Virus record (IMG/VR): IMGVR_UViG_2529292735_000017
DNA from: a virus
Taxonomy: Duplodnaviria > Heunggongvirae > Uroviricota > Caudoviricetes
Length of the DNA: 46,878 bases
Strand: one strand, 5' to 3'
In this document: positions 1 through 46,878 of the stretch, piece after piece
How positions within the stretch are numbered: the stretch's first letter is position 1
How the letters are laid out: each line of letters begins with the position of its first letter
Translations under genes and position numbers: made by a program
Notes under the pieces: generated by a model
What the model saw: only the letters and a program-made list of their open reading frames with translations
Databases searched by the model: none
What the model was told of the DNA's origin: nothing

Positions 1-1
1 A

Positions 2-1297
2 TTAATTTTTCATTGCTTCGTTATGGGGCATGGTTGGGGCAAACTCGCTTAACTGTGTATTTAACAAAGCTACCTGTGCATTATTGTTTTCAGACATCCA
101 TTTTCCGTATACCTGAAATACCATTTGCGCATCTGCATGGCCCATCTGGTTTGCTATAAATGCCGGGTTAGCACCAGCTGTCAGCGACCAGCAGGCATAA
201 GTATGTCTCGACTGATATGATTTTCGATGGCGGAGTCCGGCACGTTTTATCGCTGCGTCCCACATCTGCCTTATTGAGTCAACGGTAAAATGGTCACCAT
301 AATTTTTTACTCTCGCTGACACTTCAGGTTGAAAAACAAAGGTGCATTTATGTTTTTCTGTTCTGCCATACTCTCTGAGGTGAACATCAATGATATGCTC
401 TTTGCTCAGTCTCGTTAATGTCATCTGACTCCGGAGAGCGTCGATTGCTGGCTTAATAAGATGAATGACCCGATTGGTTCCCGCCTGTGTTTTTGGTACC
501 GTGAAACGGTCTTTTGCTAAATTTCTCCTGATCATCATTGTTCCATTTTTCAGATCTATGTCCTCCCATCCAAGTGCACACAGCTCACCAGGGCGAACGC
601 CAGTATAAACAGAAACACACCATAAATTTTTGGCTTGCTGATTTCTGCACGCATCGATAAGACGGATGAATTCCTCCCGCGAAAGAGGATCCGGAATGGT
701 TCTTGATTCCTTTAATGGCGAGATCCCCTTAAACGGGTTATCTGCCAGGTAACCGTTATCAACACCAAACTGGAACACGGCGTTAAGATTTGTCATGTAA
801 TTATTTACAGTTACAGCCGATCTCCCTGGTTGTGTAACAATATAGTTACTTTTGGGGATCTGGTATCCAGTCAGTAGCTCTTTACGAACCTCCAGTAATT
901 TTTCTTTATTAATCGATGAGGCAAGATTTTTTTCACCGATTATGCTCAGGATATTTTTGATGACGGCACGGTATGTGTTGAGTGATGTTTTTGCGACTTC
1001 AGTTTCTTTCAGTGCCAGAAATTTTTCAGCCAGTTCTTTTATGGTTAAATCTTGTCGGGCCTCACCAAATTTTTCCAGATTGCGTGAGGAGGGAAACTGT
1101 TTTGCATAGTCGAAAACACCAGTTTTTATTGCGTAACAAACAGAGGCGCGTAGCTCACCTGCAACGCGCCTGTTTTTTGCTGTGTCAGGAACCCCCAGGT
1201 TTTCCCTGACTCTTACGCCTTTATAAACAAACCAGATACGTAATTTCCCTCCATGGTTTTCCACGCCTGTCGGATATTTCATTTCAACTTCTCTCAT
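2..1297 (-). CDS. int: Tyrosine-type site-specific integrase (lambda Int family)
   Basis: 431-aa ORF; integrase-like N-terminus and C-terminal catalytic region (…SRHTYACWSL…QMGHADAQMVFQVYGKW) with R/H/Y pattern; terminal position in prophage. Confidence 0.9.
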   Translation of the reverse strand: MREVEMKYPTGVENHGGKLRIWFVYKGVRVRENLGVPDTAKNRRVAGELRASVCYAIKTGVFDYAKQFPSSRNLEKFGEARQDLTIKELAEKFLALKETEVAKTSLNTYRAVIKNILSIIGEKNLASSINKEKLLEVRKELLTGYQIPKSNYIVTQPGRSAVTVNNYMTNLNAVFQFGVDNGYLADNPFKGISPLKESRTIPDPLSREEFIRLIDACRNQQAKNLWCVSVYTGVRPGELCALGWEDIDLKNGTMMIRRNLAKDRFTVPKTQAGTNRVIHLIKPAIDALRSQMTLTRLSKEHIIDVHLREYGRTEKHKCTFVFQPEVSARVKNYGDHFTVDSIRQMWDAAIKRAGLRHRKSYQSRHTYACWSLTAGANPAFIANQMGHADAQMVFQVYGKWMSENNNAQVALLNTQLSEFAPTMPHNEAMKN

Positions 1298-1316
1298 TAG
1301 TTAGTGTGGCTTTTAG

Positions 1317-1568
1317 TCAAGTAAGATGACGTCTTGGTCTTGCTGATGCCTGGCGCTCAATCCAGCGATCAATTTCTTCCAGGTTGTAAAAGCATGGACT
1401 GTTATCCCATGGCATACCGTCATGAGCGACATGCTTATATTCCCTTCCTTCCATAAACGATTTTTCCCGGGCCTTTTTTAACGTACCTTTTTTTATTCCT
1501 TTCAGCGCAATTAACTGCTCTTCGGATACCCATTTGCCGGGAGAGACAATCATGATTACTTCGCTCAT
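1317..1568 (-). CDS. Small excisionase-like protein (putative Xis)
   Basis: 83-aa ORF immediately upstream of int on same strand; assignment by position and size, not by a motif I can verify. Confidence 0.5.
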   Translation of the reverse strand: MSEVIMIVSPGKWVSEEQLIALKGIKKGTLKKAREKSFMEGREYKHVAHDGMPWDNSPCFYNLEEIDRWIERQASARPRRHLT

Positions 1569-1640
1569 CGATTTCTTTATCTCTTACATCAGACGAGCGC
1601 CGGTTGCAGAATACCAGTCACAACCGGCGACAGTTGAACA

Positions 1641-4112
1641 TTAAGAATCAGCCTGACTCGGGATCAGTTTTTGCCAGATAGCTGAAACGTATTTTGCCTG
1701 GTAACGGGCGTCATCAAGTGCATTATGGCGCTCACCTTCGAATGGAATAGCCGTTCTGGCATCGAAGTCTATGGCTTTCCCCAGCTCAACGATTGTGCGT
1801 ACATCGCGATCGTTGTAGTAACGCCACGGGCAGGGGATCCCCTGCCGTTCGTATGAACGGCGCAAAATCGTGTTGTCGAAGTTGGCTCCATTTCCCCAGA
1901 CATGAACAAAAAATTCACCGGAGTTTTCGTCGATAAATTCCCGCAATTGTAACAGTGCATCATCTAACGGGATTTCATCGGTCATAATGGCAGATTGCGC
2001 TTCGCGTGATTGTTTAAGCCACCATTTAATGGTGTCCCGATCAATGACTCCGCCAGCAGTTTCCAGATCGATAGTCTTACTAAATTCCGGTCCCATATCT
2101 CCGGTTTGCGGATCGAAAAATATTGCACCTATTGAGATAATCGGGGCATCGGGATTTTTTCCCATGGTTTCAAGGTCGATCATCAGATGAATCCCCGCTC
2201 TGCTGGTGGATGTGAGATTATGATGACCGTTCACCTTAATTAAGGGATCTGACGCCTCGCCAGTTTCACTATCGCTGGCATGATGCTGATTGCTGCCAGT
2301 GTTCTCCTTGTGCTGATGCGCAGAGCCTTCCATTTCCTCCAGATCATTTTTCTGAACTTCAGGCTGATTCTCTCCATCGAATATTTCCTGGTATGTTGCG
2401 TCACCCATCACCGCACCACAATCAGGGCAGTTGCCGCCACCGCTCTGACCGCAGGCGGTGCAGATCTTTTCCGGTTCCTGTTGCACTACTGGTTCAGGTT
2501 GTTTCGTTTCTGGCTCGTTTTGTTGCGTATTTGGGCTGTTTTGTTCCGCTTTCTGGTCGTTCTGTTCCGTTTCTTGCTGGTTCTGGTTCACAGAATCGCG
2601 GGTCTGGATCCCCTTAATCCATTTCGGATCATTCGGGTCGCTAATCCCTTCAACAAATTCACCACGTGATACTGCAAGCAGTTCATCGGCGTCAGGCTGG
2701 CTGATATTGGCTGCCTGCATAATTTTGTTTACTTCGTCAGCGGTAACTTTTACTGACCCTGGTTGTGCGGTCGTGTCAGATGCACCAGTATTTTGTTGTG
2801 AACCTGAGTATGTACCGTTTTTGCGGGCGAAATATTCTTCTTTCGTGATTTCAGTAGCCCCAGCAGACAGCGCCTTATCCAGACCAGAAAGTTTATTTGC
2901 GCGACCGTATTTTTCGCCATCCTTGTCGGTGAAGAGGAAGTAGAACGGCCCCTCACGTTCTACAGATGGTTCGACTTCCACTTTGCATTCGGTTTTTTCG
3001 TTGTCTGGAATTGCCGTTTCCACTGCATCAGTTTCTGGTACTGGCGACGAGAGAGTATCAGTTGCGCTCTGATTTGTTCCTTCATCTTCAAACACGCCCT
3101 TTGTAGTCAGGTATTCAGTAATGTATTTGTTCAGTGCCACAGGGTCTTTGTGAATGTCGATCGGACGTTCACGGACAAGGCCAAAAATAGTCTGGCGGTC
3201 GTAGCGAAGGGCATCAGGCTGTTTGCGCATTGATGCCGAGATACGCTTCCAGTCTTCGCGGTCGTTGTCGATAACTTCATTTTTTGCCCAGCGATGGATG
3301 CTGCCGTCAATGTTTCCGGCATCCACATCACCAGGCCAGAGAGCGTAGGCCAGTTCGTCATCCAGTGTTTTCCATGTCTGCTTGTATTCGCGATGAATGG
3401 CAGCAATGACCGGGTTGATTTTTCCTGTTGAATTTTCAGTGTGCTGTTGATTGGCTCTGGCGCGGGCGAGATCAACAACAGACGTGTATTTTCCGGCTTC
3501 CTTGCGTTCACCTTCGCGACGTTTTTTCCAGATGCGCATCTCTGCCTGAATTTCGGGCCATTTGGCACCAGGCTTACATTTATGCTTAACCCACCCGATG
3601 GCATGCAGCTTAAGCTCCGGATACATAGCGTTAACTTCTGGCATTTTCATCAACGCTTCAACGATATGGCCGTCGAATGTTGCCATGTCTTCCTGCAACA
3701 ATTCCTGTGCGCTAATCACCATATCAACAGTGATGTTTTCACATGTGTCGAACTTAACCATGACAGCGTTCTGTACTTCAGGGGCTAGGTTGTCAAAAGT
3801 GACGTTCATCGGATCGGATTCAGTCTCGACCGGGACAAAGGAAGCAGACGCCTCATCCCAGCGGTTTTCCTGCATATATTCAGCATCCCAGGAATCGAGG
3901 GCAGGGCGGGGTATACCGGGTTTATCCTCGCAAACAAGAAATTTATAAGCGCAGTCCTGAGCAGCCGGATAATGTTCCAGGAATTGCCAGTGAAATTTTG
4001 CGCGGGCGCGACGTTCATCACCGGCTTCAATGGCAGTGGCTACAGCGACGGCACCTTCTTCCTTTATTGCCTGTTCGTCCGGAATGGCGGCGCAAATAAA
4101 GACTTTACTCAT
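1641..4112 (-). CDS. Large exonuclease (exodeoxyribonuclease VIII-like) with C-terminal DnaQ-like 3'-5' exonuclease domain
   Basis: 823-aa ORF; C-terminal DEDD-type exonuclease pattern (…IDLETMG…HVWGNGANFD…HNALDDARY…); internal low-complexity Q/E/P-rich segment and CxxC…CxxC cluster. Confidence 0.7.
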   Translation of the reverse strand: MSKVFICAAIPDEQAIKEEGAVAVATAIEAGDERRARAKFHWQFLEHYPAAQDCAYKFLVCEDKPGIPRPALDSWDAEYMQENRWDEASASFVPVETESDPMNVTFDNLAPEVQNAVMVKFDTCENITVDMVISAQELLQEDMATFDGHIVEALMKMPEVNAMYPELKLHAIGWVKHKCKPGAKWPEIQAEMRIWKKRREGERKEAGKYTSVVDLARARANQQHTENSTGKINPVIAAIHREYKQTWKTLDDELAYALWPGDVDAGNIDGSIHRWAKNEVIDNDREDWKRISASMRKQPDALRYDRQTIFGLVRERPIDIHKDPVALNKYITEYLTTKGVFEDEGTNQSATDTLSSPVPETDAVETAIPDNEKTECKVEVEPSVEREGPFYFLFTDKDGEKYGRANKLSGLDKALSAGATEITKEEYFARKNGTYSGSQQNTGASDTTAQPGSVKVTADEVNKIMQAANISQPDADELLAVSRGEFVEGISDPNDPKWIKGIQTRDSVNQNQQETEQNDQKAEQNSPNTQQNEPETKQPEPVVQQEPEKICTACGQSGGGNCPDCGAVMGDATYQEIFDGENQPEVQKNDLEEMEGSAHQHKENTGSNQHHASDSETGEASDPLIKVNGHHNLTSTSRAGIHLMIDLETMGKNPDAPIISIGAIFFDPQTGDMGPEFSKTIDLETAGGVIDRDTIKWWLKQSREAQSAIMTDEIPLDDALLQLREFIDENSGEFFVHVWGNGANFDNTILRRSYERQGIPCPWRYYNDRDVRTIVELGKAIDFDARTAIPFEGERHNALDDARYQAKYVSAIWQKLIPSQADS

Positions 4113-4204
4113 TTTGTTTTACCTCATTACAGATTTAAGGGTGAACAAATCCCTGCCATTGCTGGCATATAAGAATGAAATCGGATGTTTATTACGGAAC
4201 TGTT

Positions 4205-4396
4205 TTAAAGACCTGCCGGGATTTCGTTATTATCCTGGTGAATAACTTTATCGACCGGGTAACAGTTACCGGGAATTTTCTGTTCGGTTGCTGCAGTCAC
4301 ACACTCCTGCATTGTCCTGTGAACACTGACTGCAATATCAACTGGCTCTCCGGAAACAAGAAAAACTGTCAGAACAAGTGCAAATGCTGTATTCAT
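4205..4396 (-). CDS. ydfD: YdfD-like small protein (dicB operon)
   Basis: Internal Met gives 63-aa product MNTAFALVLTVFLVSGEPVDIAVSVHRTMQEC… matching my recollection of Qin YdfD; overlaps dicB stop. Confidence 0.7.
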   Translation of the reverse strand: MNTAFALVLTVFLVSGEPVDIAVSVHRTMQECVTAATEQKIPGNCYPVDKVIHQDNNEIPAGL

Positions 4397-4581
4397 TGCC
4401 AGCATCCTTTTTGTATCGGACGTAAACGGGCCAACATTGAAAGAATGCATATTTTATTTAATAGCTTCCGTTCGTGTTTTCTCTTGTTAATGGCATCTTC
4501 AGTAAATACAGGGTTACTGATAGTGACACCAATTTCAAAACAACCTTCAGACGTATTAACGTTTGGTAATAACGTTTCCAT
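4393..4581 (-). CDS. dicB: Cell division inhibitor DicB
   Basis: 62-aa product METLLPNVNTSEGCFEIGVTISNPVFTEDAINKRK… closely matches remembered K-12 DicB; correct spacing downstream of dicF. Confidence 0.8.
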   Translation of the reverse strand: METLLPNVNTSEGCFEIGVTISNPVFTEDAINKRKHERKLLNKICILSMLARLRPIQKGCWQ

Positions 4582-4755
4582 TATCGCGTCCTCAACAATG
4601 AATTTTGTGATGCGGTGCCTGGTGCCTCCAGGTGACGTTAACCAGTTAACAATTAACGCCGGATACAGAGAATCCACCCATAACACTGTTTTTGGTTTTA
4701 ACTGTTCCGCGTGCGCTCAGCCGCATTCACCGCATCACAAAATTCACTTTAAAAA

Positions 4756-4808
4756 GGGCGGCAGAGCAGTCACGGAGTAAAACTGATACCGCCAAACGTC
4801 ACCAGAAA
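4756..4808 (-). ncRNA. dicF: DicF small RNA (ftsZ-targeting)
   Basis: Minus-strand sequence TTTCTGGTGACGTTTGGCGGTATCAGTTTTACTCCGTGACTGCTCTGCCGCCC followed by a U-run matches my recollection of the 53-nt DicF; lies in the spacer upstream of dicB as in Qin. Confidence 0.75.
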
Positions 4809-5252
4809 ATTGATAACAGAGGGCGTTGCAGCGGGGTTGTCACTTAAGCGTATGGTCAACCTGACAACTCGGTGTCCTCAACGGGGAAGGAATAACCCCG
4901 CCATACTTACCGCCGCGCCATTTCGCGGGTTGCCACAACCGGAAGCGCACGGTCGAATTAAATTTAACGACACCGTACAGTGAGACGAACTTCGCCGTGC
5001 GCTTTCGTGTTGTATGCCTGCTTTTAACCACGTCAGGCGAGGTGGTATCCTTCTTATCCCGAATAACCAAGAAGGAAATCTATATGACTAAAGAAGAATT
5101 TATCTCTTATATTTTTGATAAAACGGTTGAAATGTATGCCGCTACTTACGGGTCCTGTAATCCTCTGAATAAACCAGAGGGGAAAGATGATTTCGACAAA
5201 ATTTACCGCTTCTTGGAGGACCGCTATATCAAAAGGTTAGAGGACGCAGGGA

Positions 5253-5630
5253 TCAAATCCCCAGTGAAGTCACCATTGTCCTGAGAACTTGCAGGACGTC
5301 ATGATCGTAACTTCCATCCAAACCGCGACGGCAAATTGCTTCTCGTATTACCGGAAGCAGTTCGCTGGAAATCTCGGTGCATATTTCACCTGATAATACG
5401 CCTGGCTCAAGTGAGAATATTGGTGAACTTACGGTCTTGGTCTCGACAGTTTCAGAGTCAGTGCCAACATTATAAAGCTCAACGAAAGCGGTCTTGATTT
5501 TCCGGGCCAGATCTTTTGCTGGCTCGCTTGCAATATCTTTCCCGATTTCTCGCAGCACAGAATGCAATGTATGAGCTGCTGTTTTCTGTACATCAGACGG
5601 TAAATCTTTAAATTCCATCGTCAGCCTCAT
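5253..5630 (-). CDS. YdfB/YdfC-like protein (dicB operon)
   Basis: 125-aa ORF at the position and combined length of ydfB+ydfC in Qin; true start may be the Met at 5618. Confidence 0.5.
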   Translation of the reverse strand: MRLTMEFKDLPSDVQKTAAHTLHSVLREIGKDIASEPAKDLARKIKTAFVELYNVGTDSETVETKTVSSPIFSLEPGVLSGEICTEISSELLPVIREAICRRGLDGSYDHDVLQVLRTMVTSLGI

Positions 5631-5782
5631 CAGTCAGTGTTTCTGGCTAACCAGCAACGCGCGCCAGATTCGGTTTTAAACGTTTTGCTTTTGGTATATG
5701 TCATCGCGGTGAACGTACCGTCCTGGTTGGGGAACACGCCACATACCAGAGATTCGCTGTTGCCAAGATCGATAGTATCCAT
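5630..5782 (-). CDS. ydfA: YdfA-like small protein
   Basis: Internal Met gives 50-aa MDTIDLGNSESLVCGVFPNQDGTFTAMTYTKSKTFKTESGARCWLARNTD, matching remembered YdfA; the longer ORF-track start is rejected. Confidence 0.7.
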   Translation of the reverse strand: MDTIDLGNSESLVCGVFPNQDGTFTAMTYTKSKTFKTESGARCWLARNTD

Positions 5783-5897
5783 GCTGACCTCATTTCCCCT
5801 TAACGCCGGGGTAGCGGAACTGTTTGCTGAGAACACCGTGCGGTGTCTTGATGGAAGTAATTTAGTTTTCTCATTATTTTTCGTCAAGGTTTTTTGA

Positions 5898-5917
5898 TGA
5901 GAAAACTCAAGTATTGG
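5898..5917. promoter_or_regulatory. Putative repressor operator copy in dicB-operon promoter region
   Basis: TGAGAAAACTCAAGTATTGG shares a 13-mer (TGAGAAAACTCAA) plus TATTGG with the site at 6433-6452; lies between dicA stop and ydfA start. Confidence 0.4.
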
Positions 5918-5974
5918 CGCAAGATAAAGCCAATACATTGAAATGTAAGGCTTTAAAATTTTGTGAAGGGATGA

Positions 5975-6382
5975 TTATTGATGCTTGTTGCGTTTGCGAG
6001 CCTCTAATAGCTCGGTGAACAGGCGATTAAAATTCTCAACGCGGGCGCGGAGTTCGCTGAGTTGTGCTTGTTGCTCTGATTTAGGAAGTGCGCGATACAA
6101 ACGCAGCATCTCTAACTCATCTTCCGATAAGTCTAAGGCACTATCGAGTGAAACAGGGGGAGCTGGTGTTTTGTCCTCGTCGCCAAACAGTATCCAGGTT
6201 GGTGAACATTGCAATACCTCGGCGAGGCGATGCAAATTTTGCCCGCGCGGGGCTGTATGGTCACTTTCCCATAATGAAATTGATGAGCCAGATACGCCAG
6301 CAGCTTTGCTTAAACCGTTTTGACTTAAGCCTACCTGCTTACGTCTTTCTCTAATGCGTTGACCTAAAGTTTTCTCGTTCAT
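5975..6382 (-). CDS. dicA: HTH XRE-family prophage repressor DicA (CI analogue)
   Basis: 135 aa from Met at 6382; …GQRIRERRKQVGLSQ…LQCSPTWILFGDEDK…SEQQAQLSELRARVENFNRLFTELLEARKR closely resembles remembered DicA. Confidence 0.85.
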   Translation of the reverse strand: MNEKTLGQRIRERRKQVGLSQNGLSKAAGVSGSSISLWESDHTAPRGQNLHRLAEVLQCSPTWILFGDEDKTPAPPVSLDSALDLSEDELEMLRLYRALPKSEQQAQLSELRARVENFNRLFTELLEARKRNKHQ

Positions 6383-6399
6383 ATTTAGATATCTTAATA

Positions 6400-6459
6400 A
6401 CCCTTGACTTGAGATTCCTTGAGTGATTAGCATTGAGAAAACTCAATATTGGAGGTGCG
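6400..6459. promoter_or_regulatory. Divergent dicA/dicC promoter-operator region
   Basis: 77-bp intergenic region with three TTGAG repeats and inverted repeat ATTGAG-aaaa-CTCAAT (6432-6447); GGAGG RBS at 6451-6455. Confidence 0.5.
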
Positions 6460-6687
6460 ATGTTTAAATCAGACGTAATTAATTTTTACGGTACGAAAGC
6501 CAAAGTAGCGAAAGCTGCTGGCGTTGACCCATCTGCTGTTTCTCAATGGCAAGAGCTGGTTCCTGAAGGTCGCGCGATGCGTCTACAGGAGGCATCTGGC
6601 GGCGAGCTTCTGTATGATCCCAAGGTTTATGACGAATATCGTAAGACGAAGCGGGCGGGGCGGTTGAACAATGAAAATCACTCCTGA
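6460..6687 (+). CDS. dicC: Cro-like regulator (DicC-like)
   Basis: 75 aa from ATG at 6460 with GGAGG RBS; small basic protein divergent from the repressor; …LVPEGRAMRLQEASGGELLYDPKVYDEYRK. Confidence 0.7.
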   Translation: MFKSDVINFYGTKAKVAKAAGVDPSAVSQWQELVPEGRAMRLQEASGGELLYDPKVYDEYRKTKRAGRLNNENHS

Positions 6688-7192
6688 ACAGGCTCGTGAG
6701 GCTCTGGATGCCTGGATATGTCGACCAGGAATGACACAGGAGCAGGCGACGATATTAATCACTGAAGCATTCTGGGCTTTGAAAGAGCGCCCGAACATCG
6801 ATGTTCAGCGTGTCACAGATGAAGGTGGCGCGGTTGATCAGCGAGCGCTTGGCGTTAATCGAGTGAAGATATTCGAACGCTGGAAGGCTATCGACACTAG
6901 GGATAAGCGTGAAAAGTTCACGGCGCTAGTGCCTGCAATTATGGAGGCTATCCGGATTAATGATTTCAGGTTGTATCGTGAAATTAGTGACGGAAAAAGC
7001 ATCACGTACATGATCGCCGGGTTAAACAAAGAATATGGCGATGTGGTGGAGTCCGGACTGCTTTTTGCTGATCCTGCCGTAGTGGATCGTGAAACTGACG
7101 AACTTATAGAAAAAGCAATTGCTTTCAAACTTGCGTATCGACAGCAATACCAACAAAAAGCTGGATGGAATTATGAGCCTTCTTTTTGCTGA
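6671..7192 (+). CDS. Hypothetical protein at the cII position (possibly YdaT-like)
   Basis: 173-aa ORF overlapping the cro-like gene end; family assignment is from memory only. Confidence 0.5.
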   Translation: MKITPEQAREALDAWICRPGMTQEQATILITEAFWALKERPNIDVQRVTDEGGAVDQRALGVNRVKIFERWKAIDTRDKREKFTALVPAIMEAIRINDFRLYREISDGKSITYMIAGLNKEYGDVVESGLLFADPAVVDRETDELIEKAIAFKLAYRQQYQQKAGWNYEPSFC

Positions 7193-8138
7193 ACGCCCAC
7201 TGGTTATAAACACACAGCTTGCGATGAAGATTGGCTTAAATGAAGCCATTGTGTTGCAGCAGTTGCATTACTGGTTGAGAGATACCAATTCCGGCATGGA
7301 ATGTGATGGTGTTCGCTGGATTTACAACACAACGGAACAATGGCTGGAACAGTTCCCATTCTGGTCAGAGTCAACGTTAAAGCGCGCGTTTGCAAGTCTG
7401 AAAACGCTGGGGCTTTTGCGTTGTGAAAAGCTCAATAAATCAAAGCGCGATATGACCAATTTCTACACGATCAACTACGGGAGCGAGCTTTTAGATGGTG
7501 GCAAATTGAGCGAATCCATCGGTTTAAAATGCGCCGCTCCATCAGGTCAAAATGACACGATGGAAGAGGTCAAAATGAAACGCTCCATTGGTTCAAAACG
7601 ACCCAATGTCATCGGGTCAAAATGGCCTGATGATCTTACAGAGAATACAACAGAGATTACTACAGAGAATAAAAACACTTTTCGTCCGGAAGCTTCGCAA
7701 CCGGACCCGCAGACCGCTGAACAGGATTTTTTAACCCGGAACCCCGACGCGGTTGTGTTTAGTGCGAAAAAACGCCAGTGGGGTAGCAGGGAGGATTTGG
7801 CGTGTGCGCAGTGGATTTGGGGGCGGATCGTGAACCTTTACGAACAGGCTGCCAGCGACGATGGAGAGATCATGCGACCAAAAGAGCCTAACTGGACAGC
7901 CTGGGCCAATGACGTGCGCACAATGCGGATGCTGGATGGCAGAAGCCACAGACAAATTTGCGAAATGTTTGGTCGGGTACAGCGAGATCAATTCTGGGTA
8001 AAAAACATCATGAGCCCGTCAAAACTCCGCGAAAAATGGGACGAACTGGTCATCCGCCTGGGACGTTCACCTGTACAGCGTTGTATGAATCATATTTCTG
8101 AACCGGATACAGAAATTCCGCCTGGTTTCAGAGGATAA
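7173..8138 (+). CDS. Phage replication initiation protein (replisome-organiser-like)
   Basis: 321 aa from ATG at 7173 (overlaps upstream stop); position after the cro/cII-like genes; acidic/basic-rich middle; the longer ORF-track start is rejected. Confidence 0.65.
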   Translation: MSLLFAERPLVINTQLAMKIGLNEAIVLQQLHYWLRDTNSGMECDGVRWIYNTTEQWLEQFPFWSESTLKRAFASLKTLGLLRCEKLNKSKRDMTNFYTINYGSELLDGGKLSESIGLKCAAPSGQNDTMEEVKMKRSIGSKRPNVIGSKWPDDLTENTTEITTENKNTFRPEASQPDPQTAEQDFLTRNPDAVVFSAKKRQWGSREDLACAQWIWGRIVNLYEQAASDDGEIMRPKEPNWTAWANDVRTMRMLDGRSHRQICEMFGRVQRDQFWVKNIMSPSKLREKWDELVIRLGRSPVQRCMNHISEPDTEIPPGFRG

Positions 8139-8178
8139 GTTTTGATTTCAGGTCATGAGGTAATTTTAAGGGGGACTT

Positions 8179-8580
8179 GTGGCAAAAGTTTTTACACAAG
8201 AAGAGCGGGAAAAAATTAAAGGGCAGGTGGTGGAACTCGTGCGCCAGAGCGGTCGTGAGACGTTACGGCAACTGGAAGCTAAAACAGGTGCGACTAGATA
8301 TCTGATGAGCGTTCTTGCCAGAGAGCTGGTAGCCAGTGGCGATGTATACAACTCCGGCTACGGGTTATTCCCGTCTGAACAGGCGCGTAAGGACTGGCAA
8401 AACGCCCGCAAAAAACTATCGAGGGCAAAGGTGAAGAAAACAGCTGTGGTTGATCCGGACCTTATCTGGTCGTTACCTGATGGAGAAATACGTCGCTACG
8501 ACAGTCGCCTAAACATAATCTGTCGCGAGTGCCGGATGAGTGAAGTTATGCAGCGCATACTGGCATTTTATCAGGGATAA
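8179..8580 (+). CDS. Hypothetical protein
   Basis: 133-aa ORF with GTG start after a purine-rich stretch; no recognisable motif. Confidence 0.5.
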   Translation: MAKVFTQEEREKIKGQVVELVRQSGRETLRQLEAKTGATRYLMSVLARELVASGDVYNSGYGLFPSEQARKDWQNARKKLSRAKVKKTAVVDPDLIWSLPDGEIRRYDSRLNIICRECRMSEVMQRILAFYQG

Positions 8581-9014
8581 TGTTAGGTATTTTAGACGTT
8601 ACTAGATTAAAAAGCATTAGTTCAGGAGTGAATTGACATTCTCATTTTTCATGGCACAGGGTAGATCTGGCGTGGTTGTCCGCTTTGTGCCAAGAGCGGA
8701 CGTTGGTATGCAAGAGCCCTCCAAAAGTTGATGGTTGGTTTGCAGGGGGGCTTAAAGAAACTGCACTTATCAAGTTGAAGTTCTGTATTCAGCGAAATCG
8801 TAGCACTCTGACGATAAGTAACTCCGGTACTCCGCTCTTCGATGAAGAACCAGAGTAATCCCCCCGAAAAACCAGCGCATCAAAATTGGATCTTCAGCGG
8901 TAGCTTATCGGCTATCGGAAGTACAGGTGTGGATTCGTGGTGAATTGCTTTGATAATAAACGATTAATACGGAAAAACGCATTAATCATTTATTAGCTTT
9001 TAGTAAACCACAAT

Positions 9015-10364
9015 TTATTCCGTTTTACATATCATAGTAGTCGATTGGAGAATATAGTTTCTGGGAATGTACTCTTCAAAGTGTTCGTCCTTTTTAAATA
9101 CATGAACTACATTTGGGAATAATTGATAGTCAACAGGGTGTATAGCGTTTGGATTATGGTACATGTACATGGCTGTACACCATGGTTCTTGATAGTTAGG
9201 GTCACTTACATCGGCTGAAAATGGATGTGGGGCTGCATCCTGATCAGTTTTAACACCACTGACGTACACTTTGAATCCACTCGCCTCTACACCTGCAAGA
9301 ATTCCCATCCGGTTAAACTTAGGTATGGTTGCTTGAGTAGTGAGTAAAACGGCAGAAACATAATTATTTTGTTCTGAGCCAAAAAAGTTCGACTTGATAC
9401 TTCTATTTTCATCTGTATGTCTTTCAATAGAAATGCCTGACTCAATATCAATCCCGTACAAATAGCTATGCAAGGCTTCGCTTGAGAAGGCCATGGACAT
9501 TCTTTTTGAATAATCCTGCATTGCTATGACAAATGGTTTGTTCTTTGTATGGTTGAGTTCCCAGTAATGAACTTTCTCTGGCTCAGGGCAATGCCGGACT
9601 TTTTTTAATAAACTTCTTGCAAACTTAAAAGGCATGACATTTAGAACATGTTTTCTTAATTCATCCATCTGTTCATCGTTAATGACTTTTCTTTCAAGAG
9701 GGGCTTCTGCTTCAGCAATGCTTACAGCCTCTACAGCAATTTCCACTCCAAATTTAGATAGCAGAAAATCTGGTTGATTGTATTCTCTATTCATTTCAAA
9801 GTCGAGTTCATAAAATACAGCGTTCAAATATAATTCAAATAACCTTGAATTAAATGCATCACTTTGAAAATCCCTTATAAATATTCCATCAGGATCTTTG
9901 AACCAGTATGCAAGTTCCTCAAGAACAATATATGCAGGGAAATGAAGAGGGTCTTCGAGGAGCATTTTTATATAAACATTCCTTTTTTTCTCTGGGACTT
10001 TACTCAAGAATAATGAAAAAGGTTTGGATGATTCATCGCCTTGCATGAATGTACCATTTTGGTGCTGCGCCAGCATCTTTGGTATGTCATCGTTCAAATT
10101 ATTAAGCAAGACATCCATTGAATCAAATGAAGCCAAGACGTTTATTGCTCTGAATTTTTTATCTAAATCCCGACCTAAGACTATTGCGTTAAAATCTTTA
10201 TCAATATTGCATATGATTATTGTGGATAACAATGTTATCCCATTCCCCTCATATTTAAACCAGCGTATCTCCTCAGAAAATGTCTTAAGGTAAGGTGAGC
10301 GACCGTAAAAATAAATATCAAATTGTTCTTTGCTGATCTCACTGAAGTGTAATCCTGCGTTCAT
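9015..10364 (-). CDS. Uncharacterised 449-aa protein (orphan moron; candidate defence/accessory gene)
   Basis: Long uninterrupted ORF on the strand opposite all flanking phage genes; visibly AT-rich; no Walker A, HExxH or other motif I can assign. Confidence 0.8.
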   Translation of the reverse strand: MNAGLHFSEISKEQFDIYFYGRSPYLKTFSEEIRWFKYEGNGITLLSTIIICNIDKDFNAIVLGRDLDKKFRAINVLASFDSMDVLLNNLNDDIPKMLAQHQNGTFMQGDESSKPFSLFLSKVPEKKRNVYIKMLLEDPLHFPAYIVLEELAYWFKDPDGIFIRDFQSDAFNSRLFELYLNAVFYELDFEMNREYNQPDFLLSKFGVEIAVEAVSIAEAEAPLERKVINDEQMDELRKHVLNVMPFKFARSLLKKVRHCPEPEKVHYWELNHTKNKPFVIAMQDYSKRMSMAFSSEALHSYLYGIDIESGISIERHTDENRSIKSNFFGSEQNNYVSAVLLTTQATIPKFNRMGILAGVEASGFKVYVSGVKTDQDAAPHPFSADVSDPNYQEPWCTAMYMYHNPNAIHPVDYQLFPNVVHVFKKDEHFEEYIPRNYILQSTTMICKTE

Positions 10365-10487
10365 ACCAATTCCTTTTCAATGAATAATTGGCCTTTAGGA
10401 GTGATTCCCTTTGTCTTTAATTCAGTTCTAACTAGTTCTTTAATCCAATAGCCTAAGCTCATCATGCAGTTGGATCATAAGACAACG

Positions 10488-10514
10488 CCCTATAGTGCTC
10501 GTGATACTATAGGG
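10488..10514. repeat. Perfect 9-bp inverted repeat (CCCTATAGT-n9-ACTATAGGG)
   Basis: Read directly; about 125 bp upstream of the 449-aa ORF start; no following T-run, so more likely an operator or RNA structure than a terminator. Confidence 0.6.
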
Positions 10515-11107
10515 CATCTGACCACACTGTTAACTGGAGTAACGACTATGGCAGGAATACAGCATAACCAAACTCACCCCAAACTTACATAGCGCTTTCT
10601 GGCCGTGAGCATAACAAGGTCCACTCCTCGCTCAAAGCGGACTAGAAGGTTAGCTTGTGTCGGACTTTGCGTATTAAATGACTAGTGGTTGAGCCCCATT
10701 TCCACAGAAAAAATCAGAGAAACTATACCCAATAGTTGTATTGAATCACTGACGAGACAGCCTCATATTCATCAGGACTGGTGTACGTCCAATACAGGAG
10801 GTTGTGGTGCTGGTTCTCAAATGTGCGCTGGCTATTACGGCTGTAATGGCGATTTATTGTCTTGCTATTGTTCTTATGGATCGCCTTTCTGACTGATTTC
10901 ACATTGGCGAGGTAACGGTAGTTAAGTAGAATGGCTGCGGGTGCTTGAGGCTATCTGCCTCGGGCATGAACACCAACGGCAGATAGAGAAAAGCCCCAGT
11001 TAACATTACGCGTCCTGCAAGACGCTTAACATTAATCTGAGGCCAATTTCATGCTAGACACATGTAGGTTAGCCTCTTACGTGCCGAAAGGCAAGGAGAA
11101 GCAGGCT

Positions 11108-11263
11108 ATGAAGCAGCAAAAGGCGATGTTAATCGCCCTGATCGTCATCTGTTTAACCGTCATAGTGACGGCACTGGTAACGAGGAAAGACCTCTGCGAG
11201 GTACGAATCCGAACCGGGCAGACGGAGGTCGCTGTCTTCACAGCTTACGAACCTGAGGAGTAA
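11108..11263 (+). CDS. hokD: Hok/Gef-family type I toxin (HokD/RelF-like)
   Basis: 51 aa MKQQKAMLIALIVICLTVIVTALVTRKDLCEVRIRTGQTEVAVFTAYEPEE: a single transmembrane helix plus conserved Cys/Tyr tail typical of Hok; AGGAGAAG RBS. Confidence 0.85.
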   Translation: MKQQKAMLIALIVICLTVIVTALVTRKDLCEVRIRTGQTEVAVFTAYEPEE

Positions 11264-11332
11264 GAGACCCGGCGAGGGAGAAATCCCTCGCCACCTCTGA
11301 TGTGGCAGGCATCCTCAACGCACCCGCACTTA

Positions 11333-11352
11333 ACCCGCTTCGGCGGGTTTTT
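11333..11352 (+). terminator. Intrinsic terminator downstream of hok
   Basis: ACCCGC-TTCG-GCGGGT stem-loop followed by a T-run; preceded by a second hairpin GGCGAGGG…CCCTCGCC. Confidence 0.5.
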
Positions 11353-11479
11353 GTTTTTATTTTCAACGCGTTTGAAGTTCTGGACGGTGCCGGAATAGAA
11401 TCAAAAATACTTAAGTAGCGCGCAGGGATAAGAGGGATGGTCCCTTAAAGGGGAGAGCTAATTATCCGGAAGGATTCTG

Positions 11480-11731
11480 ATGATGAACATCGAAGAACTG
11501 CGTAAAATTTTTTGTGAAGATGGCCTCTATGCGGTGTGCGTTGAAAATGGAAATCTTGTTAGTCATTACCGCATTATGTGTTTGCGAAAGAATGGGGCTG
11601 CGTTAATTAATTTTGTGGATGGTCGAGTGACAGACGGATTTATCTTGCGCGAAGGTGAGTTTGTCACTTCATTACAGGCACTGAAAGAGATCGGAATAAA
11701 AGCAGGCTTTTCAGCTTTTGCAGAAGAATAA
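11480..11731 (+). CDS. rem: Rem-like hypothetical protein
   Basis: 83-aa ORF; size and position next to hok and ydfU match Qin rem; identity from memory. Confidence 0.55.
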   Translation: MMNIEELRKIFCEDGLYAVCVENGNLVSHYRIMCLRKNGAALINFVDGRVTDGFILREGEFVTSLQALKEIGIKAGFSAFAEE

Positions 11732-11797
11732 ACTCATCTACAATCTTGCGCGGGGCTGAACTCCCGCTGAGTAACACCGTGCCACCGGAGAAAACCG

Positions 11798-12076
11798 ATG
11801 GCACGCAACGTAAAATATTACAATTCTGATAATTCGCCCGTTCTTGCCTGCACGCACGAGCGGTATTCTCACGCATTCAAGTCTGAATGGTTCCAACACC
11901 CTCCATGCACTGAAGAGCAGGCTGAATGGATAATTCAGTGTTACCGCAGGCGCGGATACGAGGTTAAGAAAGCCCTTAGTCTCGACTACCGTCACTGGAT
12001 AATCTCAGTCAGATTGCCTTACTCCGAACGCCCACCACGTGCGTCCCGCACTTTCCAGCAACGGATCTGGAGGTAA
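11798..12076 (+). CDS. Hypothetical small protein
   Basis: 92-aa ORF ending 2 nt before the ydfU GTG start; weak RBS; coding status uncertain. Confidence 0.35.
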   Translation: MARNVKYYNSDNSPVLACTHERYSHAFKSEWFQHPPCTEEQAEWIIQCYRRRGYEVKKALSLDYRHWIISVRLPYSERPPRASRTFQQRIWR

Positions 12077-12077
12077 C

Positions 12078-13127
12078 GTGCGGGTATTACTTAGACCTGT
12101 TCTGGTGCCTGAGCTTGGGCTGGTGGTCCTTAAGCCGGGCCGTGAATCCATACAGATATTTCATAATCCTCGAGTGCTGGTGGAACCGGAACCAAAAAGC
12201 ATGCGTAATCTGCCATCCGGAGTCGTTCCTGCCGTTGGCCAGCCGCTGGCGGAAGACAAAACATTGCTGCCGTTTTTTAGTAACGAACGGGTGATTCGTG
12301 CTGCTGGCGGCGTTGGCGCATTGTCTGACTGGCTATTACGTCATGTTACATCCTGCCAGTGGCCTAATGGAGATTACCATCACACTGAAACAGTCATTCA
12401 CCGTTATGGTACCGGCGCAATGGTGTTGTGTTGGCACTGCGACAACCAACTGCGTGACCAGACATCGGAATCACTGGAGCTGCTTGCTCAACAAAATCTG
12501 ACAGCATGGGTGATTGACGTCATCCGTCACGCAATAAGCGGTACGCAGGAGCGGGAATTATCTTTGGCTGAATTATCCTGGTGGGCGGTCTGCAATCAGG
12601 TGGTGGATGCACTACCTGAGGCTGTATCGCGTCGTTCGCTGGGATTACCAGCGGAAAAAATCTGCTCGGTGTACCGCGAAAGCGACATCGTACCGGGAGA
12701 GCAGACCGCCACCAGCATACTGAAACAGCGCACAAAAAATCTTGCGCCGCTGCCTCACGCCCACCAGCAACAGAACCCACCACAGGAAAAGACGGTGGTC
12801 AGCATTGCCGTTGATCCTGAGTCTCCGGAATCTTTCATGAAACGACCTAAACGTCGCCGCTGGGTTAACGAGAAATACAAACGCTGGGTGAAGACACAGC
12901 CGTGTGCGTGTTGTGGTAAGCCAGCCGACGATCCCCATCACCTGATTGGTCATGGTCAGGGCGGAATGGGGACAAAATCTCACGATATTTTCACGCTACC
13001 GCTGTGTCGGGAGCATCACAACGAGCTTCATGCGGATCCTCTGGCGTTCGAAGAAAAGCATGGTTCTCAGGTTGATTTAATTTTTCGTTTTCTTGATCAC
13101 GCCTTTGCAACTGGCGTGCTTGGGTAA
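12078..13127 (+). CDS. ydfU: YdfU-like DUF968-family protein with C-terminal Cys/His (HNH-like) motif
   Basis: GTG start at 12078 with perfect GGAGG RBS gives 349 aa; C-terminal …CACCGK…HHLIGHGQGG…CREHHNELH. Confidence 0.8.
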   Translation: MRVLLRPVLVPELGLVVLKPGRESIQIFHNPRVLVEPEPKSMRNLPSGVVPAVGQPLAEDKTLLPFFSNERVIRAAGGVGALSDWLLRHVTSCQWPNGDYHHTETVIHRYGTGAMVLCWHCDNQLRDQTSESLELLAQQNLTAWVIDVIRHAISGTQERELSLAELSWWAVCNQVVDALPEAVSRRSLGLPAEKICSVYRESDIVPGEQTATSILKQRTKNLAPLPHAHQQQNPPQEKTVVSIAVDPESPESFMKRPKRRRWVNEKYKRWVKTQPCACCGKPADDPHHLIGHGQGGMGTKSHDIFTLPLCREHHNELHADPLAFEEKHGSQVDLIFRFLDHAFATGVLG

Positions 13128-13139
13128 AAGAGGTGACTG

Positions 13140-13496
13140 ATGCTCATAGATTTGGTTTTACCTTACCCGCCGACGGTGAACACTTACTGGCGACGCCGTG
13201 GCAGCACATATTTTATCTCGGAGGAGGGAAAGCGTTATCGCCGGGCTGTGGCGCTTATTGTTCGCCAGCAGCGGCTGAAATTAAGCCTGTCCGGAAGGCT
13301 GGCGATAAAGGTGATTGCAGAGCCACCGGATAAGCGTCGTCGCGACCTGGACAATATCCTGAAAGCACCGCTGGATGCGCTGACGCATGCGGGAGTGTTA
13401 ATGGACGATGAGCAGTTTGATGAAATCAATATCGTTCGTGGTCAGCCAGTATCTGGCGGACGTCTGGGGGTGAAGATTTACCCCATAATGCATTAA
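13140..13496 (+). CDS. rusA: Holliday junction resolvase RusA
   Basis: 118 aa; …RRRDLDNILKAPLDALTHAGVLMDDEQ… resembles the RusA catalytic core. Confidence 0.85.
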   Translation: MLIDLVLPYPPTVNTYWRRRGSTYFISEEGKRYRRAVALIVRQQRLKLSLSGRLAIKVIAEPPDKRRRDLDNILKAPLDALTHAGVLMDDEQFDEINIVRGQPVSGGRLGVKIYPIMH

Positions 13497-13510
13497 GAGC
13501 AGGTCAAAAA

Positions 13511-14332
13511 ATGAAACTGGAAGATTTACCGAAATACTACTCCCCAAAATCCCCTGGCCTGACCGATGCATCGGCCTCAACGTCAAAAGATGCGCTGAGT
13601 ATCACTGATGTGATGGCCGCGCAGGGCATGACACAGAATCGGGCTGAGATGGTTTTTTCTGCGTTCCTGGGGAAAATGGGCATCAGTATGAATGACAGGG
13701 CGCGGGCAACAGAATTACTGGCAGATTATGCACTCAGTCGGTGCGATCGTGTGGCGGCGTTGAGAAAACTTCCGGCAGAAATAAAACCGGTAGTGATGCG
13801 CATTATGGCTTCGTACGCTTTTGAGGATTATGCCCGCAGCGCAGCGAGTAAAAAGCAGTGCCCTTGTTGCTATGGGGAAAAATTTATTGAAAGCATAGTT
13901 TTTACAAACAAGGTCCAGTATCCGGATGGTAAGCCGCCGGTATGGGCAAAGTGTACGAAAGGTGTGTATCCGTCTTACTGGGAAGAATGGAAAAAAGTCA
14001 GGGAGGTGGTAAAAGTTGCCTGTCCGGAGTGTGGCGGAAAGGGTGAGGTTTCCACCGCCTGTAAGGATTGCCGTGGGCGTGGTGTCGCCATTCATCGTGA
14101 AGAGTCGGTAAAACGTGGTATGCCTGTTGTCAGAGACTGCCAGCGTTGTGGTGGTCGTGGCTATGAAAGACTACCATCAACGGAGGCATTTAATGCTATA
14201 TGCGAGGTGACAAACCAGATAACACGCGCGTCATGGGAAAAAACAGTTAAGAAATTCTATGATGCGCTGGTGACCCGGTTTGATATTGAAGAAGCATGGG
14301 CTGAGCGGCAGTTAAAAAAGGTAACTAGGTAA
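13511..14332 (+). CDS. Late-gene antitermination protein Q
   Basis: 273 aa with CxxC…CxxC zinc-binding clusters; immediately upstream of a pR'-like promoter and terminator. Confidence 0.8.
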   Translation: MKLEDLPKYYSPKSPGLTDASASTSKDALSITDVMAAQGMTQNRAEMVFSAFLGKMGISMNDRARATELLADYALSRCDRVAALRKLPAEIKPVVMRIMASYAFEDYARSAASKKQCPCCYGEKFIESIVFTNKVQYPDGKPPVWAKCTKGVYPSYWEEWKKVREVVKVACPECGGKGEVSTACKDCRGRGVAIHREESVKRGMPVVRDCQRCGGRGYERLPSTEAFNAICEVTNQITRASWEKTVKKFYDALVTRFDIEEAWAERQLKKVTR

Positions 14333-14337
14333 CAAGG

Positions 14338-14365
14338 TTGATTTTTCCGGAATCTGTGGTAAATT
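14338..14365 (+). promoter_or_regulatory. Putative late promoter pR'
   Basis: TTGATT (-35, 14338-14343), 16-nt spacer, TGgTAAATT extended -10 (14357-14365), directly after the Q stop. Confidence 0.5.
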
Positions 14366-14414
14366 CGTCATAATGATGGGCTTTTTATGCCTGACGTTAG
14401 AAGAGTTTCTACAA

Positions 14415-14436
14415 CCCGCCGCCGAGCGGGTTTTTT
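14415..14436 (+). terminator. Putative tR' intrinsic terminator
   Basis: CCCGC-cgccga-GCGGG hairpin followed by TTTTTT, about 50 nt downstream of the promoter. Confidence 0.5.
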
Positions 14437-14476
14437 ATTGCGGAATTAATTACGGACCGTTATTATTCTGCTCCCG

Positions 14477-14552
14477 GCCCTTTAGCTCAGTGGTGAGAGC
14501 GAGCGACTCATAATCGCCAGGTCGCTGGTTCAAATCCAGCAAGGGCCACCAT
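14477..14552 (+). tRNA. tRNA, anticodon CAT (ileX/ileZ-like tRNA-Ile2; Met not excluded by anticodon alone)
   Basis: 76 nt with 7-bp acceptor stem GGCCCTT/AAGGGCC, anticodon loop cTCATAa, GGTTCAAATCC T-arm, 3' CCA; closely resembles remembered E. coli ileX. Confidence 0.85.
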
Positions 14553-14651
14553 CACAAACCGCCATTAGCTTATCAGGAAGAGCAGACGACACGATAACAG
14601 GGTTGTTGGTGCGGGGGCGGGTCCCCGATGGCGGTCCATTATCGGTATTCA

Positions 14652-14728
14652 GCGTTGTTAGCTCAGCCGGACAGAGCAATTGCCTTCTAAGCAATCGGTC
14701 ACTGGTTCGAATCCAGTACAGCGCGCCA
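14652..14728 (+). tRNA. tRNA-Arg (anticodon TCT)
   Basis: 77 nt; acceptor stem GCGTTGT/ACAGCGC, anticodon loop CTTCTAA, GGTTCGAATCC T-arm, 3' CCA. Confidence 0.85.
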
Positions 14729-14865
14729 TATTCATTCTTCCAGATTCCTTCCGGCAGAGCCTTATACTGGAATATACCTGGCTCAGGATATTGTTGAAAA
14801 CATAATATGTTTGTCAAAAATAAAAGTTCTGTTAAGTATTGATTGAGTGTTTGTTATACGGTCTA

Positions 14866-15192
14866 ATGGTTTTTTCAGCATTAAATATTTATCATTCATA
14901 TGGTGTGGGTAGAGTGAATATTGATGAGGCGTCGGGGTGTTTCATCCTTAGGCAGCGCATTGATATAGTCAATGCAGCACGAGCAAAGGCCTTCAGCCGT
15001 TTGACAGTTTTGTTCTGTGCTCCTGATCGTCTTTCGGGAAGAGACGTTATTATTCTGAATAGTGATGCTATACAGAGGGTTTGCGATGAGTTCATGGTTG
15101 CTAATTCAGAATTATTTGCTCTTGTTCAGGAGTACAACAGAATAGCCAGGACCTGTGGTATGGATGAACTTCGGATTACTCATCTGGGGTAG
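14866..15192 (+). CDS. Hypothetical protein (late-region cargo)
   Basis: ORF with first ATG at 14866 and no convincing RBS; between the tRNAs and the lipoprotein genes. Confidence 0.35.
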   Translation: MVFSALNIYHSYGVGRVNIDEASGCFILRQRIDIVNAARAKAFSRLTVLFCAPDRLSGRDVIILNSDAIQRVCDEFMVANSELFALVQEYNRIARTCGMDELRITHLG

Positions 15193-15725
15193 ATACATAT
15201 CTGGATTATCACCTGTTACGGTAAAAAGTGATTGCTTACTGTTTTTGTGAATGGCATTGCAGCAGCCGGATAATGTCAGTGCTGGCTGACGGTGTGCTGG
15301 TGGCGGGTGTGGTGGTTGTTGCTTTCCCGTTGCTGAAAAAGAAAACGCCAGACTGTTAGCCGGGTATCAGTTAGCGGGAGAAATTTTTAAATACTTCACA
15401 ATTCAGGCGGTTGACTGTTCTCTGGTTTGCGGGGAGTTTGTTAAAAGAAACTGGCATGGTGAATCCCCCTGTGCGGAGGGGCAATCAGCGAGTAGGTATA
15501 TGGGATAATCGCGGATTCAGGTGCTGGTACTGAATTCACCGGGAGGCACCCGGCACCATGCACTTCAATAGATTCTCTCCACATTATGGATATTCTTTCA
15601 GAATATCCCACGCAGACTTTGTGTAAATGTTAACAAATGTGCGTTTTATTTGATCTGATTCGCTGTTTGAGCGTCCAAAACAACGGTATATATAATCCTT
15701 TACTATATGACATATGTGAGGAAAA

Positions 15726-16154
15726 ATGGGTTTTCGTAGCGCATCAATTCTTACGTTGATTATTAGTGGGATTATTATCGGGTGCACTGATGCTGTATCG
15801 ACAAATTATCATGACCGTACATCATATTACTCCGATAAAGCAATAGAGACACAGTATGTGAGTTCATCTGAACGTACTTCTGATGTTAGTGAGGATATCC
15901 GTCTGTATGCCCATCAAATCAAGAGCGCCATCGAAAAACAGTTCGGGGATGCGAGTAAGTATTCAGGAAAAGAGTGTACACTGAGAATGCATATGGCCCC
16001 GAATGGCCTTCTACTGGAGGTTAAAAGAGAAAGTGGAGACCTCGATTTATGTCGTGAAGCGATGAATGCGATAAAGAATGCTGATATACCTGCCCCCCCT
16101 TCGCCGGAAGTATATAAAGTATTTCAAAATGGGGTGCTGGATTTTAAACCCTGA
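15726..16154 (+). CDS. Lipoprotein with TolA C-terminal (domain III)-like domain
   Basis: Signal peptide with lipobox IIGC; C-terminal …YAHQIKSAIEKQFGDASKYSGKECTLRMHMAPNGLLLEVKRESGDLDLCREAMNAIKNADIPAPPSPEVYKVFQNGVLDFKP closely parallels the remembered E. coli TolA C-terminus. Confidence 0.8.
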   Translation: MGFRSASILTLIISGIIIGCTDAVSTNYHDRTSYYSDKAIETQYVSSSERTSDVSEDIRLYAHQIKSAIEKQFGDASKYSGKECTLRMHMAPNGLLLEVKRESGDLDLCREAMNAIKNADIPAPPSPEVYKVFQNGVLDFKP

Positions 16155-16304
16155 TATTTATTGTTTTGTAATAAACGGTTTCGGCTTAGGTTTGTTCTGA
16201 CACAACTACGGCACTGAGCTAAATTTAGCGGATAGTCAGCTCTGAGCCAGTGGCGGACGTAACAACTACTATTGCTGAGATTTTAATGGATTGAGGAGCA
16301 AGAA

Positions 16305-16700
16305 GTGGGATTAAAGAAAATCGTTATGTTGACTTTTTGGGTCGGTTTTGTTGCGGGATGCACACCTTTACACCCTTCAGATTGCCACAAAACTACTGCT
16401 ACAGGTAGTTGCAGTTCAGGACGCTGGGATGATCAGGATGAATGGGGGGCGCAAGCGCGGGGAATCAGAGCTGCAATTAATGCCAAACTTGATGAGCCGC
16501 ATAACTGGAAAGGGAAAAAATGCAGGTTGCATATGGAATTCTCTCAGGATGGCACGGCGTTAAAAATATCTACCAGTAACGGTGATAAAGCCTATTGCGA
16601 AGCGATAAAGTCCGCAGCTCATAAAGCCAAATTTCCGGCCTTCAACAATCCGGAAGTCTACAGAGATTTTCAGAAATCTGGCTTTGACATGCGAGGTTAG
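16305..16700 (+). CDS. Paralogous lipoprotein with TolA C-terminal-like domain
   Basis: GTG start with GAGGAG RBS; lipobox VAGC; shares the C…C…PEVY…FQ…G(F/L)D(F/M) pattern with the upstream paralogue. Confidence 0.75.
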   Translation: MGLKKIVMLTFWVGFVAGCTPLHPSDCHKTTATGSCSSGRWDDQDEWGAQARGIRAAINAKLDEPHNWKGKKCRLHMEFSQDGTALKISTSNGDKAYCEAIKSAAHKAKFPAFNNPEVYRDFQKSGFDMRG

Positions 16701-17007
16701 CTCTTCAATTACTATATCTCATTCATAGCAAACTGACAGATTTGATGATGTTCTATATACGAAACCTGTGATGTCAAGTCTGAGCTAATACAAATAAACA
16801 TAATATCAGAGAAATACATTTTATTAGCTCGCTACGGCGAGCTTTTTATATTGCATCGTCTCCAGCATATATATCAATTAAGGCTCTGATTGATGTGTCT
16901 GGAAGCCTACACATAATAGACTGGCCCCCTGAATCTCCAGACAACCAATATCACTTAAATAAGTGATAGTCTTAATACTAGTTTTTAGACTAGTCATTGG
17001 AGAGCAG

Positions 17008-17337
17008 ATGATTGATGTCTTAGGACCGGAGAAACGCAGACGGCGTACTACACAGGAAAAGATCGCTATTGTTCAGCAGAGTTTTGAACCGGGAATGACG
17101 GTCTCCCTTGTTGCCCGGCAACACGGTGTGGCAGCCAGCCAGTTATTTCTCTGGCGCAAGCAATACCAGGAGGGAAGTCTTACTGCTGTGGCCGCAGGAG
17201 AGCAGGTCGTTCCTGCCTCTGAACTTGCTGCTGCCATGAAGCAGATTAAGAACTCCAGCGCCTGCTCGGCAAAAAAACGATGGAAAATGAACTCCTTAAA
17301 GAAGCCGTTGAATACGGGCGTGCAAAAAAGTGGATAG
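17008..17337 (+). CDS. insC: IS2 transposase OrfA (InsC), C-terminus apparently frame-altered
   Basis: [41 protein letters not shown]… matches InsC up to …AAMKQIK, then diverges from my recollection, consistent with a 1-nt deletion. Confidence 0.7.
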
Positions 17338-18235
17338 CGCACGCGCCCTTATTGCCCGGGGATGGGGAGTAAGCTTAGTCAGCCGTTGTCTCCGGGTGTC
17401 GCGTGCGCAGTTGCACGTAATTCTCAGACGAACCGATGACTGGAAAGATGGTCGCCGCAGCCGTCACTCAGATGATACGGATGTGCTTCTCCGTATACAC
17501 CATGTTATCGGAGAGCTGCCCACGTATGGTTATCGTCGGGTATGGGCGCTGCTTCGCAGACAGGCCGAACTTGATGGTATGCCTGCGATCAATGCCAAAC
17601 GTGTTTACCGGATCATGCGCCAGAATGCGCTGTTGCTTGAGCGAAAAACCGCTGTACCGCCATCGAAACGGGCACATACTGGCAAAGTGGCCGTGAAAGA
17701 AAGCAATCAACGATGGTGCTCTGACGGGTTCGAGTTCCGCTGTGATAACGGAGAAAAACTGCGAGTCACGTTCGCGCTGGACTGCTGTGACCGTGAGGCA
17801 CTGCACTGGGCAGTCACTACGGGCGGCTTCGACAGTGAAACAGTACAGGACGTAATGCTGGGAGCGGTGGAACGCCGCTTCGGCAACGAGCTTCCGGCGT
17901 CTCCAGTAGAGTGGCTGACGGATAATGGTTCATGCTACCGGGCTAATGAAACACGGCAGTTTGCCCGGATGTTGGGGCTTGAACCGAAGAACACGGCGGT
18001 GCGGAGTCCGGAGAGTAACGGCATAGCAGAGAGCTTCGTGAAAACGATAAAGCGTGACTACATCAGTATCATGCCTAAACCAGACGGGTTAACGGCAGCA
18101 AAGAACCTTGCAGAGGCGTTCGAGCATTATAACGAATGGCATCCGCATAGTGCACTGGGTTATCGCTCGCCACGGGAATATCTGCGGCAGCAGGCCAGTA
18201 ATGGGTTAAGTGATAACAGGTGTCTGGAAATATAG
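17330..18235 (+). CDS. insD: IS2 transposase OrfB (InsD; DDE catalytic domain)
   Basis: 301-aa [26 protein letters not shown]… typical IS3-family OrfB. Confidence 0.85.
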
Positions 18236-18286
18236 GGGCAAATCCACATAATAACTATGCCATCCGTTCCGTGCGGAGGTGAGGCT

Positions 18287-18502
18287 ATGAAATCCATGGA
18301 CAAAATTTCAACAGGCATTGCCTACGGCACCTCCGCAGGCAGTGCTGGCTACTGGTTTTTACAGCTGCTCGATAAAGTCACGCCCTCACAGTGGGCAGCA
18401 ATAGGTGTGCTGGGTAGCCTGGTATTTGGCCTGCTGACGTACCTGACAAATCTTTATTTCAAGATTAAAGAAGACAGGCGTAAGGCTGCGAGAGGAGAGT
18501 AA
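18287..18502 (+). CDS. S: Class II holin (phage 21 S-like pinholin) with dual start
   Basis: [71 protein letters not shown]; Met1-Lys-Ser-Met4 dual-start motif; two transmembrane segments. Confidence 0.85.
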
Positions 18503-18570
18503 TCCAATGACTCAATACTATGAACTGGTTGTGAAAGGAGGTAAGCGTCAACGGAGCACCGTATTGACGC

Positions 18571-18930
18571 TTATTTATTGGTGAGTACTACGTTCCATGG
18601 CAGGAGTTCGTCAACACGGTTGGAGGGCCATTCCGGCAGTACGCTCAGAATATGGCGCAGATACGCTTCCGGATCGATACCGTTCAGTCGGCAGGTGCCG
18701 ATCAGCCCGTACAGCAGTGCTCCACGCTCGCCGCCGTGATCGCTACCGAAGAACACGTAATTTTTCTTTCCGAGACAGACTGCACGAAGCGCTCTTTCCG
18801 CTGTGTTATTGTCCACCTCCGCCAGACCGTCATCACTGTAATAACAGAGGGCGTCCCACTGATTCAGTACATAGCTGAACGCTTCGCCCAGTCTGGATTT
18901 TTTCGACAGCGTGCCATTCTTCTCCACCAT
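18571..18930 (-). pseudogene. IS66 TnpC C-terminal fragment
   Basis: …DNNTAERALRAVCLGKKNYVFFGSDHGGERGALLYGLIGTCRLNGIDPEAYLRHIL… conserved IS66 transposase C-terminus; N-terminal three quarters absent. Confidence 0.75.
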
Positions 18931-18947
18931 CCATTCATGCAGCGACG

Positions 18948-19193
18948 TCAGTAACGCTTTGCTTCGCTGCTGCCTGGCTGCAAGACGCTCTGACTCTGGT
19001 AATCTCCGTATTTCATTCTCGATGGCGTACAGTTCACTTCTCCCCGTCGGCCACGGAAGATAAACAGGTGACCGGAGAAGGGGTTATCATCCAGCACATG
19101 CTGTATCTGCTCCCCCAGACCGTTGAAGGATTTACGCATATCAGTAACGCCGGCAACGAGCCAGATACGGGTACCTGATGGGAGTGAAATCAT
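18948..19193 (-). pseudogene. IS66 orf2 (TnpB) truncated
   Basis: MISLPSGTRIWLVAGVTDMRKSFNGLGEQIQHVLDDNPFSGHLFIFRGRRG then unrelated sequence, marking the deletion junction. Confidence 0.7.
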
Positions 19194-19627
19194 CGTCCCC
19201 TCCCGGTCAGCTCACGGATCAACACCGTGAGCAGCTCTGGTGAAGGATTTTCCAGCATCATTTTACCGTAATGGAATTCCACATGGCAGGAAGCTGCACA
19301 AGCAACTGATAATGCCTCCGGAGCAGGAGCATCTGTAGCACAGCGCGGGGGGTCGATAAGTTCCACTGGAACCAGAGTCGGAGAGGCCGGAAAAGATTGT
19401 GATACTGTAGGGCCTACAATAGTTGGAGGCATTCTACGAGAAATACGTCCTTCTCTTTGCCAGAGGCGTAGCCATTTAAAAATCAGGTTGTTATCAACGC
19501 CATGTTCCCGGGCCAGTTGTGCAACATTGGCATTTGGTTTCGAAGCCAGTTCAACCATATGAAGTTTAAATTCATTAGAAAATATCCGGCGGGTTCCGGA
19601 GCGCCAGTCTGTAGGTTTATCCATCAA
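19190..19627 (-). CDS. IS66-family orf1 (TnpA accessory protein)
   Basis: 145-aa ORF with HTH-like N-terminus, first gene of the IS66 operon. Confidence 0.75.
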   Translation of the reverse strand: MMDKPTDWRSGTRRIFSNEFKLHMVELASKPNANVAQLAREHGVDNNLIFKWLRLWQREGRISRRMPPTIVGPTVSQSFPASPTLVPVELIDPPRCATDAPAPEALSVACAASCHVEFHYGKMMLENPSPELLTVLIRELTGRGR

Positions 19628-19991
19628 TAGAACTCCGTCTAATTTAGAAGGAGCTCTAATTTAGTCTGCAAGGAGCAGGTGTTACAGACGGCATTGGCTT
19701 TACGCTTACGAAAGGAGTCCGTAATTTTGAGAATAAAGTTACGGTAACTGTAGCCTTACAGGACAAAGAACGCTTTGACGGTGAAATTTTTGGCCTGGAT
19801 GTCGCCATGGACCGTGTTGAAGGAGCTGCGCTGGAGTTTTATGAGGCAGCAGCCAGAATGAGCGTCCGGCAAGTCTTCCTGGAAGTAGCAGAAAAATTGT
19901 CAGAAAAAGTTGAGTCTTATCTGCAGCATCAGTACTCCTTTAAGATTGAAAATCCTGCCAATAAGCACGAGCGTCCTCATCATAAATATCT

Positions 19992-21019
<1,028 letters not shown>

Positions 21020-21382
21020 ATTAATATTAAATCGGATTATTTTTAGCGCTGAATGTGAAATTTAAATAAAAAGGACTCTTCCATGAGTCAAAATCCTTGA
21101 AATCTTAAGGGTAAGATAAAAGGTCATTAGACAGAATGACACGTTTTATTAATAAATAAAGCTATTGTTTCATTCGTGTGTTTTTCTTTACAAAAGTAAT
21201 CCTTGCTATGGTTGGTTAATCATGCGTTAATGGTGTTCTGGTTTGTTACAAAATTATCTGAAGCAGTCATTGTTATAATTTTATTATTTGTACCTCTTGA
21301 GATTTCCTTGTTGGTTTTTCTCTCTGATATTTTTTTTCGGACCATTCTGCCCAAGGGCTAACTTCTTCAAAAGGTAATAATG

Positions 21383-21595
21383 ATGTCTAACAAAATGACT
21401 GGTTTAGTGAAATGGTTTAACCCTGAAAAAGGTTTTGGTTTCATCACGCCGAAAGATGGTAGCAAAGATGTGTTTGTGCATTTCTCAGCTATTCAGAGCA
21501 ACGATTTCAAAACGTTAACTGAGAATCAGGAAGTCGAATTTGGTATTGAGAACGGACCTAAAGGCCCTGCAGCTGTTCATGTAGTGGCACTTTGA
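21383..21595 (+). CDS. Cold-shock protein (CspA family)
   Basis: 70 aa [38 protein letters not shown]… with RNP1/RNP2 motifs; long AT-rich 5' leader. Confidence 0.85.
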
Positions 21596-21800
21596 GGTAG
21601 AAAATATTACAAACCATATTCACTTTAGATGCCCGTGTTGCCATGGTTCTCAGTATAGAACATCATCTTTTGATGTTTCTGACAGAAATCCTTTCGGGGC
21701 AAAATGTATCTTTTGTAAATCAATGATGATTACATTTGATAATATTTCACAATACTTAAATGTTAGCCATCTGTCGTTAGATTTAAGAAAGTGAAAATGA

Positions 21801-21823
21801 AGGCTCCTTCGGGAGCTTTTTTG
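21801..21823 (+). terminator. Putative intrinsic terminator
   Basis: GGCTCC-TTCG-GGAGC stem-loop followed by TTTTTT. Confidence 0.4.
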
Positions 21824-21940
21824 CTTAGTGTCTAGTCGATGGATACTCACATATTACGGTAACATTATGAAAAAATAATAGTTTTTTTTAACTCTGAACC
21901 AGCAATGGTAGTGCCAGTGATGACCGGAGTTAACACCATC

Positions 21941-22096
21941 ATGCGTGAATATCCAAATGGCGAAACAACACACCTCACTGTAATGGCTGCAGGGTTTCCA
22001 TCTCTGACCGGAGATCATAAAGTCATTTATGTAGCAGCGGATCGACATGTAACTTCAGAAGAAATTCTGGAAGCAGCAATGAGACTCTTGAATTGA
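21941..22096 (+). CDS. ynfN: YnfN-like small protein
   Basis: 51 aa from internal Met (MREYPNGETTHLTVMAAGFPSLTGDHKVIYVAADRH…); position between csp and gns as in Qin; from memory. Confidence 0.5.
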   Translation: MREYPNGETTHLTVMAAGFPSLTGDHKVIYVAADRHVTSEEILEAAMRLLN

Positions 22097-22265
22097 TTTG
22101 ATTCTAATGCATTGATAATAAATGATAATCATCTTTATCTGTTTGTGTGAAATTTAGACCGTCGTATGTTGATTATTGCGATGTTTCATCTTATCTTTTA
22201 TACGTTTGCTCCATATAATTGACACTACTGTGTACCAGGACAGTCATAACAGACTAAAAGAGGAA

Positions 22266-22442
22266 ATGATGAACATTGAAGAGTTAAAAACAAAAACAGA
22301 AGCAGATATTTCTGAATATATAACAAAAAAAATCATTGAGCTTAAGAAAAAGACCGGGAAAGAAGTTACCAGTATCCAGTTTACTGCACGGGAAAAAATG
22401 ACTGGTCTTGAAAGCTATGATATCAAGATTGATTTAATCTAG
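22266..22442 (+). CDS. gnsB: GnsA/GnsB-family small protein
   Basis: MMNIEELKTKTEADISEYITKKIIELKKKTGKEVTSIQFTAREKMTGLESYDIKIDLI resembles remembered GnsB. Confidence 0.7.
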   Translation: MMNIEELKTKTEADISEYITKKIIELKKKTGKEVTSIQFTAREKMTGLESYDIKIDLI

Positions 22443-22737
22443 CATGTTTATAGTATTAGCATCAATTTCTCATCAGATGCTATTCAACAATACAAATTAC
22501 CCATAAACCTCGTTTTTACGGGGTTTTGTTATATTTAAACATTACTGAATAGATATAAATCTCGATTGTCGATGGTATTGGTTGTGTGACAATACCTAGT
22601 CTTTCCGGTATGCCTGAAGAGAATACAAACGACAGATTATGTAAGGGAAACGCGCTGAAACTTTCACTCTTTCATGCTGAGTGATTTGACGTTATATTTT
22701 TAGCCGCAAGTGAAGAGCAAACGAATGGAGCGACAAA

Positions 22738-22944
22738 ATGCATAAAGATCAATACACTGATGCCCCCTCCCAGGAGCAGGTTCGTGTAAAAACTATGCTT
22801 AATAGCACCATTTCGATGGGTTACCCGGATGTTGTAATTGCATGTATAGAACATCAAGTATCTCTGGAAGCATTCAGGGCAATTGAGGCCGCGTTAGTAA
22901 AGCACGATAAGAATACGAAGGATTATTCCCTGGTGGTTGACTGA
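22738..22944 (+). CDS. Hypothetical small protein
   Basis: 68-aa ORF in AT-rich cargo region; no motif recognised. Confidence 0.4.
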
Positions 22945-23299
22945 TCACCATAACTGCTAACCATTCTGACCATTTCACAAGTGACAGAGTCAATATCGTA
23001 TTCTGTCACTGTAAGGCTAATACAGTACTGCAATTCAACTACAGCAATGCCTCGTATTTAGGTGAATTTACAATATCGTCCAGTTCGGATGCCGGCTGCA
23101 TTTCTGAAGATAAGGCATTTCGGTTCGCGTATTTTCCCCTCATGCTCGTCAGTCCTGCGCGTAGTAAGAAACAGGACACTCACACTAATTTGTGTGGGCA
23201 TGCTGTGATGTCCTTCTGAATTATCCCCATGCCATTATGTAACGCTCTGTTTCAGATGCTCGTCACGGTTGTCAGGCTGTCGGGTCCTCCCAGTGGGGG

Positions 23300-23340
23300 T
23301 CCCTGCCACGGGGCGGGAGCGTCGCGGAAAAAGGCTAGTT
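23300..23340. other. Putative cos site (cosN-like)
   Basis: ACGGGGCGGGAGCGTCGCGGA resembles lambda cosN (ACGGGGCGGCGACCTCGCGGG); 186 bp upstream of the small terminase start, as in lambda; followed by AT-rich region with palindrome CTGTAAT-n-ATTACAG. Confidence 0.45.
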
Positions 23341-23496
23341 TTTGAAATTTCATCCGTCATCACCACTACTGTAATAGATTGATATTACAGTATTTTTATT
23401 TTTGTGGTGTCGATTTTGATTGTTTTTTGTTCATCACTAACACCGTTTGCCTAAAGTCGTTCGCAAGATGCATGTTTAAAACATTCTGGAGCGGGT

Positions 23497-23991
23497 ATGG
23501 ATCGAGAGTTAAAAAATCTGACGCTGAATATCAGTCAATTGGCGGCACTGTCAGGTGTACATCGCCAGACTGCTGCGGCAAGGCTGCAAAATCTACCCGT
23601 TGCAGGGGGGCATGAAAGCAACCTCAAGCTTTATCGGGTGGTTGATATTGTGTCGGCATTTCTGGCATTACCACCGCCGGTTGCAGAAGGCGAAATGGAC
23701 GCACATGAGCGCAAAGCCTGGTATCAGTCTGAACGTGAGCGTCTTAAGTTCGAACAGGAAACGGCACAACTCATTCCGGCCAGTGATGTCAGACGGGAGT
23801 TTGCCATCTGGGCAAAAGCGGTCGTGCAGGTGCTGGAGACATTACCGGATATTCTTGAACGTGACTGCGGTCTGCAGCCTGCCGCTGTGAGCCGTGTTCA
23901 GTCCATTATTGATGATCTGCGCGATCAGGTAGCCCTGCGGGTGACTGAAGCAGGTGCGGATGATGAGGAGGAATTACAGCAGGAGGAGTAA
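23497..23991 (+). CDS. Terminase small subunit (Nu1-like)
   Basis: 164 aa with N-terminal winged-HTH-like segment (…LNISQLAALSGVHRQTAAARLQ…) and acidic C-terminus; directly upstream of large terminase. Confidence 0.75.
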   Translation: MDRELKNLTLNISQLAALSGVHRQTAAARLQNLPVAGGHESNLKLYRVVDIVSAFLALPPPVAEGEMDAHERKAWYQSERERLKFEQETAQLIPASDVRREFAIWAKAVVQVLETLPDILERDCGLQPAAVSRVQSIIDDLRDQVALRVTEAGADDEEELQQEE

Positions 23992-26093
23992 TGCTGAATC
24001 AGGAAACCGCAAAGGCAGCACGAACCGATTCAGGTTATATCCTTCGCGCACCGAGACGAATGCGGGTTGCTGATGCCGTTGCTCAGTATATGCGGGTGCC
24101 CATGGGGGCAGGGAACTCAGTCCCATGGGATCCGCTGGTGGCACCGTATGTTATTGAGCCTATGAACTGCCTGGCCTCGCGTGAATACGACGCAGTGATA
24201 TTTGTTGGCCCGGCACGAACCGGCAAGACTATCGGCCTGATTGACGGCTGGGTGATTTACAACGTGATTTGCGATCCTGCTGATATGCTGATCATTCAGA
24301 TGACGGAGGAAAAAGCCCGCGAACACTCCAAAAAACGACTCGCCAGAACGTTTCGCGTCAGCCCGGAAGTGGTCAGTCGCCTGAGTCCGAACAAAAATGA
24401 CAACAACGTTTATGACAGAACATTCCTTGCTGGCAACTACCTGAAAATCGGCTGGCCGTCAGTCAATATCATGTCTTCATCAGATTATAAATGCGTGGCG
24501 CTGACGGATTATGACCGTTTTCCGGAAGATATTGATGGTGAGGGGGATGCCTTCTCTCTTGCCTCAAAACGTACCACCACATTTATGTCCAGTGGTATGA
24601 CGCTGGTGGAGAGTTCCCCCGGCAGGGATGTGAAGGATGTGAAATGGCGACGGACTTCACCGCATGAGGCTCCACCAACCACGGGGATCCTGTCGCTCTA
24701 TAACCGTGGCGATCGCCGTCGCTGGTACTGGCCCTGTCCACACTGTGGTGAGTATTTTCAGCCCTGCGGCGATGTGGTTGCTGGTTTCCGTGATATTGCC
24801 GATCCTGTGCTGGCAAGTGAGGCGGCTTATATTCAGTGTCCTTCCTGTTCAGGACGGATTTTGCCTGAACAAAAACGCGAGCTGAACGGACGTGGGGTCT
24901 GGTTACGGGATGGTGAATCCATCAATGCAGATGGCAGTCGTTATGGTGATCCCCGGCGTTCACGTATTGCGTCATTCTGGATGGAGGGTCCGGCAGCTGC
25001 TTATCAGACACTCTCGCAACTCGTTTACAAACTGCTTACTGCAGAACAGGAATACGAGACAACCGGAAGTGAAGAGACACTCAAGACGGTTATCAATACC
25101 GACTGGGGATTACCTTATCTTCCCCGCGCCAGCATGGAGCAACGAAAAAGTGAATTGCTTGAGCAGCGGGCAGAGCCAGTTCCTTCCCGCAGTGTGCCGG
25201 ATGGCGTTAATTTCCTTGTGGCGACAGTGGATGTGCAGGCGGGACGTCATCGCCGTTTTGTGGTTCAGGTAACGGGCTATGGCAGCCGTGGCGAACGCTG
25301 GATTATTGATCGTTACAACATCACGCAGTCATTGCGCGGTGACAGCGACGGGGAGAGCCAGCGAATTGATCCGGCCAGCTATCCGGAAGACTGGGATGTC
25401 CTGCTGACGGATGTTTTTCATAAAAGCTGGCCGCTGGCCTCCGACCCTTCTCAACAAATGCGACTGATGGCAATGGCGGTGGACTCCGGCGGTGAAGACG
25501 GGGTCACTGATAATGCCTATAAATTCTGGCGTCGTTGCCGTCGTGATGGCCTTGGTAAACGTATTTACCTGTTTAAGGGCGACAGCATCCGGCGAGCAAA
25601 ACTGATCACCCGTACATTCCCTGATAACACCGGACGAACGGGCCGACGGGCGCAGGCCGCAGGTGATGTGCCGCTCTGGCTTCTTCAGACGGATGCCCTG
25701 AAAGACCGGGTGAATAACGCGTTATGGCGTGACTCGCTAGGTCCCGGCTATGTGCATTTCCCTGACTGGCTGGGGAGCTGGTTTTACGACGAACTGACGT
25801 ATGAAGAGCGGAGCAGTGACGGGAAATGGAGTAAGCCGGGTCGCGGTGCCAACGAAGCTTTTGACCTGATGGTGTATGCCGAGGCTCTGGTCATTCTGCA
25901 TGGATACGAAAAGATCCGCTGGCCGGATGCACCGGAGTGGGCGAGCCGGGAAACCTGGCTGGAGTGTGTCCCGGACAGTACCGAACCGTCACCCTCACCG
26001 GAACCGGTACCCACGCCTGTTAAAAAACAAAAACGGAAGAAAACAGTAACTGACGATGTTAACCCCTGGCTGACTTCCGGAGGATGGTTATGA
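23991..26093 (+). CDS. Terminase large subunit (gpA-like)
   Basis: 700 aa; Walker A-like VGPARTGKT; cysteine cluster CPHCGEYF…CPSCSG; typical size and position. Confidence 0.9.
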   Translation: MLNQETAKAARTDSGYILRAPRRMRVADAVAQYMRVPMGAGNSVPWDPLVAPYVIEPMNCLASREYDAVIFVGPARTGKTIGLIDGWVIYNVICDPADMLIIQMTEEKAREHSKKRLARTFRVSPEVVSRLSPNKNDNNVYDRTFLAGNYLKIGWPSVNIMSSSDYKCVALTDYDRFPEDIDGEGDAFSLASKRTTTFMSSGMTLVESSPGRDVKDVKWRRTSPHEAPPTTGILSLYNRGDRRRWYWPCPHCGEYFQPCGDVVAGFRDIADPVLASEAAYIQCPSCSGRILPEQKRELNGRGVWLRDGESINADGSRYGDPRRSRIASFWMEGPAAAYQTLSQLVYKLLTAEQEYETTGSEETLKTVINTDWGLPYLPRASMEQRKSELLEQRAEPVPSRSVPDGVNFLVATVDVQAGRHRRFVVQVTGYGSRGERWIIDRYNITQSLRGDSDGESQRIDPASYPEDWDVLLTDVFHKSWPLASDPSQQMRLMAMAVDSGGEDGVTDNAYKFWRRCRRDGLGKRIYLFKGDSIRRAKLITRTFPDNTGRTGRRAQAAGDVPLWLLQTDALKDRVNNALWRDSLGPGYVHFPDWLGSWFYDELTYEERSSDGKWSKPGRGANEAFDLMVYAEALVILHGYEKIRWPDAPEWASRETWLECVPDSTEPSPSPEPVPTPVKKQKRKKTVTDDVNPWLTSGGWL

Positions 26094-26302
26094 ATCAGAA
26101 TGATATTGAAGCCATGATTCAGCGTTATACGGAAGCTGAAATGGCGGTGCTGGACGGAAAATCCGTCACTTTTAATGGTCAGCAGATGACCATGGAAAAC
26201 TTATCTGAGATCCGGCAGGGGCGGCAGGAGTGGGAGCGCCGCCTTGCGGCTCTGATTACACGACGACGGGGGCATCCCGGGTACCGGCTGGCGAGGTTCT
26301 GA
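26090..26302 (+). CDS. Head-tail joining protein (gpW-like)
   Basis: About 70 aa; ATGA overlap with terminase stop; position between terminase and portal. Confidence 0.55.
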   Translation: MNQNDIEAMIQRYTEAEMAVLDGKSVTFNGQQMTMENLSEIRQGRQEWERRLAALITRRRGHPGYRLARF

Positions 26303-27810
26303 TGGCAATTCTTGATGATGTGATTGGCGTTTTTTCACCAGGATGGAAAGCGGCAAGGCTGCGTTCCCGTGCGGTGATCCAGGCTTATGAGGCCGTAAAA
26401 ACGACGCGGACACACAAAGCCCGACGGGAGAACCGAACTGCCGACCAGTTAAGCCAGTACGGGGCCGTGTCGTTACGTGAGCAGGCTCGTTACCTTGATA
26501 ACAACCACGATCTGGTCATTGGTGTATTTGACAAGCTGGAAGAACGGGTGGTGGGGAAAAACGGGATTATTGTCGAGCCACATCCGGTATTACGCAATGG
26601 GGCCATTGCCCGTGATCTGGCAGCGGAGATACGTACCCGATGGAGTGAATGGTCTGTCAGTCCGGAGGTCACCGGGCAGTTTACCCGTCCGATGCTGGAA
26701 CGTCTGATGCTGCGTACCTGGCTGCGCGATGGTGAGGTGTTTGCCCAGATGGTTTCCGGGCGCATAAACAGCCTGACGCCTTCTGCCGGTGTTCATTTCT
26801 GGCTGGAGGCGCTCGAGCCGGACTTTATTCCCATGACCAGTGATGAGAGCAACAGGCTGAATCAGGGCGTGTTTGTTGATGACTGGGGGCGTCCCGAAAA
26901 ATATCTGGTGTATAAAAGCCGTCCCGTATCCGGGCGGCAGATGGAAACCAAAGAAGTGGATGCAGAGCGAATGCTGCATCTTAAATTTGTTCGCCGTCTG
27001 CACCAGATGCGCGGGACGTCTTTGTTGTCCGGTGTGCTGATCCGCCTCAGTGCTCTGAAAGAGTATGAAGATTCTGAGCTGACTGCAGCAAGGATCGCCG
27101 CTGCTCTGGGGATGTACATCCGGAAAGGCGACGGACAGAGCTATGAAACGGATGGTAATGACAGCAAGGAGAATGAACGCGAGCTTACCATTCAGCCAGG
27201 CATTATTTACGACGATCTGAAACCCGGCGAAGAAATCGGAATGGTGAAGTCGGATCGCCCCAATCCTAACCTTGAAACTTTTCGTAATGGTCAGTTGCGT
27301 GCCGTGGCTGCGGGCAGTCGTCTGAGTTTTTCCAGTACAGCGCGCAACTATAACGGCACTTACAGCGCCCAGCGTCAGGAGCTGGTTGAATCTACTGATG
27401 GCTACCTGATCCTGCAGGACTGGTTTATTGGTGCCGTCACCCGCCCGATGTACCGTGCCTGGCTGAAACAGGCTGTGGTATCCGGTGTTATCAGGCTACC
27501 CCGCGATCTGGACCGATCTTCACTGTATACCGCGGTGTATTCCGGACCGGTGATGCCGTGGATTGACCCTGTTAAGGAGGCTGAGGCCTGGAAAATTCAG
27601 ATTCGTGGTGGAGCGGCGACAGAATCAGACTGGGTACGTGCAGGTGGTCGTAATCCAGATGATGTCAAACGTCGGCGCAAGGCCGAAATTGATGAAAACC
27701 GCAAGCTGGATCTGGTATTTGATACCGATCCGGCCAGTGATAAAGGAGGCAGCAGTGCCGCAACGAAACGACAGGAGCCGCAGCACACCGACGACCAGTC
27801 CGAAGAATAA
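26302..27810 (+). CDS. Portal protein (gpB-like)
   Basis: About 500 aa from Met at 26302; position and size; acidic C-terminus. Confidence 0.85.
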   Translation: MAILDDVIGVFSPGWKAARLRSRAVIQAYEAVKTTRTHKARRENRTADQLSQYGAVSLREQARYLDNNHDLVIGVFDKLEERVVGKNGIIVEPHPVLRNGAIARDLAAEIRTRWSEWSVSPEVTGQFTRPMLERLMLRTWLRDGEVFAQMVSGRINSLTPSAGVHFWLEALEPDFIPMTSDESNRLNQGVFVDDWGRPEKYLVYKSRPVSGRQMETKEVDAERMLHLKFVRRLHQMRGTSLLSGVLIRLSALKEYEDSELTAARIAAALGMYIRKGDGQSYETDGNDSKENERELTIQPGIIYDDLKPGEEIGMVKSDRPNPNLETFRNGQLRAVAAGSRLSFSSTARNYNGTYSAQRQELVESTDGYLILQDWFIGAVTRPMYRAWLKQAVVSGVIRLPRDLDRSSLYTAVYSGPVMPWIDPVKEAEAWKIQIRGGAATESDWVRAGGRNPDDVKRRRKAEIDENRKLDLVFDTDPASDKGGSSAATKRQEPQHTDDQSEE

Positions 27811-27823
27811 TTCTTGGTTCAGG

Positions 27824-29781
27824 ATGCAGGCAGGTCACCAGAGTGACGCGGATATTTATATTTATGACGAGATTGGTTTCTGGGGTGTTACGGCGAAGCA
27901 GTTTATCAGTGATCTGAATGCACTGGGCGATATCACCCACATTAATCTCCATATTAATTCACCGGGTGGCGATGTCTTTGAAGGCATCGCCATTTTTAAT
28001 GCACTGAAAACACATGGTGCGTCCATTACCGTTTATGTCGACGGTGTGGCGGCGTCAATGGCGTCGGTCATTGCGATGGTGGGAAACCCGGTCATTATGC
28101 CGGAAAACTCCTTCATGATGATTCATAAACCATTTGGCTTTACGGGCGGTGATGCGGAGGACATGCGCACCTATGCCGACCTGCTCGATAAAGTTGAGGC
28201 GGTTCTGTTACCCGCTTATGCACAGAAAACCGGGAAACCACCGATGAAATTGCTGCCATGCTGGCGGATGAGACCTGGATGTCCGGTGCCGAATGTCTGG
28301 CACAGGGATTTGCTGATCAGGTGACACCAGCCGTTAAGGCAATGGCATGTATTCAGTCAAAACGTACAGAGGAATTTAAAAAGATGCCGGAATCCATTCG
28401 AAATATGATTACTCCGCCACGCAACAGTGCTCCACGCGTACAGGATGATGGACCTGCAGCCTCCCGGACGCCAGTGCAGGCAGCAGCACCCGTGGTGGAT
28501 GAAAACAGCATCCGTGCGCAGGTCCTGGCAGAGCAAAAAGCGCGTGTAAACGGTATTAATGATCTGTTTGCCATGTTTGGCGGGCGTTATCAGTCGTTGC
28601 AGGCTCAGTGTCTTGCCGATCCTGAATGTTCGCTGGAGCAGGCCCGCGAAAAGCTGTTGAACGAGATGGGGCGCGAGTCCACGCCATCCAATAAAAATAC
28701 CCCGGCTCATATTTATGCCGGTAACGGTAATTTTGTGGGGGACGGGATCCGCCAGGCGCTGATGGCGCGCGCCGGGTTTGAAAAAACTGAACGTGATAAT
28801 GTCTACAACGGGATGACCCTGCGTGAATATGCCCGTATGTCACTGACTGAACGTGGTATTGGTGTTTCCAGTTATAACCCGATGCAGATGGTCGGTGCGG
28901 CGTTCACACACAGTACGTCTGACTTCGGTAATATTCTGCTGGATGTTGCGAACAAAGCCATTCTGCAGGGCTGGGAAGATGCCCCTGAAACCTATGAACA
29001 GTGGACGCGGAAAGGTCAGTTGTCTGATTTTAAAATTGCCCATCGTGTGGGTATGGGGGGCTTCAGTGCTCTGCGTCAGGTGCGTGAAGGGGCAGAATAT
29101 AAATACGTCACCACCGGAGATAAACAGGCCACTATTGCACTGGCGACCTATGGCGAGCTGTTCAGTATCACCCGTCAGGCCATTATCAATGATGATCTGA
29201 ATATGCTGACCGATGTCCCGATGAAGCTGGGCCGTGCGGCGAAATCCACTATTGCCGATCTGGTTTATGCCATTCTGACGTCTAACCCGAAAATCTCCAC
29301 AGATAATGTAAGTCTGTTCGATAAAGCGAAACATGCAAACGTACTGGAGAGCGCGGCAATGGACGTGGCATCGCTGGATAAAGCCCGCCAGTTGATGCGC
29401 GTTCAGAAAGAGGGTGAGCGTCATCTGAATATTCGTCCTGCGTTCGTACTGGTACCGACGGCGATGGAGTCTGTTGCTAACCAGGTCATTCGCTCCTCAA
29501 GTGTCAAGGGGGCTGACATTAACGCCGGTATTATTAACCCGGTGAAAGATTTTGCGACCGTTATTGCAGAGCCTCGTCTTGATGATAACAGCCAGACCAC
29601 CTTCTACCTGGCTGCGTCCAAAGGCTCCGATACGATTGAAGTGGCTTATCTCAACGGTGTGGATACGCCATATATTGATCAGATGGAGGGCTTCAGTGTG
29701 GATGGCGTGACAACGAAAGTGCGTATTGACGCTGGTGTTGCGCCAGTTGATCACCGCGGCCTGGTGAAATGTACGGCGTAA
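27824..29781 (+). CDS. Prohead protease (ClpP/S49-like)-scaffold-major capsid fusion; requires a frame change near 28232-28240
   Basis: ORF 27824-28324 has a ClpP-like core (…INSPGGDVFEG…SMASVIAMVGNPVIMPENSFMMIHKP…); ORF in the -1 frame (to 29781) continues the protease C-terminus, then capsid-like sequence; junction at A-run GGGAAACC. Confidence 0.7.
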
Positions 29782-29804
29782 ACGTCGCAGACAACAACTC
29801 TGAT

Positions 29805-29825
29805 GGCCCGTAAGGGCTTTTTTTG
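29805..29825 (+). terminator. Intrinsic terminator after capsid gene
   Basis: GGCCC-GTAA-GGGCT stem-loop followed by TTTTTTT. Confidence 0.5.
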
Positions 29826-29867
29826 TACCTGAAATCAGCCCCTGAACGGGGCTGTGCGGAGACAGTT

Positions 29868-30191
29868 ATGGCAAAGAATTTTGTAGAAGAAGGAAAAACG
29901 GTGGCGATTGTTGCCAGTGCAGCCATCAGCAGCGGAGATCTGGTGCAGGTGGGTGATGTTTTTGCGGTGGCGCTGACCGATATTCCACAGGGAGAAACAG
30001 GCGACGGCATAACCGAAGGTGTGTTTATGCTGCCTAAGCTGAAAACGGATGACATGAAAACGGGTAAGAAGGTTTATCTGAAGTCAGGAAAAGTTCAGCT
30101 GACTAACAGCGGCTCTGATCCGCTGGTCGGGGTTGTATGGGCAGATGCCGGAACCAGTGTAGAAGAAGTGCCGGTAAAACTCAATGTCTGA
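29868..30191 (+). CDS. Small head-associated protein (possible decoration/DUF2190-like)
   Basis: 107 aa from ATG at 29868; positional inference only. Confidence 0.45.
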   Translation: MAKNFVEEGKTVAIVASAAISSGDLVQVGDVFAVALTDIPQGETGDGITEGVFMLPKLKTDDMKTGKKVYLKSGKVQLTNSGSDPLVGVVWADAGTSVEEVPVKLNV

Positions 30192-30459
30192 TCCCTTTTC
30201 CCGGCTGGCAGCGCGTATGGATGCGATCACGGTCAGAAAGATGGGAAAGACAGCCTCGATTAATGATGTCGATATGACTGTGATCCCGGGAGAAACACTG
30301 GCAGAGCTGAATGCTCTGTCCGGACCTGCGGTCTCTCTGGTGGTGTTTTCTTCGGGATACCGCCCACGGCGCGGGGATCGCGTTGTTTATGACGGACAAC
30401 AATGGACGGTCACACGGCATGAACGTTTTAACGGTAAGCCAATGATCTTTATTGAGTAA
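30184..30459 (+). CDS. Head-tail connector protein (FII-like)
   Basis: 91 aa; …RRGDRVVYDGQQWTVTRHE… resembles the lambda FII C-terminal pattern; position. Confidence 0.5.
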   Translation: MSDPFSRLAARMDAITVRKMGKTASINDVDMTVIPGETLAELNALSGPAVSLVVFSSGYRPRRGDRVVYDGQQWTVTRHERFNGKPMIFIE

Positions 30460-30470
30460 AGAGGTGTGGG

Positions 30471-31049
30471 ATGAAGGGGCTTGAGAATGCCATCCGCAAT
30501 CTGAACAGCCTTGATACCCGTATGGTGCCACAGGCCAGCGCATGGGCGATAAACCGTGTGGCACAGAAAGCGGTCTCGGTTGCCACCCGGCAGGTTGCCG
30601 GGAATACCGTTGCGGGAGATAACCAGGTGAAAGGGATCCCCCTGAAACTGGTACGTCAGCGTGTCCGGGTGTTTAAAGCCAGTCCGTCAGGAAAAATGAC
30701 GGCCAGGATCCGCGTTAACCGGGGCAATCTGCCCGCCATTAAGCTAGGGACAGCCCGGGTCAGACTGGCCCGGCGTGGTGGAAAACTGCAGTACCGTGGC
30801 AGTGTGCTGAAGGTGGGTAAATATCTTTTCCGGGATGCGTTTATTCAGCAACTGGCGAATGGTCGCTGGCATGTGATGCGACGTATTGATGGCAAAAATC
30901 GTTACCCCATTGATGTGGTGAAAATCCCGCTGTCCGGACCGCTGACACAGGCATTTGAAGATGCCCGCGACCACATCATTGCTGCGGAAATGCCGAAACA
31001 GCTGGGGTATGCACTGAAACAACAACTGAGGTTATGGCTGACCCGATGA
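30471..31049 (+). CDS. Minor tail protein Z-like
   Basis: 192 aa, the same length as lambda gpZ; positioned immediately before the U homologue. Confidence 0.6.
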   Translation: MKGLENAIRNLNSLDTRMVPQASAWAINRVAQKAVSVATRQVAGNTVAGDNQVKGIPLKLVRQRVRVFKASPSGKMTARIRVNRGNLPAIKLGTARVRLARRGGKLQYRGSVLKVGKYLFRDAFIQQLANGRWHVMRRIDGKNRYPIDVVKIPLSGPLTQAFEDARDHIIAAEMPKQLGYALKQQLRLWLTR

Positions 31050-31447
31050 ACCGACATACACAAATCCGCCAGGCCGTACTGGCACGCCTTCGGGAACAGT
31101 GTGGAGACAGCGCCACGTTTTTTGACGGGCTTCCGGCATTTATTGATGCGCAGGAACTGCCTGCCGTGGCGGTGTGGCTGAGTGATGCTCAGTACACCGG
31201 AAAAATGACGGATGAAGATGACTGGCAGGCTGTTCTGCATATTGCCGTCTTCATCCGGGCACAGGCACCGGATTCAGAGCTGGATATGTGGATGGAGAGC
31301 ACCATTTTCCCTGCCCTGAATGATATACCGGCACTTTCCGGACTCATCGACACCCTGATCCCACTCGGTTTTAACTATCAACGTGATAATGAGATGGCCA
31401 CCTGGGCGATGGCGGAAATCACGTACCAGATCACGTACACGAATTAA
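31046..31447 (+). CDS. U: Tail terminator protein U
   Basis: …ATFFDGLPAFIDAQELPAVAVWLSDAQYTG…WQAVLHIAVFIRAQAPDSELDMWMESTIFPALNDIPALSGLI… parallels remembered lambda gpU. Confidence 0.8.
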   Translation: MNRHTQIRQAVLARLREQCGDSATFFDGLPAFIDAQELPAVAVWLSDAQYTGKMTDEDDWQAVLHIAVFIRAQAPDSELDMWMESTIFPALNDIPALSGLIDTLIPLGFNYQRDNEMATWAMAEITYQITYTN

Positions 31448-31457
31448 GGAGGTGGTA

Positions 31458-32201
31458 ATGACCACACCAAATCCACTGGCAAAGACGAAAGGTGCGGGGA
31501 CGACGTTCTGGATGTATACCGGCAACGGCGATGCGTTTGCGAACCCTTTGTCGGACACTGACTGGCTGCGTCTTGCGATGGTGAAGGATCTGCAACCTGG
31601 CGAAATGACCGCTGATGCAGAAGATGACACTTATCTCGATGATGAAGATGCAGACTGGAAAACGACAACCCAGGGGCAGAAATCCGTTGGTGATACTTCG
31701 GCGACGCTGGCCTGGCGTCCGGGTGACAGCGGGCAGAAAAAACTGGTTCAGTTGTTCGACTCCGGTGAAGTCTGCGCGTTTCGTATCAAATATCCCAACG
31801 GCACTGTTGATGTTTTCCGTGGCTGGCTGAGCTCACTGGGTAAAACCATTGCCTCAAAAGACGTGATGACCCGCACTGTGAAAATCAGCGGTGTGGGGCG
31901 TCCGTATCTGGCAGAGGAAGGCACTGAAACCGTGAGCGTTACCGGGCTGACAGTATCACCGGCGTCTGCCAGTGTAAAAGTGGGAGCAACCACCACGCTG
32001 ACCTTTACAGTAAAACCTGACGGAGCCAGTGACAAAGCGATCAGTGTGCATTCGTCAGATCCACAGACTGCCACGGTTACCCTGAACGGACTTGTGGCCA
32101 CGGTAAAAGGCGTGAAGCAGGGCAGTGTCAGCATTGTGGGCATGACCGCTGACGGGAATTTTGTGGCTGTGACTGCGGTGACTGTCAGCGCAGCAGGTTA
32201 A
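31458..32201 (+). CDS. V: Major tail protein V (with C-terminal Ig-like domain)
   Basis: …NPLAKTKGAGTTFWMYTGNGDAFANPLSDTDW…YLDDEDADWKTT…RIKYPNGTVDVFRGW… closely parallels lambda gpV. Confidence 0.85.
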   Translation: MTTPNPLAKTKGAGTTFWMYTGNGDAFANPLSDTDWLRLAMVKDLQPGEMTADAEDDTYLDDEDADWKTTTQGQKSVGDTSATLAWRPGDSGQKKLVQLFDSGEVCAFRIKYPNGTVDVFRGWLSSLGKTIASKDVMTRTVKISGVGRPYLAEEGTETVSVTGLTVSPASASVKVGATTTLTFTVKPDGASDKAISVHSSDPQTATVTLNGLVATVKGVKQGSVSIVGMTADGNFVAVTAVTVSAAG

Positions 32202-32221
32202 CAGGACGATACTCATCATTT

Positions 32222-32245
32222 GCCCCGGTTATGCGGGGCTTTTTT
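32222..32245 (+). terminator. Putative intrinsic terminator between V and G
   Basis: GCCCCG-gttatg-CGGGGC stem-loop followed by TTTTTT. Confidence 0.45.
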
Positions 32246-32258
32246 GCAGGTGGAGAAC

Positions 32259-32648
32259 ATGATGTTTCTGAAACAGGACACGTTTAATTATGAAAAACAG
32301 TCCGTGGTGCTCAGTGAGCTGTCCGGGCTGCAGAGAATTGAATATCTGACGTTTGTTCAGCAGCGAACGGCAAAGTTTGATGCCGGGGAGGGAGAACTGC
32401 CGGAGGCTGAACGACAGATTGCTTTTCTGCGGATGGGGATGGATATCAATGCCTGGCTGGTTTCCCGCTCACTGTGGAATGCGGATCAGTCTAAGGATGT
32501 AGAGACGCTTTGCGCATCCGTTATTACAACATGGTCGTATGATGCCCTGGGTGCGGGGGCGGAGATGGTTCTGTCGCTGAGCGGTATGGGGGCCATTGAT
32601 AATGCCGTGGATGATGAGCATGAGGCGCTGACGCCGGAAAAGTCCTGA
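32259..32648 (+). CDS. G: Tail assembly chaperone G
   Basis: MMFLKQDTFNYEKQSVVLSELSGLQRIEYL… parallels the lambda gpG N-terminus; GGTGGAG RBS. Confidence 0.8.
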   Translation: MMFLKQDTFNYEKQSVVLSELSGLQRIEYLTFVQQRTAKFDAGEGELPEAERQIAFLRMGMDINAWLVSRSLWNADQSKDVETLCASVITTWSYDALGAGAEMVLSLSGMGAIDNAVDDEHEALTPEKS

Positions 32649-32986
32649 CGCGGGAAATGCAGTTTGTCATGCGGCTTGCCCGGGAGTTCCGGCGGGCAGA
32701 CTGGCGGCGGATGCTGTCGGAAATGTCGGCCACTGAGCTTGGTGAGTGGGGCGATTATTTCCGGATGCAGAGCTTCAGTGATGTGTGGATGGATGCGCAG
32801 TTTGCCTCGCTGAAGGCATTGATCGTGAGAATGGTGTCCGGCAGCAGTGATGCTGCGGTGGCTGATTTCAGCCTTTTACCGGAAGAGAACGGGATACCGG
32901 AGCGAACGGACGAAGAACTGATGCATCTTGGGGAAGGTATTTCCGGAGGTGTGCGTTATGGACCAGATAGCCAACCTGGTCATTGA
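32259..32986 (+). CDS. Tail assembly chaperone G-T fusion via programmed -1 frameshift
   Basis: -1 frame is open only from 32624 and runs to 32986 overlapping the G stop; candidate slip site CCGGAAAAG (32634-32642). Confidence 0.55.
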
Positions 32987-35900
32987 TTTGGGGATTGATG
33001 CGGCAGAGTTTAAAAATGAAATTCCCCGTATCAAAAACCTTCTGAATGGTGCAGCCAGCGATGCAGAACGGTCTTCTGCCCGTATGCAGCGTTTTATGGA
33101 GCGTCAGACTCAGGCCGCCCGGCAGACAACGCAGGCAGCTTCTTCGGCTGCAACAGCCGCATCCGTCCATGCGCAGACGGTGGAGAAGAACGCACAGGCT
33201 CATGAACGCATGGCCCGCGAGGTGGAGAAAACCCGCCAGCGCATGGAGGCACTGAGCCAGAAAATGCGCGAGGAACAGGCGCAGGCCATGGCTCTGGCGG
33301 AGGCTCAGGATAAAGCGGCTGCTGCGTTTTATCGTCAGATTGACAGTGTGAAACAGGCCAGTGCGGGGCTGCAGGAATTACAGCGTATTCAGCAGCAGAT
33401 CCGACAGGCCAGAAACAGTGGCGGGATTGGTCAGCAGGATTATCTGGCGCTGATTTCTGAGGTTACTGCGAAAACCCGTGTTCTTACACAGGCTGAGGAA
33501 GAGGCTACCCGACAGAAAGTGGCGTTTATCCGTCAGCTTAAAGAGCAGGCAACCCGCCTGAATCTTTCATCTTCTGAGTTGCTTCGTGCTAAGGCAGCCC
33601 AGCTGGGGGTAAGCAGTGCTGCAGAAGTGTATATCCGCAAAATGGAGCAGGCAGGAAAAGCCACGCATTCGCTGGGTCTGAAAAGTGCAGCAGCCCGCCA
33701 GGAGATAGGCGTTCTGATAGGTGAACTGGCCCGCGGCAATTTAGGGGCGCTGAGGGGATCCGGGATAACGCTGGCTAACCGTGCCGGATGGATAGACACA
33801 CTGATGTCACCGAAAGGCATGATGCTTGGCGGGGTTATTGGCGGTATTGCCGCGGCCGTCTATGGTCTGGGTAAAGCCTGGTATGACGGTCAGAAGGAGG
33901 GGGAAGAATTTAACCGCCAGTTGTCGCTGACGGGGCATTATGCCGGAGTCACTGCCGGGCAGCTGTGGACGCTCAGTCGTGCTATTTCCGGGAATGGTAT
34001 CACGCAACATGCTGCAGCCGGTGCGCTGGCTCAGGTGGTGGGGAGTGGTGCATTTCGTGGAAACGATATCGGTATGGTGGCGAGAGCTGCCGCACAGATG
34101 GAGCGATCGGTTGGCCAGTCGGTCAGCGATACCATAAATCAGTTTAAGCGGCTGAAGGATGATCCTGTAAATGCCGCGAAGGCTCTGGACAATGAGCTGC
34201 ATTTTCTTACTGCCACTCAGCTTGAGCAGATACGCGTCCTTGGGGAGCAGGGGCGGTCCAGTGATGCTGCACGGATAGCCATGTCTGCACTGGCAGAGGA
34301 AACCGGTCGGCGTACTGCGGATATTGATAATAACCTCAATGCGCTTGGCAGTACGCTGAAGTATCTGTCTGATTTGTGGAGTCGTTTCTGGGATGCGGCC
34401 ATGAATATTGGTCGTGAAGACTCGCTGGATGAACAGATTGCCGCTTTACAGGAGAAAGTGTCGCGGGCGAAAAGACTCCCCTGGACGGCATCATCTTCTC
34501 AGGTTGAATACGATCAGCAGCGTCTTAACGATCTTCAGGAGAAAAAACGCCAGAAGGATTTGCAGGATGCAAAAGAGCAGGCAGAGCGGAATTATCAGGA
34601 GCAACAGAAACGCCGTAATGCTGAAAATGCTGCACTGAACCGGATGAATGAAACGGAAGCAGCACGACATCAGCGTGAAATTGCGCGTATTAATGCCATG
34701 CAGTACGCCGATCAGGCTGTCAGGGATGCGGCGATACAACGTGAAAATGAACGTTACGAGAAAGCCCTGGCATCCGGTAAGAAAAAAACACGCGAAACCC
34801 GTAATGATGAGGCCACCCGGTTATTGCTGCAGTACAGTCAGCAACAGGCACAGGTGGAAGGACAGATTGCTGCTGCCAGACAGTCAGCAGGCATTGCCAC
34901 GGAAAGGATGACAGAAGCGCATAAACAGCTTCTGGCTCTGCAGCAGCGCATCAGCGACCTGGACGGGAAAAAACTGACGGCAGATGAAAAGAGTGTGCTG
35001 GCCCGTAAAGATGAACTGATTCAGGCACTGACGCTGCTGGATGTAAAACAGCAGGAGCTTCAGAAACAGACGGCACTCAACGAGCTGAAGAAAAAACAAT
35101 TCAGCTGACCAGTCAACTGGCTGAAGAAGAGCGCGCTCAGCGTCAGCAACATGACCTGGATATCGCCACGGTGGGTATGGGTGATCAGCAGCGACAGCGA
35201 TATCAGGTACAACTGAGTCTTCGCCAGAAATACCAGCAACAGCTGGAGCAGTTGAGGCGGGATAGTGAGCAGAAAGGGACATATAACACGGATGACTACA
35301 GAAAGGCCGAGCAGGCGCTGACGGAGAGCCTGAACCGACAACTGAATGAGAATCGCCGTTACTGGCAACAGCTTGAAGTTGTGCAGGGTAACTGGAAAAA
35401 CGGAGTCCTGCGTGCATTTCAGGATTTTACCGTGGATGCAGATAATACGGCAGAAACAGCAGAACAGGTGTTCTCGTCAGCCTTCAGCAACATGGGAAAT
35501 GGCCTGGCAACTTTTGTCACTACCGGCAAACTCAATTTCAAATCCTTCACCTCTTCTGTGCTGTCAGATATGGCGAAAATCCTGGCGCAGGCAACCATGA
35601 TGAAATCGATAAAAGGGATTGGCAGTGTACTGGGATTTGATCTCAGCAGCCTTTCCCTGAATGCCAATGGGGGGATTTATCAGTCTGCTGATTTGAGTCG
35701 TTACAGTGGCACGGTGGTTAACCGTCCGACGTTTTTTGCTTTTGCAAAAGGCGCGGGTGTGATGGGGGAAGCGGGACCTGAAGCCATTCTGCCATTGCGT
35801 CGTGGTGCTGACGGTAAGCTGGGGGTTGTGGCGGATATTGGGGGTTCAGGTATGGCGATGTTTTCCCCGCAGTACAACATCGAGATCAATAACGATGGCA

Positions 35901-36022
35901 CGAACGGGCAGATAGGTCCGGCTGCCCTGAAGGTGGTTTATGACCTTGGGAAAAAAGCGGCAGCGGACTTTATGCAACAGCAGGCCCGTGATGGTGGTCG
36001 GTTAAGTGGAGCATATCGGTAA
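32958..36022 (+). CDS. H: Tail tape measure protein H; reading frame interrupted in an A6 tract at 35091-35096
   Basis: Coiled-coil N-terminal two thirds to a stop at 35108; -1 frame continues with a gpH-like C-terminus (…GGIYQSADLS…RPTFFAFAKGAGVMGEAGPEAILPL…) to 36022. Confidence 0.75.
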
Positions 36023-36351
36023 TGGAGACGTTTCACTGGAAAGTGCGCCCGGATATGAATGTGGTATCAGAGCCGAAAGTGGTGACAGTGAAGCTGGGCG
36101 ATGGTTATGAACAGCGTCGTGCGGCGGGACTGAATAACCAGTTGTCGATTTACAGCGTGACGATACGTGTTCGTAAATGTGAACACCCATCTTTAAAAGC
36201 CTTTCTGGAACGGCACGGTGGCGTCCGCGCATTTCAGTGGACGCCACCTTATGACTGGAAGCCGATCAGGGTGGTTTGTCGTAAATGGTCGGCAAGCGTG
36301 GGGGCGTTGTGGGTAACCATAACGGCAGATTTTGAACAGGTCGTGGCATAG
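36022..36351 (+). CDS. M: Minor tail protein M
   Basis: 109 aa, same length and position as lambda gpM. Confidence 0.8.
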   Translation: METFHWKVRPDMNVVSEPKVVTVKLGDGYEQRRAAGLNNQLSIYSVTIRVRKCEHPSLKAFLERHGGVRAFQWTPPYDWKPIRVVCRKWSASVGALWVTITADFEQVVA

Positions 36352-36360
36352 GAGTCTCTG

Positions 36361-37059
36361 ATGCAGGATATTCCACAGGAAACACATCATGAGACGACAC
36401 GCCTCACTCAGTCAGCCCAGGTGGTGCTCTGGGAAATCGATCTGACAGTGGTCGGTGGAGAACGTTATTTTTTCTGTAATGAGCAGAACGATAAAGGTGA
36501 GCCGGTCACCTGGCAGAGGCGACAGTATCAGGCGTATCCCATTCAGGGGACGGGATTTGAACTGAACGGCAAAGGCAGTGCTGCCCGTCCGACACTGACG
36601 GTTTCTAACCTGCACGGCATGGTCACCGGGATGGCGGAAGACCTGCAGAGTCTGGTCGGAGGAACGGTGGTCCGGCGTAAGGTTTACGCCCGTTTTCTGG
36701 ATGCGGTGAACTTCGTCAACGGAAACAGTGACGCCGATCCGGAGCAGGAGGTGATCAGCCGCTGGCGCATCGAGCAGTGCAGCGAACTGAGCGCGGTGAG
36801 TGCCTCTTTTGTACTGTCCACGCCGACGGAAACGGACGGCGCTGTTTTTCCGGGGCGCATCATGCTGGCTAATACCTGCACCTGGACCTATCGCGGTGAT
36901 GAGTGCGGTTATCACGGTCCGGCGGTCGCGGATGAATATGACCAGCCGACCTCCGATATCACGAAGGATAAATGCAGCAAATGCCTGAGCGGCTGTAAGT
37001 TTCGCAATAACGTCGGCAACTTTGGCGGCTTCCTTTCCATTAACAAACTTTCGCAGTGA
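36361..37059 (+). CDS. L: Minor tail protein L
   Basis: 232 aa, same length as lambda gpL; C-terminal Cys cluster (CSKCLSGCKFRNN). Confidence 0.85.
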   Translation: MQDIPQETHHETTRLTQSAQVVLWEIDLTVVGGERYFFCNEQNDKGEPVTWQRRQYQAYPIQGTGFELNGKGSAARPTLTVSNLHGMVTGMAEDLQSLVGGTVVRRKVYARFLDAVNFVNGNSDADPEQEVISRWRIEQCSELSAVSASFVLSTPTETDGAVFPGRIMLANTCTWTYRGDECGYHGPAVADEYDQPTSDITKDKCSKCLSGCKFRNNVGNFGGFLSINKLSQ

Positions 37060-37808
37060 ATCCCATGACAGAGACAGAATCAGCGATTCTGGCGCACGCC
37101 CGGCGATGTGCGCCAGCGGAGTCGTGCGGCTTCGTGGTGAGAACACCGGAGGGGGAAAGATATTTTCCCTGCGTGAATATCTCCGGTGAGCCGGAGGAGT
37201 ATTTCCGGATGTCGCCGGAGGACTGGCTGCGGGCAGAGATGCAGGGTGAGATTGTGGCGCTGGTCCACAGTCACCCCGGTGGTCTGCCCTGGCTGAGTGA
37301 GACCGACCGGCGGCTGCAGGTGCAGAGTGATTTGCCGTGGTGGCTGGTTTGCCGGGGGGCGATTCACAAGTTCCGCTGTGTGCCACATCTTTCCGGGCGG
37401 CGCTTTGAGCACGGGGTGACGGACTGTTACACGCTGTTCCGGGATGCTTACCATCTGGCGGGGATTGAGATGCCGGATTTTCATCGCGAGGATGACTGGT
37501 GGCGTAACGGTCAGAATCTCTATCTGGATAATCTGGAGGCTACAGGGCTGTATCAGGTGCCGTTGTCAGCGGCGCAGCCGGGCGATGTGCTGCTGTGCTG
37601 TTTTGGTTCATCGGTGCCGAATCATGCCGCCATTTACTGTGGTGACGGCGAGCTGCTGCACCATATTCCTGAACAACTGAGCAAACGAGAGAGGTACACC
37701 GACAAATGGCAGCGACGCACACACTCCCTCTGGCGTCACCGGGCATGGCACGCATCTGCCTTTACGGGGATTTACAACGATTTGGCCGCCGCATCGACCT
37801 TCGAGTGA
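37056..37808 (+). CDS. K: Tail tip assembly protein K (MPN/JAB + NlpC/P60-like)
   Basis: MPN-like …EIVALVHSHPGG… motif and C-terminal Cys/His peptidase-like region; position. Confidence 0.8.
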   Translation: MNPMTETESAILAHARRCAPAESCGFVVRTPEGERYFPCVNISGEPEEYFRMSPEDWLRAEMQGEIVALVHSHPGGLPWLSETDRRLQVQSDLPWWLVCRGAIHKFRCVPHLSGRRFEHGVTDCYTLFRDAYHLAGIEMPDFHREDDWWRNGQNLYLDNLEATGLYQVPLSAAQPGDVLLCCFGSSVPNHAAIYCGDGELLHHIPEQLSKRERYTDKWQRRTHSLWRHRAWHASAFTGIYNDLAAASTFE

Positions 37809-38353
37809 AAACGGGGTCCGAAGCCATCCGGGCGCTGGCCATGCAGATCCCGGCGTTTCGTCAGAAACTGAGCGACGGCTGGTACCAGGTACGCATTGCC
37901 GGGCGTGATGCAGGTGAAACCGAATTGTCTGCCCGTCTTAATGAGCCGCTGGCAAATGGTGCCGTGATCCACATCGTGCCGCGTCTGGCGGGAGCTAAAA
38001 GTGGCGGTGTGTTTCAGGTGGTGCTGGGGGCGGCGCTGATTGCGGTGGCATGGTGGAACCCTGTGGGCTGGCTGGGTGCCGCGGCTGTATCGGGCATGTA
38101 TGCGGCAGGGGCCAGTATGATCCTGGGCGGAGTGGCGCAGATGCTGGCACCGAAAGCCAGGACGCCCACGGCAGCAAGTACAGATAACGGCAAACAGAAC
38201 ACCTATTTCTCCTCACTGGATAACATGGTTGCCCAGGGCAATGTTCTGCCCGTTCTGTACGGTGAAATGCGCGTGGGGTCGCGGGTGGTCTCTCAGGAGA
38301 TCAGCACGGCAGACGAAGGGGATGGTGGTCAGGTTGTGGTGATTGGTCGCTGA
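37706..38353 (+). CDS. I: Tail tip assembly protein I
   Basis: MAATHTLPLASPGMARICLYGDLQRFGRRIDLRVKTG… and C-terminal …NGKQNTYFSSLDNMVAQGNVLPVLYGEMRVGSRVVSQEISTADEGDGGQVVVIGR parallel lambda gpI. Confidence 0.8.
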   Translation: MAATHTLPLASPGMARICLYGDLQRFGRRIDLRVKTGSEAIRALAMQIPAFRQKLSDGWYQVRIAGRDAGETELSARLNEPLANGAVIHIVPRLAGAKSGGVFQVVLGAALIAVAWWNPVGWLGAAAVSGMYAAGASMILGGVAQMLAPKARTPTAASTDNGKQNTYFSSLDNMVAQGNVLPVLYGEMRVGSRVVSQEISTADEGDGGQVVVIGR

Positions 38354-38413
38354 TGAAAAACGTTTTATGTGAAACCGCCTCCGGGCGGTTTTGTCGTTTA
38401 TGGAGCGTGAGGA

Positions 38414-41400
38414 ATGGGTAAAGGCAGCAGTAAGGGGCATACTCCGCGCGAAGCGAAGGACAACCTGAAGTCCACGCAGTTGCTGAGTGTGATCGATGCC
38501 ATCAGCGAAGGGCCGGTTGAAGGTCCGGTGGATGGATTAAAAAGCGTGCTGCTGAACAGTACGCCAGTGCTGGACACTGAGGGGAATACCAACATCTCCG
38601 GCGTCACGGTGGTGTTCCGGGCCGGTGAGCAGGAGCAGACACCGCCGGAGGGATTTGAATCCTCCGGCTCCGAGGCGGTGCTGGGTACGGAAGTGAAATA
38701 CGACACGCCGATCACCCGGACCATCACGTCGGCAAACATTGACCGACTGCGTTTTACCTTCGGCGTGCAGGCACTGGTGGAAACCACCTCAAAGGGGGAC
38801 AGGAATCCGTCGGAAGTCCGCCTGCTGGTTCAGATACAACGTAACGGTGGCTGGGTGACGGAAAAAGACATCACCATTAAAGGCAAAACCACCTCACAGT
38901 ATCTGGCCTCGGTGGTGGTGGGTAACCTGCCGCCGCGCCCGTTCAATATCCGGATGCGCAGGATGACGCCGGACAGCACCACAGACCAGCTGCAGAACAA
39001 AACGCTCTGGTCGTCATACACCGAAATCATCGATGTGAAACAGTGCTACCCGAACACGGCACTGGTCGGCGTACAGGTGGATTCGGAGCAGTTCGGCAGC
39101 CAGCAGGTGAGCCGTAATTATCATCTTCGCGGGCGCATTCTGCAGGTGCCGTCGAACTATAACCCGCAGACGCGACAATACAGCGGTATCTGGGACGGAA
39201 CGTTACAACCGGCATACAGCAACAACATGGCCTGGTGTCTGTGGGATATGCTGACCCATCCGCGCTACGGCATGGGGAAACGTCTTGGTGCGGCGGATGT
39301 GGATAAATGGGCGCTGTATGTCATCGGCCAGAATTGCGACCAGTCGGTGCCGGATGGCTTTGGTGGCACGGAACCGCGTATCACCTGTAATGCGTACCTG
39401 ACCACGCAGCGCAAGGCGTGGGATGTGCTCAGTGATTTCTGCTCGGCGATGCGCTGTATGCCGGTATGGAACGGGCAGACGCTGACGTTCGTGCAGGACC
39501 GGCCATCGGATAAGGTGTGGACCTATAACCGCAGTAATGTGGTGATGCCGGATGATGGCGCGCCGTTCCGCTACAGCTTCAGCGCCCTGAAGGACCGTCA
39601 TAATGCCGTTGAGGTGAACTGGATTGACCCGAATAACGGCTGGGAGACGGCGACAGAGCTTGTGGAGGATACGCAGGCCATTGTCCGTTATGGTCGTAAC
39701 GTCACGAAGATGGATGCCTTTGGCTGTACCAGCCGGGGGCAGGCACACCGCGCCGGGCTGTGGCTGATTAAAACGGAGCTGCTGGAGACGCAGACCGTGG
39801 ACTTCAGCGTGGGCGCAGAAGGGCTTCGCCATGTACCGGGCGATGTCATTGAAATCTGTGATGATGACTATGCGGGGATCAGCACCGGCGGGCGTGTGCT
39901 GGCGGTGAACAGCCAGACCCGGACGCTGACGCTCGACCGTGAAATCACGCTGCCATCCTCCGGTACCACGCTGATAAGCCTGGTTGACGGAAGTGGCAAT
40001 CCGGTCAGCGTGGAGGTTCAGTCCGTCACCGACGGCGTGAAGGTGAAAGTGAGCCGTGTTCCTGACGGCGTTGCCGGATACAGCGTGTGGGGGCTGAAGC
40101 TGCCGACGCTGCGCCAGCGCCTGTTCCGCTGTGTGAGTATCCGTGAGAACGACGACGGCACGTATGCCATCACTGCCGTGCAGCATGTGCCGGAAAAAGA
40201 GGCCATCGTGGATAACGGAGCGCACTTTGACGGCGACCAGAGCGGCACGGTGAATGGTGTCACGCCGCCAGCGGTGCAGCACCTGACCGCAGAAGTCACC
40301 GCAGACAGTGGGGAGTATCAGGTGCTGGCGCGCTGGGACACGCCGAAGGTAGTGAAGGGTGTGAGCTTTATGCTTCGCCTGACCGTGGCCGCCGATGACG
40401 GCAGTGAGCGGCTGGTCAGCACGGCCCGGACGACGGAAACCACTTACCGCTTCAGGCAGCTGGCGCTGGGGCGTTACACGCTGACGGTCCGGGCGGTAAA
40501 TGCCCGGGGACAGCAGGGCGATCCGGCGTCGGTATCGTTCCGGATTGCCGCCCCGGCAGCGCCGTCGCGGATTGAGCTGACGCCGGGCTATTTTCAGATA
40601 ACTGCCACGCCGCATCTTGCGGTTTATGATCCGACGGTACAGTTTGAGTTCTGGTTCTCGGAAACGCGGATTACCGATATCAGGCAGGTTGAAACCACAG
40701 CCCGCTACCTTGGCACGGGGCTGTACTGGATAGCCGCCAGTATCAATATCAAACCGGGCCATGATTATTACTTTTATATCCGCAGTGTGAACACCGTTGG
40801 CAAATCGGCATTCGTGGAGGCCGTCGGTCGGGCGAGCGATGATGCGGAAGGTTACCTGGATTTTTTCAAAGGCAAGATAACCGAATCCCATCTCGGTAAA
40901 GAGCTGCTGGAAAAAGTTGATCTGACGGAGGATAACGCCAGCAGACTGGATGAGTTTTCGAAAGAGTGGAAGGACGCTAACGATAAATGGAATGCCATGT
41001 GGGGCGTCAAAATTGAGCAGACCAAAGACGGCAAACATTATGTCGCGGGTATTGGCCTCAGCATGGAGGACACGGAGGAAGGCAAGCTGAGCCAGTTTCT
41101 GGTTGCCGCTAACCGTATCGCGTTTATTGACCCGGCAAACGGGAATGAAACGCCGATGTTTGTGGCGCAGGGCAACCAGATATTCATGAACGACGTGTTC
41201 CTGAAGCGCCTGACAGCCCCCACCATTACCAGCGGTGGCAGTCCTCCGGTATTTTCCCTGACATCAGACGGAAAGCTGACCGCTAAAAATGCGGATATCA
41301 GTGGTAGTGTGAATGCGAACTCAGGAACGCTCAACAATGTCACGATTAACCAGAACTGTACGATTAAGGGCATGCTGGAGGCGACCCAGGTCAGAGGGGA

Positions 41401-41827
41401 TTTCGTTAAAGCTGTATCAAAAGCCTTCCCGAAAAAAGTCGGTACGTGGGGTAACACGGAAACACCAAACGGTACGGTTACAGTCACCATCAGCGATGAT
41501 CATAACTTTGACCGCCAGATTATTATTCCGCCCATTATTTTTAACGGTATAGCGTATGACGATCCGGGGAGCGGAAATAACCCAGGAGGCACGCGATACA
41601 CGGGTTATGGTTTTGAAGTTCGCAAAAACGGCGTATTAATCGCATCCAGAGAAACTAAAGGGGCCATTCCCGGTAGTTACAGTGCAGTTATTGATATGCC
41701 TAGTGGTGGTGGTAGCGTCACTCTGGAGTTTAAGATTTTCCAGAAAGGCAATCAGGGGGCAGGCAATATCACCGACTGTACGGTGATTGTGACCAAAAAA
41801 GCCGCTTCCGGCATCAGTATTCGTTGA
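38414..41827 (+). CDS. J: Central tail fibre / host specificity protein J
   Basis: 1137 aa, size and position as lambda gpJ. Confidence 0.9.
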
Positions 41828-41848
41828 AATTGTTATAACCCATATAAG

Positions 41849-41872
41849 GGCACCAGAAATGGTGCCTTTTTT
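41849..41872 (+). terminator. Intrinsic terminator after J
   Basis: GGCACC-agaaat-GGTGCC stem-loop followed by TTTTTT. Confidence 0.5.
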
Positions 41873-41896
41873 ATTGCAGAAAAGCGAGAGGTAATT

Positions 41897-42496
41897 ATGC
41901 GTAAACTTTATGCCGCCATTTTTTCCGCAGCCATTTGTCTGGCCGTATCCGGTGCGCCTGCATGGGCATCTGAACATCAGTCCACGCTGAGCGCGGGGTA
42001 TCTTCATGCCTCGACGAACGTTCCCGGCAGCGATGATCTTAACGGGATTAACGTGAAATACCGTTATGAGTTTACGGACACACTGGGGATGGTGACGTCG
42101 TTCAGCTATGCAGGAGACAAGAATCGCCAGCTGACCCGTTACAGCGATACCCGCTGGTATGAAGATTCCGTGCGTAACCGCTGGTTCAGCGTGATGGCGG
42201 GGCCGTCTGTACGCGTGAATGAATGGTTCAGCGCGTATGCGATGGCGGGTGTGGCTTACAGCCGTGTGTCGACTTTCTCCGGGGATTATCTCCGCGTAAC
42301 TGACAATAAGGGGAAAACGCACGATGTGCTAACCGGAAGTGATGACGGTCGCCACAGCAACACGTCTCTGGCTTGGGGGGCTGGCGTGCAGTTTAACCCG
42401 ACCGAGTCCGTGGCCATTGATGTCGCTTATGAAGGTTCCGGCAGTGGCGACTGGCGCACTGACGGTTTCATCGTGGGTGTCGGTTATAAATTCTGA
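41897..42496 (+). CDS. lom: Outer-membrane beta-barrel protein Lom (Ail/Lom family)
   Basis: Signal peptide then alternating beta-strand pattern; C-terminal …GFIVGVGYKF; position after J as in lambda. Confidence 0.85.
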   Translation: MRKLYAAIFSAAICLAVSGAPAWASEHQSTLSAGYLHASTNVPGSDDLNGINVKYRYEFTDTLGMVTSFSYAGDKNRQLTRYSDTRWYEDSVRNRWFSVMAGPSVRVNEWFSAYAMAGVAYSRVSTFSGDYLRVTDNKGKTHDVLTGSDDGRHSNTSLAWGAGVQFNPTESVAIDVAYEGSGSGDWRTDGFIVGVGYKF

Positions 42497-42522
42497 TTAG
42501 CCAGGTAACACAGTGTTATGAC

Positions 42523-42549
42523 AGCCCGCCGGTTCAGGCGGGCTTTTTT
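42523..42549 (+). terminator. Intrinsic terminator after lom
   Basis: AGCCCGCC-ggttca-GGCGGGCT stem-loop followed by TTTTTT. Confidence 0.55.
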
Positions 42550-42554
42550 GTGGG

Positions 42555-45500
42555 GTGAATATGGCAGTAAAGATTTCAGGTGTACTGAAAGACGGCACAG
42601 GAAAACCGGTACAGAACTGCACAATCCAGCTGAAAGCAAAACGTAACAGTACCACTGTGGTGGTGAACACGCTGGCCTCAGAAAATCCGGATGAAGCCGG
42701 GCGTTACAGTATGGACGTTGAGTACGGTCAGTACAGCGTTATTCTGTTGGTGGAGGGATTCCCGCCGTCACATGCCGGGACCATCACCGTGTATGAAGAT
42801 TCTCAACCCGGTACGCTGAATGATTTTCTCGGTGCCATGACGGAGGATGATGCCCGTCCGGAGGCACTGCGACGTTTTGAACTGATGGTGGAAGAGGTGG
42901 CGCGTAACGCGTCCGCGGTGGCACAGAACACGGCAGCCGCGAAGAAGTCAGCCAGCGATGCCAGCACATCAGCCCGTGAGGCGGCAACCCATGCGACTGA
43001 TGCTGCAGGCTCAGCACGCGCAGCCAGCACGTCAGCCGGACAGGCCGCGTCGTCGGCTCAGTCAGCGTCTTCCAGCGCAGGAACGGCATCAGCAAAGGCC
43101 ACTGAAGCATCAAAAAGTGCTGCCGCTGCAGAGTCCTCAAAAAGCGCGGCGGCTACCAGTGCCGGTGCGGCGAAAACGTCAGAAACGAATGCGGCAGCGT
43201 CACAACAATCAGCAGCCACTTCTGCATCCACCGCGACCACGAAAGCGTCAGAAGCAGCCACCTCAGCCCGGGATGCGGCGGCCTCAAAAGAGGCAGCGAA
43301 ATCATCAGAAACGAACGCATCCTTGAGCGCCAGTAGCGCAGCTTCCTCGGCAACGGCGGCAGGAAATTCCGCGAAGGCGGCAAAAACGTCCGAGACGAAC
43401 GCCAGGTCTTCTGAGACGGCAGCGGGACAGAGCGCCTCAGCTGCGGCAGGCTCAAAAACAGCGGCTGCGTCATCTGCCAGTGCCGCGTCAACAAGTGCCG
43501 GGCAGGCCTCAGCCAGTGCCACCGCCGCCGGAAAATCGGCAGAAAGCGCCGCATCATCCGCTTCAACAGCCACAACGAAGGCTGGCGAAGCCACTGAGCA
43601 GGCCACGGCAGCAGCGAGGTCAGCTTCCGCAGCGAAGACATCCGAAACGAACGCGAAAGCGTCGGAAACCCGTGCAGAATCCTCAAAAACGGCCGCGGCA
43701 TCGTCCGCCAGTTCGGCGGCGTCATCGGCATCATCGGCGTCTGCTTCAAAAGATGAGGCGACCAGACAGGCGTCAGCAGCGAAGGGCAGCGCCACGACGG
43801 CATCCACGAAGGCGACAGAGGCTGCTGGTAGTGCGAAGGCAGCAGCTCAGAGCAAAAGTACGGCGGAATCTGCAGCAACGCGCGCTGAGACAGCGGCAAA
43901 ACGGGCAGAGGATATTGCATCCGCCGTGGCGCTTGAGGATGCGAGCACGACGAAAAAGGGGATAGTACAGCTCAGTAGTGCGACTAACAGCACTTCCGAG
44001 TCACTGGCGGCAACACCAAAAGCCGTTAAGGCCGCGTATGACCTGGCTAGCGGGAAATACACCGCACAGGATGCAACGACAGCACAGAAAGGGATAATCC
44101 AGCTAAGCAGCGCGACCAACAGCACGTCTGAAACGCTGGCCGCGACACCAAAGGCAGTAAAAGCAGCCAATGACAATGCTGAGAAACGTCTGCAGAAAGA
44201 TCAGAACGGTGCGGATATCCCTGGCAAAGACACCTTTACGAAAAATATTGGTGCCTGCCGTGCCTTCGGTGGGTCAGTAAGCACAACAACAGGAAACTGG
44301 ACGACTGCACAGTTTATCGAGTGGCTGGATTCTCAGGGAGCATTTAACCATCCCTACTGGATGTGCAAGGGTTCCTGGTCTTATGGCAATAATAAAATCA
44401 TTACTGATACTGACTGCGGTAATATTCATCTCGCCGGAGCTGTCATTGAAGTAATGGGGATAAAATCAGCGATGACGATCCGCATTACCACACCGACCAC
44501 CTCCACTGGTGGTGGAACAACTAACGCCCAGTTTACCTATATTAATCACGGAACAGATTATTCACCTGGCTGGCGAAGGGACTATAACTCCAGAAATAAG
44601 CCAACGGCATCAGAGATCGGGGCGTTACCGTCAGGTGGAACAGCAGTATCATCAGTTAATCTGTCTTCAAAAGGTCGGGTAACCGCGCTGACAGACAATA
44701 CGCAGGGGGCAACAGGTCTTGAGTTATACGAGGTGTATAACAACGGATATCCAACAGCGTATGGAAATATCATTCACCTGAAAGGGATGACAGCCGTTGG
44801 CGAAGGTGAGTTACTCATCGGCTGGAGTGGTACAAGCGGTGCTCATGCTCCGGCATTTATTCGTTCACGACGGGATACGACCGACGCAAACTGGTCGCCG
44901 TGGGCGCAGCTTTACACCTCGGCTCATCCTCCTGCAGAGTTTTATCCAGTCGGTGCACCAATCCCGTGGCCATCAGATACCGTTCCGTCTGGCTATGCCC
45001 TGATGCAGGGGCAGACTTTTGACAAATCTGCATACCCGAAACTTGCAGCCGCTTATCCGTCAGGCGTGATCCCTGATATGCGTGGCTGGACGATTAAGGG
45101 CAAACCTGCCAGTGGTCGGGCCGTATTGTCTCAGGAACAGGACGGCATTAAATCGCACACCCACAGCGCCAGCGCATCCAGTACGGATTTGGGGACGAAA
45201 ACCACATCGTCGTTTGATTACGGCACTAAATCCACGAATAACATCGGGGCGCATACGCACAGTGTGAGCGGTACAGCCGCAAGTGCCGGAAACCATACTC
45301 ATAGTGTCACAGGCGCATCAGCAGTCAGCCAGTGGTCACAAAATGGGTCAGTACATAAGGTAGTGTCTGCGGCCAGTGTGAATACAAGTGCTGCAGGAGC
45401 GCACACTCATAGTGTCAGCGGCACAGCTGCATCTGCAGGTGCTCACGCACATACTGTCGGTATTGGTGCTCATACGCACTCGGTTGCGATTGGCTCACAT

Positions 45501-45587
45501 GGACACACCATCACCGTTAACGCTGCTGGTAACGCGGAAAACACCGTCAAAAACATCGCATTTAACTATATTGTGAGGCTTGCATAA
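42555..45587 (+). CDS. stf: Side tail fibre protein (Stf-like) with Ala/Ser-rich repeats and C-terminal His-rich HxH repeats
   Basis: 1010 aa; long low-complexity repeat region (…AAKTSETNA… units), and C-terminal HTHS/HAHT/HGHT repeats typical of receptor-binding tips. Confidence 0.85.
42930..43910 (+). repeat. Ala/Ser/Thr-rich imperfect tandem repeat region within stf
   Basis: Recurring motifs [24 protein letters not shown](S/G)EAT in the translation; generates long antisense shadow ORFs. Confidence 0.6.
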
Positions 45588-46171
45588 TGGCATTCAGAAT
45601 GAGTGAACAACCACGGACCATAAAAATTTATAATCTGCTGTCCGGAACTAATGAATTTATTGGTGAAGGTGATGCATATATTCCGCCTCATACAGGTCTG
45701 CCAGCAAACAGTACCGATATTGCACCGCCAGATATTCCGGCTGGTTTCGTGGCTGTTTTCAACAGTGATGAGTCATCGTGGCATCTCGTTGAAGATCATC
45801 GGGGTAAAACGGTTTATGACGTGGCTTCCGGCGACGCGTTATTTATTTCTGAACTCGGCTCATTACCGGAAAATGTCACCTGGTTATCCCCGGAAGGGGA
45901 GTTTCAGAAGTGGAACGGCACAGCCTGGGTGAAGGATACGGAAGCAGAAAAACTGTTCCGGATCCGGGAGGCGGAAGAAACAAAAAACAGCCTGATGCAG
46001 GTAGCCAGTGAGCATATAGCGCCGCTTCAGGATGCTGTAGATCTGGAAATCGCAACGGAGGAAGAAACCTCATTGCTGGAAGCCTGGAAAAAATATCGGG
46101 TGTTGCTGAACCGTGTTGATACATCAACTGCACCTGATATTGAGTGGCCTACGAACCCTGTCAGGGAGTAA
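45587..46171 (+). CDS. tfa: Tail fibre assembly protein (Tfa)
   Basis: 194 aa; ATGA overlap with stf stop; typical position. Confidence 0.85.
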
Positions 46172-46197
46172 TCATTGGGATTATGCCGCAGCACGTC

Positions 46198-46878
46198 TTA
46201 AGCAAGAACGTGCTGCGGTTGGATGCTATTTTTCCCTGAAGCGGAAAACATTACTACAGTACCTTGAACCTTGGTTTTAACATTCTCGAAATGCTCTGAG
46301 AGTATATGTGTTAAGCCTTCTTCGGAATCTTTTGTGTTTGAAAAGATGCCTTTCTGATTGTAAATGCGCATCAGTTTTTGACCGAAGCTATTGTGCACAA
46401 CTCCATCGCCAAGAATTGTGGCTCCGTATAGAGTTCCATCGTCAGTTAAGGCCTGCGCCGCATTGCGTATTACACAGCTTTTTGTAGATATATTTCCAGG
46501 CAGGCAGTGAAGAAGGTAAAACATGGAAATGGAATCAAATTGACCATGTAACGCCGCGGGATAAGGTTCAAAAACATCATGGCTAATTTTATGTTTAATT
46601 TTTGATTCCCCAGCCCTTGTAGATGCCGCGTTCAGGCTAGCTTCGTTCAAATCCATTAAAGATATCAGACTACTCTCAGGTACGTGAGTAAGGTAAAACC
46701 CAGTTCCAACACCAATATCCAGATGGTTGTTACCTAAATGTTCCAGAAAGTGTGGAAGAAGGTGTTCCTTTGTAGGACATCCCCATGCAAGCCGATTTGA
46801 TACTCCCAAAACCCACCAGTCATAAAGCTTTAGGGTAAGTGGTGTGTAAATTTTAGCCCCATCATCTGTGTTTTTTTT
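46198..46878 (-). CDS. Class I SAM-dependent methyltransferase (N-terminus runs off the window; partial)
   Basis: Minus-strand frame stays open to the window end; motif I-like HLDIGVGTGFY; AT-rich; convergent with tfa. Confidence 0.6.
   Translation of the reverse strand, partial: KKNTDDGAKIYTPLTLKLYDWWVLGVSNRLAWGCPTKEHLLPHFLEHLGNNHLDIGVGTGFYLTHVPESSLISLMDLNEASLNAASTRAGESKIKHKISHDVFEPYPAALHGQFDSISMFYLLHCLPGNISTKSCVIRNAAQALTDDGTLYGATILGDGVVHNSFGQKLMRIYNQKGIFSNTKDSEEGLTHILSEHFENVKTKVQGTVVMFSASGKNSIQPQHVLA

Follow-up and report, generated by a model that had tools for sequence, protein, structure and literature searches.

The prophage and its lysis genes

The window (the whole stretch of DNA analysed, 46,878 nucleotides) holds, from integrase to tail fibre, a lambdoid prophage that is 99.7-99.95% identical to a prophage of Escherichia coli KE48. 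It is a complete element of 44 kb and is located between rspB and ydfJ, the chromosomal site of Qin. Positions 7500-30500 are collinear with the KE48 prophage at 99.95-100% identity, two extra blocks excepted; both blocks are insertion sequences (an IS2 copy and a remnant of an IS66-family element), and these two insertions are the only structural differences between the two prophages. Rfam matches typical of Qin-type prophages are present (DicF, sok, STnc100, the cspA thermoregulator upstream of cspI, and IS009; matches at 4756-4807 on the minus strand, 10939-11113, 15425-15615, 21225-21641 and 45930-46128), as are two tRNA genes (14476-14551 and 14652-14728) downstream of the Q antiterminator gene. 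The tRNA with a CAT anticodon is tRNA-Ile in the KE48 annotation versus tRNA-Met according to ARAGORN.

The lysis genes are encoded on the plus strand: an essD-type holin of the phage 21 S family (18287-18502, 71 aa; PF04971, E = 5.5e-36; holin in PHROGs; essD in KE48), a lysozyme of the rrrQ type (19992-20525, 177 aa; Pfam Phage_lysozyme; endolysin in PHROGs), and the Rz-like spanin RzpQ (20522-21019; Pfam DUF2514; Rz-like spanin in PHROGs). Between holin and lysozyme lies ydfR, divided into a 5' fragment of 11 codons plus one nucleotide (18507-18540, 100% identical to ydfR of KE48) and a 3' fragment comprising codons 12-103 and the stop codon (19718-19995), of which the first in-frame start is the ATG at 19807. 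As it stands, the split gene encodes 11 native residues and 14 more read from the insertion sequence, with a stop after 25 codons. No Rfam match to a structured RNA falls inside 18507-19995.

An earlier note on this DNA had proposed that an insertion splits a ydfR-like gene located between holin and endolysin, and that removing the element with one repeat copy restores a frame of 103 aa. In silico excision of 18541-19717 indeed joins 18507-18540 in frame with 19718-19995, giving a 103-aa ORF whose ATG (18507) is separated from the holin stop codon (18500-18502) by four bases (18503-18506) and whose TGA (19993-19995) overlaps the endolysin ATG (19992). The restored protein matches PF07041 (DUF1327/YdfR) over the entire profile (positions 1-93 of 93, E = 8.8e-51, 170.5 bits against a curated cut-off of 25 bits) and has 100% amino acid identity to the product of a gene of phage mEp460_ev081. 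This, together with nucleotide identity to annotated ydfR genes, bears out the ydfR-like identity; YdfR homologues were identified in 100 phage records, with Stx-converting phages accounting for many of these. The proposed location also agrees with what is found, namely an S21-type holin and an rrrQ lysozyme on either side of the gene in a prophage that occupies the Qin site. The gene order essD-ydfR-rrrQ-rzpQ recurs in KE48, in many other genomes, and in phages mEp460_ev081, Tritos and PhiR42_1.

Comparison with the ydfR gene of Qin in E. coli K-12 (DUF1327, 103 aa) indicates the same restored length, the same full-length match to PF07041, and the same position between an essD/essQ-type holin and rrrQ, again in a prophage located between rspB and ydfJ. 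Unlike its counterpart in the Qin prophage of E. coli K-12, which is degraded, the gene in the window is split after codon 11 and belongs to a complete 44-kb prophage. The lysis cassette of phage 21 (pinholin and SAR endolysin; S21-R21-Rz/Rz1) is similar in that the holin of the window belongs to the Pfam family 'Bacteriophage P21 holin S', and its lysozyme has an N-terminal hydrophobic segment rich in Gly and Ala and is followed by an Rz-like spanin; the window differs in having an additional gene, ydfR, between holin and endolysin, with the endolysin start overlapping the ydfR stop. Phage 21 is not known to have a ydfR gene. YdfR of K-12 is reported to interact with RNase E, binding its catalytic half, and is possibly an RNA-binding protein (PMC13232886); apart from this report, a search for functional literature on YdfR found nothing, the PDB holds no relative of solved structure, and the family is entered in PHROGs under 'unknown function'.

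An ISEc47-like element inserted in ydfR

The two parts of ydfR are separated by an ISEc47-like element of the IS66 family (18541-19709, with IS genes on the minus strand) that is internally deleted, with 1169 bp left. Its termini are of the GTAAGCGT type, with ends GTAAGCGT...ACGCTTAC as in ISEc47 and ISEc23: GTAAGCGTCAA starts at 18541 and its complement TTTACGCTTAC finishes at 19709, matching, as read from the sequence, at 8 of 8 terminal positions and at 10 of 11 overall. The element thus has the imperfect terminal inverted repeats beginning 5'-GTAAGCG by which IS66 members are recognised. It also has their 8-bp direct target duplication (GAAAGGAG; left copy at 18533-18540, right copy at 19710-19717), and 8-bp duplications were likewise found at seven related IS66 copies.

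The KE48 prophage provides the empty site. Window positions 18245-18540 align to positions 9411-9706 of the KE48 locus (L003), and window positions 19710-30500 align to 9699-20491; because the two alignment blocks overlap at 9699-9706, KE48 has a single copy of GAAAGGAG where the window has two, which upholds the 8-bp target duplication described in the earlier note. The excised sequence of 524 bp (element and one repeat removed in silico) is 100% identical to that of at least 15 complete E. coli genomes, in which it is annotated as essD, ydfR and rrrQ, and 3110 of 5426 complete E. coli genomes contain at least 80% of it. Because of the empty-site match in KE48, 18541-19709 is a true insertion, and not a chance arrangement. 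The element and one repeat lengthen the distance from holin to endolysin by 1177 bp, consistent with the approximately 1.2 kb of antisense IS sequence that had been proposed to separate them, the IS genes being on the minus strand.

A full-length copy of 2541 bp (L002:3501-6041), with an 8-bp duplication of its own (ATATTACG), served for comparison. It encodes TnpA (144 aa), TnpB (116 aa) and TnpC (537 aa), and its ends are those of the remnant. The 407 bp at the tnpC end of the remnant are 100% identical to many copies, the transposase of which is named 'IS66-like element ISEc47 family transposase' in RefSeq; the name ISEc47 rests on this RefSeq/PGAP label of TnpC, with 99.8-100% identity to the copies so labelled serving as a proxy for near-identity to the ISfinder reference, and the tnpC-side end is common to the remnant and ISEc23. 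The attribution to the IS66 family made in the earlier note therefore stands on Pfam and NCBIfam matches (TnpA, TnpB_IS66, and DDE_Tnp_IS66 with IS66_C), on the GTAAGCG ends, on the 8-bp duplication and on the nucleotide identity of 99.8-100%. Neither of the two contrary outcomes named in the earlier note was obtained: the element does match the IS66 family, and the restored ORF does have homologues. No further IS66 copy is present inside the window.

Internal deletion of the element

The remnant consists of nucleotides 1-498 of the 2541-bp copy (one mismatch, 99.8% identity) joined to nucleotides 1871-2541 (remnant nucleotides 499-1169, 100% identical to the full-length copy), and lacks the intervening 1372 bp. 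The internal deletion that the earlier note had suspected is thereby located at 19038|19039, where comparison with the full-length copy revealed no microhomology between the breakpoints.

All three IS66 genes are recognisable on the minus strand in the order tnpA-tnpB-tnpC, all of them complete in the parent copy. The tnpA gene (19190-19624, 144 aa; within an ORF of 145 aa), for a helix-turn-helix accessory protein, is intact and 100% identical to that of the full-length copy (Pfam HTH_Tnp_1, E = 2e-10; NCBIfam IS66 TnpA matches under curated cut-offs). Of tnpB there remains a 5' fragment of 51 codons and two nucleotides (19039-19193, profile positions 2-45 of 101 in Pfam TnpB_IS66), which stops at codon 52 and continues out of frame into tnpC sequence to form a fusion ORF of 81 aa (18948-19193) with residues 9-52 matching IS66 Orf2/TnpB (E = 2.6e-13). 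Of tnpC there remain the final 155 of 537 codons and the stop codon (18571-19038; Pfam DDE_Tnp_IS66 and IS66_C), spanning only positions 218-283 of 284 in the DDE_Tnp_IS66 profile, such that most of the DDE domain is gone; a minus-strand ORF of 119 aa covers the end part of the IS66 DDE transposase domain and the IS66 C-terminal element. The deletion has taken away the end of tnpB together with codons 1-382 of tnpC. The intact orf1, truncated orf2 and tail of tnpC listed in the earlier note were all recovered; its description of orf2 as fused to tnpC needs the refinement that the fusion is out of frame.

Judged by its gene content, the element at 18541-19709 is a member of the IS66 family by descent, yet non-autonomous: with 155 of 537 codons of TnpC left, the complete DDE transposase of an autonomous element is absent, and the remnant can neither make its own transposase nor move by itself. 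It resembles ISEc47 and ISEc23 in its ends, its 8-bp duplication, its gene order and its 99.8-100% nucleotide identity to the 2541-bp copy, and differs from them in having 1169 bp instead of 2541, in the loss of 1372 internal bp, and in having neither a functional TnpB nor a functional TnpC.

Since both ends are kept, the remnant could in principle be mobilised in trans by a full copy elsewhere. The element may then have been deleted before its arrival in ydfR, as a non-autonomous derivative of 1169 bp moved by a full ISEc47 or ISEc23, and the intactness of both ends and of the 8-bp duplication is in keeping with this order of events; furthermore, IS66 copies are abundant in E. coli (at a median of 3 places per genome), and there are further remnants with internal deletions in which tnpA is retained, such as one on the pAA plasmid of E. 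coli O104:H4. A derivative that propagates should leave more copies, however, and the exact deletion junction 19038|19039 was found nowhere else: it has 0 exact matches in the one-genome-per-species set and in metagenome contigs, it is shared by 0 of 21 high-coverage matches to the remnant in 5426 complete E. coli genomes, and no record of the 81-aa fusion protein was found. Among those 21 matches, three (H2-H4) are pairs of adjacent IS66 copies, the pieces of which were joined in the search, and two (H1 and H6) carry other deletions. Arrival in deleted form is accordingly considered unlikely, and deletion in place, after insertion, is the simpler reading. The insertion itself is equally restricted, its left junction having 0 exact matches in the one-genome-per-species set, metagenome contigs and viral contigs, and no covering match among phage records.

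The deletion could also be an artefact produced by the collapse of a full-length element during assembly. Insertion sequences are difficult to resolve in short-read assemblies, and the nearby IS2 is one base off in a run of A, possibly through a sequencing error. Repeat collapse usually breaks contigs, however, and does not as a rule make a clean internal junction without microhomology, and the flanks of the element are perfectly collinear with the empty site, all of which makes an artefact highly improbable.

The neighbouring IS2 copy

A second insertion sequence is located in the same lysis region, 40 nt upstream of the start of the essD holin. This IS2 copy (16917-18246, plus strand, 1330 bp), delimited by comparison with the empty site in KE48, is flanked by a 5-bp target duplication, CATAA, and its OrfB matches NCBIfam 'IS2 transposase TnpB' (E = 3e-213). 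Its length (about 1331 bp is typical), its 5-bp duplication, and its orfA and orfB with programmed frameshift are those of IS2. Compared with an intact copy of 1331 bp, a single A is absent near 17247, which shifts the frame of orfA; this 1-nt deletion indicates either a defective copy or a sequencing error in a homopolymer. With orfA of IS2 frameshifted and the IS66 remnant devoid of a transposase, both insertion sequences of the lysis region are probably immobile.

The CATAA target of IS2 falls within a -10-like hexamer (TTGATG-16-CATAAT, 16890-16917), and the end of IS2 (TGGAAA) together with the duplicated CATAAT forms a promoter-like pair facing essD (18225-18252). Promoter-like matches around IS2 are no more numerous than in shuffled sequence.

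Predicted consequences for lysis

Predicted duplex energies with the 3' end of 16S rRNA are favourable for essD (-10.8 kcal/mol), ydfR (-9.5 kcal/mol) and rzpQ (-8.4 kcal/mol), versus +1.1 kcal/mol for rrrQ, which has no Shine-Dalgarno sequence and whose ATG overlaps the stop codon of ydfR (ATGA). The only Shine-Dalgarno sequence between the holin start and the endolysin start is that of ydfR. Because rrrQ lacks such a sequence and overlaps ydfR in this manner, translation of the endolysin in Qin-type cassettes is probably coupled to that of ydfR, needing ribosomes that have just terminated there. The ATG at 19807, the sole in-frame start left in the 3' fragment of ydfR, has a weak Shine-Dalgarno sequence (-3.4 kcal/mol). 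YdfR is thus predicted to have been lost from this prophage, and translation of the RrrQ endolysin is probably impaired by the insertion, although some translation of rrrQ could start without coupling. Loss of YdfR may itself leave lysis unaffected, since no function is assigned to the family in PHROGs.

The tnpC-proximal end of the insertion sequence contains a hairpin (18539-18582, plus strand; -19.5 kcal/mol, z = -4.7) followed by UUUAUU, which from these features appears to be terminator-like and would face transcription from the holin. A scan of 16800-20200 with promoter and terminator consensus sequences gave counts at the expectation for shuffled sequence. In late transcription of lambdoid phages, Q-modified RNA polymerase normally passes through terminators, and for this reason the transcription of rrrQ may be unaffected.

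The reading considered very probable is that an ISEc47-like element of the IS66 family transposed into codon 12 of ydfR, duplicating its 8-bp target GAAAGGAG, and that it now lacks 1372 internal bp, from the end part of tnpB through codon 382 of tnpC. Nothing in the analysis speaks against this structure. After the insertion YdfR would no longer be made, and translation of rrrQ, which lacks its own ribosome-binding site and apparently needs ribosomes that finish ydfR, would be expected to fall; late transcripts entering the insertion sequence would meet the terminator-like hairpin, which the Q-modified polymerase may or may not pass. The IS66 remnant and the frameshifted IS2 would together represent an early stage in the decay of the lysis module of a prophage that is otherwise intact. 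An IS remnant in a prophage gene is a known insertion sequence in a known gene by a known kind of event, and is ordinary prophage decay.

The prophage, structurally complete, may therefore be lysis-defective or lysis-delayed. If rrrQ is coupled to ydfR as proposed, disrupting ydfR in any way would readily yield a prophage that responds to induction but lyses its host poorly. The appropriate annotation of ydfR in the window is that of a pseudogene with a non-autonomous ISEc47-like remnant inserted in it. The insertion of ISEc8 in stx2A of the O157 strain 9000, the precise removal of which restored function (PMC6776261), is comparable in that an IS66-family element lies within a late-operon gene of a lambdoid prophage; that case involves a toxin gene, which the insertion silences, and a full-length element, in contrast to ydfR and a deletion remnant in the window.

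Recurrent IS66 insertions in ydfR

A query of 121 nt spanning the left junction also matched other E. coli genomes in which an IS66-family element occupies this location. Extraction of ends and duplications identified six independent insertions (the window included) within nucleotides 17-66 of ydfR homologues, counted with the A of ATG as 1 (equivalent to 18523-18572 in the window). Five are ISEc23 and one is the ISEc47 remnant, and together they represent five positions, three alleles and three prophage types. Nearest to the start codon is an ISEc23 copy at nucleotides 17-24 (L007, target AACTGATT); the remnant of the window at nucleotides 27-34 (target GAAAGGAG) is matched in position by an ISEc23 copy in a divergent allele (L006, target TAAAGGGA, also nucleotides 27-34). 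Two more ISEc23 copies share one 8-bp target at nucleotides 30-37 (AGGGATCC; L004 and L012), and the last is at nucleotides 59-66 (L005, target CGGTAACT). Five of the six, including the window, are in the same orientation, with the tnpC end towards the holin, and L012 is in the opposite one; this bias is not significant (two-sided p about 0.2). Junction queries in both orientations and on both sides detected no other IS66 insertion within about 560 nt either side. If insertions were uniform over approximately 1.1 kb, the chance of five further events within about 40 nt of the first would be in the order of 1e-6 (an estimate).

Similarity between target and element does not account for the clustering, for the four IS ends tested match the empty site no better than they match shuffled sequences (p = 0.33-0.85). 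Nor does a strong target consensus, since 60 distinct left flanks of IS66 elements show no more than AT-richness of the duplication (36% GC) and a weak preference for C at -10. A general preference of IS66 for ydfR in phage DNA was also rejected: none of 49 distinct flanks from 63 viral contigs lies in the 5' end of ydfR. One of the 49 (L069, an IMG/VR contig) lies inside an rrrQ-type lysozyme gene of another prophage, and on this evidence IS66 insertion in lysis genes besides ydfR does occur. A literature search on the target choice of IS66 or on IS insertions in ydfR yielded nothing relevant.

A rival explanation is that the insertion was kept for its benefit to the host, as an adaptive domestication that blocks or delays prophage-induced lysis by separating the endolysin from the holin, rather than as neutral decay. 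Two independent insertion sequences in or beside one lysis cassette of a prophage that otherwise matches its intact relative, an rrrQ gene without its own ribosome-binding site, a terminator-like hairpin facing the late transcript, and the shared orientation of five of the six insertions in ydfR are all consistent with such a benefit, but the non-significance of that orientation bias weakens the last point. Disruption of holin or endolysin would serve equally well, yet no such insertions were found in the approximately 560 nt on either side, and the insertion in the window was confined to a single strain in all collections searched. Retention by host benefit is rather doubtful on balance, and if selection against lysis acted alone, the sparing of holin and endolysin would be left unexplained.

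The repeated IS66 insertions in the same 50 nt suggest a target preference in a family of which target selection is uncharacterised. It is tentatively proposed, as a possibility somewhat short of an even chance, that IS66 elements (ISEc23 and ISEc47) transpose preferentially into the first 66 nt of ydfR-family genes, a genuine regional hot spot that would be attributable to a local feature of DNA or chromatin and not to a sequence motif. If so, lambdoid phages would offer IS66 a favoured insertion site in a gene that they can do without; the elements could then travel with the phages and could uncouple holin from endolysin.

ISEc23 is also found inserted in the tnpA-side end of other IS66 copies (L008 and L009, both at approximately 2100-2160, and L011), and this nesting is the reason for the false 'full-length' matches to the remnant. 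The target duplications of the nested copies are TAATTTAG and AATTTAGT, and the tnpA-side end may be a second recurrent target.

Follow-up and report, generated by a model that had tools for sequence, protein, structure and literature searches.

A one-base frame break in the protease/scaffold/capsid fusion gene of an Escherichia coli prophage is probably a homopolymer error in a draft assembly

The window, i.e., the whole stretch of 46,878 nucleotides that was analysed, corresponds to positions 39044-85921 of contig AIHM01000042.1 (offset 39043) and reaches up to the contig end. Its source assembly, GCA_000250455.2, is a 2012 draft from the E. coli DECA collection, to which accessions AIHA-AIHS belong (PMC3558956). 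The window holds a lambdoid prophage with a head module, in which the genes for the terminase (23991-26093), a small adaptor protein and the portal (26302-27810) are followed by the ATG of the head gene at 27824. As seen over window positions 1-1297 and 46149-46878, the prophage lies at a Qin-type site; in near-identical assemblies the integrase adjoins a rspB/rspA-like gene pair, and ydfJ is found beyond the far prophage end in strain 20Ec-P-124. The window ends with the contig in the tail-fibre/tfa region, and the right attachment site is therefore outside it. Substitutions relative to the nearest relatives cluster at 42373-46149, in the tail-fibre and fibre-assembly genes, with 61 over 42373-45260 and 25 in the 731 nt at 45419-46149. 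Judging from this distribution, the region looks like a recombinational mosaic, with near-identity elsewhere.

Two insertion sequences, an IS2 copy and an IS66-type remnant, are inserted with the late regulatory region on one side and the genes for lysis and the head on the other (Table 1). At the site of the latter, a contig of a sibling DECA assembly (AIGT, L150) carries approximately 1372 bp more, including a 537-aa transposase, and the sibling assembly AIHL (L151) likewise extends further into the element; the short form found in the window is either a real internal deletion or an assembly repeat collapse. The tolA-like gene upstream of IS2 contains a C-run at 16087-16093, which is C7 in the window and in phage mEp460_ev081 and C6 in the complete genome of 20Ec-P-124, whose copy of the gene is annotated by PGAP as frameshifted; finished genomes, too, therefore differ in homopolymer length.

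Table 1. Features of the window discussed in the text, in order of position.
Feature	Position in the window	Strand	Basis
IS2 copy of 1330 bp in the late operon, flanked by a 5-bp target duplication (CATAA), with the tolA-like gene on one side and the holin gene essD on the other	16917-18246
Fourth single-A deletion, AAA to AA at ~17247, in orfA of the inserted IS2	17240-17255	+	comparison with sibling DECA contig
IS66-family element or remnant, 1169 bp, with an 8-bp target duplication (GAAAGGAG), inserted in ydfR (DUF1327)	18541-19709
Third single-A deletion, A7 to A6, at the start of ynfN (ATGAAAAAAATAA to ATGAAAAAATAA)	21870-21875	+	alignment
ClpP-like prohead protease/scaffold/major capsid fusion gene, interrupted	27824-29781	+	repaired translation, NF045540, Pfam
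5' fragment of the fusion gene: 137 authentic protease residues and a 29-residue out-of-frame tail	27824-28324	+	translation
-1 frame: protease C-terminus, scaffold segment and HK97-fold capsid domain	28198-29781	+	translation, NF045540
A-run one base short: AAA in the window, AAAA in all relatives	28235-28237	+	alignment
Second single-A deletion, A7 to A6, in the tape-measure gene (32958-36022)	35091-35096	+	alignment

When one A was added to the shortened A-run of the interrupted head gene, translation gave a protein of 652 amino acids that is identical at every position (652/652) to the mEp460_ev081 major head protein. In profile searches, this repaired protein matched NF045540 with 984 bits, the cut-off being 475, over profile positions 2-651 of 652, and matched NF045542, the ClpP-related head maturation protease domain, with 217 bits over positions 1-165 of 165. 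In addition, Pfam places CLP_protease at residues 23-168 and Phage_capsid_4 (PF25209) at residues 354-649 (E = 6e-55) of the repaired protein. Phages mEp460, mEp460_ev081, cdtI, Ayreon and others have one ORF of 1,959 nt at the same position, and the name given by PGAP to the gene in E. coli genomes is 'ClpP-like prohead protease/major capsid protein fusion protein'. As encoded in the window, the two pieces score separately against NF045540, the 5' piece with 225 bits, which is below the cut-off, and the 3' piece with ~733 bits.

Read from its ATG, the ClpP-like frame encodes the protease through ...LLPAYAQKTGK, continues with PPMKLLPCWRMRPGCPVPNVWHRDLLIR, which are the out-of-frame residues, and ends at TGA 28322-28324. 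Of the 165 positions of the Clp_rel_HeadMat profile, this 5' fragment matches no more than 1-135, the break thus lying inside the protease domain. The -1 frame, which opens after a TGA at 28195-28197, contains TTDEIAAMLADETWMSGAECLAQGFADQV and stops at 29779-29781; within it, the ORF starting from ATG 28258 (507 aa) covers profile positions 139-651 of NF045540. Window positions 28232-28239 read GGGAAACC, as opposed to GGGAAAACC in every aligned relative, and in an alignment of the window with four related phages the missing A was the single difference at the break. Judged from these alignments, the break is a 1-nt deletion relative to an otherwise identical gene, and not a chance pattern. The first-pass annotation had described the gene as a ClpP-like protease/scaffold/capsid fusion, a description borne out by the NF045540 match and the Pfam domains, and had ended the protease frame at 28324 and opened the -1 frame at 28198, as translation confirms. 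Its proposal that one restored A in the A-run joins the two halves holds as well, the repaired protein being identical to the head protein of mEp460_ev081, and the alignment to related intact fusion genes that it had recommended found those relatives in frame.

The frequency of the broken state was evaluated in several sequence collections. A 34-mer with the A3 run had 0 matches in the GTDB species-representative genomes and 0 matches in the IMG/VR viral contigs, whereas at least 120 viral contigs contained the 35-mer with A4. A 71-nt query spanning the break matched 1,855 complete-genome E. coli records, with 0 exact matches to the A3 version, and 1,851 of these 1,855 records were at 95-99% identity to the query, as expected from one extra base. 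The two-ORF arrangement for which the first-pass annotation had allowed in homologues was found in none of them (0/1,855). Moreover, the 166-aa truncated protease was matched exactly on just one contig, AIHM01000042.1, among the 153 billion gene positions covered. In the collections searched, the A3 state is a singleton.

The break in the head gene is accompanied by other changes of the same kind. As a reference for the indel scan we used mEp460_ev081, the nearest phage, with ~99.97% identity outside the tail-fibre mosaic. Relative to it, the window contains exactly three single-base indels, all of them deletions in A-runs (28234, 35090 and 21869), and the same three A-run deletions were seen against the independent complete genome of strain 20Ec-P-124. 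The deletion in the tape-measure gene splits it into pieces of 716 and 281 aa; its A6 variant was matched by 2 of 1,808 complete-genome records, and the 716-aa fragment is on record for AIHM01000042.1 only. At the start of ynfN (21862-21875), the window sequence reaches a stop after two codons, and this A6 variant has an exact match in at most 2 of 538 complete-genome records. The length of the ynfN A-run is, to judge from the loci compared, either variable or often miscalled, because only the sibling DECA assembly AIHL shares A6 with the window, the other relatives having A7 or A8. A 63-aa ynfN-derived ORF, considered as a marker of the A6 allele, was rejected, as it is called in 2,002 blocks whatever the allele.

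The fourth deletion lies in orfA of the inserted IS2, where the AIGT sibling contig has AAA and an orfA product called at 121 aa, as compared to 80 aa in the window; the AA variant has an exact match in at most 1 of 2,992 records. Further breaks had been considered on the basis of gene-length differences (DUF968, 315 vs 349 aa; RusA, 82 vs 118 aa), but the DNA alignments contain no indels and the differences come down to start-codon calls. The single private substitution in the window is at 30160, which is T in the window and C in 89 other loci. It alters a DUF2190/Phage_cement_2 protein (gene 29868-30191), and the resulting 107-aa protein is recorded for AIHM01000042.1 only. Lying away from homopolymers, this substitution is either a real private mutation or a consensus error of another kind. 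Substitutions at 13653 and 14958 are common to the clonal relative DADSNS010000028.1, hence not private.

The key comparison was made with contigs having the same IS66-type insertion junction, kinship being judged by DNA alignment across the junction. A 62-aa DUF1327 ORF was rejected as a marker of the insertion, since contigs that lack the insertion have the same ORF call. Relatives with the same junction show 0-2 substitutions relative to the window over ~10 kb and have an intact head gene. Among them, PGBJ01000060.1 begins inside the IS66 element and shows 0 substitutions relative to window positions 19611-29994 (10,386 nt), with homopolymer indels only, and its head gene is intact (675 aa). 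The head gene is also intact (652 aa) in the sibling DECA contig AIHL01000045.1. Of the A-run deletions of the window, this contig has only the one in ynfN (A6), and it carries two homopolymer deletions that are private to it (T8 to T7, and GG to G). DADSNS010000028.1 (GCA_017760385.1) shows 1 difference from the window over 15,284 nt and ends at the IS2 insertion site. As for the left part of the window, the Logan contig of SRR099102 shows 0 differences in ~6.0 kb except for a gap where that contig ends, and that of SRR099103 shows 0 differences in 1.9 kb. Based on these alignments, GCA_017760385.1, SRR099102 and SRR099103 are probably the same clone as the window, and the two SRA runs, which are early ones, may come from the sequenced strain itself or from a sibling.

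Overall, the AIHL sibling carries three homopolymer deletions and the window four single-A deletions. Over these two DECA assemblies, single-base indels amount to 1.14 per 10 kb, as compared to 0.10 per 10 kb in non-DECA assemblies (ratio 10.9, P = 0.002), the latter rate being derived from 192 kb of near-identical prophage sequence, mainly from the early region of the prophage. Ten non-DECA assemblies, each with a 14.2-kb stretch near-identical to the phage reference, contain 0 homopolymer indels, and two others (L147 and L152) contain one homopolymer difference each.

Altogether, these results suggest, as a statistical call, that the break in the head gene is probably a homopolymer error of sequencing or assembly in the draft. 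An error of this type would be recognised by a change in the length of a mononucleotide run private to one assembly, and by an excess of the same type of change elsewhere in that assembly and in its sibling, and the head-gene deletion shows both. The real strain would then most likely read GGGAAAACC, and encode one uninterrupted 652-aa polyprotein of the Gifsy-2/mEp460 type, predicted to consist of a ClpP-like prohead protease, a scaffold and the major capsid protein; the deletions in the window would have been introduced by sequencing or consensus calling rather than by mutation in the bacterium. One report (PMC3491183) describes 454 Titanium reads and Celera assemblies that the same centre published in the year of the DECA draft, for which this is circumstantial. 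Nevertheless, several observations speak against an error: a run of A4 is short for a pyrosequencing undercall, the private substitution at 30160 is atypical of homopolymer error, and the single homopolymer differences in L147 and L152 indicate that such changes also happen, or are miscalled, in other assemblies.

It is also conceivable, though in our estimate unlikely, that the deletion is a genuine and very recent inactivating mutation, by which replication slippage lost one A of A4 and left the head gene as a true pseudogene in one strain. Real decay is plausible, and each of the four deletions, taken by itself, may be real. The late operon is already interrupted by the IS2 and IS66-type insertions, which are common to clonal relatives, and selection on the head gene is therefore probably relaxed; since the IS elements probably make the prophage defective, real frameshifts would be tolerated. 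Moreover, natural frameshifts are most often homopolymer deletions, the non-homopolymer substitution at 30160 indicates that some private changes may be real, and rare A6 variants of the tape-measure gene do exist in two complete genomes. However, the head gene is intact in relatives that share the IS66 junction and differ by so few substitutions, which leaves very little time for such a mutation to have occurred. In addition, with three or four 1-nt deletions and one substitution that are private to it, the window is far from a natural indel-to-substitution ratio assumed to be ~1:10, the probability of at least three indels among four events being 0.004 at a natural indel share of 0.1, and 0.027 at 0.2. 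Furthermore, the AIHL sibling, from the same project, has different private homopolymer deletions, which points to the data rather than to the lineage. A sequencing or assembly indel is clearly more likely than a real mutation, because four near-unique single-A deletions stand against one private substitution, and because the clonal relatives and the sibling are intact. The first-pass annotation had put forward three alternatives, namely an inactivating mutation, a sequencing or assembly indel and, less likely, a programmed event: the indel is the one favoured here, the mutation ranks clearly below it, and the programmed event is all but excluded.

This last alternative would restore the full fusion by -1 ribosomal frameshifting or transcriptional slippage at GGGAAAC, either programmed or at least leaky enough to be useful. 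The sequence GGG AAA C does lie within a 127-nt overlap of the two frames, and a -1 slip after AAA would give the exact wild-type ...GKTTDE...; the 90 nt downstream fold at -28 kcal/mol (a value obtained with no shuffle control), but relatives that are in frame have these 90 nt too, and the fold therefore carries no information. Against this, the homologues are all in frame, as described above for the E. coli records and for the viral and species collections, and there is thus nothing for a frameshift to bypass. The codons of the upstream frame are ACC GGG AAA CCA, which is not the X XXY YYZ register, and slippage would have to re-pair GGG to CGG and AAA to GAA; inspection by eye of 28198-28324 found no slippery heptamer in the correct register. 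The A3 run is also far below the approximately 9 or more A/T needed for transcriptional slippage, and the flanks are identical in the in-frame relatives, which argues that no frameshifting element evolved at the site. Because the homologues are all in frame and a slippery site is absent, a programmed frameshift is effectively excluded, and we regard it as highly improbable; as a conserved mechanism it is refuted by the comparison with the homologues.

Many phages, including HK97, have separate protease and capsid genes. A functional split gene, in which a truncated protease and a scaffold-capsid protein from ATG 28258 replace the fusion, is the least probable reading of all, and to our mind barely credible: the downstream 507-aa ORF is above the NF045540 cut-off (~732 bits), but the break costs the protease domain its last ~30 positions, the ATG lies 64 nt upstream of the protease stop with no Shine-Dalgarno-like sequence before it, and the split arrangement is in no other record searched. 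There is likewise very little to be expected from a combined case, in which a real and recent deletion would be attended by some full-length polyprotein, through low-level -1 slippage of tRNA-Lys at G-AAA-C, or by separate protease and scaffold-capsid products. If such a residual or split product did accompany a real deletion, the strain would offer a natural experiment on whether head assembly can do without the Gifsy-2-type fusion. Taken together, anything programmed or functional at this site has a very slight likelihood at best.

The frame break is most likely not biological, and it has no bearing on open questions of phage biology. Its importance is mainly one of clean annotation: unless the reads are checked, neither the head gene nor the tape-measure gene nor IS2 orfA should be scored as a pseudogene, and the breaks should not be taken as evidence for a defective head module. 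Were the deletion real, it would merely be one more lesion in an IS-disrupted prophage.

Among known systems, the programmed -1 frameshift of the lambda G/GT tail chaperone takes place at the site G GGA AAG. The window resembles sites of this type in having a GGGAAA motif in an overlap of the 0 and -1 frames, but it differs from them in that its codon register does not suit tandem slippage, conservation of the two-frame arrangement is lacking, and the missing A alone creates the motif in the window. The likeness to homopolymer errors of the pyrosequencing type is in the single-base run deletions, several per contig and found in the sibling as well, which are missing in otherwise identical relatives; unlike such errors, the run in the head gene has only 4 bases and all four events are in A-runs on one strand. 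As for the gene itself, it is of a well-known type: fused protease and coat genes, of the 'tripartite capsid gene' type, are described for Salmonella phage Gifsy-2 (Effantin et al. 2010, cited in PMC12315714 and PMC8538268). With the Gifsy-2/mEp460-type fusion, the window shares the gene order (terminase, head-tail adaptor, portal, fusion gene and cement-type protein). Every relative examined has the fusion as a single uninterrupted ORF, unlike the window, with its early stop and change of frame. The sole difference found is that the frame of the window is broken at profile position 136-139, and once one A is restored the match to NF045540 runs from end to end.

What the first reader, a model, noticed from the sequence alone, without database searches (positions are those of the whole stretch)
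32624..32648. G/GT tail-chaperone frameshift window with a non-canonical slip site
The -1 frame encoding the T portion is open only from 32624, so the programmed shift must occur in the last seven codons of G. The only candidate there is CCG-GAA-AAG (GGAAAAG at 32636-32642), not the lambda-type GGGAAAG. It allows A-site AAG to AAA re-pairing but poor P-site re-pairing, suggesting a variant mechanism or lower efficiency.
Basis: partly seen in the sequence, partly recalled or inferred. Interest (0 to 1): 0.4.

Follow-up and report, generated by a model that had tools for sequence, protein, structure and literature searches.

The report
Known GGAAAAG tail-chaperone frameshift site
This is the place where ribosomes occasionally slip back one base to fuse the phage tail chaperone G to its T extension; its GGAAAAG slip sequence differs from phage lambda's by one base, but it is the commonest form in this gene family and is already annotated in phages N15, phi80 and LLS, so it is ordinary.

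Summary
G (32262-32648, Pfam Phage_TAC_2) ends at TGA 32646-32648. The T part (Phage_tail_T) lies in the -1 frame, which is open only from 32624. The one in-phase slip candidate in the 25-nt overlap is G_GAA_AAG at 32636-32642. It sits at exactly the position of lambda's G_GGA_AAG.

It is not a peculiarity. The window is 100% identical over the 801-bp G/T segment to phage PhiR55_1 (mEp460/cdtI type), and the segment occurs in 1845 of 5426 complete E. coli genomes. Among 67 distinct G/T junctions from Enterobacterales, 50 carry G_GAA_AAG and 7 carry the lambda form. GenBank records of N15, phi80 and LLS annotate GGAAAAG as the -1 slip site.

The base before GAA is G in 35 of 37 lineages although that codon's amino acid varies. 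This argues for two-tRNA slippage, with tRNA-Glu re-pairing on GGA through a central G.U pair.

An SD-like GAGG lies 11 nt upstream. Such elements are enriched at that distance (13 of 37 lineages against 6% in controls). No downstream structure is supported.

Databases annotate G and a 109-aa T separately. The 241-aa fusion is absent from them. That is an annotation gap, not new biology.

The parts
32262..32648 (+). Gene G, tail assembly chaperone (128 aa). An alternative ATG lies at 32259.
   Evidence: Pfam Phage_TAC_2, E 3.8e-40. The exact 128-aa protein is in public databases, named phage tail assembly chaperone G. It lies between the major tail gene V and the tape-measure gene H. GGAG at 32252-32255 is 6 nt before ATG 32262.
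32624..32648 (+). Overlap of the 0-frame (G) and the open -1 frame (T). The shift must happen here.
   Evidence: The -1 frame is closed by TGA 32621-32623 and G stops at 32646-32648.
32636..32642 (+). Slip heptamer G_GAA_AAG (0-frame codons GAA, AAG; -1 frame GGA, AAA).
   Evidence: It is the only in-phase candidate. It sits at the homologous position of lambda G_GGA_AAG and of the annotated N15, phi80 and LLS GGAAAAG sites. It is present in 50 of 67 distinct family junctions and invariant in 29 close haplotypes.
32642..32986 (+). T part read in the -1 frame after the shift. The first codon is GTC at 32642-32644, re-reading G32642. The predicted GT is join(32262..32642, 32642..32986), 241 aa, with junction ...ALTPEK|VLTREMQF...
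   Evidence: Pfam Phage_tail_T, E 5e-15. It aligns from its first residue with the T parts of lambda, N15, phi80, LLS, Gifsy and Fels. The invariant Glu at position 5 is encoded at 32654-32656, upstream of the database start codon.
32622..32625 (+). [quoted passage not shown] It is a candidate upstream stimulator (inferred).
   Evidence: It fits the definition of a stimulatory SD-like element in PMC4066793. An SD-like element at 10-13 nt is present in 13 of 37 lineage representatives, against 6.2-6.3% at control in-phase positions. It is present in every member of the window's own clade: Gifsy-1, Gifsy-2, Fels-1 and Citrobacter L019. It is invariant in close haplotypes.
32657..32659 (+). The ATG that GenBank and RefSeq records use as the start of a separate 109-aa 'T' protein. 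Probably not a real start.
   Evidence: It is annotated so in mEp460, PhiR55_1 and RefSeq E. coli. It is not conserved: CTG in Gifsy-1 and Fels-1, CTT in Gifsy-2. The only purine-rich stretch, GGGA, ends 1 nt before it.

Best explanation
This is the programmed -1 ribosomal frameshift site of a lambda-type tail assembly chaperone pair.

Most ribosomes translate G to the TGA at 32646-32648 and make the 128-aa chaperone. A minority, with tRNA-Glu on GAA in the P site and tRNA-Lys on AAG in the A site, slip back one base to GGA_AAA. They then read GTC CTG ACG... to TGA 32984-32986 and make a 241-aa G-T fusion.

By analogy with lambda, the G part binds the tape-measure protein and the T part recruits the major tail protein. 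The low shift rate sets the G:GT ratio.

Shown here: the frames, the domain identities, the homologous position, and nucleotide-level conservation of G1, of the GG dinucleotide and of AAG.

Inferred: that both tRNAs slip, that the GAGG 11 nt upstream stimulates by pairing with 16S rRNA, and the efficiency.
For: Gene order V-G-T-H and the Pfam matches.

The -1 frame opens at 32624. It carries T-family residues from the first codon after the heptamer, including an invariant Glu upstream of the database ATG.

GGAAAAG is annotated as the -1 slip site at the same alignment position in N15 (misc_feature 10027..10033), in phi80 and in LLS. The latter two have joined G-T coding sequences. Gifsy-1 and Gifsy-2 T genes are annotated as parts of a frameshift product and have the same CCGGAAAAG.

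Census: 50 of 67 distinct junctions have G_GAA_AAG.

Of 33 four-fold-degenerate codons preceding the P-site codon, 32 end in G. The product of background frequencies is about 1e-13. The 12 preceding residues are only 18% identical on average.

AAG rather than AAA is at the A site in 33 of 36 representatives, against 36% of Lys codons in the gene bodies. This matches the E. coli rule that X_XXA_AAG motifs are the shiftiest (PMC4066793).

All variants seen keep G_GNA_AAR, A_AAA_AAG or C_CCA_AAA at this spot.

SD-like enrichment at 10-13 nt upstream.

The function and the 30:1 ratio in lambda come from PMC5009743.
Against: No product was observed. Everything here is comparative.

In a purified E. 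coli system G GAA AAG gave mainly 0-frame product and was classed as unfavourable, because of the second-position mismatch for tRNA-Glu (PMC6924986).

No stable or covarying downstream structure was found.

The SD-like element is absent from two thirds of lineages, including N15, phi80 and lambda. The P values treat lineages clustered at 85% as independent, which they are not fully.

The tape-measure gene in this copy carries a 1-nt deletion, so this particular element may not build tails.
Confidence: 0.85

Rival explanations
1. Only tRNA-Lys slips (A_AAG tetranucleotide, in the A site or, after translocation, in the P site). The GAA codon and the preceding G play no part. The protein product would be identical.
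For: A_AAG is the shiftiest tetramer in E. coli, giving up to 5.6% with a strong stimulator (PMC4066793). [quoted passage not shown] Two Morganella junctions have A_GAA_AAG followed directly by TAA.
Against: The base before GAA is G in 35 of 37 lineages despite at least eight different codons and seven amino acids. Heptamer positions 1 and 2 are GG in nearly all variants: GGA, GGG, GGT, GGC. Without a stimulator, tetramers are near background at about 0.15%.
Confidence: 0.12
2. T is a separate 109-aa protein initiated at ATG 32657, as current GenBank and RefSeq records annotate, and there is no frameshift.
For: It is annotated so in mEp460, PhiR55_1 and RefSeq, with more than 1000 contigs carrying the 109-aa entry.
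Against: The ATG is not conserved in Gifsy-1, Gifsy-2 or Fels-1. There is no usable SD spacing. Family-conserved residues, including an invariant Glu, lie upstream of it in the -1 frame. The -1 frame always opens just before a conserved in-phase slip motif. In lambda the T domain works only as part of GT (PMC5009743).
Confidence: 0.02
3. The A4 run causes RNA polymerase slippage, so the frame change is transcriptional rather than translational.
For: None specific. A-runs can cause transcriptional realignment.
Against: The run is only four A. Transcriptional realignment is described for long A or T runs (n > 8 for T, PMC3711429). The conserved features (G1, AAG rather than AAA, phase) fit tRNA re-pairing and not run length.
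Confidence: 0.01

Closest known systems
Phage lambda G/GT programmed -1 frameshift (G_GGA_AAG; Levin, Hendrix & Casjens 1993; Xu, Hendrix & Duda 2004, 2013, 2014, as cited in PMC5009743)
   Same: The same gene families (Phage_TAC_2, Phage_tail_T), the same gene order V-G-T-H, the same alignment position of the slip site, and the same A-site codon AAG shifting to AAA.
   Different: One base differs: GAA instead of GGA in the P site. tRNA-Glu therefore re-pairs with a central G.U instead of tRNA-Gly re-pairing fully. G stops one codon after the heptamer instead of five. An SD-like GAGG lies 11 nt upstream, which lambda lacks.
N15 genes 14/15, phi80 G-T, phage LLS genes 11/12, HK225 GT (annotated GGAAAAG -1 slip site)
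   Same: An identical heptamer in identical phase at the homologous position. The GenBank records mark it as the slippery sequence, and phi80 and LLS give joined coding sequences.
   Different: The T parts are only 40-43% identical. These phages have five codons between the heptamer and the G stop and no SD-like element. They have a CGCCAG/CTGGCG stem 4 nt downstream that the window lacks.
Gifsy-1, Gifsy-2 and Fels-1 prophages of Salmonella
   Same: The closest divergent relatives, at 68-71% nucleotide identity. They have the same CCGGAAAAG(Y)CCTGA, one codon before the stop, and an SD-like AGGA or GAGG 10-13 nt upstream. The Gifsy-1 and Gifsy-2 records mention the frameshift.
   Different: The sequence is otherwise diverged, and the -1 frame opens two codons earlier.
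E. coli dnaX and IS911/IS3 -1 frameshift signals
   Same: The A-site AAG is read by the single E. coli tRNA-Lys, and an SD-like element upstream acts as a stimulator at a similar distance.
   Different: Those sites use the full A_AAA_AAG heptamer and need a downstream hairpin or pseudoknot. None is supported here.
G_GA-class viral -1 sites (insect-specific flaviviruses, umbra-, diantho- and mesoniviruses), listed in PMC5009743
   Same: The first three heptamer bases are G_GA rather than a homopolymer triplet.
   Different: They are eukaryotic ribosome systems with U-rich A-site codons and strong downstream structures.

Membership tests
Lambda-type G/GT tail assembly chaperone with programmed -1 frameshift | The upstream ORF is a gpG-family chaperone located between the major tail protein and tape-measure genes. 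| tested here: met
   Phage_TAC_2, E 3.8e-40. V (Phage_TTP_12 plus Big_2) lies upstream and the tape measure (TMP_2) lies downstream.
Lambda-type G/GT tail assembly chaperone with programmed -1 frameshift | The downstream T domain is in the -1 frame, overlaps the 3' end of G, and has no conserved start of its own. | tested here: met
   Phage_tail_T, E 5e-15. The overlap is 25 nt. ATG 32657 is not conserved and conserved residues lie upstream of it.
Lambda-type G/GT tail assembly chaperone with programmed -1 frameshift | A canonical X_XXY_YYZ heptamer lies in the overlap. | tested here: not met
   The only candidate is G_GAA_AAG, so XXX = GGA. The same departure is seen in 50 of 67 family junctions and is annotated as the slip site in N15, phi80 and LLS. 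The feature as usually worded is therefore too narrow for this family.
Lambda-type G/GT tail assembly chaperone with programmed -1 frameshift | The slip site is at the position homologous to lambda's. | tested here: met
   The T parts align from the first codon after the heptamer, and the heptamers are in register.
Lambda-type G/GT tail assembly chaperone with programmed -1 frameshift | A G-T fusion protein is made at a low fixed ratio and is needed for tail assembly. | not testable with these tools
   This needs a reporter assay, an immunoblot or mass spectrometry. The predicted 241-aa fusion is absent from the public protein collection.
dnaX/IS911-type -1 signal with upstream SD-like stimulator | [quoted passage not shown] | tested here: met
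   GAGG at 32622-32625, with a gap of 11 nt. Enrichment at 10-13 nt is 13 of 37 against about 6% in controls. Its function was not tested.
dnaX/IS911-type -1 signal with upstream SD-like stimulator | A downstream hairpin or pseudokot acts as stimulator. | tested here: not met
   z-scores run from +0.09 to -0.97 for four segments. Clade alifold gives a positive covariation term and pairs the heptamer itself. z-scores across 28 homologues are centred on 0.

The most novel reading that the evidence does not exclude
G_GAA_AAG, not lambda's textbook G_GGA_AAG, is the standard slip site of this chaperone family. It is the very sequence used as a 'hardly slippery' control in ribosome kinetics. In about a third of lineages, including this one, it is paired with an SD-like element at a fixed 10-13 nt upstream, while other lineages have a downstream stem instead. 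This would mean phages set the G:GT ratio with a deliberately weak heptamer plus interchangeable stimulators. I found no paper in the searchable library that describes this pattern, but Xu et al. 2004 could not be read.
Probability: 0.35. Interest if true: 0.3.

Novelty: already known. Interest (0 to 1): 0.15.

Why it matters
Biologically it adds little. The G/GT frameshift is a classic, and the GGAAAAG form has been annotated since the N15 record.

Its practical value lies in annotation. In this very common prophage lineage (1845 of 5426 complete E. coli genomes) public records give G and a 109-aa 'T' that starts at a non-conserved ATG. The real 241-aa GT product is missing from a 15-billion-protein collection. 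Frameshift finders that demand XXXYYYZ will miss the family's majority site.

It is also a reminder that a heptamer classed as unfavourable in vitro is the naturally selected one where only a few percent of shifting is wanted.

Tried and rejected
Downstream stimulatory structure. I folded four segments around and after the site. I folded 28 homologues and ran alifold on the window's clade. No excess stability and no covariation appeared, so I rejected this for the window.

A stem in the N15-type clade is conserved but has no covariation. It is left as a side note.

Literature. Full-text searches for GGAAAAG returned only unrelated primer hits. Xu et al. 2004 (Mol Cell) is not held, so I could not check whether it tabulates GGAAAAG. 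A search for the phi80/Lula genome paper gave nothing useful.

An exact look-up of the predicted fusion protein with either start found nothing.

GGGAAAT at 32652-32658 was considered as a displaced lambda-type site. I rejected it because it lies after the G stop, in the wrong phase (GGG_AAA_T), and is not conserved.

The +1 frame was considered and rejected because it gives no T-like product.

Full report
WHAT IS THERE

The region reads V (major tail protein, 31455-32201), an intrinsic terminator (32222-32245), G (32262-32648), a -1 frame ORF to 32986, and then the tape-measure gene from ATG 32958. Pfam assigns:
- G to Phage_TAC_2 (E 3.8e-40);
- the -1 frame product to Phage_tail_T (E 5e-15);
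- V to Phage_TTP_12 plus Big_2;
- the long downstream ORF to TMP_2.

The 0-frame ends ...ACG CCG GAA AAG TCC TGA. The -1 frame has TGA at 32621-32623 and is open from 32624. Of the seven in-phase heptamer positions in it, only G_GAA_AAG (32636-32642) allows A-site re-pairing (AAG to AAA). The +1 frame yields nothing T-like.

WHERE IT COMES FROM

The 801-bp G/T segment is 100% identical to Escherichia phage PhiR55_1 and 97.5-99.9% identical to mEp460, cdtI, Tritos, Ayreon and others. It is found in 1845 of 5426 complete E. coli genomes.

All of these records annotate G and a separate 'T' of 109 aa starting at ATG 32657. The exact 128-aa G and 109-aa T are in the public protein collection on more than 1000 contigs. 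The predicted 241-aa fusion is not.

COMPARISON WITH RELATIVES

Gifsy-1, Gifsy-2 and Fels-1 (68-71% nucleotide identity) keep CCGGAAAAG(T/C)CCTGA, although the preceding 20 or so codons differ. The Gifsy-1 and Gifsy-2 records describe T as part of a frameshift product.

A protein-level search found T homologues in 195 phage records. In N15, phi80 and LLS a misc_feature marks the slippery sequence for the -1 frameshift. That feature is GGAAAAG in all three. LLS names it in words, and phi80 and LLS give joined coding sequences.

Lambda has GCG GGA AAG at the same place. The T parts of all eight phages align from the first codon after the heptamer. The window's site is therefore lambda's site with one base changed (GGA to GAA).

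CENSUS

I used the T alignment to fetch 78 loci from one genome per species and 80 viral contigs. I located the G stop, the -1 opening and the in-phase A_AAR motif in each.

Among 67 distinct junctions:

| Heptamer | Junctions |
|---|---|
| G_GAA_AAG | 50 |
| G_GGA_AAG | 7 |
| G_GTA_AAG | 4 |
| G_GCA_AAA | 2 |
| A_GAA_AAG | 2 |
| G_GGA_AAA | 1 |

After clustering at 85% there are 37 representatives: 28 GGAAAAG and 3 GGGAAAG.

Other E. coli phage types use A_AAA_AAG (Stx1 and Stx2 phages). A Vibrio phage uses C_CCA_AAA. The 'non-canonical' form is thus the family's norm.

MECHANISM

The codon before GAA is GCG, CCG, CTG, GTG, TTG, ACG, AAG or ATG, which encode seven amino acids, yet it ends in G in 35 of 37 representatives. 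Of 33 four-fold-degenerate codons there, 32 end in G, whereas such codons end in G 30-54% of the time in the gene bodies. The 12 residues before it are 18% identical on average. AAG rather than AAA occupies the A site in 33 of 36, against 36% of Lys codons elsewhere in G.

These are nucleotide-level constraints of the kind expected if both tRNAs re-pair. This step rests on established knowledge of E. coli tRNAs. tRNA-Lys (anticodon UUU) moves from AAG to AAA. tRNA-Glu (anticodon UUC) moves from GAA to GGA, giving C36:G, U35.G and U34:A.

The Atkins et al. review lists X_XX = G_GA among known intermediate heptamers (PMC5009743). In E. coli the X_XXA_AAG motifs are the most efficient, and A_AAG is the best tetramer. 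The tetramer is near background without a stimulator (PMC4066793).

Peng et al. used AUG GAA AAG as the less slippery comparison to G GGA AAG and saw mainly 0-frame product (PMC6924986). The site is therefore probably weak by itself. That suits a system in which lambda needs about 30 G per GT.

STIMULATORS

By the definition of Sharma et al. [quoted passage not shown]

Such an element at 10-13 nt is present in 13 of 37 representatives. The rate is 6.2% at in-phase control positions in the G bodies and 6.3% in the 90 nt just upstream. The binomial P is about 2e-7 if the clusters are treated as independent, which overstates the significance.

The window's whole clade has the element. N15, phi80 and lambda do not.

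Downstream, four folded segments have z-scores from +0.09 to -0.97. Twenty-eight homologues centre on zero. Alifold of the clade shows no covariation and pairs the heptamer itself. I therefore propose the SD-like element as the likely stimulator here. That is an inference, not a demonstration.

SEPARATE INITIATION OF T

This is unlikely for three reasons:
- ATG 32657 is CTG or CTT in Gifsy and Fels.
- The nearest purine-rich stretch ends 1 nt before it.
- An invariant Glu of the family is encoded upstream of it.

VERDICT

It is a known, already annotated variant, and in fact the majority form. What remains useful is the annotation gap and a modest, untested pattern of upstream SD-like elements.

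Noticed in passing
window 35085-35090 (tape-measure gene H, 32958-36022): H is interrupted. The window has an A6 run where mEp460 and PhiR55_1 have A7. The reading frame therefore stops at 35106-35108, and the rest of H continues in another frame to 36022. This is either a homopolymer sequencing error or a defective prophage copy.
   Followed up: partly
window 32222-32245: There is an intrinsic terminator (GCCCCG-loop-CGGGGC plus T6) between the major tail gene V and G. It is also annotated in mEp460, Ayreon and N15. It may lower G/GT/H transcription relative to V.
   Followed up: no
window 32652-32658: GGGAAAT resembles lambda's GGGAAAG, but it lies after the G stop, in phase GGG_AAA_T, and is not conserved in Gifsy or Fels. 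It is a coincidence of the T coding sequence.
   Followed up: yes
window 32944-32986: The tape-measure start (ATG 32958, SD GGAGG 32944-32948) lies inside the last 29 nt of the T frame. It falls within the codons of the conserved GGVRYGP motif of T.
   Followed up: no
L008, L009, L021, L026, L029, L032, L036, L044, L077 (about 12-45 nt after position 595 or 895): N15/phi80-type junctions, with five codons between the heptamer and the G stop, share a CGCCAG(T)/(A)CTGGCG stem 4 nt after the heptamer with a 20-nt loop. It is conserved but shows no compensatory changes. Most of these lack the upstream SD-like element.
   Followed up: partly
L020, L022, L024, L025, L056-L061, L172, L173, L177: Other heptamers occur at the homologous place: G_GCA_AAA followed by TAG (Kluyvera, Ewingella); A_GAA_AAG followed by TAA (Morganella); G_GTA_AAG (Pantoea); A_AAA_AAG (Stx1 and Stx2 phages); C_CCA_AAA (Vibrio phage K245).
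   Followed up: partly
L064-L076, L082, L084-L086, L088: Lambda's own G/T junction (identical over the 350 nt compared in most of these loci) sits on short, often low-coverage contigs of unrelated genome assemblies, such as Kitasatospora, Paenibacillus, Enterococcus, Leeuwenhoekiella, Shewanella and Pseudoxanthomonas. This is almost certainly contamination with lambda DNA.
   Followed up: no

Follow-up and report, generated by a model that had tools for sequence, protein, structure and literature searches.

The tape-measure gene of the prophage analyzed here is split by the lack of a single A in a homopolymeric tract, and this A6 tract is probably a sequencing or assembly artifact, i.e., a homopolymer under-call in a draft genome from 2012. 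The window, by which we mean the whole stretch of DNA that was analyzed, comprises the last 46,878 nt of contig AIHM01000042.1 (85,921 nt). Under the favored interpretation, the tape-measure gene would be intact in the bacterium and the true tract would be A7. One A would have been dropped from the run during sequencing or assembly, most likely in 454 pyrosequencing followed by Celera assembly, and the same under-call would have occurred four times in the window, each time leaving one A missing from an A run.

Direct reading of positions 35088–35108 gives AAG AAA AAA CAA TTC AGC TGA, with six A residues at 35091–35096 and the stop codon at 35106–35108. The tape-measure reading frame extends from ATG 32958, the counterpart of the annotated start in E. 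coli 20Ec-P-124 (NZ_AP017610.1), to TGA 35108, and its product ends ...NELKKKQFS. The -1 frame is already open ahead of the tract and continues to 36022 without a stop; it includes ...EEKTIQLTSQLAEEE... and ...KTIQLTSQLAEEE.... Both the termination at 35108 and the continuation of the -1 frame to 36022, which had been noted in a preliminary description of this DNA, were borne out by direct reading and translation. The A6 run was likewise correctly described there as one A short, as the closest relatives have the same bases at this tract save A7 for A6. Insertion of one A creates a reading frame of 3066 nt (32958–36022 plus 1 nt) that encodes 1021 amino acids, in agreement with the earlier estimate of about 1020. 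The restored protein matches WP_000372023.1, the intact tape measure of 20Ec-P-124, at every residue (100% identity), and strains KE48 and FCI1 have this same protein. The open -1 frame is not a matter of chance, as its 305 codons downstream of the tract are free of stops and match a known protein exactly. As recorded, the gene is not a single uninterrupted reading frame, being split at 35091–35108, and the 926 nt located 3' of the frameshift encode protein identical to the intact one and exhibit no decay. This distal part contains a conserved C-terminal segment, INNDGTNGQIGPAALKVVYD, and the source record annotates an ORF of 281 amino acids within it.

By homology and by its position in the tail module, the gene is identified as a predicted lambda gpH-type tail tape measure gene. 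Pfam searches with the restored protein revealed TMP_2 at residues 228–426 (PF06791, E = 2.7e-49), TMP_4 at residues 616–693 (PF24622, E = 1.1e-16), and Tape_meas_lam_C at residues 811–885 (PF09718, E = 4.7e-22), and lambda gpH (PDB 8iyk chain H) aligns with residues 296–1019 (E = 1.6e-48). These domains and this match confirm the gpH-like identity originally proposed. The gene follows directly upon the G/T tail assembly chaperone pair, which overlaps its start, and precedes M, L, K, I, and J; the placement of G/T upstream confirms that this is a lambda-type tail module. The end of G reads CCG GAA AAG TCC TGA, and T (ATG 32657) occupies the -1 frame with respect to G without an intervening stop (32634–32660), an arrangement consistent with the conserved G/GT -1 frameshift, with the motif GGAAAAG in place of the GGGAAAG of lambda. 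T is called as a separate gene in the source and RefSeq annotations. The features discussed here are listed in Table 1.

Table 1. Coordinates of the tape-measure gene, neighboring tail genes, other interrupted genes, and insertion sequences in the window.
Feature	Position	Strand	Details
IS2	16917..18246	+	5-bp target duplication CATAA; 33 nt upstream of holin gene essD
IS66-family element, internally deleted	18541..19709	.	Inserted in ydfR; 8-bp target duplication GAAAGGAG
ynfN	21867..22096	+	Ended after 3 codons by private A7 to A6 change at 21870-21875
ClpP-like prohead protease/major capsid fusion gene	27755..29781	+	Split by private A4 to A3 change at 28235-28237
Tail assembly chaperones G and T	32262..32986	+	G 32262-32648, T 32657-32986; PF06894, PF06223
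N-terminal tape-measure fragment	32958..35108	+	716 aa (713 native residues plus QFS, then stop); TMP_2 and TMP_4
A6 tract	35091..35096	+	Site of 1-nt shortfall; A7 in nearly all related tape-measure genes
C-terminal tape-measure coding sequence	35097..36022	+	-1 frame; 308 residues of the intact protein; Tape_meas_lam_C

The window is a lambdoid prophage related to mEp460. Seventeen phage records match the DNA around the tract at 97.8–99.8% identity, the best being mEp460_ev081. Several observations point to insertion in the Qin region: an identical integrase adjoins rspB at the left junction in 10 other genomes, ydfJ is truncated at the right end of the prophage in 20Ec-P-124, the closest relative, and the gene set is Qin-like (essD, ydfR, rrrQ, rzpQ, cspI, ynfN, gnsB, and pinQ). 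The tail-fiber and tail-fiber assembly region (42373–45260 and 45419–46149) differs by 2.5–3.4% from relatives to which the rest is 99.97% identical, suggesting that it was replaced by recombination; in the source annotation, this region is represented only by a product of 553 amino acids and an antisense ORF of 249 amino acids.

The provenance of the contig is compatible with homopolymer errors. Accessions AIHA–AIHS are drafts of the E. coli DECA collection, dating from 2012 (PMC3558956), and contemporaneous E. coli drafts from the same laboratory and sequencing center were produced with 454 Titanium 3-kb paired ends and Celera 6.0 (PMC3491183). Judging from these other drafts, 454 and Celera were most likely also used for the AIHM01 assembly. 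The contig passes through a 1.3-kb IS2 element without Ns, a passage that we infer to be easier with mate-pair 454 reads and Celera than with a short-read assembly. The artifact is favored in part because a multiplexed draft of 2012 from a laboratory then using 454 fits this provenance. Lineage-specific proteins led to no sister assembly of the same lineage: no other assembly carries the A98V form of the cement protein, the exact tail fiber of 1008 amino acids is not on record anywhere, and Lom is too common to mark sister assemblies.

The allele at the tract is exceptionally rare. A 66-nt query centered on the tract was compared with complete E. coli genomes, and among 1944 places in 1802 genomes the tract was A7 in 1942 and A6 in only two. 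The 17 phage records over this stretch (97.8–99.8% identical) all have 602 bases aligned with the 601 of the query, and A7 was verified base by base in one of them, mEp460_ev081. The exact truncated product of 716 amino acids is on record on one contig only, AIHM01000042.1 itself (GCA_000250455.2). One of the two A6 carriers, strain 204446 (NZ_CP025910.1), has 11 indels, chiefly within homopolymer runs, over the 6.4 kb around the tract, which indicates a noisy, unpolished long-read assembly. In this RefSeq "complete" genome, the T, tape-measure, and C40 peptidase genes of the tail module (1–6422 of the compared locus) are all annotated as frameshifted. Error-prone sequencing clearly does yield A6 at this tract, and this demonstrable susceptibility to error is a further reason for favoring the artifact. 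A differently broken copy was encountered in another draft genome, KE701594.1 (GCA_000460215.1), where the same tape-measure gene, at 1077–4142, is called as products of 540 and 459 amino acids and J is shortened; this copy has no indel relative to 20Ec-P-124, so that its split presumably arose from a nonsense substitution.

If the A6 tract were real and in use, it could be a slippery site (G AAA AAA C), at which a low level of -1 ribosomal or transcriptional slippage would regenerate the exact wild-type protein, or a reversible A6/A7 switch that toggles tail production off and on. The tail module could then be retained by the host in a form that is almost silent yet recoverable. If tRNA-Lys slipped by -1 on AAA AAA, the reading would be K-K-K-T-I-Q, as in the intact protein; the frame beyond the tract is undamaged; and the adjacent genes G and T, the latter in the -1 frame, apparently already rely on a -1 shift. 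Nevertheless, such a function for the tract is highly improbable. The tract is an in-frame A7 in nearly all of the copies surveyed, no lineage maintains A6, and the out-of-frame layout expected of a programmed -1 frameshift is therefore not conserved in homologs; programmed frameshifting and phase variation were rejected on this basis. Furthermore, the register of the heptamer differs from the canonical X XXY YYZ, no stimulatory structure stands out, transcriptional slippage on A6 runs is very slight, and the record contains the same type of lesion in three more genes that are unrelated to this one.

The remaining lesions became apparent when changes private to the window were scored over positions 1–42370 against the three closest relatives (20Ec-P-124, KE48, and FCI1) and genomes identical over 1–8600. 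The private changes consist of four -1 deletions and three substitutions, and all four deletions remove a single A on the + strand, from A runs of 3, 4, 7, and 7. Their distribution is uneven. At least a dozen genomes match positions 1–8600 with 100% identity, 8600–16916 contains two private substitutions and zero private indels, and the 22.7 kb from 19710 to 42370 contains three private single-A deletions (21870, 28235, and 35091) along with one private substitution, C to T at 30160, which causes A98V in the DUF2190 cement protein. At 13653, a private G to T change is present in the Q antiterminator gene at the boundary of a G3 and a T5 run (GGGTTTTT to GGTTTTTT); the change may be a further flow-type miscall and not a genuine SNP. 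A C7 run at 16093 was considered as a possible over-call and rejected, as C7 is the majority state (728 of 789 records). The genome of 20Ec-P-124 (NZ_AP017610.1, ~7606) has C6 at this point in contrast to C7 in the window and those 728 genomes, and its annotation of a "frameshifted" tolA-like pseudogene results from this C6.

The two companion indels reported in the preliminary description, in the head gene (A4 to A3 at 28235) and in IS2 (TTAAAG to TTAAG at ~17248–17250), are both present in the record. The A3 allele of the head gene was found at none of 2006 places in complete genomes. The IS2 copy is identical to many others save for the private A3 to A2 change, which frameshifts orfA, and no perfect match to it exists among 24,255 IS2 places. 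This indel was considered as the natural programmed frameshift between orfA and orfB, an explanation that was rejected since the A6G site at 17324 is intact and the deletion at ~17248 is separate from it. A fourth indel, absent from the earlier list, affects the second and third codons of ynfN, which in the window reads ATG AAA AAA TAA; the three closest relatives have A7 here. At this gene, the alignment is one base longer in 534 of 536 genomes than in the window, and the A6 allele of the window is matched at 99% identity or more by the other 2 of the 536 (counting the best place per record), one of which, at 100%, is among the matches listed.

The nature of these changes favors the under-call. 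The homopolymer indels are private to the window relative to independent assemblies of nearly identical sequence, and they outnumber the substitutions by four to three in 42 kb. Indels constitute ~10% of spontaneous changes in mutation-accumulation data for wild-type E. coli. Mismatch-repair-defective lines of E. coli yielded 5,324 indels and 30,061 substitutions, a share of 15% (PMC8510543). The probability of finding at least four indels among seven changes is 0.0027 if the indel share is 10% and 0.012 if it is 15%, and the artifact is favored because such a share is improbable for natural mutation. It is also favored because the changes are private, rich in indels, and all deletions, because they lie in one-base runs of genes that are otherwise perfectly conserved, and because the three allele surveys of the tape-measure tract, the head gene, and IS2 recovered so few copies like those of the window (two, zero, and zero, respectively). 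The absence of decay 3' of the frameshift argues in the same direction, as does the location of one indel in an IS2 element that is otherwise identical to active copies and has kept its target duplication.

A real and very recent frameshift, in which replication slippage in A7 removed one A from a gene of a decaying prophage, is the less probable explanation, although it deserves serious consideration. According to this proposal, translation would stop after residue 713 (plus QFS), with loss of the Tape_meas_lam_C domain and the conserved C-terminal segment. The corresponding segment of lambda gpH sits in the tail-tip complex. A protein broken in this way would not be a functional tape measure, no tails would be made, and, with the prohead protease/capsid gene also split, particles would no longer be formed. 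The prophage has already taken real damage, as two genuine IS elements flanked by target duplications, IS2 and the IS66-family element in ydfR, are inserted in its lysis module. The latter, an element of 1169 nt with ends GTAAGCG...CGCTTAC that is similar to ISEc47/ISEc23, interrupts a DUF1327 gene and is absent from the closest relatives. The IS2 element falls within what is presumed to be the late transcript. Natural slippage is frequent in A7 tracts, as the indel rate depends on run length (PMC8510543). In addition, the second A6 carrier, 24A16CRGN010, has no other uncompensated homopolymer indel nearby, and broken tape-measure genes occur in other prophages, such as the differently split gene in KE701594.1.

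Other observations conflict with a real deletion. Four indels accompanied by three substitutions are far from the natural spectrum, and all four events are private to one draft from 2012. Runs of 3 and 4 are poor natural slippage targets, and neutral decay extending to runs this short would be expected to leave tens of substitutions, whereas the 22.7-kb late region contains one. The intact coding sequence beyond the frameshift is likewise not what decay would produce. The IS insertions themselves need not inactivate the late genes of a Q-antiterminated operon, because Q-modified RNA polymerase of lambda reads through terminators.

The artifact interpretation nevertheless has weaknesses of its own. 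In 454 sequencing, consensus errors are more typical of runs of 6 or more than of A3 and A4 runs, and the interpretation is weakened because two of the four affected runs are only A3 and A4. The relatives agree with the window at all five of its runs of 8 and at most of its runs of 7, which also counts against it, as does the clustering of the four events in 18 kb, with none in the other 24 kb compared (1–16916 and 35097–42370). The pattern of deletions only, of A only, and on the + strand only is not obviously predicted by either the technology or the biology, and with n = 4 it is not significant. Finally, the two genuine IS insertions weaken the interpretation by making relaxed selection and real decay plausible. 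The choice between systematic assembly error and a decaying prophage that was posed in the preliminary description was sound; the weight of evidence has shifted toward assembly error, which is the more probable of the two.

Neither a sequencing artifact nor a real broken prophage gene is novel. A real deletion would add one more defective lambdoid prophage to a well-known situation. As an artifact, the lesions would amount to approximately one spurious frameshift per 10–12 kb in the compared region of the draft, and pseudogene calls, predictions of prophage intactness, and inferences of "decay" drawn from this assembly would be unreliable without checks at the read level. A miscall at this A7 tract is also found in at least one RefSeq "complete" genome.

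Comparison with related elements places the split gene in context. Phages of the mEp460 group are 99.2–99.8% identical to the window over 34800–35400, and mEp460-type genes have A7 and a single reading frame of 3066 nt, while the window has A6. The lambda gene order V-G-T-H-M-L-K-I-J is also that of the window module, and the restored protein shares with lambda gpH the same Pfam domains and a nearly identical C-terminus of ~35 residues. It is 168 residues longer than lambda gpH (853 amino acids), and the central coiled region is weakly conserved; unlike lambda gpH, the gene as recorded is split after residue 713. Qin is one of the cryptic lambdoid prophages of E. coli, which decay through IS insertions and frameshifts. 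The prophage resembles Qin in its chromosomal neighborhood, its Qin-like genes, and the presence of inserted IS elements. Qin of K-12 is without a structural module, whereas the prophage in the window keeps a complete one that is 99.9+% identical to those of intact relatives. With respect to its lesions, the window resembles known cases of homopolymer under-calling in flow-based or early long-read assemblies, which are also single-base deletions in runs, private to one assembly, that split conserved genes. Strain 204446 provides a case at this very gene. Under-called homopolymers gave rise to spurious frameshift annotations in another genome, where they were confirmed as artifacts by Sanger sequencing (PMC4687164), and this precedent also speaks for the artifact. 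The assignment proposed for the window rests on mutation spectrum and provenance.

Follow-up and report, generated by a model that had tools for sequence, protein, structure and literature searches.

The window analyzed here, the whole stretch of 46,878 nucleotides from a virus of the class Caudoviricetes (IMG/VR record IMGVR_UViG_2529292735_000017), ends within a reading frame on the minus strand that follows the tail fibre genes. The locus raises the question which gene is cut by the edge, whether it is intact in this allele, and which class of substrate its predicted methyltransferase product would modify.

An open copy of ybcY at the edge of the window

The reverse-strand translation of positions 46198 to 46878 is open over 226 codons and ends with a TAA stop codon at 46198-46200. 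The GC content of this frame is 41.6% (GC3 35.7%), whereas the window has 50.0% and the region from J to tfa 55.2%. It is convergent with the tail fibre assembly gene tfa (45587-46171, plus strand), which was assigned by a match to the Pfam family Caudo_TAP (E=2e-45) and by the annotation of the E. coli genome GPEC1189. An AT-rich minus-strand ORF convergent with tfa and carrying the methyltransferase motif I DIGVGTGFY had been described in an earlier sequence-only reading, and both statements were confirmed; the motif is located at 46693-46719 and comprises residues 54-62. The same reading called the ORF partial. The frame does run off the window, but only five codons are lost.

For the last 1,379 bases of the window, 1,497 E. 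coli records matched over at least 80% of the length, the best two with 99.9% identity. The proposed extension past position 46878 could be read from GPEC1189, which is 99.9% identical to the window at the DNA level, and yielded the full ORF with its neighbours. There, the CDS WP_001569541.1 carries the annotation 'class I SAM-dependent methyltransferase' with a length of 222 residues, and the gene order is J, lom, stf, tfa, the methyltransferase gene (opposite strand), a tfa fragment, appY, ompT, envY, ybcH and nfrA. All gene order past 46878 refers to this genome and not to the window itself. The missing part consists of the first five codons, which read MVKLI in GPEC1189, the closest genome. 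Its annotated ATG lies 15 nt past position 46878, so that about 98% of YbcY is contained in the window. The coding sequence at 46198-46878 (minus strand) therefore contains an allele of 231 codons from codon 6 onward, together with the TAA stop codon.

In E. coli K-12, ybcY (b0562) is a pseudogene between tfaD and tfaX at the right end of the DLP12 prophage locus. The ORF occupies the orthologous position, flanked by tfa and the tfaX fragment, at the tail-fibre end of a lambdoid prophage of the DLP12 type. The record of phage PhiR29_1 names the gene YbcY, and a full-length match to phrog_2132 was found (E=2.6e-156), with residues 5-222 aligned to profile positions 1-218 of 218. By similarity and position, the ORF is thus an almost complete open copy of ybcY and not a new gene: it has a name, a RefSeq annotation and a phage orthologous group, and most E. 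coli genomes contain it. The frame is open and the conserved methyltransferase motifs are all present, so that the refuting condition of the earlier reading does not hold, and the identity with YbcY together with a class I fold is regarded as nearly certain. Open copies such as that of the source strain of the window are usable for biochemical work, unlike the K-12 pseudogene.

Further features of the window were recorded. A 55-codon ORF at 46113-46280 (plus strand) overlaps the end of tfa, an intergenic hairpin and, on the opposite strand, the 3' end of ybcY. A shorter equivalent is listed as 'hypothetical protein' WP_001309429.1 in many RefSeq genomes, and the ORF is probably a spurious call. 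Two tRNA genes, both on the plus strand, are located within the prophage at 14476-14551 (tRNA-Met, CAT) and 14652-14728 (tRNA-Arg, TCT). The side tail fibre ORF (42555-45587, 1,010 residues) contains an Ala/Ser/Thr-rich low-complexity stretch of about 360 residues, and the region of about 42900-44000 shows an AT skew of 0.3-0.44 at 62% GC.

Homopolymer tracts, C-terminus and start codon of the allele

The alleles of the window, GPEC1189, K-12 and the phages ev243 and PhiR29_1 were aligned. A poly-A tract begins at codons 6-8 of the gene, which appears as T8 on the plus strand at 46871-46878 and is cut by the edge. The tract is A9 in GPEC1189, A8 in ev243 and PhiR29_1 (T8 followed by C on the plus strand) and A7 in K-12, where the frame is broken because of this loss of 2 nt.

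A second tract is found near the 3' end, at 46229-46233, and consists of T5 (A5 on the coding strand) in the window and of A6 in all other aligned alleles. In the usual T6 allele the stop codon TAG lies at 46226-46228 and the protein ends with SASGKK. With A5, the frame of the window is shifted and therefore continues for another 10 codons, through a hairpin to the TAA, so that the protein ends with SASGKNSIQPQHVLA. The last lysine is replaced by 10 residues, and the C-terminus is 9 residues longer than usual. Every listed match to the longer queries was 1 nt longer than the query. The A5 allele is rare: among the records listed, 2 matched at 100%, and an identity of at least 99% was found in 3 of 3,823 matched E. 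coli records.

The hairpin is formed by a G+C-rich inverted repeat at 46185-46219 (GCCGCAGCACGT...ACGTGCTGCGG) between the convergent genes tfa and ybcY, into which the ybcY frame of the window reads. RNA folding resulted in −30.2 kcal/mol (z = −3.5), and the hairpin is conserved in K-12, GPEC1189, ev243 and PhiR29_1. A canonical intrinsic terminator was considered for this spacer; a simple terminator scan made no call despite the strong hairpin, because a T-run is not adjacent to it.

It was also considered whether slippage in the two tracts leads to phase variation; this was rejected, the length variants being rare mutations. When 60 E. coli records were sampled at even spacing, the 5' tract deviated in length only in derivatives of K-12 (−2 nt) and in two others (−1 nt).

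The 218-residue orthologs begin with MKKNT. Codon 5 is an ATG in the phages and in the common E. coli allele, and GGTGA lies ahead of it with a spacing typical of a Shine-Dalgarno sequence, which makes this ATG the probable native start of ybcY. Codon 5 is ATA in the two genomes closest to the window, GPEC1189 included, and the window ends one base earlier. The annotated start in GPEC1189 is an ATG four codons upstream, which has no obvious ribosome-binding site. Given the ATA in the closest genomes, the expression of this allele may be reduced. The start-codon region corresponds to positions 9380-9396 of locus L001 and to alignment columns 725-745.

The window allele might accordingly be read as a prophage remnant, a decaying, poorly expressed or inactive gene on its way to a pseudogene state as in K-12. 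The loss of the K-12 gene by slippage in the 5' A-run, the rarity of the 3' frameshift and the ATA in place of the probable start codon are in line with such a decay, as are the truncated variants of the family, which group into clusters of considerable size (e.g., 445 members for one 161-residue form). The consequences for the protein appear small, however. Apart from the last residue, the frameshift leaves the sequence as it is and appends a tail, which falls into the low-confidence part of the AlphaFold2 model (pLDDT <50, residues 220-226), and since this part is modelled as disordered, an effect on function is not expected; the 1-nt deletion at the 3' end is probably harmless. All catalytic motifs and the remaining frame are intact, translation in GPEC1189 is annotated from an in-frame ATG located four codons upstream, and a gene with the same 3' frameshift in strain HS13-1 is annotated as a 227-residue protein. 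Decay of the allele is therefore considered quite unlikely.

A 265-residue variant of ybcY (P0001) was also observed in E. coli, which carries an internal tandem duplication of 43 residues from strand β4 to strand β5.

ybcY in lambdoid phages and bacterial chromosomes

The gene was found in 3,832 of 5,426 complete E. coli genomes (71%), with one to four copies per genome and nearly always on the chromosome. In addition, 15 records of isolated temperate phages matched, 14 of them at full length and one as a short fragment, with a protein identity of 99-100%. These lambdoid phages include Nesevirus ev243, 2G7b, PhiR29_1, Kati and Turner. In ev243, the tail fibre genes are followed by ybcY on the opposite strand, a tfa fragment, a gene for a 494-residue alpha/beta hydrolase, ompT and int. 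PhiR29_1 shows the same run through ompT and then other small genes, and an integrase gene was not found within the stretch read. The site of ybcY corresponds to the non-essential b-region of phage lambda.

The sequence-only reading regarded the gene as terminal cargo. Its occurrence in isolated phage genomes and its low GC content bear out the term cargo, whereas it is not terminal: accessory genes follow before the end of the prophage, namely the tfa fragment and then either appY-ompT-envY or an alpha/beta hydrolase gene and ompT. The ybcY cassette is bracketed by a pair of direct repeats. The left copy is the 3' end of tfa at 46006-46148 (plus strand), and the right copy, with 86-89% identity in blastn, is the tfaX or tfa fragment just past ybcY, outside the window. 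Between 120 and 143 bases are repeated, with matches at 9556-9698 of L001 and 8980-9122 of L002 as well as in L004 and L005. The similarity of ev243 to the window starts at 46052, inside the repeat. From this arrangement we infer that the cassette may move between phages, or stay in place, via homologous recombination in the conserved tfa ends.

In HS13-1, two ybcY copies are located 5.4 kb apart (L012, 6004-12057), separated by a tfa fragment, an alpha/beta hydrolase gene, ompT, an integrase fragment and a second tfa fragment. The first copy carries the same rare 3' frameshift as the window. This arrangement looks like stacked prophage remnants at one site, which would account for the multiple copies. 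Two metagenome-assembled genomes labelled Bacillus sp. and Planococcaceae (L014 and L022) contain, on short contigs, a ybcY that is 100% identical to that of E. coli, most likely due to contamination or misbinning. For the spacer between ybcY and tfaX of K-12, a constitutive sigma-70 promoter and H-NS binding have been described (PMC3946193), and ybcY adjoins ompT in uropathogenic strains (PMC6854850).

In the wider family, a word-indexed search returned 2,292 homologs. An exhaustive search among representatives of 50%-identity clusters resulted in 1,318 hits at E ≤0.001, of which 193 were at E ≤1e-30. Names of homologs and distant relatives were generic only, for instance the pipeline-assigned 'UbiE' or 'methyltransferase type 11'. 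One genome per species was scanned, giving 270 loci, of which 80 from as many species were kept. These cover Escherichia, Citrobacter, Enterobacter, Klebsiella, Salmonella, Yersinia, Erwinia, Pantoea, Proteus, Morganella and Photorhabdus as well as Pasteurellaceae, Pseudomonas, Xanthomonadales and Oxalobacteraceae. More distant relatives of YbcY were found in Acidobacteria, marine plankton and lichen-forming fungi.

In genera other than Escherichia, the gene stands alone on the chromosome, with orthologs of 50-65% identity in Salmonella, Enterobacter, Yersinia, Proteus, Pseudomonas, Xanthomonadales and others. The Salmonella ortholog (L003) adjoins cybB and would, judged by gene order, be STM1638, the neighbour of the sRNA gene rydC. 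In Enterobacter, the ortholog is located between an ABC transporter and an alpha/beta hydrolase gene, and in Yersinia among small ORFs that form an island near a GDSL autotransporter gene. Among 61 homologs of 54-99% identity, 49 alignment columns are invariant. The dN/dS ratio was about 0.09 compared with the Citrobacter and about 0.11 compared with the Klebsiella ortholog, at a dS near saturation. The YbcY family is thus under purifying selection.

The neighbourhoods were also inspected for a partner restriction or effector gene, as the earlier reading had suggested. Clustering of 737 neighbouring ORFs revealed no conserved partner gene across the 80 loci, and no neighbour family occurred in more than 14 of them. 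Recurring neighbours were either generic (LysR regulators, short-chain dehydrogenases) or due to synteny within a genus, such as the CorA-like, amidotransferase and enoyl-CoA hydratase genes restricted to Pseudomonas.

Several local arrangements were noted besides. In twelve Pseudomonas loci (e.g., L049, 5905-6594), a gene of the enoyl-CoA hydratase family is located on the same strand, about 120 nt downstream. In seven loci (Klebsiella and Proteus; L025, 139-783; L064, 3457-4683), the gene lies near a common 214-residue protein that has no Pfam match, and six of the seven also have a common 408-residue protein. Both neighbours look like mobile-element genes, which would suggest that these copies are likewise part of mobile islands. 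Genes of the esterase/lipase type recur near family members in four unrelated contexts, a recurrence that may be due to chance: a phage alpha/beta hydrolase (L004, 4956-6440), an Enterobacter alpha/beta hydrolase (L006, 7584-8414), the Yersinia GDSL autotransporter (L009, 8170-10173) and SseJ in Salmonella (L003, 404-1630).

Lambdoid prophages of EHEC and EPEC carry effector genes at this prophage end. It was therefore considered whether YbcY is a type III secreted effector encoded in an 'exchangeable effector locus' downstream of the tail fibre genes. Position is the one argument for this interpretation, and the distribution argues against it: the gene is present in 71% of the E. coli genomes, K-12 laboratory strains included, and chromosomal copies are found in Enterobacter, Klebsiella, Proteus, Pasteurellaceae and soil bacteria. 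A match to a known effector family was not found in Pfam or NCBIfam either. A secreted effector, one of the options of the earlier reading, is ruled out by this distribution for practical purposes and was rated the least probable of all interpretations.

Fold, probable substrate and comparison with known systems

The Pfam family Methyltransf_12 matched YbcY with 37.5 bits (gathering cut-off 30, E=4e-9), and Methyltransf_23, _25 and _11 also scored above their cut-offs. The AlphaFold2 model (pLDDT 90.1, pTM 0.87) shows seven strands alternating with helices in the class I arrangement. According to profile matches and model, YbcY is a class I (Rossmann-fold) SAM-dependent methyltransferase with a single domain and a mass of about 24.5 kDa, for which methyl transfer is predicted.

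Motif I forms the glycine-rich SAM-binding loop after strand β1 (residues 51-55 in the model). The sequence LDIGVGTG occupies residues 53-60, and D54, G56, G58, G60 and Y62 are invariant in the 61 homologs. The post-I motif LMDLN (46645-46659, minus strand) is located at the end of strand β2 (residues 71-75), with D76 and N78 invariant. In class I enzymes, an acidic residue at the end of β2 binds the ribose hydroxyls of SAM, and by analogy D76 is the putative ribose-binding residue. The motif II/III region extends from HDVF to FDSISMFYLLHCLPG (46495-46581, minus strand). HDVF comprises residues 100-103 after strand β3 (94-98), and FDSISMFYLLHCLPG comprises residues 114-128, which correspond to strand β4 (114-120) and the following loop. 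In this region, H100, S116, S118, L122, H124, C125, L126 and G128 are invariant and D101 and D115 nearly so.

Further invariant residues were found outside the SAM motifs, in the N-terminal helix (Y19, D20, W21, W22, N28, W32, C34) and in the insert between strands 5 and 6 (N163, Y173, N174, F179, N181, D184). In class I small-molecule enzymes, the N-terminal helix and the β5/β6 insert form the substrate pocket. A hydrophobic stretch fit for a signal peptide or membrane span was not detected, the highest 19-residue Kyte-Doolittle mean being 0.95. The pI of the family ranges from 7.2 to 9.2, neutral to mildly basic, which appears uninformative on the substrate class and is no argument against a nucleic-acid or protein substrate.

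The earlier reading left open whether DNA, RNA or a small molecule is modified. The best explanation, to which a probability of about 0.6 is assigned, is that YbcY is a cytoplasmic SAM-dependent small-molecule methyltransferase, carried by phages as an accessory, lysogenic-conversion gene that benefits the host. DLP12-type lambda-like phages would carry ybcY in the non-essential b-region on the strand opposite to the tail fibre genes. In the cytoplasm of the lysogen, YbcY would transfer the methyl group of SAM to a small molecule, with a metabolite, a lipid-like acid or quinone-like compound, or a xenobiotic as candidate substrates. The pocket would be formed by the conserved aromatic N-terminal helix (YDWWVL...N...W.C) together with the conserved β5/β6 insert. 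The gene would be kept for a benefit to the host, which is assumed here, rather than for phage replication. The single domain of 222 residues, the lack of DNA-methyltransferase motifs in the sequence, the lack of a partner gene and the fusion to a cytochrome P450 in one distant relative point to a small molecule. A second distant relative is fused to RCC1 repeats, and other long forms carry extensions without a Pfam match.

Prophages often carry orphan DNA methyltransferases, and one weak PADLOC match (mad2, E=0.0033) was obtained for YbcY, in line with a DNA methyltransferase that would protect phage or host DNA, either alone or within a restriction-modification or anti-restriction system. 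A pattern search of the sequence, however, revealed neither a (D/N/S)PP(Y/F/W) nor a PCQ motif, and the single-domain model contains no target-recognition domain. In the 80 loci, a nuclease neighbour was not found and no neighbour family was common across genera. Without motif IV, with one weak defence match and without a partner, a DNA methyltransferase or defence system is largely refuted and considered highly improbable.

As an alternative to a small molecule, YbcY might act on a base in tRNA or rRNA or on the side chain of a protein, and would thereby tune translation or a host protein in the lysogen; the fold does not separate such substrates from small molecules. This interpretation was judged unlikely, though less so than allele decay. 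The model shows a bare catalytic domain of 222 residues with no RNA-binding extension or extra domain, a match to a tRNA or rRNA methyltransferase family was not found in NCBIfam or Pfam, and the patchy and partly phage-borne distribution is unlike that of a housekeeping RNA modification. The P450 fusion also points to small-molecule chemistry. A small molecule is thus somewhat favoured over RNA or protein as substrate.

Literature searches for ybcY, for DLP12 with methyltransferase and for STM1638 returned the gene in lists only, with no tested function for any member of the YbcY family in the literature found; a search for ev243 returned nothing relevant. In one study, Hha toxicity was unchanged in a K-12 ybcY mutant, the K-12 allele being a pseudogene anyway. 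YbcY is very common as a phage-borne enzyme, and purifying selection has kept it conserved from E. coli to Pseudomonas.

A more specific version of the small-molecule interpretation is that YbcY is a true lysogenic-conversion enzyme with one specific substrate, which at present is a doubtful proposition. As an example, an antimicrobial heterocycle or a quinolone-like toxin might be inactivated by methylation, as Rv0560c does in mycobacteria. Alternatively, a methyl ester might be formed on a fatty-acid-like compound, together with the recurring esterase-type genes nearby. These neighbours, the enoyl-CoA hydratase genes of the Pseudomonas loci and the matches to juvenile hormone acid methyltransferase would fit a carboxylic-acid or acyl substrate and are a weak lead. 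A specific substrate, if confirmed, would provide the first function for a gene that lambdoid phages spread and that about 70% of E. coli genomes contain.

In comparison with solved small-molecule methyltransferases, the best PDB sequence matches were juvenile-hormone-acid methyltransferase and UbiG. The identity of YbcY to juvenile hormone acid methyltransferase, UbiG, RebM, BelI, DhpI, PmtA and Rv0560c was found to be 9-21%. The substrate-binding parts could not be aligned with these enzymes, and therefore no substrate can be transferred from them. The NCBIfam equivalogs UbiG/UbiE/RquA and PmtA likewise gave best scores of 15.6-17.4 bits, compared to cut-offs of 175-390.

The closest known counterpart is ybcY of E. 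coli K-12 (b0562, DLP12; WP_001569541.1 / WP_000239877.1; PHROG 2132), which is the same gene with about 98-99% nucleotide identity. Its neighbours are those of the genomes closest to the window, with the convergent tfa upstream and the tfaX fragment on the opposite side, followed by appY/ompT/envY. The K-12 copy is a pseudogene due to the change of the 5' poly-A tract from A9 to A7, whereas the copy in the window is open. The isolated lambdoid phages encode a YbcY with 99-100% protein identity at the same position, between the tail-fibre module and a tfa fragment. Here, the 494-residue alpha/beta hydrolase gene and ompT follow, in contrast to appY-ompT-envY in the genomes closest to the window, and the tail-fibre module of ev243 differs from that of the window. 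STM1638 and the other gammaproteobacterial chromosomal orthologs belong to the same family, with 50-65% identity, and agree in length (217-230 residues) and in the conserved residues, but they are located outside prophages and have different neighbours in every genus.
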